The translations under genes and the position numbers were made by a program. The notes under the pieces were generated by a model that worked only from the letters and a program-made list of their open reading frames with translations, ran no database searches and was not told the DNA's origin. A DNA stretch of 32,000 nt from contig NZ_CP042911.1 in the NCBI RefSeq assembly GCF_008065095.1, positions 7,410,001 through 7,442,000 of the forward strand. The letters are read 5' to 3'. This DNA comes from Gemmata obscuriglobus. GTDB taxonomy: Bacteria > Planctomycetota > Planctomycetia > Gemmatales > Gemmataceae. Positions 1-32,000 of the stretch are shown in pieces (positions within the stretch are counted from its first letter, which is position 1; the number at the start of each line of letters is the position of its first letter).

Positions 1-1
1 C

Positions 2-916
2 GCCGCGGCGGCGCTGATGTTCCTCACCTCGATTGGGTCGGTCGGGGCGATGCGGGGGGTCGGATTGGGATCGGCGGACGCCGGTGTTATCAGACCGCCC
101 TTGGTGCCGGTGCCGAAAGTGGCCGATCTGCCGGCCACGCCATCCGCCGTTAATTTCTGCCCCGAACTGACTGATGAAGAGGTGACCCGCGCCCTCCGCA
201 ACGGGCAGCGCGTCGAGTTACTCGGCCGGACCGGACCGCGGACCCCGATCGGGTGGGGCCTGAACCCCTGTCCGGTCACACTGCCGGAAGAAGGCGGCAA
301 CGGCCTCGTGCTCAAAGGCCGGGAGGGTTGCGCCCTCCAACTTCTTGCCGACCCGGGCATCGACAGCTATCGGATCCGCGCCGAACTTCGCCAGGACCTC
401 CGGACCCCACCGGTCGGGCCGGTCGGCAGCAGAATGCCCCAGGTGCCTCGCGTCGGGATCGTCCTCGGGTACCGTCGCATCAAGGCGAAGGACCGCATCG
501 TTAATGCGTTTGTGACCGCAACGATTTGTGAATCGGGACAGAATGGGCAAGAGGCCGGCGAGGCCGCATTGACGGATCACGGTGTGATCGAATACCCGCT
601 GCAACCGTCTTCTTCGGCTATTCACCCCAAGGGACGCTGCCCGCTCACCGCGAACGAAAAGGCGCCGTCGGCCCGCGTACTGGAAGTTGACGTGACTCCG
701 CAGAAGCTCGTTTTCCGCCACGGGGGCCAGGAGCTGATCCAGTCGGCCCAACTCCAGGAGCACTGGGTTTGCATCGAACAGGCGCTGAACGCGAACCCGC
801 AGCTCGGGGGACAGGTCCATCTTGGTGAGTGGTCCTCTCGGCGCCCGGTCGGCATTTGGGTCCAGGAGTCGTGGGCGACTGTACTCAGCTTCAGTATCGA
901 GCCGCTGCCCAAATAG
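2..916 (+). CDS. hypothetical protein, probably 5'-truncated by the window edge (about 300 C-terminal aa)
   Basis: Frame 2 is open from the first base (AAAAL precedes ATG 17). Stop TAG is at 914-916. Third codon positions are GC-rich. No family recognised by eye. Overlapping ORFs on other frames have Arg/Pro-rich junk composition. Confidence 0.45.
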   Translation, partial: AAAALMFLTSIGSVGAMRGVGLGSADAGVIRPPLVPVPKVADLPATPSAVNFCPELTDEEVTRALRNGQRVELLGRTGPRTPIGWGLNPCPVTLPEEGGNGLVLKGREGCALQLLADPGIDSYRIRAELRQDLRTPPVGPVGSRMPQVPRVGIVLGYRRIKAKDRIVNAFVTATICESGQNGQEAGEAALTDHGVIEYPLQPSSSAIHPKGRCPLTANEKAPSARVLEVDVTPQKLVFRHGGQELIQSAQLQEHWVCIEQALNANPQLGGQVHLGEWSSRRPVGIWVQESWATVLSFSIEPLPK

Positions 917-931
917 CGGGGAGAGGTTTCC

Positions 932-1237
932 ATGGCGTCACAAGTTTCGATCTCCAACCTGGGCAACAACGATTCCAAATTGGTCCCTTACAACCTCGCG
1001 GTGACGTACAGCGCAGACGAAAGTGGGTTGGAAGTGGTCATCGAGTACAACGGCATTTCCGTGGCGGCGCAGGACGCCTCCCACACGTCCGGGTCGCTCT
1101 CATTCTCCCTGAACTATCTCAGCAACACCATTGGTGAGACGGTCCGAGCCGTTCTGCGTGTCAAAGCTAATCCCAGTAATCGAGTCTACGTGGACACCCG
1201 CACCGGACTCAGCTTCGAAACCGACAGCCCCCCTTGA
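932..1237 (+). CDS. small hypothetical protein (101 aa, Ser/Asn/Val-rich, beta-strand-like)
   Basis: ATG 932 lies 5 nt after a strong SD-like GGGGAGAGG (917-926) and 16 nt after the upstream stop. Composition is non-junk. No homology recognised. Confidence 0.45.
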   Translation: MASQVSISNLGNNDSKLVPYNLAVTYSADESGLEVVIEYNGISVAAQDASHTSGSLSFSLNYLSNTIGETVRAVLRVKANPSNRVYVDTRTGLSFETDSPP

Positions 1238-1527
1238 TGGCACGAGTCGGTTCGTTGCGCTTACGTGATTTCGCACCCGGGGTTCGCAAACGCGCGCTGC
1301 GCCAGTTTCTGCGGGTTGGGTTCGGGGAGCGGTGCTCAAACACGTCAACTTGAGCGGCGGACCGGAGTGAACTCGTCTTCGGCCCGGCCGGCAACCTTTT
1401 GACGGCCGCCGGCCGCGGTCGCCTCCGGTTCCGGGCGGCATCTCTATCTATAACAGCAACGCACCCGGGCGCGGATCGGGGTCGGTTTGTGCCCGCGGCT
1501 CACGCTTTAAGAAGGAACGCCTAGCTC

Positions 1528-3066
1528 ATGGCCGACGCCATCACACAACGCGCGACGAACTACGCCCAGTGGTACCTGGACATCGTCAAAGAGGCCGGGC
1601 TGGCCGACAACTCCGACGTCCGCGGGTGCATGGTCATCAAGCCCACCGGGTTCGCGCTGTGGGAGAAGATGCAGAAGGCCCTCGACGGCCTGTTCAAGAG
1701 CACCGGCCACGTCAACGCGTACTTCCCGCTGTTCATCCCCATGAGCTTCCTCGCGAAGGAGGAGCAGATGGCGGAGGGGTTCGCCAAGGAGTGCGCGGTG
1801 GTCACCCACTACCGGCTCAAGGCCGAGCCCGGGAAGCCCCTGCACGTCGACCCCGCCGCGGAACTCGAGGAGCCGCTGATCGTCCGCCCCACGTCCGAAA
1901 CGATCATCTGGAACACCTACAAGAAGTGGGTCCAGAGCTACCGCGACCTGCCGCTCCTCATCAACCAGTGGGCGAACGTGGTGCGCTGGGAGATGCGCAC
2001 CCGGCTGTTCCTGCGCACCGCCGAGTTCCTCTGGCAAGAGGGCCACACCGCGCACGCCACCGCGAAGGAGGCCGAGGAGGAGACCCTCCAGATGGTCCGC
2101 GTGTACCAGAAGTTCGCGGAAGAGTGGATGGCGATGCCCGTGCTGGTCGGTCCCAAGACCGACGGCCAGAAGTTCCCCGGGGCCGTGTACACGCTCTGCA
2201 TCGAGGCGATGATGCAGGACGGCAAGGCGCTCCAGGCCGGCACGTCGCACTTCCTCGGACAGAACTTCGCGAAGGCGTTCGACGTGAAGTTCAAGGACCA
2301 GAGCAACAAGGAAGAGTACGCGTGGGCCACGAGTTGGGGCGTGAGCACGCGCCTCATCGGCGGGCTCATCATGACGCACTCCGACGACAACGGGCTGGTG
2401 GTCCCGCCCCGGCTCGCGCCGACGCACGTCGTGATCGTGCCCCTCGGGAAGAACGACGCCGAGCGCGGCCCCTCGATCGCGGCGGCCGAGAAGTTGGCCG
2501 CCGAACTCCGCGCGCTGCCCCGTGACGACTTCTTCGGGTACGAGCCGATCAGCGTGAAGATCGACACGATGTTCGACAAGCAGCCCGGGTTCCGGTACGC
2601 GGAGCACGAGGTGCGCGGGGTGCCGGTGCGGGTCGAGATCGGGCCGAAGGACATTGAGAAGGGTGCTTGCGCGGTCGCCCGACGGGACGTACCCGGTAAG
2701 GAGGGCAAGCAGTTCGGTATCCCGCTGCCCGGGGCCGCGGAGCACATCAGCAAGTTGCTCCGGGACATCCAGGCGAGCCTGTTCGCCCGGGCCAAGACCT
2801 ACCGCGACGCGAACCTCGTCACCGCGAACACACTCGACGAATTCAAGGCGCTCTTCCCGGTCGAGAAGGACGAGGGCGGCACGACGGGCGGGCTGAAGTT
2901 CGTGCTGGCGCACTGGGACGGCACCCGCGAGACCGAGGACCGCGTGCAGGCCGAGTACAAGGCCACCATCCGGTGCCTACCGTTCGACGGGCCGCAGGAG
3001 TCCGGGACCTGCATCTTCACAGGCAAGCCCAGCGCACGAAAGGTCGTGTTCGCCCGCGCTTACTAA
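1528..3066 (+). CDS. proS: proline--tRNA ligase, archaeal/eukaryotic-like type with C-terminal domain ending in Tyr
   Basis: 512 aa. Class II aaRS motifs are present ([60 protein letters not shown]). An anticodon-binding block and a terminal ...VFARAY follow. GAAGGA lies 11 nt upstream of the ATG. Confidence 0.95.
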
Positions 3067-3077
3067 TTCACCATCCC

Positions 3078-3200
3078 GTTAAGGTCTTCGGGTCACAAGT
3101 CGTCAGGTCAGCAATTCATAACGTCGCAAGCCATTGCCGCCGCTGTATTTGTAACGTTATGACTTACCGGCCTGACGACTTGTGACCCGAAGACCTTAAC
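3078..3200. repeat. long palindrome: perfect 30-bp arms with a 63-nt spacer that holds a second 8-bp pair
   Basis: 3078-3107 gttaaggtcttcgggtcacaagtcgtcagg is the exact reverse complement of 3171-3200. The inner pair is cataacgt 3117-3124 / acgttatg 3154-3161. It starts 12 nt after the proS stop and no T-tract follows. Confidence 0.85.
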
Positions 3201-3517
3201 CGCACACCACTTCCCACAAAAATCGGCACCGCTTTCGCTATCTTCCCAGTCGTTCTAGTCGCCACCTGCACCGATTTGGGGCGGGTATAATGACTACCGG
3301 CAGGTCGGCCACAATTGCTTTTGTTAACTTAGCTAGTCTGGGTAAGCATTCGCCTAAACGTAATTGCACGTCACTTGCTTCGCGCCTGACGTGATCTCTT
3401 CCGCCCGGCGCGGAAGGTTCCGAATATTCCGGTTTTTCGGACGAATTTCTCAGACGCGTTGGCTTCCTGTTCTACGGTTCCGCTACATCTGGAGTTTGGC
3501 ACCTTGAGGGCTTGATC

Positions 3518-3826
3518 ATGATGCTCACCCTTCTAACGGTCGGCGGCGTTGCCCTCAGCCTTGCGGCGGCTTACATGGTTACCGCGAAAGCCAAAGAAGT
3601 GGTGCTCGCGAGCGACAACACGGTCGTCGGCCTGTCCGATCCGGCCGCGGACACGCTCGCCACCGGCTGTCACTTTCAGGCCGTTACTCTGAGCGAATGG
3701 AACCTCGCGACCGTGACCGCCCTGAGCGACGCCGAGGAACTCCTCGACGTGCTCGAGTGTCAGGGTTACGCCGAGCGCGAACTGATGGTCCTGGGCAACT
3801 CCTGCTTCACCGTGCGGTGGCGGTAG
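3518..3826 (+). CDS. small membrane-anchored hypothetical protein (about 102 aa)
   Basis: ATG 3518 lies 7 nt after GAGGG (3506-3510); the ORF track starts at TTG 3512. An N-terminal hydrophobic helix (LTLLTVGGVALSLAAAYMV) is present and codons are GC3-rich. No family recognised. Confidence 0.5.
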   Translation: MMLTLLTVGGVALSLAAAYMVTAKAKEVVLASDNTVVGLSDPAADTLATGCHFQAVTLSEWNLATVTALSDAEELLDVLECQGYAERELMVLGNSCFTVRWR

Positions 3827-3828
3827 GT

Positions 3829-3985
3829 CAAAAGTCGCAAGTCCACAAGTCCCAAGTCCGCAAGTCGTAAGGCCGAAGCCCCTCACACCGGAGGTCTTCG
3901 GCCTTACGACTTGCGGACTTGCCACTCCCGGACTTGCGACTCCCGGACTTGTGGCTTGCGACCTGCGGACTTGGGACTTGCGACT
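3829..3985. repeat. composite palindrome built from GGACTTG/CAAGTCC heptamer units, filling the gap between convergent genes
   Basis: The core arms, 3854-3878 and 3896-3920, are exact reverse complements (25 bp, plus one more pair 3853/3921). About 4 CAAGTCC-type units lie to the left and about 7 GGACTTG-type units to the right. It shares the 10-mer aggtcttcgg with the 3078-3200 palindrome. Confidence 0.85.
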
Positions 3986-3989
3986 CCTC

Positions 3990-5129
3990 TTAAGTGTTCG
4001 CGTTCCACCAGTCTTCGGCCAGCGCGAACGACATGGTCATCCCAAGGCCGCCGGGGGCCACCGCGATCACACACCCGGGGTGCGGCTCGTGCGTCACGAA
4101 GTGCTTCTCCGGGTGCTTCGCGTAGATCCCGTGCCACCGCGCGCCGATCGTCCAGTCCGGCACGTCGATCATCGTCCGGATTTCTTTCAGAATCAGTTCA
4201 TCGATCTCGGTCTTGTCGAACACGCTGATGTCGGCGTCGTACTCGTGCGAGTCGCCGATCACCACCTCGCCCCGGTCGTTCTGCGCCGCCATCACGTGGA
4301 TGCCGTATTTCACGTACTCGGGCATGGTGGCCGCGATCCGGGCCTTGAGCGCCGGCAGGGTGGAGCACAGCTCGAACGCCTTGTAGTGGCACAGCGTGAG
4401 GCCGCCGGCGATGTGGGTGCCGGCGCGCCAACCGTTGGGCTGCGGTCGCGTCTTCATCATCTGGAGCTTGCACCGGCGGATGCCGCTGGCCGCGAACGTC
4501 TCCGGGAACAGCGTCTCGAAGTCGGCCCCGGAGCACACGAAGACGCGGTCCGCCCGCCACACGTCGCCGGCGGCGGTGCGGACCTGCGGCGCGTCCACGC
4601 TCGTCACCGCCTCGCCGAGCCGCAACTGCACGCCGTGGGCCTCCGCCAGGAACCGCGGCAGCCGGGCGAGCGTGTCCGGCGGGTTCACCGCCAGTTCGGT
4701 GGGGCTGTGGAGGGCGCCGCGGAACCCAGCCGGGTTGATCGCCGGGAACCGGCCCAGCGCGTCGGCGCGCGGCAGGTACTCGCACCGGATCCCGCCGGGG
4801 CGCGCCAGCTCCGCGAACTCCCGGAGCAGCGCGTCCTCGTCGTCGTCGTGGGCGACGTGCAGCGACCCGCACTCGGACACCCACAGCCCGGCCCGCTCCT
4901 TCAGTTCCAGCCACCGCGCCCGGCTCCGGAGCGCCCGGTCGTAGGCCGGCCCCGGCAGTTGGCCGATCGGCCACACCATCCCGAAGTTCCGCACCGACGC
5001 GCCTTGTGGCCCCGGGGTGCGGTCGAACAGCACGACCGAGTGCCCCCGCCGCGCCGCCTCCCACGCGAACGCCAGGCCGACGATGCCCGCGCCCACCACC
5101 GCCACGTCCGCCCGCTTGTCACTGGACAC
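3990..5129 (-). CDS. FAD-dependent oxidoreductase (DAO family; resembles the TIGR03364 subgroup from memory, unverified)
   Basis: 379 aa. The N-terminal dinucleotide-binding motif is VAVVGAGIVGLAFAWEAARRG. GTG start at 5129 has GGAGGG 5-6 nt upstream. It overlaps the upstream regulator gene by 11 nt. Confidence 0.85.
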   Translation of the reverse strand: MSSDKRADVAVVGAGIVGLAFAWEAARRGHSVVLFDRTPGPQGASVRNFGMVWPIGQLPGPAYDRALRSRARWLELKERAGLWVSECGSLHVAHDDDEDALLREFAELARPGGIRCEYLPRADALGRFPAINPAGFRGALHSPTELAVNPPDTLARLPRFLAEAHGVQLRLGEAVTSVDAPQVRTAAGDVWRADRVFVCSGADFETLFPETFAASGIRRCKLQMMKTRPQPNGWRAGTHIAGGLTLCHYKAFELCSTLPALKARIAATMPEYVKYGIHVMAAQNDRGEVVIGDSHEYDADISVFDKTEIDELILKEIRTMIDVPDWTIGARWHGIYAKHPEKHFVTHEPHPGCVIAVAPGGLGMTMSFALAEDWWNANT

Positions 5130-6273
5130 TGTACCCTCCGTCCGCCGTGCGCTGGACCCCGATGGAACTCTCGCGGACGATCAGGTGCCCGGGCACGACC
5201 ACCTTCAGGGGCCGCCGCCCCGGGTTCTGGCGCCGCTCCCGCATGAGCCGCACCGCCTGCTCCGCCATACCCTCCGACGGGTACGCGTACGTCGTGATGC
5301 CGATGGCGAACTGCTCCCCGATGGGCAGGTCGTCGGCGCCGACCACGGCCACGTCGTCGGGCACCTTCAGCCCGCGGTTGAGCAGCTCGAAGATGAGCCC
5401 CATCGCGGTGTAGTCCTGGTAGCAGAGCACGCCGTCCAGCCCGTGCTGCCGGATCTGGTCCGCCAGGACCGAGTACGCCTCGCGGTTGGACTGGTCGGAG
5501 TTCTGGTACAGCACCACCGGCTCGAGCTTCGGGCCGGTGCGCGTCTGGTTCGCCGCGTGCAGCGCGAACAGGTACCCGGACACCTTGTCGTTGTGGCTGC
5601 TGGTCGGCGAGGCGACCACGATCCCGACGCGCCGGCGCCCGAGGTCCAGCAGGTGCCGGGTGCAGCGGGCGGCCCCGTCCAGGTCGTCGGCCGCCACCAG
5701 GTCGTGGCTCAGCTCGCGGTTGTTCCCGCGCAGGTTCCGCTCGAGCAGCACCACCGGCAGCCCCTCCGCCCGGCACGCGTCGAGGAACCGCTCGTCCAGC
5801 CGCGTCTCCGGGTCGCTGTGACGGGACGGGAGCAAGAACGCCCCGCCGACGCCGGCGTCCCGGGCCCGCCGCACCGTGATGCGGAGCTGCGTCTCGGTCA
5901 GGTTCTGGGCCAGCGGGAACGCGTCCGATTCGAGGTGCATCGGCTCGCGCCGGGCGAGCGCCTCGAACCCGACCCGGCTCAGGCTGATGGTGGCCTTCTG
6001 CCACGGCCCCGGGGTGAGCCGCAGCACCAGCGCCCACCGGTCTGCGGTCGGCGGCGGCACCCGGACGCTGCCGGACCGCTCGACCGTGTGGATCAGCCCC
6101 TTGTCGCGCAGGATCTGGAGCGCCCGCGACGCGGTCACGACGCTCACCCCGTGCTGCGTGGCGATCCCGCGCACGCTCGGCATCCGGCCGCCGTCCCACT
6201 TGCCGGTGCCGATCTGGACCTCCAGCGCGGCGGCCACTTCCACGTACTTCGGTGCCCCGTTCGACTCGCTCAT
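5119..6273 (-). CDS. transcriptional regulator: GntR-type winged HTH fused to a LacI/periplasmic-binding-protein-like sugar-binding domain
   Basis: 384 aa. The N-terminus (MPSVRGIATQHGVSVVTASRALQILRDKGLI) is a GntR-like HTH. The C-terminal about 270 aa has a LacI-family ligand-domain pattern (GIVVASP..., VVGADD...). Confidence 0.8.
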   Translation of the reverse strand: MSESNGAPKYVEVAAALEVQIGTGKWDGGRMPSVRGIATQHGVSVVTASRALQILRDKGLIHTVERSGSVRVPPPTADRWALVLRLTPGPWQKATISLSRVGFEALARREPMHLESDAFPLAQNLTETQLRITVRRARDAGVGGAFLLPSRHSDPETRLDERFLDACRAEGLPVVLLERNLRGNNRELSHDLVAADDLDGAARCTRHLLDLGRRRVGIVVASPTSSHNDKVSGYLFALHAANQTRTGPKLEPVVLYQNSDQSNREAYSVLADQIRQHGLDGVLCYQDYTAMGLIFELLNRGLKVPDDVAVVGADDLPIGEQFAIGITTYAYPSEGMAEQAVRLMRERRQNPGRRPLKVVVPGHLIVRESSIGVQRTADGGYSVQ

Positions 6274-6358
6274 GAGCGTTCCGTTGGACGGCTGGTGGTG
6301 CCCGGGTTCGCAGCGCCGGTCGTGGCGCGCGGCGGCCCGGTCCGGAACATTCCTATGT

Positions 6359-6410
6359 ACGCGTGTGCGCGGCGGCGCGACTTTCGGACCGGGCCGCCGC
6401 GCACACGCGT
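6359..6410 (-). terminator. GC-rich hairpin directly after the phosphatase gene (18-bp perfect stem), no clear U-tract
   Basis: 6359-6376 acgcgtgtgcgcggcggc is the exact reverse complement of 6393-6410. The right arm abuts the stop codon (tca 6410-6412). An alternative pairing exists, 6331-6344 with 6385-6398. Confidence 0.45.
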
Positions 6411-8311
6411 CAGTCCTTCTTGATCGTGAACTGGTCGAACAGCCGCCCCTCCTGGTCGAACGCGTGCAACTTGAATGTCCCCTGGTGGACCGTGACGTAG
6501 CAGAAGTGGTGGTCCGACCGGAACTGGTCCTTGAAGAACGGCGGGGTCGGTGCGAAGTTCTCCAGTCCGCCGCCGCCGCCGCCGCTGGTCACGTACATGA
6601 TGCCGTTCTTCTGGTCCACCTTGCCGGCGCGGATCGGCCACGACCGCTCGTACACGTGAACGTGGCCGTTGAACACCACGTCCACGTTGTACTTCTCGTA
6701 CAGGGTCACGAAGCTGCGCACCCGCACGTCGCCGTAGGTGCTGCTGCCCTTCCAGGTGTTGCCGTAGTCGTCGTCGTCCGAGCAGTACGCCGGGTGGTGG
6801 TGGTAGCACACCTTCCACTTCGCGGTGGACGCGGCCAGCGCCTTGTCCAGCCACTTGTACTGCTCGCCGTCCGCCTTCAGGTTGCGGCGCGAGTTGGTGT
6901 CGAGCACGAAGAACTCGGCGTTGCCGTAGGCGAACGAGTAGTAGTACTCGGGCTTCGGCAGGGAGAAGTATTTGTAGTATTGCGGGTGATCCTTCTCGTG
7001 GTTGCCGATGGTCGGGAACACCGCCACCCGGCTGAACAGTTCGGCGCACGGCTTGAACAGGTCGCCGGTCCACTGCTGCTTCGAGGCCCCGTCGTCGACC
7101 ACGTCGCCGCAGTGGATCACGAAGTTCGGCCGCCGCTCCCACATCAGCTTTGCGACCTTCCCCGTCACCACCGGGTTGCGCTGCGTGTCGCCGATCACCG
7201 TGAAGCTGTACGCGTCGTTCGGGCCGGGCGCGGTCATGAAGGTCGAGGGCTTGCCCTCCAGTTTGCGGCCCTGCGCGTCGGTGCAGACGACGCGGTAGAA
7301 GTACGTCGTGTTCGGCTCCAAACCCGCGAGCGGCACCTCGCCCATCACGTTCGGCCCCTCCACCTTCGCTTGCAGCTTCGGCGGGAACGTGGGGCCGTAC
7401 TCCACCACCGCGGCGCACGGCTCGTCGGTCTCCCACATGACCGTGACGCCCGTGCGGGTCACGGACTGGAGGTACGGCGCGATCACGAACCGCGGCCCCT
7501 CCGGCACCGCCGACGGCGCCTCCGCGAGCGCGCGGTCGGCCGCGAAGTGCGCCGACACCTGCGCCGCGTCCACGGCGTGCGGGCACAGGGCCACTTCTTT
7601 GATCGCGCCGAACAGCGGGAAGTCCTCGTCCCGGTCCTTGTAGCGCCCGATCACGAGCGGCGCCTCCTTCGCGTGCAGCACGGGCCCGGACTGCGAGTCG
7701 CTCGTGGCGTCCAACTGTCCGTTCACGAACAGCCGCATTTGTTTGCCGTCGTACACCGCCGCGACGTGGTACCACTTGCCCCGCTGGTACTCGGTCTTCG
7801 ACTCCAGGTAGGTCATCTTGCCGTCGCCGTCGTCGGCCCCCTTCGTCGAGAGGCCGAAGAAGAAACGCTTGAGATTCGAGCCCACAACGAAGCCGGCCTC
7901 CGCGGGGCCGTTGTCCTGGAAGCAGCCGAGGATGCCGGCCCACTCGGTCGGCTCGTCGACCCGGACCCACGCCACAACCGAGAGAGCCTCTGTCGGCAGG
8001 AACGGGGCGCCCGCGGTCGCACGCTCCTTAATCATCGCGCCGTCGTCCGGCCCCGTAAGATGCAGAAACGAGACATTTCCGCCCTCGCTCGTGACGACCT
8101 TTGCGCCACCGGTGAGGGTGGCGGGCAGCTTACCGGCCCGGTCGGCGACCGTTTTGGCCGCAAGTTGGTCAACATCGAACACCCAGTGCGCCGAAGCCTT
8201 CAGGTCCGGCTTGGGCGCGGCGGTCAGCGCCTCGTTGCGAACCAGCGCGACCACCAAAACAGCGAGAACACACGCACCGGCCGCGCACACTTTCGCCCAC
8301 GTTTTGGTCAC
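6410..8311 (-). CDS. secreted LamG/concanavalin-like domain fused to a purple-acid-phosphatase-type metallophosphoesterase
   Basis: 633 aa with an N-terminal signal/anchor (CAAGACVLAVLVVALV). Metallophosphoesterase motifs are GDTQ, HCGDVVDDG, GNHE, YHHHP and GHVHVYERS. A beta-sandwich region precedes them. GTG start at 8311. Confidence 0.85.
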   Translation of the reverse strand: MTKTWAKVCAAGACVLAVLVVALVRNEALTAAPKPDLKASAHWVFDVDQLAAKTVADRAGKLPATLTGGAKVVTSEGGNVSFLHLTGPDDGAMIKERATAGAPFLPTEALSVVAWVRVDEPTEWAGILGCFQDNGPAEAGFVVGSNLKRFFFGLSTKGADDGDGKMTYLESKTEYQRGKWYHVAAVYDGKQMRLFVNGQLDATSDSQSGPVLHAKEAPLVIGRYKDRDEDFPLFGAIKEVALCPHAVDAAQVSAHFAADRALAEAPSAVPEGPRFVIAPYLQSVTRTGVTVMWETDEPCAAVVEYGPTFPPKLQAKVEGPNVMGEVPLAGLEPNTTYFYRVVCTDAQGRKLEGKPSTFMTAPGPNDAYSFTVIGDTQRNPVVTGKVAKLMWERRPNFVIHCGDVVDDGASKQQWTGDLFKPCAELFSRVAVFPTIGNHEKDHPQYYKYFSLPKPEYYYSFAYGNAEFFVLDTNSRRNLKADGEQYKWLDKALAASTAKWKVCYHHHPAYCSDDDDYGNTWKGSSTYGDVRVRSFVTLYEKYNVDVVFNGHVHVYERSWPIRAGKVDQKNGIMYVTSGGGGGGLENFAPTPPFFKDQFRSDHHFCYVTVHQGTFKLHAFDQEGRLFDQFTIKKD

Positions 8312-8635
8312 GTGTCACCCGGGGGTCAGCGTATACTGTACTACACAACGTCAAGGCAGGGGCTACACAGAAGTCTAATAACCGCCGGTTCAGACGTGTG
8401 TGTAAAACGGGTGAAATTAACGAACGCGTCTAACCCCGCGACTTGCGCCAACAATTTGCCCGTGCGTCCGTTGAGTTCGTTGACAGTGGCAGTGCGAGAG
8501 TGATACCGTGAACCCAACGGGCACCTCGCGGCCCGAACGCTTACGTCCCCCGCTCACCGCCGGCGCCACCCGCGCCCCGGACCGCCGAAACCTGGAGTCC
8601 GCGGGCGGTTCCGCCCGCACCCGGAGAACCGCAAT

Positions 8636-11107
8636 ATGGCCGTCGCGAAAGGGTACTGGGGTATCGACATCGGGCAGTGCGCCCTCAAAGCCCTTCGGCT
8701 GGAGCTGATCGACGGGAAGCCCACCGCGACCGCGTTCGACTACGTCGAGCACTCGAAGATCCTGTCCCAGCCGGACGCCGACGTGGACCTGCTGATCCGC
8801 GAGGCGCTCGACAAGTTCCTGTCGCGCAACAGCGTCAAGACCGATGAGGTGGCGATCGGGATCGCCGGGCAGTCGGGCCTGGCCCGGTTCGTGAAGCTGC
8901 CGCCGGTCGAAGAAAAGAAGATCGCGGAGATCGTCAAGTTCGAGGCCAAGCAGCAGATCCCATTCCCGCTTGATGAGGTGGAGTGGGACTTCCAGAAGAT
9001 CGGCGGCGGCGAGGCGGTGGACGGGTTCGCGCTGGAGACCGAGATCGGCCTGTTCGCGATGAAGCGGGACGTGATCTCGCGGTACATGGGGTACTTCGCC
9101 GGCAGCAAGATCGAGGTCCACCTGATCCAGATGTCGCCGCTGGCGCTGGTCAACTTCGCCACCTACGAGCTGATCAAGCCGAAGGGCGACCCGGCCGCCG
9201 CCGAGGAGGACGACACCCCGCGGGGCAAGAGCCGCTGCACCGTGGTGATGGACGTGGGCACGGACGCGTCGAACCTGATCATCACCGACGGCGCGAAGAT
9301 CATCTGGCAGCGGCCGATCCCGCTGGGCGGCAACAACTTCACCCGCGCGCTGACGAAGGAGCTGAAGCTCACGTTCGCCAAGGCCGAGCACCTCAAGCGG
9401 AACGCCGCCAAGAGCCCGGACATGGCGAGCATCCTCAAGGCGATCAAGCCGGTGCTCACCGACTTCGTCGGCGAGGTGCAGCGGTCGCTGGGGTACTTCA
9501 CCAACACGCACCGCAACGCGCACGTCGCGCACATGGTGGGGCTGGGCAGCGCGTTCAAGCTCCCGGGCCTCCAGAAGTACCTGGCGGACAAGCTGTCGCT
9601 GGAGGTGAAGAAGCCGGCCCGGTTCGAGAAGCTGACCGGCGACGCGGTGCTCAGCGACCCGCTGTTCCAGGAGAACCTGCTCACGTTCCCGATCGCCTAC
9701 GGGCTGGCCCTGCAGGGCCTCGGGCAGGCGCGGCTCACCACCAACCTGCTGCCCCAGAGCATCCGGATGGACCGCGTGATCCGCTCGAAGAAGCCGTACG
9801 CGGCGGCGGCGGCGGCGACCCTGCTGCTGGGGCTGGGCGGCATGGCGGCCGGCTTCTCCAGCCCGCACGCGGCCCTGACCGACAAGAACGTCGACAAGGG
9901 CATCCAGATGACCAAGGACGCCGGGAGCAAGTACTCGGCCCAGGAGAGCTCGTTCAGCACCAAGCTGGCCGAGAAGAACAAGAAGCAGGACGAGACCAAG
10001 CTCATCATCGCCGGGCAGGAGGAGCGGCTCAACTGGCCGCGGTTCACGGAGGTGCTCACCGCCAGCCTGCCGCGCCCCGGGCTCGAGAAGGACGGCGGCA
10101 ACCTCACCGAGGTGGGCGGCACCGTCAACGACAGCCCGGACCTCCCGCCCATCGACCAGACGAGGCTGTGGAACGGGGCGACGGGCCAGAAGGCGTACGA
10201 CTGGTTCGTGCAGCGGATGAGCGAGGGGGTGCCCATCGAGCGGGCCATTGAGGACTCCAACTCGAAGTACCCCGAGGCGCTCGCGTTCCTGAACATCGAA
10301 ACCGTCCACACCCGCTGGGTGACCAACGCGTCCGCGTTCCTCGCCGCCGCCGACGACCAAGTGCAGTTGCGGTTCGGCAACCCGATCGCGGACTGGATGA
10401 AGAACGACGAGCGGGAGAAGGACGCCGAGAAGGGGCGGTGGAAGCCGAAGGCGGCCGAGGGCGGGGCGTGGGTGATCGAGGTACGCGGGTACACGGACCA
10501 CACCGGCGGCCGGCGGTTCATCGAGCAGTCGCTGCTCCGCAACCTGCAGCGGCTCGACGAGTTCGCCAAGAAAGATAAGCTGGGCCGAGAAAAGGTGGGC
10601 GAGTTCATCGTGGGGGTGCCCGACCCGGTGAAGGGGAAAACGAGCCACGCGTTCGTGTACGGGGTGTGGCCCGTCTACAACCCGCAGCCCGGCCAGTTCG
10701 TCAACATCGGGCGCGGCTCGTACCTGGACGGGTTGGTGGGCGGGGCCGGGGCGGGCGGCCCGGGTGGCTTCGGAGGCCCCGGCGGCTTCGGCAGCCCCGG
10801 CGGCGGGGACGGTGAAACGGGGCGGGGGTCGCTCGGCCCGCCCCCGCCCAGCAGCATGGGTCCCGGCGCGATGCCCGGCGGCATGGGCTCGGGATCGGGC
10901 GCAGACGGCGCGACGGCCGCGCCCGTGGCCCTCGCCCCCGCGTGGAGCGGGTTGGGCCGGAGCGGCGGGGCCGCCGGGGCGCCGGCGGGCGTCGCCAAGC
11001 GGCCGCCCGGCGAGGTCAAGACCCGGTTCGAGTTCGTCGTGATGATGCTCTGGCGCGAGCCGACCCCGTCCACCCCGGCTGCTGCGGCGGCGGCGACAAC
11101 GCCGTGA
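8636..11107 (+). CDS. pilM: PilM (actin-like ATPase) fused to a PilN-like segment (NLLP peptide, TM helix, coiled coil, alpha/beta domain) with a C-terminal Gly/Pro-rich loop; GspL-like architecture
   Basis: 823 aa. PilM blocks are GIDIGQCALKALRLE, IAGQSGLARFVKLPP, KFEAKQQIPFPLDEVEWDFQ, VVMDVGTDASNLIITDG..PLGGNNFT, VQRSLGYF, VGLGSAFKLPGLQKYL and IAYGLALQG. TTNLLPQS follows at 9737-9760, with NLLP at 9743-9754 (aa 370-373), then a TM helix at about 9796-9858. GGAG lies 9 nt upstream of the ATG. Confidence 0.9.
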   Translation: MAVAKGYWGIDIGQCALKALRLELIDGKPTATAFDYVEHSKILSQPDADVDLLIREALDKFLSRNSVKTDEVAIGIAGQSGLARFVKLPPVEEKKIAEIVKFEAKQQIPFPLDEVEWDFQKIGGGEAVDGFALETEIGLFAMKRDVISRYMGYFAGSKIEVHLIQMSPLALVNFATYELIKPKGDPAAAEEDDTPRGKSRCTVVMDVGTDASNLIITDGAKIIWQRPIPLGGNNFTRALTKELKLTFAKAEHLKRNAAKSPDMASILKAIKPVLTDFVGEVQRSLGYFTNTHRNAHVAHMVGLGSAFKLPGLQKYLADKLSLEVKKPARFEKLTGDAVLSDPLFQENLLTFPIAYGLALQGLGQARLTTNLLPQSIRMDRVIRSKKPYAAAAAATLLLGLGGMAAGFSSPHAALTDKNVDKGIQMTKDAGSKYSAQESSFSTKLAEKNKKQDETKLIIAGQEERLNWPRFTEVLTASLPRPGLEKDGGNLTEVGGTVNDSPDLPPIDQTRLWNGATGQKAYDWFVQRMSEGVPIERAIEDSNSKYPEALAFLNIETVHTRWVTNASAFLAAADDQVQLRFGNPIADWMKNDEREKDAEKGRWKPKAAEGGAWVIEVRGYTDHTGGRRFIEQSLLRNLQRLDEFAKKDKLGREKVGEFIVGVPDPVKGKTSHAFVYGVWPVYNPQPGQFVNIGRGSYLDGLVGGAGAGGPGGFGGPGGFGSPGGGDGETGRGSLGPPPPSSMGPGAMPGGMGSGSGADGATAAPVALAPAWSGLGRSGGAAGAPAGVAKRPPGEVKTRFEFVVMMLWREPTPSTPAAAAAATTP

Positions 11108-11329
11108 CGCCAGAAAACGGGGAAACGAACCGGAATTGATCCCGAGCCGGCGACGGCCCGGGCGGCGGCAGGAGCCGGCGGGCAGACAGCCCCCGGAGCC
11201 GCCCCGCTCCGAGTGCGGCGCGGCTCCGCTTCGAATTCGTTACGGCGCCCGCGCCCATTATCGAGCCACAAAACACCCGCCGCTCTGCGGCCGCCCGTTG
11301 CCGAACACCGCCTAGTGAGGTTCGCAGGC

Positions 11330-13483
11330 ATGAAAAGCGAAAGTCCGGTCAAGAAGCACCACTTCTGGATCCTCTGCGGCGTGGTCCCGCTCGTCACGCT
11401 CATCGGTGTGCTCGTGGTGGACGCCAAGGTGGGCAGCCGGATCGATGCCCGCCAGAAGGACATCACCGACGCCGAGAGCGACATCGGCAAGAAACAGAAC
11501 GTCAAGCCGGTCAAGCTCATCAGCGAGCTCGACAAGATCTCCGCACTGGTGGAGCGGAAGCAGGGCGACCTGCACAAAGAGAACTGGGAGCAGCAGAAGG
11601 CCCTGTTCAGTTGGCCCGGCCGCTCCGAACGGTTCAAGCAGTTGGAAGACCGCCAGCTCCCGTTCGGCAGCAACCTCCCGGACCTGACCGCGCTCCACGG
11701 CGAGTTCCAGAAGGCCGAGACCTACCTGCACGAGTACTCGTCGGCGAGCGTCCGGCCCGACGGCACGGTCTCGCCGGGCACCGGGATGGCCGACCTGATG
11801 GCCCCGACCCAGTTCAACGGCGGCTGGCAGAGCGTGCTGCGGCACGTCAACGACTTCGGCCAGGTGTTCATCACGAAGGACCAGGCGTGGCTGATCCTTG
11901 AAGACATGTGGGTGCAGCGGTCCCTCCTGGCCGGGCTACGCTCCGTGAACACCGAGATGGGGAAGTTCGAGCCGGTAAAAACCAACGACGGGGGCAAAGG
12001 CGCGGCGAACCAGACCAAGGCCCGGAAGTTCCGCAACCGCATCTGGGAGGTGGAACTGGACATCGTGCCCGGGGACACCAACGGGCAGTTGCGCCTCGTC
12101 GGCAGCCTCACCAACATATCGGAACGGCTCCAGTTGTTCGGCAAGTCACCGGACGGCGGCAACGGCATGGCCCTGAACGTGTGGCTGTCCAGCAACCCCA
12201 GCGCCCAGCCGGTGGTGTTCAAGATCGGCGGCGACTTCCTGCCCGGGCGGGGGGCCGTGAAAACCGTCCCCAAAGACGGGGGGGCGCAGACGGTGCCGGC
12301 CAACGTGAAGGTTGTCGGGACGGGGCAAGACAAGGACCTTAACATCCTGCCCCCCGAGATCACTCTCGATCGGGCCGAAATCGTGCGCGTCGAACAGATC
12401 TATGACGTGCGCACCGTGCCCCTCAAGCGGATCGACTGGCTGGTGATCGGCAACCAGGCCGCGGTCGACGCTCGCAACGTCGAACCGATCGCCACCACCG
12501 GACTGCTGATGCCGCTCTCCACCGCCAACGGCGGCCTGTTCTCCGAGGCGTTCACCAAGGACCCGAACGCGGTCGACCCGAACGCTCCGGGCGGTTCCGG
12601 GTCGATGGGTCCTGGCGGGGCCGCGATGCCGGGCGGCCCCGCGATGCCGGGCGGCCCCGCGATGCCGGGCGGGCCGGGGCGCGGCATGCCGGGCGCGATC
12701 GACGGAGGGATGAGCGGCCCGGGTGGAGCCGGTGGGGCCGCCGGTGCCGCCCGGGCGATCGGTGGCGGGCCGCTGGCCGCGATCGCCGACGGGAACAAGA
12801 AGCGGTATCTGGCCGTGACCCAGCAGGTGCGCCGGATGCCGGTCGCGGTGGTGGTGGTGATCGACCAGGCGTACATCCAGGACGTACTCTTGGCCTTGTC
12901 GAACTCCCCGCTGCGGTTCCAGATCACCCAGGTGAACTGGACGCGGTTCCGCGGCAGCCTGGAAGGGCTGGGGATCACCCCGGGTTCCGGCGGGGGCGGC
13001 AACATTGACTACGGGAGCGGCGGTCCGGCGTCGTTCGGCGAGGAGTTCGGGCGGGGGGGCGGGGGCATCGGCCCGGGGCCGGGGCGTCCGCTCGGGGCCG
13101 GTGGAACCGGGTTGCCCAGCCCGATGGGTCCCGGCGGCTTTCCGGGGCCGGGTAGCCTGCCAGGAGGTCCGGGTAGCATGCCCGGAGGGCCTTTCGGTGG
13201 CCCCCCGGGTGGCTCGTCAGGCTACCCCGGTGGGGGCGGTTCTTCGGTGATGAGCGAATCGCAGATCACCTCGGGGCTCGTCGAGTTGAGCGTGTACGGG
13301 GTCGTCTCACTGTACGAAGCTCCCAAGGCCCCCGCGCCGGACGCGACCGCCGCGCCGAATACGTCGGCACCGAACACACCCGCGCCGATGCCGCCGGTGC
13401 CGAACACGCCCGCGCCAAACACCCCCGCGCCGAATACGCCGGCGCCCAACGCCCCCAAGATGCGCCGCCGCGTCCGTCGGTGA
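11330..13483 (+). CDS. large bitopic membrane protein, PilO-like topology, with two Gly/Pro/Met-rich loops and an (APNTP)n polybasic C-terminus
   Basis: 717 aa from ATG 11330, with GTGAGG upstream; the ORF track starts at 11213 inside the spacer. It has a short basic N-terminus, a TM helix (FWILCGVVPLVTLIGVLVV) and a coiled coil. A strand-helix-strand block RMPVAVVVVIDQAYIQDVLLALSNSPLRFQITQVNW is present. The PilO assignment is inference. Confidence 0.75.
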   Translation: MKSESPVKKHHFWILCGVVPLVTLIGVLVVDAKVGSRIDARQKDITDAESDIGKKQNVKPVKLISELDKISALVERKQGDLHKENWEQQKALFSWPGRSERFKQLEDRQLPFGSNLPDLTALHGEFQKAETYLHEYSSASVRPDGTVSPGTGMADLMAPTQFNGGWQSVLRHVNDFGQVFITKDQAWLILEDMWVQRSLLAGLRSVNTEMGKFEPVKTNDGGKGAANQTKARKFRNRIWEVELDIVPGDTNGQLRLVGSLTNISERLQLFGKSPDGGNGMALNVWLSSNPSAQPVVFKIGGDFLPGRGAVKTVPKDGGAQTVPANVKVVGTGQDKDLNILPPEITLDRAEIVRVEQIYDVRTVPLKRIDWLVIGNQAAVDARNVEPIATTGLLMPLSTANGGLFSEAFTKDPNAVDPNAPGGSGSMGPGGAAMPGGPAMPGGPAMPGGPGRGMPGAIDGGMSGPGGAGGAAGAARAIGGGPLAAIADGNKKRYLAVTQQVRRMPVAVVVVIDQAYIQDVLLALSNSPLRFQITQVNWTRFRGSLEGLGITPGSGGGGNIDYGSGGPASFGEEFGRGGGGIGPGPGRPLGAGGTGLPSPMGPGGFPGPGSLPGGPGSMPGGPFGGPPGGSSGYPGGGGSSVMSESQITSGLVELSVYGVVSLYEAPKAPAPDATAAPNTSAPNTPAPMPPVPNTPAPNTPAPNTPAPNAPKMRRRVRR
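12623..12676 (+). repeat. in-frame 18-bp tandem repeat (about 3 copies) encoding (AMPGGP)n
   Basis: gcgatgccgggcggcccc at 12623-12640 is identical to 12641-12658. The third copy, 12659-12676, has 2 mismatches. Confidence 0.9.
13352..13456 (+). repeat. in-frame 15-bp tandem repeat, 7 degenerate copies encoding APNT(S/P)-type pentapeptides
   Basis: The units translate as APNTS APNTP APMPP VPNTP APNTP APNTP APNAP, followed by KMRRRVRR and the stop. Confidence 0.9.
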
Positions 13484-13618
13484 CGCCACGCCTCCCGCGC
13501 CCGGCGCGGGAGCCCGCGAATCACAATCGACCCCAACCGGCTCCAACATTCCCCGGGCGCCCCCCGTTAATCAACCGGCGACCCGGGCGCGAACACCGGC
13601 CCACACGAGGGACCAACC

Positions 13619-16150
13619 GTGGCGAAAGCGAAGATCAAATTCGACCCGAAGGACTTCTTGCTCAAAAAGGGCGAGTACCTGGTGATGGGAGTGGCCGGCT
13701 TTTGCCTGGTCGTGCTGCTCATCTGGGGTGTGACCAAGTGGAGCAGCGCCAAGGACCCCACCGAGATCGCCAGTAAGCTCGCCCAAAGTGCCAACAACCT
13801 CACGCAGAAGATCCAGAACGATTCGGCTTCGCCCAAGGACCTGGAAGAGATCCAGCCGCTCCCGTTCATCGTCAAGCCGCCGATCAACAAGCCGGCGAAG
13901 ATCAGCGACTTCCCGATCCAGGTGCCGCTGTTCGACCCGACGGCGCAGCCGAACACGAAGCGGGAAAACCCGTTCGTGCTCACCGTGGGGGAGTACCAGG
14001 TGGACCTTACCCGGTCCGCGATGCCCGGGTACGACATCATCTACAACAACGACAACGAGCCGCTGATCGCGGTGCTCGCCACCAAGGTCAAGAACCCGCT
14101 GGACGCGGCCAAAATCAAGCAGGTGGGGGACGTTCTCAAAAACAAGGGAATACAAGGCAAGAAGGTGACCAAGCAGCCGCAGCAACCGCAGCCGGGGGGG
14201 CAGTTCGGCCCCGGCGGTTCGCCCGGGCAGTTCGGCCCCGGCGGACCGGGCGGGTTTCCCGGACAGGTCGGCCCCGGCGGATCGCCCGGGCTGGGTGGTC
14301 CGGGGCGCGGCGGACCGCCGGGGGCGGGCGGTGAAGGCCCGATGCCCGGGTCGCCGTTCGGCATGCCCGGCGGCATGTTCGACAACAACGGCCGACGCAA
14401 CGATGAAGGTCGGGTGCTCACCTACGTGCCGCTGGCGGACATCGACAAGGAACTCGCGGCCGGCCGGAACCCGGCGCTGACCGTGATCCCGGTGCGGCTG
14501 GTCACCATCCACGCGGCGGTGCCCTACAAGCAGCAACTGGAGGAGGCGCGGCGGGCGTTGCGCCTGTCGTCCCCGGTGCCGATCCCGGACGGCAAGGGCG
14601 GGTTCCGGAACCAGGCCGAACTCGACGCCGCCGAAGCCGAGGCCCGGCGCTTTGTGTGGTACGACGGGTTCGACATCCAGCGCCGCGAAACGCAGGTCAT
14701 GAGCGACGGGCAGGTGCGAGTCATTCAGGAGTGGGGCGAGGTGGTGCCCAAGGACAACCGGTCCGACTTCAACTACAAGTTCGAAGAGAAGTACATCGAG
14801 AAGATCCACACCCGGGCCGTCGGGCACCACTACGACGAGGGCTTCCTCCCGTATTTCCTGAAGCCCGAGATGATGCTGTCGATGCCGATGCCGCTCCTGG
14901 CCCCGGACCTGAAAGTGAAGTACCCCGAGATCCGGCTCAAGTCGATCACCGACAACATCAAGAAGCTGGAGGACGCCGCCAAGCCCAAGGTGACGGCGTC
15001 AGAGCTGGCGAAGCAGTTGCAAGGCCAGACCTCGAGGATCGGCCTCTACGGCGGGTCGACGAACACTGCCGGCCTGTTCGGCAACGGCGGCGACTCGTTC
15101 GGCGGGGTGAGCATGCCGGGCGGCTCCCCGGGGGCGATGCCGGGCGGGCCGATGGGCATTCGTCCGGGTCCGGGCGGTTCGCCGGGAGCGCCGCCGCTGC
15201 CGGGCGGTTCCAGCGGCCCGGGCGGGCCCGGCGGCCCCGGCGGGTTCGGCTTCGGCGCCGGCGGCCCCCCGCCGGTCGAGGTCGAGAACTTCCTGCTCCG
15301 GTTCGTGGACTGTGACGTGCAACCCGGGCGCACCTACCAGTACCGCGTCCGGCTCAAGATGCAGAACCCGAACTACCAGCAGGACAAGCTGGTCGCCGAC
15401 CCGGCGTCCGCCAAGGTGCAGGTGCTGTACAGCAAATGGAAGCAGCTCGACCGGCCGATCACGGTGCCGCCCGAATCGTTCCTGTACGCGTACGACACGA
15501 AGGCGTACCGCGAGAACACCGAAACCGAGTACGCCGGCCAGAAAGAGCTGCTGAAGCGGCTCCAGTTGCAGGACCACCAAGCGGTCGTGCAAATGGCCTC
15601 CTGGATGGAACAGGTGCGCACCGAGTCCGGCGGCAAACGCGAGCCGGTGGGCGCGTGGGTGATGGCCGAAATGCCGGTGGGCCGGTGCGAGTACATCGGC
15701 CGCAAGCAGTTCGTGAAGCTGCCGCTGTGGTCGTCCGAATCGCAACCGCCCCAGTACGTGCTCCGCGAGGTGCCCGAGAAGATCATTCCGGCGAAGGGCA
15801 AGGAGGCGCCGCAGCCGAAGGGCTGGCTGGTGGACTTCTCTACCAAGTCGATCCTGGTGGACTTCGAAGGCGGCCGGGTGAAGAGCCGGTTCACCATCGG
15901 GTTCGACGACAAGGGCAACCTGATGAACAGGACCCGGGCGGTCGACGAGGACGCGTCTACGGAGATGTTGATTGTGCGCCCGAATGGCGAACTGCTGGTG
16001 CGCAGCAGCCGGGCGGACGAGAACGACGAGAACCGCACCGACATTGCCTCGAAATGGACCGACTGGCTGAAGATGGTCGAGTCCCGGAGGATCGGTGGTG
16101 GCGGGATGGGCGACGAGAACAACCCGTTCGGGCCGAAAAAGCAGCCATAA
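13619..16150 (+). CDS. large bitopic membrane protein with two Gly/Pro/Met/Phe-rich loops and C-terminal beta-rich domains
   Basis: 843 aa. GTG start at 13619 lies 7 nt after GAGGGA (13606-13611). The N-terminal TM helix is YLVMGVAGFCLVVLLIWGV. A beta-sandwich-like motif FLLRFVDCDVQPGRTYQYRVRLKMQNPNY is present. No named family recognised. Confidence 0.75.
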   Translation: MAKAKIKFDPKDFLLKKGEYLVMGVAGFCLVVLLIWGVTKWSSAKDPTEIASKLAQSANNLTQKIQNDSASPKDLEEIQPLPFIVKPPINKPAKISDFPIQVPLFDPTAQPNTKRENPFVLTVGEYQVDLTRSAMPGYDIIYNNDNEPLIAVLATKVKNPLDAAKIKQVGDVLKNKGIQGKKVTKQPQQPQPGGQFGPGGSPGQFGPGGPGGFPGQVGPGGSPGLGGPGRGGPPGAGGEGPMPGSPFGMPGGMFDNNGRRNDEGRVLTYVPLADIDKELAAGRNPALTVIPVRLVTIHAAVPYKQQLEEARRALRLSSPVPIPDGKGGFRNQAELDAAEAEARRFVWYDGFDIQRRETQVMSDGQVRVIQEWGEVVPKDNRSDFNYKFEEKYIEKIHTRAVGHHYDEGFLPYFLKPEMMLSMPMPLLAPDLKVKYPEIRLKSITDNIKKLEDAAKPKVTASELAKQLQGQTSRIGLYGGSTNTAGLFGNGGDSFGGVSMPGGSPGAMPGGPMGIRPGPGGSPGAPPLPGGSSGPGGPGGPGGFGFGAGGPPPVEVENFLLRFVDCDVQPGRTYQYRVRLKMQNPNYQQDKLVADPASAKVQVLYSKWKQLDRPITVPPESFLYAYDTKAYRENTETEYAGQKELLKRLQLQDHQAVVQMASWMEQVRTESGGKREPVGAWVMAEMPVGRCEYIGRKQFVKLPLWSSESQPPQYVLREVPEKIIPAKGKEAPQPKGWLVDFSTKSILVDFEGGRVKSRFTIGFDDKGNLMNRTRAVDEDASTEMLIVRPNGELLVRSSRADENDENRTDIASKWTDWLKMVESRRIGGGGMGDENNPFGPKKQP

Positions 16151-16175
16151 CCTTGCGGTCTTGACCGCCAGCGAG

Positions 16176-16207
16176 CGCCGCCGGAAGTTCCGGCGGCGTT
16201 TTTTATT
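16176..16207 (+). terminator. canonical intrinsic terminator closing the three-gene operon
   Basis: The stem is cgccgccgg (16176-16184) paired with ccggcggcg (16190-16198), with loop aagtt. The T-tract ttttttatt (16199-16207) follows. It begins 26 nt after the stop at 16150. Confidence 0.85.
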
Positions 16208-16411
16208 CACTTGGCCGCCCGGCCCGGTTGCCGTCCGTGGCGAGCGGCGCGGTGCCGGCACGCCGCGGACGGCACCGCGCACCGACGGGCGCAAATGCCG
16301 GGCCGTTCGATCGATCACACGGCACACCGTCCCTTCTCCTTGCCGCTCATGGTCGTACACTGGCAGCACGAAGGAATCCACTCGCCCTCACGATGGAGCG
16401 GGCCGCCCCGC

Positions 16412-17704
16412 ATGCCGATCGTTCTGTCCCTCACCGGCCACCTGAACCCGCCCGAGCGGCTCGCGCGCGACGCGGTCCGGGACTGGCTCAGCCGCGCCGC
16501 GGTCTGGTTCGAGGGGGTCGGGGACGTGGTGCTCGACGCCCGCGTGGTCCGCGACGGCGAAGACCGGCCGGTTCTGCTGGTGCTCCTGCACCCGGCGGCG
16601 CCCGCGGCCGAGATCCGGCTCGGGGCCAGCGGGAAGGTCCGCGTGACCGCGATCACGACGCCCGCCGGGCCGGGGTATCACATCCACCTGTGCGGGCTGC
16701 TGCGCCGGCTGGCGACCGAGTTCCGCTTCGCGCTGCCCCTCGACGACTGCACCGACCCCACAAACTACTTCCAGTCCCGCGACCGCGGGCGGTGCGAGCA
16801 GGCGTTCCTCCGCTGGCTCGCCGACGCGTGCGCCGCCGGCGCCACGAGCCCCGGGCTGCCCCCGAACCACGGGTACAGTCACCCGGGCGAGGTGCTCACG
16901 CCGCTGGGGCCGCGGTCGCGGGCGTGGCGCGACCAGGTCGCCGCCGACCCGGCGCGCGGGCGCGAGTTCTTCCCGTGGTGGGCGCCGGACCTCGACCCGG
17001 CGTTCTACCGGGACCGCGCGCTGGTGCGCCTCTGGTGCGACTTCCCGTGGCGTCCGCCGCTGTCGGAAGAAGAGGGCGAACTGGCGGACCAGATCGCCAA
17101 CGACCTCGCCAGCGCGTTCAAACTCGATCCCGGGGCGGAGCTGCCCTGGGCGGAGTGGCTCGAACTGCTTACCGCGATCCGCGGCGACGAGGACGGGTAC
17201 TGCGTCACGCCCGACGACGCCGGGCTGAGCATCGAACTGTGGAAGCACCTCGGCCCGCTCCCGGCGCCCGCGAAAGAGCGGATCGGGTACCGGCGCTACC
17301 CGGTCCGCGTGCAGCTCGACGGCGGGTGGTCGGTGGAGGTGCCCGGCGAGTTGCTCCGCGAGCGGAACGACGACCGCACCTGGACCGCATGGGACGGCAC
17401 ACGGACGGTGTGGTTCCAGGCGCTCCGGTTCACCAAGAAGGACGGCGCCCAGCCGACCGCGGCCGAAACCGCCGAGGTGGGCCGCAAGAGTTTACCCGAA
17501 GGGGAGGCGCTCGCCCCGCTCGACCGCGACGGGCTGCGCGGCGAGGCGGTGTTCGGGGTGGTGGAGGAGGACGGCCGACGGCTGTGGCGGCTGAGCGGCG
17601 TGACCGGTGCGTCCGGCGAACTGGCGGTGTGCAACGTGTACGTCGAGAGCGAGGCCGACCGCGACTGGGCCGTGCGCACCTGGCACTCACTCCGGCACGC
17701 CTGA
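16412..17704 (+). CDS. hypothetical cytoplasmic protein (about 430 aa), Trp/Arg/Asp-rich, no recognised domain
   Basis: ATG 16412 lies 12 nt after GGAG (16396-16399). The ORF-track start at 16211 would run through the terminator region. The same-strand alternative frame 16228-17709 is Arg/Pro junk. Confidence 0.55.
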   Translation: MPIVLSLTGHLNPPERLARDAVRDWLSRAAVWFEGVGDVVLDARVVRDGEDRPVLLVLLHPAAPAAEIRLGASGKVRVTAITTPAGPGYHIHLCGLLRRLATEFRFALPLDDCTDPTNYFQSRDRGRCEQAFLRWLADACAAGATSPGLPPNHGYSHPGEVLTPLGPRSRAWRDQVAADPARGREFFPWWAPDLDPAFYRDRALVRLWCDFPWRPPLSEEEGELADQIANDLASAFKLDPGAELPWAEWLELLTAIRGDEDGYCVTPDDAGLSIELWKHLGPLPAPAKERIGYRRYPVRVQLDGGWSVEVPGELLRERNDDRTWTAWDGTRTVWFQALRFTKKDGAQPTAAETAEVGRKSLPEGEALAPLDRDGLRGEAVFGVVEEDGRRLWRLSGVTGASGELAVCNVYVESEADRDWAVRTWHSLRHA

Positions 17705-17821
17705 CGTGAGCGACGACGTTCCAGGCGTCTCAAGCTCCAAACGCGGGGTCGGGAGCCCGGCGCAGCAAAAGTCCGAACGGCCGTGCGGCGAGTGTCCCAA
17801 CTTGGACGTGCTCAATGCGGC

Positions 17822-18229
17822 TCACCGCGGGGCGTACACCATCGCCGCACGGACCGCCGCGACCAACTGGTCGCGCAGGAACGGCTTGGCCAGATACCCG
17901 TCGGCCCCGTGGCGCGGTAAGTCCTCTTCCGGCCGGCCGCTCATCAGCACGAACTTGACGTGCGGCGCCAGGGCGCGCAACTCGGACATCAGCTCGACCC
18001 CGCTGCGGTCCGGGAGCGAGACGTCCAGCAGCGCCACAGAGAAAGGGCGGTCCGCGAGGCCCACCCGCCGGACCGCGTCGGCCGCGTCCCCGACCGCATC
18101 AACCAGGAAGCCGGCGCGCTCCAGCATCACCCGCGCGATCATCCGGATGCTGGGCTCGTCGTCCACAACCAGAACGCGCGGGCGTGGGAGCAGGGTCGTC
18201 GGGAGCGGGGTGCAATCGTTGAGGGCCAT
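17822..18229 (-). CDS. stand-alone response regulator receiver (CheY-like)
   Basis: Receiver motifs are VLVVDDEPSIR, LLDVSLPDRSG, KFVLMSG and YLAKPF. ATG 18229 lies 9 nt after a perfect GAGGAGG (18239-18245 on the minus strand), so it is preferred over the ORF-track start at 18256. Confidence 0.85.
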   Translation of the reverse strand: MALNDCTPLPTTLLPRPRVLVVDDEPSIRMIARVMLERAGFLVDAVGDAADAVRRVGLADRPFSVALLDVSLPDRSGVELMSELRALAPHVKFVLMSGRPEEDLPRHGADGYLAKPFLRDQLVAAVRAAMVYAPR

Positions 18230-18293
18230 CTCGGGCGTCCTCCTCTTGTGGGCCAATTACGACCGCGCGGCCGGGGAGCAGCGGCCGGGCCGA

Positions 18294-19253
18294 TCAAAGT
18301 CCGAGCTGCCCCGCGATCCCGCGGAGCAGCTCACGGTCCGAATCCGGTCGGGTCGGGCTGCGCGGGTGGGTCGCGTCGCACCCGATCCACCCGCGCAACT
18401 TCAGAAACATGGCGGCCGAGTGCTTGTACGCCGGGACCGGGCCGCGGAAGGCGAGAAACCCGAGGTACTGGAGCACGTCGTTCAGCTCGTAGAACCGGAT
18501 GTCCCCGGTAAGCCAGTACGAGTCCCGGAGCGCGAACAGGTCGGGGGCGAAGGTGCTGAGCCCGAGCAGGTAGTCGCTGCCGTACGCGACCATGTCGACG
18601 GCCAGGTCGTTGCCGGTGAACACTTTGAACCCCGGCCGCACCGCGTCGCGCAACACGAGCCGCTGCCATTCCGCCTCGCGGTTCAGGGACGAGTGTTTCG
18701 CCCCGACGCAGCGGCGCACGCCCATGAGTCCCCGATACACATCAAGGTCGTATATCCGCCCGAACGGCGCGAACATCGTGCCCAATTCGAACGCGATGAA
18801 CGAGTCGCACCCCGCACCCAGCGCCTCGTACGCCGCGACCAGTTCCGGCCCGGGCAGCGCGGTGAGCCCGTGGCTCTGGAAGATGACCGGCGTGCCGCCG
18901 CGCGCCACAACCTCTGCGGCCGCGCGCTGATACCCAGATAAATCGAACGCATCCCCCGGTGCGTCAGAAATAAATGTGCCCGCCACAAAGTTTTTTCCGC
19001 CGAGAGCGGAACGAGTGGCGTCCAGCACCGCAATTTTCTGGTCGGGCGTTAGCAGGTTGACGAACCCGGTGTCCATGTTCACGGCCGGCGTCAGCCCGGC
19101 CTCGGCGGTGCGCACGCAGTGCGCCGCGAACGCCGGCCAGTCGATGTCACCGGAACTCGTGAACGGGAGCAGGATCGCCGAAATGCCGGTGATCTTCCGC
19201 TTCGGGCGGAGCAGCGCGAGTGGGTCGACCGGCGGAACGTTGGTCATCGGCAT
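18294..19253 (-). CDS. dihydrodipicolinate synthase/N-acetylneuraminate lyase-family-like TIM-barrel protein (family assignment tentative)
   Basis: About 319 aa from ATG 19253 (19247 is an alternative). The N-terminal pattern GISAILLPFTSSGDIDWPAFAAHCVRTAEAGLTPAVNMDTGFVNLLTPDQ resembles the DapA-family beta1-alpha1-beta2 region. The Arg-rich N-terminal extension in the ORF track was rejected. Confidence 0.55.
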   Translation of the reverse strand: MPMTNVPPVDPLALLRPKRKITGISAILLPFTSSGDIDWPAFAAHCVRTAEAGLTPAVNMDTGFVNLLTPDQKIAVLDATRSALGGKNFVAGTFISDAPGDAFDLSGYQRAAAEVVARGGTPVIFQSHGLTALPGPELVAAYEALGAGCDSFIAFELGTMFAPFGRIYDLDVYRGLMGVRRCVGAKHSSLNREAEWQRLVLRDAVRPGFKVFTGNDLAVDMVAYGSDYLLGLSTFAPDLFALRDSYWLTGDIRFYELNDVLQYLGFLAFRGPVPAYKHSAAMFLKLRGWIGCDATHPRSPTRPDSDRELLRGIAGQLGL

Positions 19254-19710
19254 CTCACCGGGAGCGTGTTCAGCGGGCTCATCGTACCGCCCCTGGTCCG
19301 CGCCTGGAACGAAGATCCCGCGGGTTCCTGCACCGCGGGCGTGCGAACCGCGTGAGCGTTTGCGATCGCGAGTGGTCCTTTTTATATTGTTCGCCACAGC
19401 TCGCGCGTGCCCGGACGAAGCATTCGCATTTCTTTCTCATAAGAAGAGCGGCCGCCGGGTTGCGGCCCCGGATCTTCCTCCACACAACAATTGAACCGAC
19501 ACGTCGGCCCCCGCACGCGAACGCACGCCGAATCGCGGCACCCGTCCGGCCCGCACGTCGCGTACATCTTGCCCACATTCCGCCGCAATTCCCCTATCTT
19601 CCGCGACCCGGGGTCAACCGGCGCATCCGGGCCGGACGATTCATTCGCTACGCACGGACGCCCGCAGCGCCACGGACGGCGACACGGGCACGCTGCAAGG
19701 AGGCAATGAC

Positions 19711-20940
19711 ATGACCCGTTGGTTCAGCAAGCGGTGGGCGTGGGCCGCGGCGGTCGGCGCCACCATGACCGTGTCGCTCGCGGCGGTCGGTGCGGACGCG
19801 CCGCCCCAGAAGGTCGGCGCGACTATCTCGCTCGACATCGACGGCAAGGGCGAGCGCCAGTTTAAGGTGGTCAAGTGCGAGAAGCAGGCGGACGGCTCCT
19901 ACCACTCCGAACTCAAGGACACCAAGTCCGGGGAGACGATCACGCTCGTGGACCAACCGGACGCGGCCCCCGCGAAGGGAACCGGTGCGCCGGAGCCGGC
20001 CAAGCCCGTCGAGCCGCCGAAGGCGAAGCCGCGGACCAATGACCCGCTGACCCCGCCGCTCGCGGCAGCGATGCCCGATGCCGCGAAAGACAAAGAGAAG
20101 GACAAGGAAAAAGAGAAAGACAAGCGACCGATTCTGGGTCGCGTGTTCGGCGACCGGGACAAGTCCCCGGAACCGAACGAACCGGCGAAGAAGCCCGGGC
20201 TGTTCACCCGCGTCTTCGGTCCGAAGAAGGCGCCGGGGGCAAACGCGCCCGCCATGACGGCGCCGGCAGGCGCCAAGCCGACGAGCGCAACACCGCCGGC
20301 CGTGATCCCAACCCCCGCGGGAGGACTGACCGGCGGGAGCACCACGGCCGAGCCGCCGCGCGTGATGCCGACGAGGCCTGTAACGCCACCACCGGCGACG
20401 ACGGCACCGAGCATCCCGGCACCCGCACCGGCGGTGTCAACACCGTCGATCCCCGCCCCGCTCCCGGCGGCGCCGGCAACGACCGCGCCGCCGTCGATCC
20501 CACTGCCGCTGCCGGCCCCTCCGGCCGGCGGGAGCGGGCTGCCGCCGATCCCGATTCCGCCCGGCGGGACGTCGTCAACGAAGCCGCTCCAGGTCGTGGT
20601 GCCGGCGGGGTACGTCCCGGCACAAGTGGCGTTCGACCGCGACGTGGAGCCGTTCGTGATCGCCCTTCAATCGATGGCGGCCCCGTCGGCGCGGCTGACG
20701 GCCGCGAAGGGTTTGGCCGAGGGCAGGCACGGCTCGACGGACGGGGTGAAGGCGGTACTGTTCAAGGCCGCCCAGGCGGACCCGTGCGGCGAGGTGCGGG
20801 CGGCGTGCATCGCCCACCTGTGCAAACTCGGGTACTTCGACCAGCAGTTCCTGGGCCACATCCAAACGGCGTGCGGCGACCCGGACCAGCAAGTGAGCGC
20901 GGCCGCCAAGGACGCGTGCGCGAAGATGTTGCGGAAGTGA
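19711..20940 (+). CDS. secreted Pro/Ala/Lys-rich protein with a C-terminal HEAT-like repeat region
   Basis: A perfect AAGGAGG (19697-19703) lies 7 nt upstream of the ATG. The signal peptide is WAWAAAVGATMTVSLAAVGADA. A KDKEKDKEKEKDK run and a long Pro-rich linker follow. The C-terminal helical repeats carry Cys (EVRAACIAHLCKLG...VSAAAKDACAKML). Confidence 0.75.
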   Translation: MTRWFSKRWAWAAAVGATMTVSLAAVGADAPPQKVGATISLDIDGKGERQFKVVKCEKQADGSYHSELKDTKSGETITLVDQPDAAPAKGTGAPEPAKPVEPPKAKPRTNDPLTPPLAAAMPDAAKDKEKDKEKEKDKRPILGRVFGDRDKSPEPNEPAKKPGLFTRVFGPKKAPGANAPAMTAPAGAKPTSATPPAVIPTPAGGLTGGSTTAEPPRVMPTRPVTPPPATTAPSIPAPAPAVSTPSIPAPLPAAPATTAPPSIPLPLPAPPAGGSGLPPIPIPPGGTSSTKPLQVVVPAGYVPAQVAFDRDVEPFVIALQSMAAPSARLTAAKGLAEGRHGSTDGVKAVLFKAAQADPCGEVRAACIAHLCKLGYFDQQFLGHIQTACGDPDQQVSAAAKDACAKMLRK

Positions 20941-20998
20941 TGCCCTCGCGTGCCCCGTCGCTTCAAGTCTGTTGACTGTGCGTGCCACCCGCCCGTGT

Positions 20999-22215
20999 AG
21001 GGCTCACGCACTATGAAGTGGTGGCCGTGTAAGGGTTTGTGCGTATCGCGGGGTCAGGAGGACACCGATGGCTTTGCCCCTGACCAGCGTCTTTGCGGAC
21101 CTGCCGGACCCGCGAACCGAGACGGCGAACAAGATCCACACGCTGACGGACATCCTGACCATCGCCACCTGTGCGGTGATCGCCGGGGCCGAGGGATGGG
21201 AGGACATCGCCGAGTACGGCCGTTCTAAGGAAGCCTTCTTCCGCCGGTTCCTCGAGCTCAAGAACGGCGTCCCGAGCCACGACACCTTCTACCGGGTGTT
21301 CACCAAGCTCGACCCCGACGCCTTCGCCGACCGGTTCGCCCGATGGACGGCCGAGGTGTGCGAGGCGACCGGGCTGACCCGACCCGACATCGACGGTCCG
21401 ACCCACGTCGCGGTGGACGGGAAGAGCGCCCGCCGGTCCGCCAAGCCGACGTTCTCCGGGTGCCTGCACCTGGTCGAGGTGTGGGACATCGGGAGCAACC
21501 TGATCCTCGGCCAGCGGTCGGTGCCCGAGGGCGGGCACGAGATCACCACGTTCCGGGACGTGCTCGCCACCCTGGACCTGACGGGGGCGGTGGTGACGCT
21601 GGACGCCGCCGGGTGCCAGACCGAGACGCTGGAGGTGATCCGGGCGCGGGGCGGGGAGTACGTGGTGTGCGTGAAGGGGAACCAACCGACCCTGCGGGAC
21701 GCCATCGCCGGGGTGTTCGACCGGGCCGGCGAAGCAGAATTCGCCGGGTGCGACGGGCACACGTCGGTGACCGACGCGCACGGCCGGCACGAGGAGCGGA
21801 ATGTGACGGTGGTGCACGACCCAGACGGGCTGCCGGCCGGTTGGGCGGGTGTCGGCTCGGTCGCGTTGGTGTGCCGGGACCGGCAGGTGAAGGGGAAGGC
21901 GAACGAGAGCACCGCCCACTACTACCTGAGCAGCCTGCGGGTCGGCGCGGCCGAGCTGGCCGGGTACATCCGCGGGCACTGGCACATCGAGTCGATGCAC
22001 TGGGTTCTGGACGTGGCGTTCCGGGAGGACGAGAGCCGGACGCGAGTCGGGCACGCGGGTGCCAACCTGGGGATGATCCGGCGGGTGGCCGTGTCCCTGC
22101 TCAAGCGCGCCGGGAAGAAGGGGAGTATCCACACCCGACGGCTCCGGGCCGGATGGGACGACCAGTACATGGCTCAAGTGCTCCAAGGACTCTCCACGCA
22201 TAGTGCGTAAGCCCT
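20999..22215 (+). mobile_element. ISAs1-family insertion sequence, apparently intact (about 1.22 kb)
   Basis: Terminal inverted repeats are (gt)agggctcacgcactatg at the left end and catagtgcgtaagccct(ac) at the right, with 1 mismatch. The flanking direct repeat acccgcccgtgt occurs at 20987-20998 and 22216-22227, giving an 8-12 bp TSD depending on where the IR ends. There is a single transposase ORF. Confidence 0.9.
21068..22210 (+). CDS. ISAs1-family DDE transposase (H-repeat-associated-protein type)
   Basis: 380 aa. The N-terminal block is FADLPDPRTETANKIHTLTDILTIATCAVIAGAEGWEDIAEYG...FLELKNGVPSHDTFYRVF. The DDE region is VAVDGKSARRS, VTLDAAGCQ and IRGHWHIESMHWVLDVAFREDESR. The stop lies inside the right IR. 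Confidence 0.93.
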   Translation: MALPLTSVFADLPDPRTETANKIHTLTDILTIATCAVIAGAEGWEDIAEYGRSKEAFFRRFLELKNGVPSHDTFYRVFTKLDPDAFADRFARWTAEVCEATGLTRPDIDGPTHVAVDGKSARRSAKPTFSGCLHLVEVWDIGSNLILGQRSVPEGGHEITTFRDVLATLDLTGAVVTLDAAGCQTETLEVIRARGGEYVVCVKGNQPTLRDAIAGVFDRAGEAEFAGCDGHTSVTDAHGRHEERNVTVVHDPDGLPAGWAGVGSVALVCRDRQVKGKANESTAHYYLSSLRVGAAELAGYIRGHWHIESMHWVLDVAFREDESRTRVGHAGANLGMIRRVAVSLLKRAGKKGSIHTRRLRAGWDDQYMAQVLQGLSTHSA

Positions 22216-22396
22216 ACCCGCCCGTGTGAACCGGCGGGTGGTCCATTGCGGTGTCCTGATCCCGCAACCAATTCCCTCAGCACCATGCGAACTTACAGCG
22301 ACGGATTTGGTGCGTACCGGCTCACCTCAGCAAGCCGTATGTGACGGTGCGGCTGCGGGCGTGTAAAATGCCCTTCCCTCCCCACAGAGCCCCGCC

Positions 22397-23230
22397 ATGA
22401 ACGCCCCGAACACGTTCCAAACGATCCCGGGACAGGACGACCTCCAGCAGATCCCGCGCGACCTCTCGTTCCACCCGAGTGGCACCACCGACCCGAAGGT
22501 ACTGACCCGCGCACAAGTCGAGCACTACAACCAGCACGGCTACATCAAACCGCTCGACATCTTCACCGCCTCTGAAGCGGACGGGCTGCGCCGCTACTTC
22601 GATGACCTGCTGCAAAAGTACGTGGCGGAAGGGAAAGACAGCTACTCCATCAGTTCCGCGCACCTGCGTCACGGGCGGGTGTGGGACGTGCTCACGAACC
22701 CGAAGATCGTCGCGGTCGTGTCCGACCTGCTCGGTCCGAGTGTGGTCGCGTGGGGCTCGCACTTCTTCTGCAAGATGCCGAAGGACGGGAAAACGGTGAG
22801 CTGGCACCAGGACGCCAGCTACTGGCCGCTCACACCCAGCAAGGCGGTCACGGTGTGGCTCGCGATCGACGACGCCGACCGCGGCAACGCCAGCATGAAG
22901 TACATCCCGGGCACGCAAGTGCTGGGGCACCTGACGTACAAGCTCAGCGAGACCGACGAGAGCAACATCCTGAACCAGACCGTGCCCGAGGTGGAACGGT
23001 ACGGCGCCCCGGTGTACGTCGAACTCAAGGCGGGCCAAGCGTCGCTGCACTCCGACCTGCTGCTACACGGGTCCGAGGTGAACACGAGCGACCGCCGCCG
23101 CTGCGGGCTGACGCTCCGCTACACGACCGGCGACGTGCAGGCGCACATGGGCTGGCACGAGAAGGGGGTGGTCGTGAGCGGGCCGCCGCCGGCGAACTGG
23201 GGCAACCGCCCGCGGCCGACGGAGGAGTGA
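22397..23230 (+). CDS. phytanoyl-CoA dioxygenase (PhyH) family Fe(II)/2-oxoglutarate oxygenase
   Basis: 277 aa. Motifs are HYNQHGYIKPL, SWHQDASYWPL, VWLAIDDADRGNASMKYIPGT, LHSDLLLHGSEVN and RCGLTLRY. Confidence 0.85.
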   Translation: MNAPNTFQTIPGQDDLQQIPRDLSFHPSGTTDPKVLTRAQVEHYNQHGYIKPLDIFTASEADGLRRYFDDLLQKYVAEGKDSYSISSAHLRHGRVWDVLTNPKIVAVVSDLLGPSVVAWGSHFFCKMPKDGKTVSWHQDASYWPLTPSKAVTVWLAIDDADRGNASMKYIPGTQVLGHLTYKLSETDESNILNQTVPEVERYGAPVYVELKAGQASLHSDLLLHGSEVNTSDRRRCGLTLRYTTGDVQAHMGWHEKGVVVSGPPPANWGNRPRPTEE

Positions 23231-23354
23231 CGCGGCGCGGTCACCTCTGCCGGGGACAGCGAGCCCAGTCGTTTCAGGTTCCAGGTGAAGCGCAAGGCGC
23301 ACGAATGGTCTAATTCACGACCCGGTTACTGGTGTCCGTTTTGGGCTGATGCCG

Positions 23355-23422
23355 TTGTGGCACAGACATTCCTGTCTATGCAAGCCCCAGAAGCAACACA
23401 AACATGAATGTCTGTGTCACAA
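23355..23422. repeat. 17-bp inverted repeat (16/17) with a 34-nt loop inside a low-GC intergenic patch
   Basis: ttgtggcacagacattc (23355-23371) pairs with gaatgtctgtgtcacaa (23406-23422). Confidence 0.6.
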
Positions 23423-23650
23423 GAAACAGATACCTCCAGCCGGATCGTGAATGAGGCATTTGCCGAGACCGTGACCAACTTCGACGGATCACGAGGCGAC
23501 GTGCAGGTTCGCCTCATTTACGATAAAACACCCAATATAACTCCATTACAATATATATATATATTCCATCCCAATCTATCACAAAACATCCGCCCTAGCG
23601 ATACAACGAACGGTTTGATTTGGTCCGTGAAGCCGGGGCTGAGCGCCCGC

Positions 23651-24115
23651 TCAGCCGGGCGGCTTTCCAAGTTGCGCCTTCAACTCGCGCAACTCTTGCT
23701 GGAGCTGTCGCAGTACGGTGTTCTGTGCTTCGAGGTGCTCCAGCACCACGCGGATCTCTTCCTCGGCCTTCAGGTTGATCTCGTAATCGTTCTGGGCGCG
23801 GATGCGGTCGAGCACCGCGACCCGGTTCTGGCTCATCATGATCATCGGCGCGGTGTACGCGGCCTGCATCGAGAGGAACAGGTTCATCAGGATGAACGGG
23901 TACGGGTCCCAGTGCTCCACCCAGGCCGCCACGTTCAGGCCCGCCCACACCGCCAAAACAAGCGACTGGACCCCGATGAACCACCACGACCCGACGAGCG
24001 CCGCGACGCGGTCGGCGGCCCACGCGCCGAAGGTCAGGCTCGAAGTGGCGACCTCGTTCGTGTTCCGAACGGGCGGGTGGTCGTGTTCGTATGGTGCGGG
24101 AAAGTGCGGCTGCAT
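23651..24115 (-). CDS. DUF1003-family membrane protein
   Basis: 154 aa. It has two TM helices (VGSWWFIGVQSLVLAVWAGLNV; PYPFILMNLFLSMQAAYTAPMIMMSQNR) followed by a coiled coil, as in DUF1003 proteins. Confidence 0.8.
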   Translation of the reverse strand: MQPHFPAPYEHDHPPVRNTNEVATSSLTFGAWAADRVAALVGSWWFIGVQSLVLAVWAGLNVAAWVEHWDPYPFILMNLFLSMQAAYTAPMIMMSQNRVAVLDRIRAQNDYEINLKAEEEIRVVLEHLEAQNTVLRQLQQELRELKAQLGKPPG

Positions 24116-24345
24116 GTGCGTCGTGCCGGGAGCGTGGGCCTAAACCGGTGTTACTCTACCGCCCCCAGCGCCCGCGGGAAGTACCACCGGGCCGGCCGCC
24201 TGCGGGCACGAAACACGGCGACCGCCCCCGAACTCGCCAACCGCGCGTCGTCGTTGGCCGAGTGGGTGACACCTCCGGCCGTGCGACGCAGGCGGCCTAC
24301 CGCCCACGAAGCGACCGCGACCGTTCCGGCCGCGGTCCCAGTGAA

Positions 24346-24493
24346 ACCAAATCCGGTTGAAGAGTAACGGTGGTTGAGAGCGCCACCCGCCTGCTGACGC
24401 AGGCGGTTCGACAAACTGCGGTCGAACCGCCTGCGTCAGCAGGCGGGTGCAACCTACACTCTGCCGAGCGATTACTCTTCAACCGGATTTGGT
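24346..24493. repeat. 148-bp nested palindrome (MITE/REPIN-like): 22-bp perfect outer inverted repeats around a 29-bp perfect inner palindrome
   Basis: The outer arms, 24346-24367 and 24472-24493, are exact reverse complements (core ccggttgaagagta). The inner arms, 24384-24412 and 24421-24449, are also exact, with an 8-nt loop. Each inner arm itself contains gcctgc-tgac-gcaggc. Confidence 0.85.
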
Positions 24494-24514
24494 ATGAAAC
24501 GTTCTCAGGTGCAG

Positions 24515-25858
24515 TCACTTCGCCTTCACGTCGTAGCAGTACATCACCGTCTGGTCGCGGATCAGCAGCTTTCCGTTCACGATGACCGGGTGCGGCCAGC
24601 TCTGCGGGTACGACTTTTGGTCGGCCGTCGGCAGCTTGAATGCTGACACCACCTTCAGTTCATCCGGCGACGGCTCGATGAGTACCAGCACGCCGTTCTC
24701 GTACCGGAAGTACAGGCGGCCGTCGGCGTAGAGGACCGCGGCCGACCGTTGCCCGCCGGCCGGGGGCTTTTCCGGCCCCCACTTGATCTCGCCCGTCTTG
24801 AACTCGACGCACACCGGGTAGCCGCCGTTCTGGTCGTGCCCGAAGTAGATGTAATCGCCGGCCAGCACCATCCCGCCGTGGTGGTTGTTCAGCTGTTTCT
24901 TGTTGTGTACCTTCAACGGCTTCACCTCGAACCCGCCGCCCTTCGGCACGATCTGGAGCAGCGCCGCGCCGCAGGTCGTTTCACCGTAGCTGCACGACAC
25001 CCACACGAGGTCGCCCCTCACGACCGGGATCGGGATCTGGGCCACGCCGCCGGTCGCGCCGACGCCCTTGTACTGCCACAGCACCTTGCCGCTATCCGGG
25101 CTAACACCGACGACACCGGACCCACTTCCCAGGAGGGCGATGTACTGCGGCACCCCACCGATGGTCGCCTTAACCGGCGACGAATAGCCTTGACCCGGGA
25201 ACCCTTTGACCTTCGGGTTCCCGATCTCGCCCGCGTCGGTCTTCCAGATGGTGGCGCCGGTGTCGGCGTTGAGGGCGGCGACCGCGGCGCCCTTGGCGCC
25301 CGGGATGCAGATGATCTTGTCGCCGTCGGCCAGCACCGAGTCGCTGTACCCCCACGCCACACCGGCCTTCCCGCCCGGGGCGCCGCCGAAGTCCTTCTGG
25401 TAGTTCTTCGTCCACACCGACTTACCGTCCTTCGCGTTCAGGCACGACACGGTGCCGTTCGCGCTGACGGTGTACACCTTACCCTTATGAACGGTGGGTG
25501 TGCTGGCCGGGCCGTTGGTTTGGGTCAGCAGATCCTCAGCAGGCGCGGCGAACGGGGAGAACCACAGCTCCGAGCCGTCGGACTCCTTGACGGCCCAAAC
25601 GCCGTCCTTGTCGTCGCGGGTGCCGACCCCGTAAATGACGCCGTCGGCGACCGACGGGGTGCCCCAGCCGAGGCCGAGGTTCTTCGCGGTCCAGAGCACC
25701 TTCGGCCCGCCTTCGGGCCACGTCTTGAGGAGACCGGTTTCGGGCGACACGCCGTCCCGGTTCGGGCCGCGGAACCCCGGCCAGTCGGCGGAAACGGAAC
25801 CCGTTGCGGTCGCGCCGATCAGGAACGCGCAAACCAGTAATCGCATGCGTAGCGTCAT
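24515..25858 (-). CDS. secreted PQQ-like (BamB-type) beta-propeller repeat protein
   Basis: About 447 aa from ATG 25858. The signal peptide is MTLRMRLLVCAFLIGATATGSVSADWPGFRG. Repeated W/G-containing blades are present (..VADGVIYGV.., ..HKGKVYTVS.., ..DGRLYFR.., ..NGKLLIRDQ..). The upstream 56-aa extension was rejected. Confidence 0.85.
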   Translation of the reverse strand: MTLRMRLLVCAFLIGATATGSVSADWPGFRGPNRDGVSPETGLLKTWPEGGPKVLWTAKNLGLGWGTPSVADGVIYGVGTRDDKDGVWAVKESDGSELWFSPFAAPAEDLLTQTNGPASTPTVHKGKVYTVSANGTVSCLNAKDGKSVWTKNYQKDFGGAPGGKAGVAWGYSDSVLADGDKIICIPGAKGAAVAALNADTGATIWKTDAGEIGNPKVKGFPGQGYSSPVKATIGGVPQYIALLGSGSGVVGVSPDSGKVLWQYKGVGATGGVAQIPIPVVRGDLVWVSCSYGETTCGAALLQIVPKGGGFEVKPLKVHNKKQLNNHHGGMVLAGDYIYFGHDQNGGYPVCVEFKTGEIKWGPEKPPAGGQRSAAVLYADGRLYFRYENGVLVLIEPSPDELKVVSAFKLPTADQKSYPQSWPHPVIVNGKLLIRDQTVMYCYDVKAK

Positions 25859-26077
25859 TGTGGCAGCAACTCCGAGGGGCGGTGCGGGCGGTTGGGGAGG
25901 TACACCAGTTTTAGTGCGCGGACTGCGGTGGGAGAGCGCGGGAGAAGTGTTCGCCGGTAACGCGGCCGTCCCGGCCGCCGCCCTGTGGGTGAGCGCCGCC
26001 GCGCAAAACGCGCGACGCGACTTCACCGGCAGAGCGGCGGCCGGGACGGCTGCATTACCGCAAGCAACCCGAACGGA

Positions 26078-26710
26078 TCACCAGTGCCGGTATCCGTATC
26101 CGTATCCGTAACGGTAGGGCGGCGGCGGACCGACGTACACCGGCCTGGGGCGTACCACCACCACCGGCGGGGGCGATTCGTAGATCACCGGGCCGGGCTC
26201 GCGGACCACCACCCGCGTTGGTCGGGCCGCCGGACGGGTCGCCTGCATTTCCGTGATCACCCGCGCCGACACCCCGTTCCGTTTCAGCTCGCTCAGGTCC
26301 GACGGTTCGAGCAAGAAGGTGCTGCCCGTGGAGCGGATCTGGTTGATGATGACCTGATCGTCCTGGCCCTCCTGGGCCATGCGGATCACGTCGAACACCC
26401 CGACCCGCTGGCCGGCGGCCCGGGCGTCCGCGAGCGCCGCGGCCTGGGCCACCTCGCGGTCCCGCTGCTCGCGCTTGTCAACATCGTTACCCACGAGCGC
26501 GCCGCCCGCGGCCCCGAGCCCGCCGCCGATCAGCGCGCCGGCCACCGGTCGCCCGGTCAGCGCGCCGATCCCGGCTCCGACTGCCGCGCCGCCGGTGCCG
26601 CCGATCGCGGCGCCCCGCTCCGTGTTGTTCATGGTCGAGCACCCGGACCCGCCCGCCGCGAACGCGAGCGCCCCGAGCGCGAGCAGCCGTCGAAAGTTCG
26701 TGTGAACCAT
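26078..26710 (-). CDS. lipoprotein with glycine-zipper region and Pro-rich / YGYGYGY C-terminus
   Basis: ATG 26710 follows CAGAGGG. The signal and lipobox-like sequence is LLALGALAFAAGGSGC. The glycine zipper is GAAIGGTGGAAVGAGIGALTG..GALIGGGLGAAGGALVG. The C-terminus is PPPPYRYGYGYGYRHW. Confidence 0.7.
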   Translation of the reverse strand: MVHTNFRRLLALGALAFAAGGSGCSTMNNTERGAAIGGTGGAAVGAGIGALTGRPVAGALIGGGLGAAGGALVGNDVDKREQRDREVAQAAALADARAAGQRVGVFDVIRMAQEGQDDQVIINQIRSTGSTFLLEPSDLSELKRNGVSARVITEMQATRPAARPTRVVVREPGPVIYESPPPVVVVRPRPVYVGPPPPYRYGYGYGYRHW

Positions 26711-26980
26711 CTGACCCTCTGCGTATTCCAACCCGGCAGGGCTTATGGCGAATTCGGGCGGACTGGTCAACCGCGGTTCCGCTCCACCAGTTTAACGGCC
26801 CGGCGGCACGAACTTGCACCGCCCGGCGCCGCACAAGTGGCAACGCCCGTATACCGTGCGGCACGGCCCGCCCAGCCCGCACAAGCGGCCCCGATCCGCC
26901 CACCCCCGCCGTTGACGACATGGCCCCACCGTTATCGGCTCTCCACGAACCGCGCCCGCACTCATGATGTCGGTAGTAAG

Positions 26981-27877
26981 ATGGGAAGCGTCGATTCCGC
27001 CAGATTCGCTAAAGGACCAGACATGCTGCCCGATCGGCCGGTAGACAACGCCCCGTACCACACGATCACCCACGCGGGGCTCACGATCGAGGGGTGGTCG
27101 CGCGCGGCGGTGCAGAGCTACTGGCGCATCCCCGAACTGAAGATCGGGTTCGACCTGGGCGCGCAGCCGTGGGACTTCATGGGCACGCCGAACTGGTTCG
27201 TGTCGCACACCCACCTGGACCACGTCGCGGCGCTGCCGGTGTACGTCGCGCGGCGCCGCATGATGAAAATGGACCCGCCGACGGTGTACGTGCCGGCCGA
27301 GGGGCTCGAAGACGTCAAGAAGCTGATGGCTGTCATGCACCGCCTGGACCGCGGGCGCCAGTTGGCGCACCTGAAGGGGCTGACCGCCGGCGACGAGATC
27401 GAGCTGACGCGCGAGCACGTGGTGACGGTGTTCAACACGGTCCACACGATCCCGAGCCGCGGGTTCGTGGTGTGGGAGCGCCGCAACAAGCTCAAGGACG
27501 AGTACATCGGGCTGCCCGGCGACAAGATCAAGGAGCTGAAGCTCGCGGGGACGGCGATCACGCGCGAGGTGCGCATCCCGATCGTGGCCTACACCGGCGA
27601 CACCGCCCCGGCGGGCCTGGACGCGTGCCCGGCGTGCTTCGACGCGAAGATCCTGATCACCGAGATGAGCTTCGTACGGGCGGCCCACCGGCGTGACAAG
27701 ATCCACAAGTTCGGGCACATGCACCTGGACGACTTCGTGGAGCGCGCCCAGCGGTTCAAGAACGAGCTGATCATCGCGGGGCACTTCAGCACCCGCTACC
27801 ACCCGAACGAGGTGCGGAAGCTGCTCGACAACAAGCTCCCCGCCGACCTGAAGGCGCGGATGCGGTTCTGGGTGTGA
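26981..27877 (+). CDS. MBL-fold metallo-hydrolase (RNase Z-like)
   Basis: The HxHxDH motif is in FVSHTHLDHVAALPVYV. Downstream His/Asp ligands are present (VHTIPS, YTGDT, GHMH, AGHFSTRY). Start is ATG 26981 (27023 is an alternative). The 330-aa upstream part of ORF 25985-27877 is junk overlapping the lipoprotein gene. Confidence 0.85.
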   Translation: MGSVDSARFAKGPDMLPDRPVDNAPYHTITHAGLTIEGWSRAAVQSYWRIPELKIGFDLGAQPWDFMGTPNWFVSHTHLDHVAALPVYVARRRMMKMDPPTVYVPAEGLEDVKKLMAVMHRLDRGRQLAHLKGLTAGDEIELTREHVVTVFNTVHTIPSRGFVVWERRNKLKDEYIGLPGDKIKELKLAGTAITREVRIPIVAYTGDTAPAGLDACPACFDAKILITEMSFVRAAHRRDKIHKFGHMHLDDFVERAQRFKNELIIAGHFSTRYHPNEVRKLLDNKLPADLKARMRFWV

Positions 27878-27885
27878 GGCCGATG

Positions 27886-28003
27886 CGGTTGAAGAGTATT
27901 CACGCCGTATTCTGTAGCCGGCCTCTGTGAGGCCGGTGCGACACAGGTGGTATCGCACCGGCCTCACAGAGGCCGGCTACAGAATGCGGTTACCCTTCGA
28001 CCG
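27886..28003. repeat. 118-bp nested palindrome with the same outer motif as 24346-24493
   Basis: The inner arms are 27905-27941 and 27953-27989 (37 bp with 1 mismatch; 33 bp perfect at 27909-27941 / 27953-27985). The outer pair is cggttgaagagta (27886-27898) with tacccttcgaccg (27991-28003), 11/13. Each inner arm contains ccggcctc-tgt-gaggccgg. Confidence 0.8.
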
Positions 28004-29162
28004 TATCCGGTGTGAGGCGCGCGTTTTGGGCTACGCACTTTCTACCATCTGGTACGAGCGGCAGCGGTTCCTGCCCGCGATCCTCGCCGTGGCGTTCAGC
28101 GCGGTGCTGGTCGCGGTGCAGTCGGGGCTGGTGCTCGGGCTGCTGTCGGTGCTGTCGATGCCGGTGGACCGCGCGCCGGCCGACGTGTGGGTCGCCTTCC
28201 CGTCCGTCCGGAGCGTCGATTTCGGGCGGCCCATCCCGGAGCGGTGGGTGTCCCGGCTGGCGGCCCAGCCCGAAGTGGACCGGGCGGAAGGCGCGGTCAT
28301 CGGGTTCGCGCCGTGGACCCGACAAGGCGCGAACCCGGCCCAGACCACAACGCAAGTGTGCAACGTCGTCGGCGCGCGGCTGGACCCGCAGTCGCTCGCC
28401 GCGCCGGACGTGGTGCGCAACAGCCCCGAACTGCTCGCCGCCCTGGCCGAGCCGATGGCGGTGGCGGTGGACGAGTCCGAACTCGACCGGCTCGGGGTCC
28501 GTGGGGTCGGGGACACCGCGGAGGTCGTCGGCCGGCGGGTGCGGGTAGCGGGGCTCGTCTCCGGGTGCCGGAGCCTCGGCGGGCCGTACCTGTTTTGCTC
28601 GCTCGAAACCGCCCGGGTGCTGCTGGGCTACCAGCCGGATCAGGTGACGTACCTCGTCGCGCGGTGCAAGAACCCGGGCGACGCCGGGGCGGCGGCGCGG
28701 CGCATGAACGGCTACCCGCAACTGAGCGCGTTCACGTCCGACGAGTTCTCTGCCCGGTCCCGGCTGCACTGGCTCACGACCACGAAGGCCGGGGTGGCGA
28801 TCGGGTTCACCGCGCTGCTCGGGCTGCTGGTGGGCGCCGTCGTGACGAGCCAGACGCTGTTCGCCGCGACCGCCGCCAGCCAGCGCGAGTTCGCGACGCT
28901 GCGCGCGATGGGCATCCCGAAGTGGCGGCTGAAGTTCTCGGTGCTGGTGCAATCGTTCTGGGTCGGGCTGTTCGGGCTGGCGCTCGCCGCCCCGATCACC
29001 CTCGCGCTGGCCGAAGGGGCGAACGCGCTGGGAACGGCGGTGCGGCTGCACCCCTACATCCTGCTCGGCTCCGCGGCGGTCACCATGCTGATGGCGCTCG
29101 GGTCCGGGATGGCGGCGCTGCGGTCCTTCCAGGGCGTGGACCCGGCGCACAACATTCGGTAG
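27984..29162 (+). CDS. ABC transporter permease, FtsX/MacB-like (4 TM with a large periplasmic domain)
   Basis: The FtsX-type C-terminal block is LLGLLVGAVVTSQTLFAATAASQREFATLRAMGIPKWRLKFSVLVQSFWVGL. TM1 is FLPAILAVAFSAVLVAVQSGLVLGLL. The start is uncertain: ATG 27984 is chosen because ATG 27927 lies inside the palindrome. Confidence 0.8.
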   Translation: MRLPFDRIRCEARVLGYALSTIWYERQRFLPAILAVAFSAVLVAVQSGLVLGLLSVLSMPVDRAPADVWVAFPSVRSVDFGRPIPERWVSRLAAQPEVDRAEGAVIGFAPWTRQGANPAQTTTQVCNVVGARLDPQSLAAPDVVRNSPELLAALAEPMAVAVDESELDRLGVRGVGDTAEVVGRRVRVAGLVSGCRSLGGPYLFCSLETARVLLGYQPDQVTYLVARCKNPGDAGAAARRMNGYPQLSAFTSDEFSARSRLHWLTTTKAGVAIGFTALLGLLVGAVVTSQTLFAATAASQREFATLRAMGIPKWRLKFSVLVQSFWVGLFGLALAAPITLALAEGANALGTAVRLHPYILLGSAAVTMLMALGSGMAALRSFQGVDPAHNIR

Positions 29163-29222
29163 CTGTTGGCCGAACGGAAATGCGAGAACATTAATTATCA
29201 CAATCATCGACGAGGTGTATTC

Positions 29223-29477
29223 ATGCCGATCGTCGGGATCGCTTTCATGGTGCTCTTCCTCGTTATGTTGGGGGCCACCGTTGGAGGAGCGCTGGGTACG
29301 GGGGGCGCGTGGTTTCTCTACCTCCGTACCGTTCGCCAGCGCGAGTGCGAAGGTGCCGTGATCGTGCCCGAAGAGGAGTTCTCGGCCGGGTGTGGCGCCT
29401 TGCTTACCGGGTCCATACTCGGGAGTGTGCTCGGAGGGGGAGCCGTGCTGGTCGTTGGATATTGGGCCGGTATTTAG
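29223..29477 (+). CDS. small two-TM membrane protein (84 aa), Gly-rich helices
   Basis: ATG 29223 lies after GAGGTG. The helices are IVGIAFMVLFLVMLGATVGGALG and ALLTGSILGSVLGGGAVLVVGYWAG. No family recognised. Confidence 0.45.
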   Translation: MPIVGIAFMVLFLVMLGATVGGALGTGGAWFLYLRTVRQRECEGAVIVPEEEFSAGCGALLTGSILGSVLGGGAVLVVGYWAGI

Positions 29478-29539
29478 GCCGGGCGGTTCTGCGCCCGGCC
29501 GTTTTCACTGCCCGTCATACCAATTGGCGCGGTCCGATG

Positions 29540-30643
29540 TCAGCTCACGTCCACCGCCGGCGCGCCGAACTCACGCAGCTTGGGCCGGACGCCCAACCCC
29601 GGTTCGGTCGAGGCCGCGAGCCGGCCGTTGACGCGCTGCGGGGCGCCGTCGGCGATCGACCGCGTGACGTAGCTGTTGAAGTCCGTCGAGCTGAACAGGA
29701 ACTCGGTCGGCGTGCTGTGCGCCAGGTGCGAGATCGCGGCCGTAACGATGTCCCCGCCCCAACTGTCTTCGAGCGTCATCCCGATGCCGAGCGAGACGCA
29801 CAGGTCGCGGAGTTGTTTGGTCTTCGTTAGCCCGCCGAGTTTGCTGATTTTCAGGTTCACGACGTCCATCGCGCCGTCCGCGTGCGCCCGCATCAGCACG
29901 TCGATGCCGTCGATGTTCTCGTCCAGCACGAACGGCTGCGTGATCTGCCGCCGCACGGCCCGGCACTCGTCGTAGGTGAGGCACGGCTGCTCGATGTACA
30001 CGTCGAGGTCGCGCACCGCTTTTGAGATGCGAATCGCTTCGTGCTGGATCCAGCCGGTGTTGGCGTCCGCGACCAGCCGGTCGCCCGGTTTCAGCACCGC
30101 CGCCACGGCCTTAATGCGCTCGATGTCGGTGTCCGGGTCGCCGCCGACCTTCAGTTGGAACCGGCGGTATCCTTCGGCGCGGTAGCCCGCGACGTTGGCG
30201 GCCATCGCGTCGGGCGCCTCTTGCGAGATCGCGCGGTAGAGGTGAAAGTCCTCGCCGTACCGCCCGCCGAGCAGCGTGCACACCGGCAGGCCGCTCACTT
30301 TACCGAGCACGTCCCAGCACGCGACATCGACGGCCGATTTCACATACGGGTGCCCCTTGAGGGCCGCGTCCATGAGGCGGTTGAGCTTCCCGAGCTGGGT
30401 CGGGTCCTGGCCGATGAGCGCGGGGGCGATCTCTTTCAGCCCGGCGCGCACGCCGTTGGCGTAGGCTGGCAGGTACGCCGGGCCGAGCGGGCACACTTCG
30501 CCGTAACCCACCACGCCGGTGTCGGTCTCCACCGCGACGACGGTGCTGTCGAACACGGTGACCGACTTACCGCCGGACCATTTGTAGCTGCCCTCGTGCA
30601 ACGGCAGATCGACCTGCCACGCCGCGATTCGGGTGATGCGCAT
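29540..30643 (-). CDS. enolase-superfamily enzyme (mandelate racemase/muconate lactonizing enzyme family)
   Basis: 367 aa. Features are the FQLKVGG (KxK) motif, metal ligands in VADANTGW / IEQPC / LDENI, and the second catalytic Lys in [14 protein letters not shown] lies upstream of ATG 30643. Confidence 0.9.
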
Positions 30644-30934
30644 AACCGCTCCTGAACAAAGGGCTTCGACGGGTTCACAGGATCAGACCTACGAAACGGA
30701 CCACCGGCTTTGCCCTGTGAATCTTCCGAAAGTGAGGCGCGTGCAATGGTGGGAGGGGCTACTGCCGTTGGAGTGCGCACCGACGGCGCGTCAGTGAGGC
30801 CGTGCCTTGAGCCGTGCAACGCCTCAAGGTGATTGATGCGGCGGCGGTTGCTCCCGCTCGCGAGAAGTGAAGCACCGCGCGTTGAGCCCGCGAAACACGG
30901 CCCGACGCGAGGTGCGTTCAGGTGGGAAGGGGCA

Positions 30935-31978
30935 TCAAGCTTGAGCGGCGCCAAGGAGAGCGGTCGCGCGCCAGCGCCGGGTCAGGACGGTTCCGGCGCC
31001 CGTGTATACCAAGCACATTATCGCATCGAACGCATGAGCCGGTCCGTGATCGAGTCCCACGCCACACAGCACGAGAACCCAAACGGCGGCAGCGGAAACC
31101 CGAAACGGCCATTCCCACCGCGCGATCGCCCCGCGCACCACAAAACCGGTCGCGATCACCAGGCACACCGCCCCGATCAGTGTCGGCGGCGGCCCCAACC
31201 CGACGACGCCGGAAACCAACCGCCCGAGGGCAAGTGCGGGCGCGCCGGTTAACTCGATGTACGGTATCGCGGTTGCCCGGAACGACTCGCCGCGTCTCAG
31301 CATCCACCCGCCCGCCACGGTGCCGCAGAACACCGTGACTCCCGCCGTCGCCAGGGAAATCCCAAGGCCGAGGGCCGGGGCTGACGCGCTGCCGAGTACC
31401 TGATCCGCAACGACTTTTGCGAAGAACACGCCGCCGCGCGTATCGGCGGGCACGGTCCGCAGATCCTCATACCGCTCGACCAGAGCGTCCGACGGAACCC
31501 CGCGCCCGTCCGCCGGCGTTCGGGTCGCGTTGCCGATCGCGGTCAGGTCCGCGATCGCCGGTACGACGACCATCGCCAGCGTTGCCGTCCAGCCGATTCC
31601 GGCCGCGTAAGCCGCCAGGGTGGCGGTCAGTGCGGCACTCAACCCGGCCGACACGCCTTCCCAGTGGTTCGCCGGGCGCGCGACCCGGGCCACAATCAGG
31701 CCGATACCGACGAGTGCCACCGCCCCGAGCGCCGCGAGCGCCCAGAGCACCGCGGTGGGCGGTGCGACGGGAACAGCGAGCGCGGGCGCTTCGAGCCCCG
31801 GAAACTGGGTGTACGTGTTCGACACGTTAACCAGCAGCACCGCGAACGAGGTGCACGCGACGGCCGCCGTTGCGGGGGCGGCGAGGAGGCCGACCAGCGC
31901 CGGCCCGAACGTGCGCCGGAACTGATCCCAAAAACCGTGCCGCGTGCCGGGCGGGACGGAGCCGAGGTGATCTGTCAC
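30935..31978 (-). CDS. polytopic integral membrane protein, unknown family
   Basis: 347 aa with at least 7 hydrophobic Ala/Gly/Val/Leu-rich segments. GTG start at 31978 has AGAGGA about 9 nt upstream. The overlapping plus-strand ORFs are Arg/Pro junk. Confidence 0.6.
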   Translation of the reverse strand: MTDHLGSVPPGTRHGFWDQFRRTFGPALVGLLAAPATAAVACTSFAVLLVNVSNTYTQFPGLEAPALAVPVAPPTAVLWALAALGAVALVGIGLIVARVARPANHWEGVSAGLSAALTATLAAYAAGIGWTATLAMVVVPAIADLTAIGNATRTPADGRGVPSDALVERYEDLRTVPADTRGGVFFAKVVADQVLGSASAPALGLGISLATAGVTVFCGTVAGGWMLRRGESFRATAIPYIELTGAPALALGRLVSGVVGLGPPPTLIGAVCLVIATGFVVRGAIARWEWPFRVSAAAVWVLVLCGVGLDHGPAHAFDAIMCLVYTGAGTVLTRRWRATALLGAAQA

Positions 31979-32000
31979 GGCCGTAATCCTCTGAGCCGCG

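Follow-up and report, generated by a model that had tools for sequence, protein, structure and literature searches.

The window analysed here comprises 32,000 nucleotides of Gemmata obscuriglobus contig NZ_CP042911.1, and the locus of interest consists of three co-directional genes, here called A, B and C (Table 1). The three ORFs of 823, 717 and 843 aa, each with its SD-like site, are all present where the preliminary description had placed them, and the product of gene C is a 100% match to G. obscuriglobus GobsT_62340. For gene B an upstream GTG at position 11213 would give a protein of 756 aa; the ATG is taken as the start because the family consensus and the DNA conservation with G. algarum favour it. 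The A-B and B-C spacers (222 and 135 nt) contain GC-rich hairpins without T-runs, as had been noted. The earlier claim of a sole canonical terminator behind the third gene also stands, in that the stem at 16173-16201 (13 bp with nine G-C pairs, followed by TTTTTATT) is the only strong intrinsic terminator on the + strand within 8000-21000; terminator-like sites in that interval number 10 against 11.0 expected from shuffles, so this site is distinguished by its stem length only. The three genes are read as a single operon. No RNA elements or tRNAs were found in the 32-kb window.

Table 1. Features of the A-B-C locus (positions counted from the first letter of the window)
Feature	Position	Strand	Remarks
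SD-like GGAG, gene A	8623..8626	+	9 nt 5' of ATG; read from sequence
Gene A	8636..11107	+	823 aa; predicted PilM-PilN-type fusion; ORF, PilM_2 E 3.7e-29
PilM (actin-like) cytoplasmic domain of A, residues 9-360	8660..9715	+	predicted; Pfam span; aligns with 3JC8, 2YCH, 5EOX
TNLLP motif of A, residues 369-373	9740..9754	+	aligns with PilN peptide RINLLP in 5EOU
Single TM helix of A, residues 389-407	9800..9856	+	predicted; hydropathy scan; K/R-rich upstream flank
Periplasmic part of A	9857..11104	+	predicted helix, globular region, Gly/Pro-rich loop, last strand; conservation profile
SD-like GTGAGG, gene B	11315..11320	+	read from sequence; kept in G. algarum
Gene B	11330..13483	+	717 aa from ATG; predicted single-pass membrane protein; ORF
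SD-like GAGGGA, gene C	13607..13612	+	read from sequence
Gene C, GobsT_62340	13619..16150	+	843 aa, GTG start; predicted single-pass membrane protein; ORF
Intrinsic terminator, end of operon	16173..16207	+	13-bp stem, T-run

Architecture of the three proteins

Profile matches and alignments with solved structures identify the N-terminal part of protein A as a genuine PilM domain. It scores 102.2 bits against Pfam PF11104 (PilM_2, cutoff 27; residues 9-360) and 153.9 bits against NCBIfam TIGR01175 (cutoff 133), exceeding both thresholds, and aligns with the solved PilM structures 3JC8 (E 1.3e-25) and 2YCH (E 1.4e-18), in which every PilM block quoted earlier for this protein finds its place. 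The actin/Hsp70-fold nucleotide-binding motifs predicted in A comprise GIDIG (D11, G13), MDVGTD (G208, D210) and GLG (G302-G304), all invariant in family alignment A3; ATP binding is putative. The Pfam FtsA model gives 29.8 bits, under its cutoff of 31.8, and the ftsA equivalog model 23 bits. The top NCBIfam match is the Amuc_1101 family NF045709, which covers residues 38-477 and scores 184.8 bits where the cutoff is 650.

Behind the PilM domain, RLTTNLLP aligns with the PilN peptide in the PilM-PilN(1-12) chimera 5EOU, and TNLLP is invariant in alignments A3 and A4 (50 family members). A joins a PilN-type NLLP peptide and a predicted TM helix to the PilM domain in one chain, the layout of GspL, and the peptide would be a PilM-binding element tethered in cis. 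The periplasmic part has its Gly/Pro-rich loop at residues 692-756 and ends in a conserved strand, RFEFVVMMLWREP. The PilN model matched none of 50 C-terminal halves of A-family proteins at E <= 1, and searches of PDB profiles and Pfam with this part returned nothing relevant. Its 282 relatives, where complete, are always fused behind about 360 N-terminal residues (PilM). Unfused PilN-like versions were considered and rejected: the short matches come from gene fragments that have lost their N-terminal part, yet begin within the C-terminal helix of PilM. The proposal that PilM and PilN are one polypeptide holds for the NLLP peptide, the TM helix and the long helix; the periplasmic part is unrecognisable as PilN.

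Exactly one TM helix is predicted in each of A, B and C, and the enrichment of K/R on the N-terminal side indicates an N-in topology. In B (AlphaFold pLDDT 75.5, pTM 0.70) the TM helix at about residues 10-32 is followed by a long helix, a helical domain, a beta-sandwich (212-373), and a small alpha/beta module (486-545) with a strand at 650-662; Gly/Pro-rich disordered segments span 416-482 and 546-643. In C (pLDDT 75.7, pTM 0.70) the TM helix at about residues 20-39 is followed by helices, an alpha/beta domain (267-370), a helical region and beta-rich C-terminal domains (558-800), with Gly/Pro-rich disordered segments at 184-256 and 490-558. The Gly/Pro-rich loops of both proteins are conserved.

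The preliminary description had called both proteins PilO-like. This survives at the level of topology, since hydropathy, charge and the models give the short basic tail, single TM helix and long N-terminal helix of PilO and GspM; homology was not detectable, as Pfam, NCBIfam and PDB profile searches were all negative. Besides the single proteins, 61 family members of B and 52 of C were scanned with Pfam and NCBIfam, and none matched the PilO (PF04350), PilN or GspM (PF04612) models. Pfam domains are absent from all 84 homologues of B, of which the few with an organism name come from planctomycetes. PDB profile searches with the full B and C families found nothing. The strand-helix-strand block said to resemble the PilO core is reproduced in the AlphaFold model of B (strand 500-512, helix 513-524, strand 531-539, last strand 650-662), but without a PilO profile or fold match; the isolated, loop-deleted C-terminal module had no match among PDB profiles at E <= 10. 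In the model of B, a loop of about 100 residues interrupts this module. Foldseek comparison of the complete models of both proteins with the PDB gave no match at E <= 0.001: the matches were generic beta-sandwiches at E >= 0.06, and PilO, PilN and GspM were absent among the 50 matches listed. No POTRA or FtsB/L signal was found in B or C. Paralogy among the periplasmic region of A and proteins B and C, of the kind that links PilN to PilO, was tested by hhalign on 13 domain crops and rejected, since only the TM helices score (probability <= 38%). Lineage-specific and single-pass, the membrane proteins B and C have periplasmic domains that are apparently new. They define two new protein families, and their confident models can serve as a basis for work on structure and interactions.

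Comparison with known systems

GspL is accepted as the counterpart of a fused PilM and PilN and works with the single-pass partners GspM and GspC. Like GspL, A combines in a single chain an actin-like cytoplasmic domain, one predicted TM helix and a domain in the periplasm. Unlike GspL, A scores as PilM and retains an NLLP peptide of the PilN type; with about 415 aa, its periplasmic part greatly exceeds that of GspL and has no sequence relationship to it, and no gsp genes lie nearby. The GspL families of Pfam and NCBIfam gave no match at E <= 1 for A, and none among the 50 C-terminal halves of its family. The PilMNOP complex of type IVa pili (Myxococcus xanthus 3JC8, Pseudomonas aeruginosa 5EOU/5EOX, Thermus thermophilus 2YCH) shares with the locus the PilM domain (E 1e-25 to 1e-10), the PilN N-terminal motif, and downstream genes encoding single-pass proteins in which a short cytoplasmic tail precedes a TM helix and a long helix. 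It differs in that A carries PilM and the PilN-type anchor on one chain, no pilQ follows, the partners have 717 and 843 aa instead of about 200 aa with no PilO/PilN sequence or fold signal, and a putative counterpart of the trio is scored essential (see below).

A system from the same superphylum is Amuc_1098-1102 of Akkermansia muciniphila, in which a PilM-like fusion gene is likewise clustered with genes for hypothetical envelope proteins (PMC5332112); the match of A to the Amuc_1101 family runs through the TM helix and following helix to residue 477. Amuc_1101 ("PilM-like pilus complex") is clustered with the PilQ secretin Amuc_1098 (PMC5332112, PMC4960237), whereas no secretin occurs near A-B-C among the larger ORFs or at five loci; moreover, the Amuc_1101 profiles span about 608 positions, and those of its partners about 320. 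A link of B and C to Amuc_1100 and Amuc_1099 proved unusable, with one weak match each (E 0.12 and 0.023): scores against these families were at most 14 bits, and the inspected Amuc_1099_fam match (residues 16-81) was the TM anchor only. B and C show no detectable relation to PilO, GspM, GspC or the Amuc_1099/1100 families. FtsA with FtsQ, FtsL and FtsB resembles the trio by analogy only, as an essential set of an actin-fold membrane-associated protein and single-pass coiled-coil proteins with periplasmic domains; the FtsA scores of A and the lack of POTRA and FtsB/L signals in B and C set them apart.

Conservation, genome context and transposon data

Relatives of A are encoded on at least 560 species-representative genome contigs. 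The A-family profile retrieved 6947 database proteins at E <= 1e-30, a threshold that may admit ordinary PilM too; the family is annotated PilM, and the best 120 of these matches all have 747-930 aa and include none from Planctopirus. Across about 80 planctomycete loci nothing but the A-B-C order is conserved as a unit, and the flanks vary. Judged on loci long enough to show all three genes, 60 complete B ORFs and 51 complete C ORFs lie downstream of A, on the same strand and collinear, without a single counterexample. Recurrent neighbours as a clue to partners were sought across about 83 loci and none emerged, the commonest flanking gene family occurring at no more than 9.

Among the other large ORFs of the window, Pfam searches gave no match to a secretin, to PilB/C/T, to a prepilin or to a prepilin peptidase, which bears out the earlier claim for the larger ORFs of the 32 kb. 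Neither a pilQ secretin nor a PilP lipoprotein was found in those ORFs or within +/-10 kb of five independent loci, and the five loci, all with gene calls, had no pilin, ATPase, PilC/GspF or secretin gene of T4P/T2SS type in that range. The operon is stand-alone, free of pilus neighbours in every related locus long enough. The word "orphan" fits its position, but PilB/C/D/Q/T genes have been reported from other parts of Gemmataceae genomes (PMC7397252).

The PilM domain keeps 64-86% identity across lineages, whereas the periplasmic region of A and the proteins B and C reach 16-49%, with B and C down at 16-23% in lineages that keep the A-B-C order. The PilM domain is strongly constrained and the periplasmic parts are fast-evolving.

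T4P and T2SS are normally dispensable, so essentiality of the trio sits awkwardly with its reading as a filament machine. TraDIS of Planctopirus limnophila scored Plim_0076 (PilM) and the hypothetical, planctomycete-restricted Plim_0077 and Plim_0078 as essential, with insertion indices of 0.006-0.016 versus 0.09-0.28 for neighbouring genes (PMC10632474 supplement), that is, 6- to 45-fold lower. These genes are the putative counterparts of A-B-C; both their orthology and their true essentiality are presumed, and by extension the A-B-C module may be needed for growth. Directly downstream of Plim_0078 lies the essential isocitrate dehydrogenase gene Plim_0079 (icd; PMC10632474 supplement), so transposon polarity could mimic essentiality of Plim_0076-78. 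The same supplement scores Plim_0410-0407 (GspE / PilT-like / GspE / GspF-type) as essential, except Plim_0409 ("unclear"), together with six planctomycete-only genes, and places the annotated secretins in an "only non-essential" paralogue group. The essentiality of Plim_0076-78 appears in the supplement only and is undiscussed in the text of PMC10632474. A literature search on Plim_0076-78, planctomycete PilM and crateriform machinery found no paper discussing the trio, and the V. spinosum essential-genome paper with its supplements has no PilM entry. An essential counterpart would be unusual among pilus-related genes, if the orthology holds.

Proposed role and alternatives

We propose that A-B-C builds the assembly platform, seated in the inner membrane and spanning the periplasm, of a planctomycete machine of the type IV filament class, which includes T4P and T2SS, and we give this reading a probability of roughly 0.5. 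A would supply the cytoplasmic actin-like PilM domain with the PilN-type anchor tethered in cis as in GspL, and the analogy with PilM and GspL suggests that this domain docks PilB/GspE-type ATPases and a PilC/GspF-type membrane protein encoded elsewhere. B and C would take the places of PilO/PilP or GspM/GspC as lineage-specific single-pass partners, presumably in a physical A:B:C complex that works with those ATPase and platform gene products. Planctomycetes have an enlarged periplasm as well as crateriform pits and fibres, and the large periplasmic domains and elastic Gly/Pro-rich loops of B and C may bridge this wide, variable space. No filament gene is linked to the trio at the five loci or among the larger ORFs of the window, and no flanking family recurs across about 83 loci, so the tie to filament machines is the homology of the A domain alone. 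The module is widespread in a group that divides without FtsZ and FtsA, and it couples a highly constrained PilM domain with two proteins for which no annotation, Pfam family or structural relatives were found. Were orthology and essentiality both true, it would be an unusual case of a pilus/secretion-type platform required for viability, and would offer planctomycete cell biology a concrete genetic way into one of its open questions.

A role other than that of an ordinary pilus, as suggested earlier, is plausible given the essential scores in P. limnophila. More specifically, and tentatively, the trio might be the core of an essential, secretin-independent, Planctomycetota-specific envelope-spanning machine repurposed from a pilus alignment complex. 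Such a machine could couple ATP-driven events in the cytoplasm to division, budding or the organisation of the outer envelope, or could anchor the crateriform-structure apparatus, and the five conserved Gly/Pro-rich disordered segments per A:B:C set might serve as an elastic or gel-like periplasmic element.

It is also conceivable, though doubtful, that A-B-C is a co-opted morphogenetic or division scaffold in which the FtsA-like PilM domain and two large periplasmic partners build no pilus-like filament and fill an essential envelope role in budding division, peptidoglycan/outer-membrane coordination or cytoplasmic-membrane invagination. The essential score of the probable counterpart beside non-essential annotated secretins (PMC10632474 supplement) and the absence of ftsZ, ftsA and ftsB from Planctomycetia (PMC10632474) point this way, as do the unusual conservation of the cytoplasmic domain of A, the lack of linkage to pilus genes in all loci examined, and the domains of B and C without relatives among known pilus parts. 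Against it, the NLLP peptide, TIGR01175 and the Amuc_1101-family match tie A to pilus-type PilM and not to FtsA, whose models score under their cutoffs; the essential GspE/GspF-type cluster of P. limnophila would provide natural filament-machine partners; and the essentiality may be a polarity artefact.

Such an artefact is what we would have to assume if the trio were an ordinary, dispensable T4P alignment complex, a planctomycete PilMNOP for the fibres of the crateriform structures with its PilB/C/T/Q and pilin partners scattered through the genome. The Gemmataceae Pil genes mentioned above (PMC7397252) and the position of the essential icd directly 3' of Plim_0078 would suit this explanation, as would the pili described emerging from crateriform structures, whose machinery is reported as unknown (PMC12673574). 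We consider it improbable, however, since the insertion indices are depressed in all three genes to the extent given above, a second pilus/T2SS-type cluster is independently essential down to its last gene, B and C gave no PilO match in any profile or fold search, and the conservation of the cytoplasmic domain is unusual for accessory pilus genes.

It is scarcely credible that B and C have no functional tie to the PilM-like gene beside them and are held in place by inherited gene order only: A, B and C do lack detectable mutual homology beyond their TM helices and the A:B:C interaction is a prediction, but the order persists while flanks change and B and C diverge to the identities given above, the single terminator follows C, topology and unusual Gly/Pro-rich loops are common to all three proteins, and all three putative counterparts received the same essentiality call.

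Operon structure and protein A

Genes A, B and C, of which A encodes a PilM-PilN-type fusion protein, had been described from the sequence as three co-directional ORFs with SD-like sites, spacer hairpins devoid of T-tracts and a terminator after C, and this is confirmed. SD-like sites lie 6-9 nt upstream of all three starts, the spacers (222 nt between A and B, 135 nt between B and C) contain GC-rich hairpins without T-runs, and a terminator-like element follows C. For B, the family consensus MKxxxLKKHHFWIL and conservation of the DNA in G. algarum favour the ATG start. Protein C matches GobsT_62340 from Gemmata obscuriglobus at 100% identity. The 324 nt upstream of A (8312-8635), which open with a less G+C-rich stretch (about 8330-8440), are likely the promoter or leader of gene A; a sigma-70 consensus scan reported no site upstream of A.

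Coordinates of the operon and of the Gly/Pro-rich segments of its products
Feature	Position in window (nt)	Residues	Strand	Description
Gene A	8636-11107		+	ORF, 823 aa
Gene B	11330-13483		+	ORF, 717 aa, ATG start
Gene C	13619-16150		+	ORF, 843 aa, GTG start
Terminator-like element	16173-16207		+	13-bp G+C-rich stem, then T-run
Gly/Pro-rich segment of A	10709-10903	692-756	+	
Gly/Pro-rich segments of B		416-482 and 546-643	+	
Gly/Pro-rich segments of C		184-256 and 490-558	+	

Our bioinformatic analysis of protein A bears out both the PilM match and the fusion to a PilN-type peptide claimed in the preliminary description. The PilM domain (residues 9-360) matches Pfam PilM_2 (E 3.7e-29) and solved PilM structures (E down to 1e-25), and A scores 153.9 bits against TIGR01175, for which the cutoff is 133. 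In-frame after this domain, RLTTNLLP aligns (HMMER) with the PilN peptide RINLLP of 5EOU, an engineered PilM-PilN(1-12) chimera; TNLLP is unchanged in 50 A-family members and is followed by a K/R-rich stretch and a single TM helix (residues 389-407). Because no stop precedes RLTTNLLP, the K/R stretch and the helix, PilM and a PilN-type anchor are one polypeptide. The PilM annotation of A is already known, as is the principle of the PilM-PilN fusion, a single-chain architecture found in GspL.

The last 415 residues of A are its periplasmic part, for which no match to PilN models, GspL models or PDB sequences was obtained. Among 1.84 billion representative proteins searched, 282 are relatives of this part; in the complete ones it is always positioned after about 360 N-terminal residues, and the short ones are truncated gene fragments starting within the PilM C-terminal helix. 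Among NCBIfam families, A scores highest against Amuc_1101 of Akkermansia ("PilM-like pilus complex protein"), at 184.8 bits over residues 38-477, which is far under the equivalog cutoff of 650. In Akkermansia, the "pilus-like" cluster Amuc_1098-1102 brings the PilM-like Amuc_1101 together with the abundant secretin Amuc_1098 and with hypothetical envelope proteins (PMC5332112, PMC4960237).

Partner proteins B and C

Proteins B and C each begin with a short basic tail, followed by a single TM helix and a long helix, and it is at the level of this membrane topology alone that the label "PilO-like" is supported; sequence, profile and fold searches found no link to PilO, PilN or GspM. Neither protein has a Pfam or NCBIfam match, and PilO, PilN or GspM was matched by none of 61 B members and none of 52 C members. 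The AlphaFold models are confident (pLDDT about 76, pTM 0.70). In the model of B, a helical domain is accompanied by a beta-sandwich at residues 212-373 and by a small alpha/beta module. The module consists of strand 500-512, helix 513-524, strand 531-539 and, beyond a disordered loop of about 100 residues, a last strand at 650-662. The model of C shows an alpha/beta domain at 267-370 and beta-rich C-terminal domains at 558-800, as well as a helical region. Foldseek searches with these models returned nothing at E <= 0.001, the 50 matches listed being generic beta-sandwiches only, and PDB profile searches were empty, including one with the loop-deleted B module at E <= 10. No Pfam domain occurs in the 84 B and 81 C homologues, all of them hypothetical proteins; the few organism names given are those of planctomycetes. 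B and C represent new families specific to the lineage.

Two possible relationships were rejected. Kinship with the Akkermansia partner families has nothing behind it beyond one very weak match each to Amuc_1100_fam (E 0.12) and Amuc_1099_fam (E 0.023) among the B and C families, the latter, the only one inspected, being confined to the N-terminal anchor. Among the periplasmic part of A, B and C themselves, hhalign similarity is limited to the TM helices.

Disordered segments rich in Gly and Pro are a conserved feature of all three proteins; their family medians lie at 68-90 residues, and they are composed of about 39% G and 16-20% P plus M, S and A. In A and B such a loop is inserted immediately before the final beta-strand of the C-terminal domain. 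Our guess is that these segments might serve as elastic spacers in a wide periplasm.

The short cytoplasmic tails are conserved: that of B (nt 11330-11356) has invariant K9 and W13 and near-invariant H11 and F12, and that of C (nt 13619-13675) has invariant G18 and near-invariant K7, L15 and E19. By analogy with PilN, the tail of which docks on PilM, they may act as docking peptides, either for the PilM domain or for some other cytoplasmic protein.

Conservation, apparent essentiality and proposed role

At five independent loci with gene calls, the PilM-type protein measures 813-904 aa and the two proteins encoded after it, both Pfam-less, measure 616-777 and 735-777 aa; at one of these loci the first protein, too, is without a recorded Pfam match. 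The flanks are wholly different from locus to locus, and the +/-10 kb around the trio contains no pilus or secretion gene in any of the five. Relatives of A are encoded on at least 560 contigs (one genome scanned per species); in the best 80 of these, which formed the synteny sample, B and then C follow on the same strand wherever the contig reaches (60 complete B and 51 complete C ORFs); no locus of sufficient length departs from this order. Clustering of the flanking ORFs placed the top family in at most 9 of about 83 loci. The trio is the sole conserved unit of these loci, and the proposal of a stand-alone operon thus holds across the comparison. The family profile matches 6947 database proteins at E <= 1e-30, a cutoff that may let in ordinary PilM proteins too; the 120 best of these measure 747-930 aa throughout.

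Identity between lineages is 64-86% for the PilM domain (8636-9730) versus 16-49% for B, C and the periplasmic part of A (9731-16150), a gradient unusually steep within one operon, which suggests strong constraint on a cytoplasmic interface and fast evolution of the periplasmic parts.

The most important literature evidence comes from the supplementary tables of a P. limnophila TraDIS study, in which Plim_0076, Plim_0077 and Plim_0078 are scored essential, with insertion indices of 0.006, 0.016 and 0.011 versus 0.09-0.28 in neighbours and with orthologues in planctomycetes only (PMC10632474). We infer that they are orthologous to A-B-C because they follow the same pattern, a PilM gene and then two planctomycete-restricted hypothetical genes. 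The next gene after Plim_0078, Plim_0079 (isocitrate dehydrogenase), is itself essential (PMC10632474), and transposon polarity could therefore mimic essentiality of Plim_0076-78. They are absent from the main text of PMC10632474, and we found no other paper discussing them.

The best-supported reading, to which we give a probability of about one half, takes A-B-C to be the platform of a planctomycete machine of the type IV filament class, seated in the inner membrane and spanning the periplasm. Protein A would work as a GspL-like fusion of PilM and PilN, with B and C filling the places held elsewhere by PilO/PilP or GspM/GspC, and ATPase and membrane-platform partners would come from other loci. 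PilB/C/D/Q/T genes are reported elsewhere in Gemmataceae genomes (PMC7397252), and pili that emerge from crateriform structures are described in planctomycetes, their machinery being unknown according to PMC12673574. A candidate partner is the cluster Plim_0410-0401 (GspE, PilT-like, GspE and GspF-type genes plus six planctomycete-only genes), scored essential with the exception of the PilT-like Plim_0409, scored "unclear"; the two annotated secretins, Plim_0794 and Plim_3839, make up a paralogue group classed as "only non-essential" (PMC10632474). The main rival holds that a PilM-type scaffold has been recruited to an envelope or division process that is essential and involves no filament; it draws on the lack of FtsZ and FtsA in the phylum and on the ordinary dispensability of pilus genes, and we regard it as rather unlikely. 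Less probable still is a more ordinary explanation, a dispensable pilus alignment complex with an artefactual "essential" call.

We found described nowhere the strictly conserved stand-alone trio as an entity, its apparent essentiality, the two large partner families without detectable relatives or the Gly/Pro-rich loops.

Neighbouring genes

The divergent gene upstream of A (6410-8311, minus strand) encodes Laminin_G_3, purple-acid-phosphatase N-terminal and metallophosphatase domains; it is placed outside the module because it is kept in the closest Gemmata loci only. Because the G+C content is 63-72%, the window contains many spurious antisense ORFs, and an 875-aa ORF (5876-8503, plus strand) antisense to this phosphatase gene was rejected as a high-GC artefact. 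The remaining genes noted are on the plus strand. A MacB/FtsX-type permease (27927-29162; MacB_PCD and FtsX) has no relation to the trio. The 409-aa product of 19711-20940 starts with an apparent signal-like stretch; its long middle part is of low complexity and rich in Pro, Ala and Thr, and its C-terminus matches HEAT repeats weakly, under the Pfam cutoff. An IS4-type DDE transposase (21068-22210; DDE_Tnp_1_assoc and DDE_Tnp_1) marks a mobile element downstream of the operon, at a distance of about 5 kb.

Follow-up and report, generated by a model that had tools for sequence, protein, structure and literature searches.

A conserved three-gene module of Gemmata obscuriglobus combines a PilM domain with five disordered Gly/Pro-rich loops in putatively periplasmic proteins

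Within a 32-kb stretch of Gemmata obscuriglobus DNA, hereafter the window, three genes on the plus strand (A, B, and C) encode proteins that carry five Gly/Pro-rich segments of 68-94 residues each (Table 1). Judged from sequence comparisons, these loops look functional, probably as flexible tethers. The best explanation we can offer, to which we give an even chance of being correct, is that A, B, and C build a periplasmic complex in which the loops act as elastomer-like tethers or bristles. The first-pass annotation of the window had already located the five segments, and they were confirmed to lie in frame within three real coding genes (GC3 0.88-0.96). Protein C corresponds to GobsT_62340 (100% identity). 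A literature search on the three proteins found no paper.

Table 1. Features of the A-B-C locus, with positions counted from the first nucleotide of the window.
Feature	Position	Strand	Basis or remark
Gene A, 823 aa	8636..11107	+	Predicted cytoplasmic PilM domain, membrane helix, periplasmic domain, disordered loop, terminal strand
PilM (actin-like) domain of A, aa 9-361	8660..9718	+	Family models, alignment, PDB profile
Predicted membrane helix of A, PYAAAAAATLLLGLGGMAAGFS	9794..9859	+	Read from sequence, conserved in A alignment
Loop A, aa 699-792, G/P/A-rich, hypervariable	10730..11011	+	Sequence and orthologue alignment
Island LAPAW inside loop A	10931..10945	+	Alignment of 16 orthologues
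Strand-like element after loop A, R.R[YF]EFVVM..W[RQ]EP	11024..11062	+	Invariant alignment columns
Gene B, 717 aa from ATG at 11330	11330..13483	+	ORF opens at 11213
Loop B1, aa 417-484, with perfect (AMPGGP)x3 tandem repeat	12578..12781	+	pLDDT <50 for aa 422-470
Loop B2, aa 549-639	12974..13246	+	Inserted between strand 531-539 and helix 643-647 + strand 650-662
Conserved strand after loop B2, LVELSVYGVVSLYE	13277..13315	+	Alignment, AlphaFold2
Gene C, 843 aa	13619..16150	+	Predicted N-terminal membrane helix, alpha/beta region, beta-rich C-terminal domain
Loop C1, aa 186-258, QFGPGGSPG-type 9-aa units	14174..14392	+	pLDDT <50 for aa 193-251
Loop C2, aa 475-552, including GLFG and two MPGG	15041..15274	+	pLDDT <50 for aa 497-550
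Terminator-like hairpin	16173..16211	+	13-bp stem, T tail, directly 3' of C stop

Family models and structures agree in assigning A a bona fide PilM domain. TIGR01175 (pilM) scores 153.9 bits against a curated cutoff of 133 over residues 9-361, PF11104 reaches 102.2 bits (cutoff 27; E=3.7e-29), and a PDB profile search with the A alignment returned PilM structures only, namely 3jc8 (4e-26), 2ych, and 5eou. The domain is nearly invariant in an alignment of 16 orthologues. The best family model overall was NF045709 (Amuc_1101_fam; E=3e-54), whose match spans residues 38-477 and reaches beyond the PilM domain and the membrane helix. However, its score of 184.8 bits (model positions 36-460 of 608) falls far under the equivalog cutoff of 650; by this measure, A appears related to the Amuc_1101 family but is not an equivalog. 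The periplasmic part of A matched no Pfam or NCBIfam model at E up to 0.1, and the PDB profile search returned no PilN, PilO, or PilP for it. A word-index search with the same part gave 15 matches, a low yield that probably stems from low-complexity words. Inside the hypervariable loop A, the LAPAW island contains a Pro (P768) shared by at least 90% of the 16 orthologues and a Trp (W770) common to all of them; its counterpart in the most distant trio reads DLWKPIG.

AlphaFold2 models of B and C (mean pLDDT 77 and pTM 0.72 in each case) show the loops at pLDDT below 50 and the folded parts around them above 90, bearing out the earlier suggestion that the loops are disordered. The start of B at position 11330 is backed by the orthologue consensus MK....LKKHHFWIL, and its model comprises an N-terminal membrane helix, long helices, a beta-sandwich of ~160 residues, and a small C-terminal beta-alpha-beta-[loop]-beta domain. 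Because pTM reaches 0.72 despite ~20% disordered residues, the folded parts flanking the loops would pack into one body in both proteins; the loops would thus be excursions from a compact core, as pTM and the order of secondary-structure elements suggest, rather than linkers of the beads-on-a-string kind.

The first-pass annotation had described the loops as insertions inside folded domains, each followed directly by a beta-strand. The insertion applies at least to B2, which interrupts the last beta-hairpin of the small C-terminal domain as had been proposed, and the 10-residue block beyond it (residues 651-660) has a mean pLDDT of 98; for the other loops of B and C, insertion would follow from the one-body packing suggested by pTM. 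In the models, a strand does follow B2 (preceded by the short helix listed in Table 1), C1 (267-271), and C2 (558-564). The description fits B1 loosely, with ~20 ordered residues before strand 500-512, and after loop A a beta-strand is suggested by the invariant motif, which L022 and the fusion protein P0300 also retain.

The further proposal that B adopts a PilO-like fold found no support. Neither B nor C matched a Pfam or NCBIfam model (E up to 0.1) or a PDB sequence profile, and C had no Foldseek match at E <0.1. A Foldseek search of the PDB with the whole multi-domain B model, from which weak local similarity could escape, likewise gave no match at E <0.1, and PilO, PilN, GspM, and Amuc_1100 chains were absent among the best 50 of its 374 matches (E up to 10). 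On the strength of these sequence and whole-model searches, a PilO, PilN, or PilP identity was rejected for both proteins.

At the level of composition, Gly and Pro together account for 0.52 of loop A, 0.56 of B1, 0.63 of B2, 0.64 of C1, and 0.62 of C2; among the 20 genes of the window (9241 residues), only one other G/P-rich stretch was found. All peptides quoted in the first-pass annotation, including GLFG at 15071-15082, are present in the translations, and its estimate of about a dozen FG dipeptides proved to be exactly 12. When compared with 5000 composition-matched, within-segment shuffles, MPGG occurred 8 times against 0.52 expected (p<2e-4) and in all five segments, FG 12 times against 6.2 (1.9-fold; p=0.0014), PGG 28 times against 12.4, and GPGG 13 times against 4.8, and so the sharing of MPGG and FG outlasts the composition control. 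Three of the MPGG copies derive from one perfect 18-nt tandem repeat (12621-12672), leaving at least 5-6 independent occurrences.

Orthologues tell the conserved from the lineage-specific. Shuffles of 179 B and 154 C segments showed strong enrichment of GPGG (z=9.8 in B, 15.1 in C) and PGG (z=8.5 and 13.2), and FG was enriched 1.4-1.5-fold. MPGG was unenriched in C (z=0.3) and weakly enriched in B (z=3.3); the reading of MPGG as a shared functional motif was thus rejected, the motif being specific to the G. obscuriglobus lineage. Conserved Met/Phe stickers were not supported either, as these residues give way to Ile/Val in other lineages and the most distant trio, of low G+C content, keeps short, Lys-containing Pro/Ala loops. 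Across lineages, hydrophobic residues continue to make up 14-20% of the loops, whether as Met/Phe or as Ile/Val, and charge depletion is maintained. The trio and some distant C representatives carry short Lys-containing or Gln-rich loops, many distant C relatives have loops extreme in Gly/Met, and the L014 loops contain elastin-like PGVGV/GPPGVG runs. Gly is more abundant at higher G+C content (rho 0.54), with which Met/Phe content also correlates.

Loop position is conserved while length and sequence drift, as the first-pass annotation had anticipated. Every one of the 71-74 aligned B and C orthologues carries the loops at matching positions, the distances between anchors flanking the four loops ranging over 55-88, 74-158, 33-140, and 53-138 residues; the same placement is seen in 15 A orthologues and 114 more distant C relatives. 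In the latter, the first loop spans 28-130 residues and the second 30-169, and neither was ever lost. Down to ~30% identity, loop sequences drift freely without a loss at any of the five positions: neither C1 nor C2 falls under ~28 residues in 185 aligned C sequences, and the loops persist in 74 B and 16 A sequences. Two paralogues, P0300 (1373 aa) and P0285 (1234 aa), consist of B, the periplasmic part of A, and C fused in a single chain with the loops kept; the N-terminus of P0300 is a lipoprotein-type signal.

The loops of one genome also resemble each other. Although the three proteins are not homologous, their loops have 3-mers and composition in common (z=5.5; z=3.9 after removal of the composition bias of the folded parts), and their lengths co-vary between proteins (mean rho 0.68, p=0.0005), these statistics being drawn from 9-15 phylogenetically non-independent genomes. 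The G+C content of the locus does not predict loop length. Since the shared flavour survives regression on folded-part bias, genome-wide composition bias was rejected as its sole cause; the co-variation of length and flavour could stem from slippage or mutation regimes peculiar to each lineage. Recent gene conversion between loops was rejected on the grounds that DNA repeats shared between the genes are merely 60-87% identical over 20-63 nt. Profile-profile comparison of the periplasmic parts revealed nothing real for A versus B or B versus C, and paralogy was rejected as the source of shared motifs for these two pairs.

A, B, and C form one operon. A terminator-like hairpin was found only after C, a site scan having revealed no such plus-strand site between the genes; the trio is thus predicted to be co-transcribed, with the hairpin closing the unit. 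The order A-B-C is kept at every locus with relevant flanking sequence, including those of the most distant relatives, and the flanking genes differ; here the neighbours are a metallophosphoesterase, a GntR-type regulator, a response regulator, and a transposase, none of them related. Across loci, A-B-C alone is conserved and no conserved neighbour reveals a function. One further gene family lies within 10 kb of the trio in four loci. PHROGs and PADLOC searches gave no matches, and a phage or defence origin was rejected. The C family is large, with at least 872 clusters (50% identity) at E <=1e-30.

The PilM domain invites comparison with PilM-PilN-PilO-PilP of type IVa pili and GspL-GspM-GspC of type II secretion. 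In its combination of PilM domain, membrane helix, and periplasmic part, A mimics a PilM-PilN fusion or GspL, and, as in PilMNOP, two more single-pass periplasmic proteins appear to follow in one operon. However, B and C have 3-4 times the size of PilO and PilP, and no PilN, PilO, or PilP homologue was found downstream of A by Pfam, NCBIfam, or PDB profile searches, or by Foldseek for B and C. Moreover, no secretin, ATPase, platform, or pilin gene adjoins the trio in any of at least 15 loci, including this one, and to our knowledge long G/P loops are not a feature of PilNOP proteins. The PilM domain alone thus suggests a link to pilus-type machinery. A second comparison is with the MUL2 locus (amuc_1099, 1100, 1101, 1102) of Akkermansia muciniphila, a fellow member of the PVC superphylum, from which the best model for A ('Amuc_1101 family PilM-like pilus complex protein') takes its name; B and C match no NCBIfam model. 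The structure of Amuc_1100 has been solved and was not found for B or C by PDB profile or Foldseek, if the PDB copy contains it. In A. muciniphila, as at A-B-C, uncharacterised genes come after the PilM-like one (PMC13174399), whereas its adjacent secretin gene, Amuc_1098 (PMC4960237), is without a counterpart beside A-B-C.

For the loops themselves, the nearest likenesses lie elsewhere. Elastomeric proteins are built from comparable units: GPGGX in spider flagelliform silk, VPGVG/PGVGV in elastin, and Gly-Met-Phe repeats in abductin. The loops share with them over-represented GPGG/PGG turn units, interspersed hydrophobics (the L014 runs being the closest approach), and an uncharged Gly/Pro/Met/Phe mix; they differ in being short (30-110 residues), set inside bacterial periplasmic proteins, and devoid of long regular arrays, so that the comparison concerns how such sequences work and implies no homology. 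The Pro-rich region of TonB and the linker of LpoB are long, flexible envelope segments anchored in one membrane and thought to reach across the periplasm or peptidoglycan. Such spacers are terminal or inter-domain and often charged (Glu-Pro/Lys-Pro in TonB), whereas at least B2 appears to leave and re-enter a single domain between two of its strands, and the A-B-C loops lack charge, come five to a complex, and vary together. FG-nucleoporins resemble the loops in disorder, low charge, and FG dipeptides (one within GLFG) in a Gly-rich context, and G. obscuriglobus is the organism with claimed nuclear-pore-like structures (PMC5287468), described in a paper that mentions neither FG repeats, pili, nor the A, B, and C proteins. 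However, FG is sparse here, at one per 34 residues across the five loops, with relatives having Ile, Val, or Met in place of Phe, and the A, B, and C proteins are expected in the periplasm, anchored in the inner membrane. Foldseek against the PDB returned noise only for nucleoporin folds in B and C (a Dictyostelium discoideum nuclear pore complex chain at E=1.3 and TM-score 0.06), and the caution in the first-pass annotation that the resemblance is compositional was well placed.

On the tether reading, A, B, and C would be single-pass inner-membrane proteins whose large periplasmic parts build one complex, for which the naturally fused chains P0300 and P0285 argue, with the actin-fold PilM domain of A anchoring it in the cytoplasm. 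The disordered loops would exit and re-enter compact bodies and evolve by replication slippage of 9-27-nt units, tandem repeats of which are visible in the loops. Selection would act on position, a minimum of ~30 residues, low charge, and about one hydrophobic per 5-7 residues, and not on sequence. As tethers or bristles of the GPGGX or elastin PGVGV type, the loops would jointly set a dimension or the compliance of the assembly in the wide, variable planctomycete periplasm; in A and B, one loop each would leash a conserved terminal beta-strand to the core.

The same chemistry could instead make the loops cohesive, with Met/Phe or Ile/Val stickers binding across copies to form a periplasmic gel plug or condensate, similar to FG-nucleoporins and possibly gating macromolecule uptake. 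Five loops per A-B-C unit, a charged-residue fraction of 0.03-0.07 with net charge ~0, a sticker (Met, Phe, Tyr, or Trp) about every 11 residues and any hydrophobic about every 7, the FG enrichment here and in orthologues, the extreme Gly/Met loops of many distant C relatives, and the flavour common to three non-homologous proteins beyond genome-wide bias all fit such a mesh, as does the kinship of A with the Amuc_1101 family, whose locus is required for taking up mucin (PMC13174399, PMC12418764). Nevertheless, the low FG density, the lack of conservation of MPGG and FG as motifs, the negative nucleoporin search, and the absence of any sign of ring or channel geometry speak against it, and the Lys-containing or Gln-rich loops of some relatives indicate that cohesiveness is no family-wide requirement; we consider this reading unlikely. 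Its bolder form, in which A-B-C is a planctomycete, possibly PVC-wide, machine whose oligomer holds a cohesive selective barrier or capture matrix for taking up macromolecules through the enlarged periplasm, an independently evolved analogue of FG-nucleoporins, strikes us as quite improbable. To a degree similar to that of the plain mesh, we doubt that the loops are tolerated junk, that is, neutral slippage expansions of GC-rich codons (GGN, CCN, GCN) at insertion-tolerant surface sites that merely connect their flanks. Micro-tandem repeats in every loop, unconserved loop sequence, the rise of Gly with G+C, and the restriction of a Gly period-3 signal to one lineage speak for neutrality; yet no position has lost its loop, neither the low-G+C distant trio nor the fusion paralogues lack loops, charge stays depleted and hydrophobic content steady, and lengths co-vary across proteins unpredicted by G+C.

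Two further readings give the loops a structural or chemical task. In A and B, a long loop is followed by a highly conserved strand and a short Pro-rich tail, and the loops may let this terminal strand dock on a neighbouring subunit to build an extensible oligomer: the ~30-residue minimum would allow such reach, and the pLDDT of the strand after B2 implies that it must pack against a sheet. However, the B monomer model docks the strand in cis and the two C loops are left unexplained, making strand exchange decidedly doubtful. Least probable, and in our view very remote, are ordered or ligand-binding loops, whether collagen-like or polyglycine-II helices or Met-rich periplasmic segments for Cu(I) binding or redox sensing. 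C1, and only C1, contains a longest run of 12 consecutive G-X-Y triplets (shuffle 95th percentile, 8), a Gly period-3 signal reaches z=4.6, and Met is 2-2.7-fold richer in the loops than in the folded parts and extreme in some relatives. The period-3 signal is nonetheless confined to the G. obscuriglobus/G. algarum lineage, other genomes mostly giving z <=1.7, and a collagen-like triple helix was rejected on this ground; Gly also occupies X and Y positions, the AlphaFold2 models show no order, His or Cys partners are lacking, and Met yields to Ile/Val in many lineages.

In planctomycetes, which take up macromolecules, the periplasm is enlarged and variable, and few of the machines that span it have been described. 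Here, three uncharacterised genes are defined as a single module, in which a recognisable cytoplasmic handle, the PilM domain, is joined by two partners with confidently predicted folds that lack a PDB match. The FG and GLFG motifs of G. obscuriglobus, the bacterium whose 'nuclear pore-like' structures are debated, are a flavour of its lineage and provide no evidence for nucleoporin ancestry. The coupling of loop length and flavour across non-homologous proteins offers a rare, testable signature of disordered regions that may work together.

The first-pass annotation described five Gly/Pro-rich segments, one in protein A and two each in B and C, the products of three adjacent genes, which share MPGG and FG motifs. 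All five translate as quoted there; each comprises 68-94 aa with a G+P content of 52-64%, a charged-residue fraction of 0.03-0.07, and a net charge near 0. Against within-segment shuffles, MPGG occurs in eight copies and in all five segments (0.52 copies expected), FG occurs in 12 (6.2 expected, p=0.0014), and PGG and GPGG likewise exceed expectation. The excess of motif sharing persists in this composition-matched comparison, which the annotation had itself named as a means of refutation; the observation of five motif-sharing loops is confirmed, and the feature is real and non-random. Micro-repeats of 9-27 nt were detected in all five loops, and three MPGG copies derive from one perfect 18-nt triplication. 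In C loop 1, QFGPGGSPG units of 9 aa additionally give rise to 12 consecutive Gly-X-Y triplets, and a significant Gly period-3 signal is seen only in this loop and in G. algarum. A different low-complexity region forms the C-terminal tail of B: there, a 15-nt tandem repeat encodes APNTP-type Pro/Thr/Asn units, a chemistry unlike that of the five Gly-rich loops, and orthologous tails measure between 5 and 130 aa. Among the other 17 window genes, only one further G/P-rich stretch was found, itself Pro-rich (15% Pro overall) and located in a protein with a weak HEAT-repeat match.

Loop position proved to be conserved while length and sequence drift, so that a second refuting condition named in the annotation, loops absent from orthologues or placed at unrelated positions, is not borne out. 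Both loops are present in 74 of 74 B and 71 of 71 C sequences aligned, with wide length variation and no conservation of sequence, and loop A is present in 15 A orthologues recovered from genomic loci. A profile search against 1.84 billion representatives returned at least 872 C-family clusters at E<=1e-30; among 114 full-length C representatives, neither loop is ever lost, the observed lengths being 28-130 aa for loop 1 and 30-169 aa for loop 2, and the loops carry roughly half the charge of the folded parts. Many of these representatives bear extreme Gly/Met loops, a few carry short Gln-rich ones, and the most distant trio (locus L022, 59% G+C) keeps all loop positions with Pro/Ala/Lys-rich loops of 30-45 aa; the specific Gly/Met/Phe chemistry is not universal. 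In five distant C-family representatives (P0311, P0312, P0317, P0320, and P0321), loop 1 is extremely Gly/Met-rich, for example GMMGGQMMGAQMMGGMGGMAGMRGG..., resembling abductin or Met-rich redox-sensitive low-complexity domains. A conserved L[AG]P.W island divides loop A into two hypervariable stretches, and the loop terminates in an invariant R.R[YF]EFVVM..W[RQ]EP element. The Trp of this mid-loop island is invariant in 16 orthologues and also occurs in the most distant trio; the island may serve in docking.

From the 71-74-sequence alignments, AlphaFold2 gave confident models of B and C, with a pTM of 0.72 and folded parts that score above 90 in pLDDT. Residues with pLDDT below 50 match the loops, at aa 422-470 and 550-638 in B and at aa 193-251 and 497-550 in C, and approximately 20% of each chain is disordered. 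That pTM reaches 0.72 despite this disorder suggests that the folded parts flanking the loops are modeled as one rigid body, in which case the loops of B and C would be excursions out of a compact core. The earlier proposal that a strand directly follows each loop holds, within a few residues, for C loop 1 (267-271) and C loop 2 (558-564), and also for B loop 2; it holds only loosely for B loop 1, where about 20 ordered residues precede strand 500-512. B loop 2 is inserted in a small beta-alpha-beta-beta domain, between strand 531-539 on one side and helix 643-647 plus strand 650-662 on the other, with a mean pLDDT of 98 for residues 651-660.

Across orthologues, the general loop units are GPGG and PGG (z 8.5-15), and FG is mildly enriched (1.4-1.5-fold). 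MPGG was rejected as a general motif (C, z=0.3; B, z=3.3). The hydrophobic residues vary by lineage: G. obscuriglobus and G. algarum use Met/Phe, and other lineages use Ile/Val, in PIGP, GPVGP, and elastin-like PGVGV runs; total hydrophobic content remains at 14-20%. Within a genome, the loops of the three non-homologous proteins have more 3-mers (z=5.5) and non-G/P composition (z=3.5) in common than loops from different genomes, and this signal persists (z=3.9) once the composition bias of the folded parts is removed. Comparison of inter-loop DNA ruled out recent DNA exchange as the cause. Loop lengths also co-vary across genomes in all ten loop pairs (rho 0.53-0.88), with a mean inter-protein rho of 0.68 (p=0.0005), and are not predicted by G+C content. 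Both forms of coupling come from genomes that are few and related.

In this ~68% G+C window, third-position GC (0.88-0.96) singles out three same-strand genes; long antisense and out-of-frame ORFs over them show the wrong pattern and were dismissed as high-G+C artefacts. Given a terminator-like hairpin after C and no + strand terminator-like sites found between A, B, and C, the three are treated as a single putative operon. The 497-aa ORF just past the hairpin has no Pfam match; its place beside C is kept in G. algarum only (94% identity), and it therefore probably does not belong to the module. About 5 kb 3' of the operon lies an IS-type DDE transposase gene. Window protein C is 100% identical to GobsT_62340 of G. 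obscuriglobus.

Features of the A-B-C region, with a gene recurring near the trio in other loci
Feature	Position	Strand	Remarks
Gene A	8636-11107	+	third-position GC
A, PilM domain	8660-9718		aa 9-361
A, L[AG]P.W island	10931-10945		aa 766-770
Gene B	ORF open from 11213; ATG at 11330	+	third-position GC; start from orthologue consensus MK....LKKHHFWIL
B, C-terminal tail	13346-13456		aa 673-709
Gene C	13619-16150	+	third-position GC
C loop 1, Gly-X-Y run	14198-14304
Terminator-like hairpin	16173-16201		13-bp stem; directly 3' of C
Rejected ORFs	8417-10648; 10675-11673; 13571-14830; others	- (three listed)	antisense or out of frame
497-aa ORF	16211-17704	+
Gene with further G/P-rich stretch	19711-20940	+	stretch at aa 255-293
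Transposase gene	21068-22210	+	DDE_Tnp_1_assoc + DDE_Tnp_1
Recurring gene	L005 15734-17182; L008 3405-4826; L011 3-1325; L012 3-494		relatives' loci

The A-B-C order is retained in all loci with relevant flanking sequence, the most divergent included, and the flanking genes are unrelated; in four loci, another gene family occurs no more than 10 kb from the trio, its side and strand differing between them. Two single-chain fusions of B, A's periplasmic part, and C were found among metagenomic proteins: P0300 (1373 aa) and P0285 (1234 aa). They lack PilM, and their domain order differs from the gene order. In both, the loop positions are still occupied by short Pro/Met/Gly loops, and P0300 begins with a lipoprotein-type signal (LLCGC). 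As Rosetta-stone evidence, these fusions argue that the three periplasmic parts function together.

Protein A carries a genuine PilM domain, judging from its TIGR01175 score (153.9 bits, cutoff 133) and a PDB profile search that matched PilM structures only, after which come a hydrophobic helix and a predicted periplasmic region of ~410 aa. Among Gemmataceae the PilM domain is nearly invariant, showing long stretches of identical alignment columns, while the periplasmic part diverges; this suggests a strongly constrained partner in the cytoplasm. B and C each have one N-terminal hydrophobic helix and gave no match in Pfam, NCBIfam, PHROGs, PADLOC, or PDB sequences. Foldseek with their models returned no PDB chain at E below 0.1, leaving the "PilO-like" fold once suggested for B unsupported. 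Profile-profile comparison of the A-B and B-C pairs found no paralogy.

These data best fit loops that are conserved, selected, and intrinsically disordered, behaving as a coupled set in which location, a minimum length, low charge, and the density of hydrophobic residues count rather than sequence. Neutral slippage junk would accord with the repeat turnover, but is unlikely in view of universal loop retention, the length floor, and loop co-variation. It is similarly improbable that the loops form a cohesive FG-like mesh, given the low FG density, stickers that are not conserved, and charged loops in distant relatives. As the first-pass annotation cautioned, the likeness to nucleoporins is compositional only, and a paper claiming nuclear pore-like structures in G. 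obscuriglobus mentions neither FG repeats nor A, B, or C (PMC5287468). Two minor alternatives rank lower: strand-exchange leashes, which we consider quite doubtful, and ordered or metal-binding loops, which seem very improbable. The favoured reading, with about even chances, is that the loops are flexible, elastomer-like tethers or bristles. They would provide a PilM-anchored periplasmic assembly with reach, compliance, or a shared dimension.

In architecture, A-B-C resembles the PilMNOP and GspLMC inner-membrane platforms; however, among the membership tests for these systems, only PilM itself was positive. The closest known system is the Akkermansia MUL2 locus, in which the PilM-like Amuc_1101 and uncharacterised neighbours are required for mucin uptake (PMC13174399, PMC12418764). 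The corresponding model, NF045709, is the best family model for A (E=3e-54), far under its equivalog cutoff, and A is not the equivalog of Amuc_1101. A literature search for the trio found no publication. The trio would be a PilM-anchored envelope platform with coupled disordered loops and two partners matching no known family or solved structure, for which the natural fusions P0300 and P0285 offer a possible structural-biology target.
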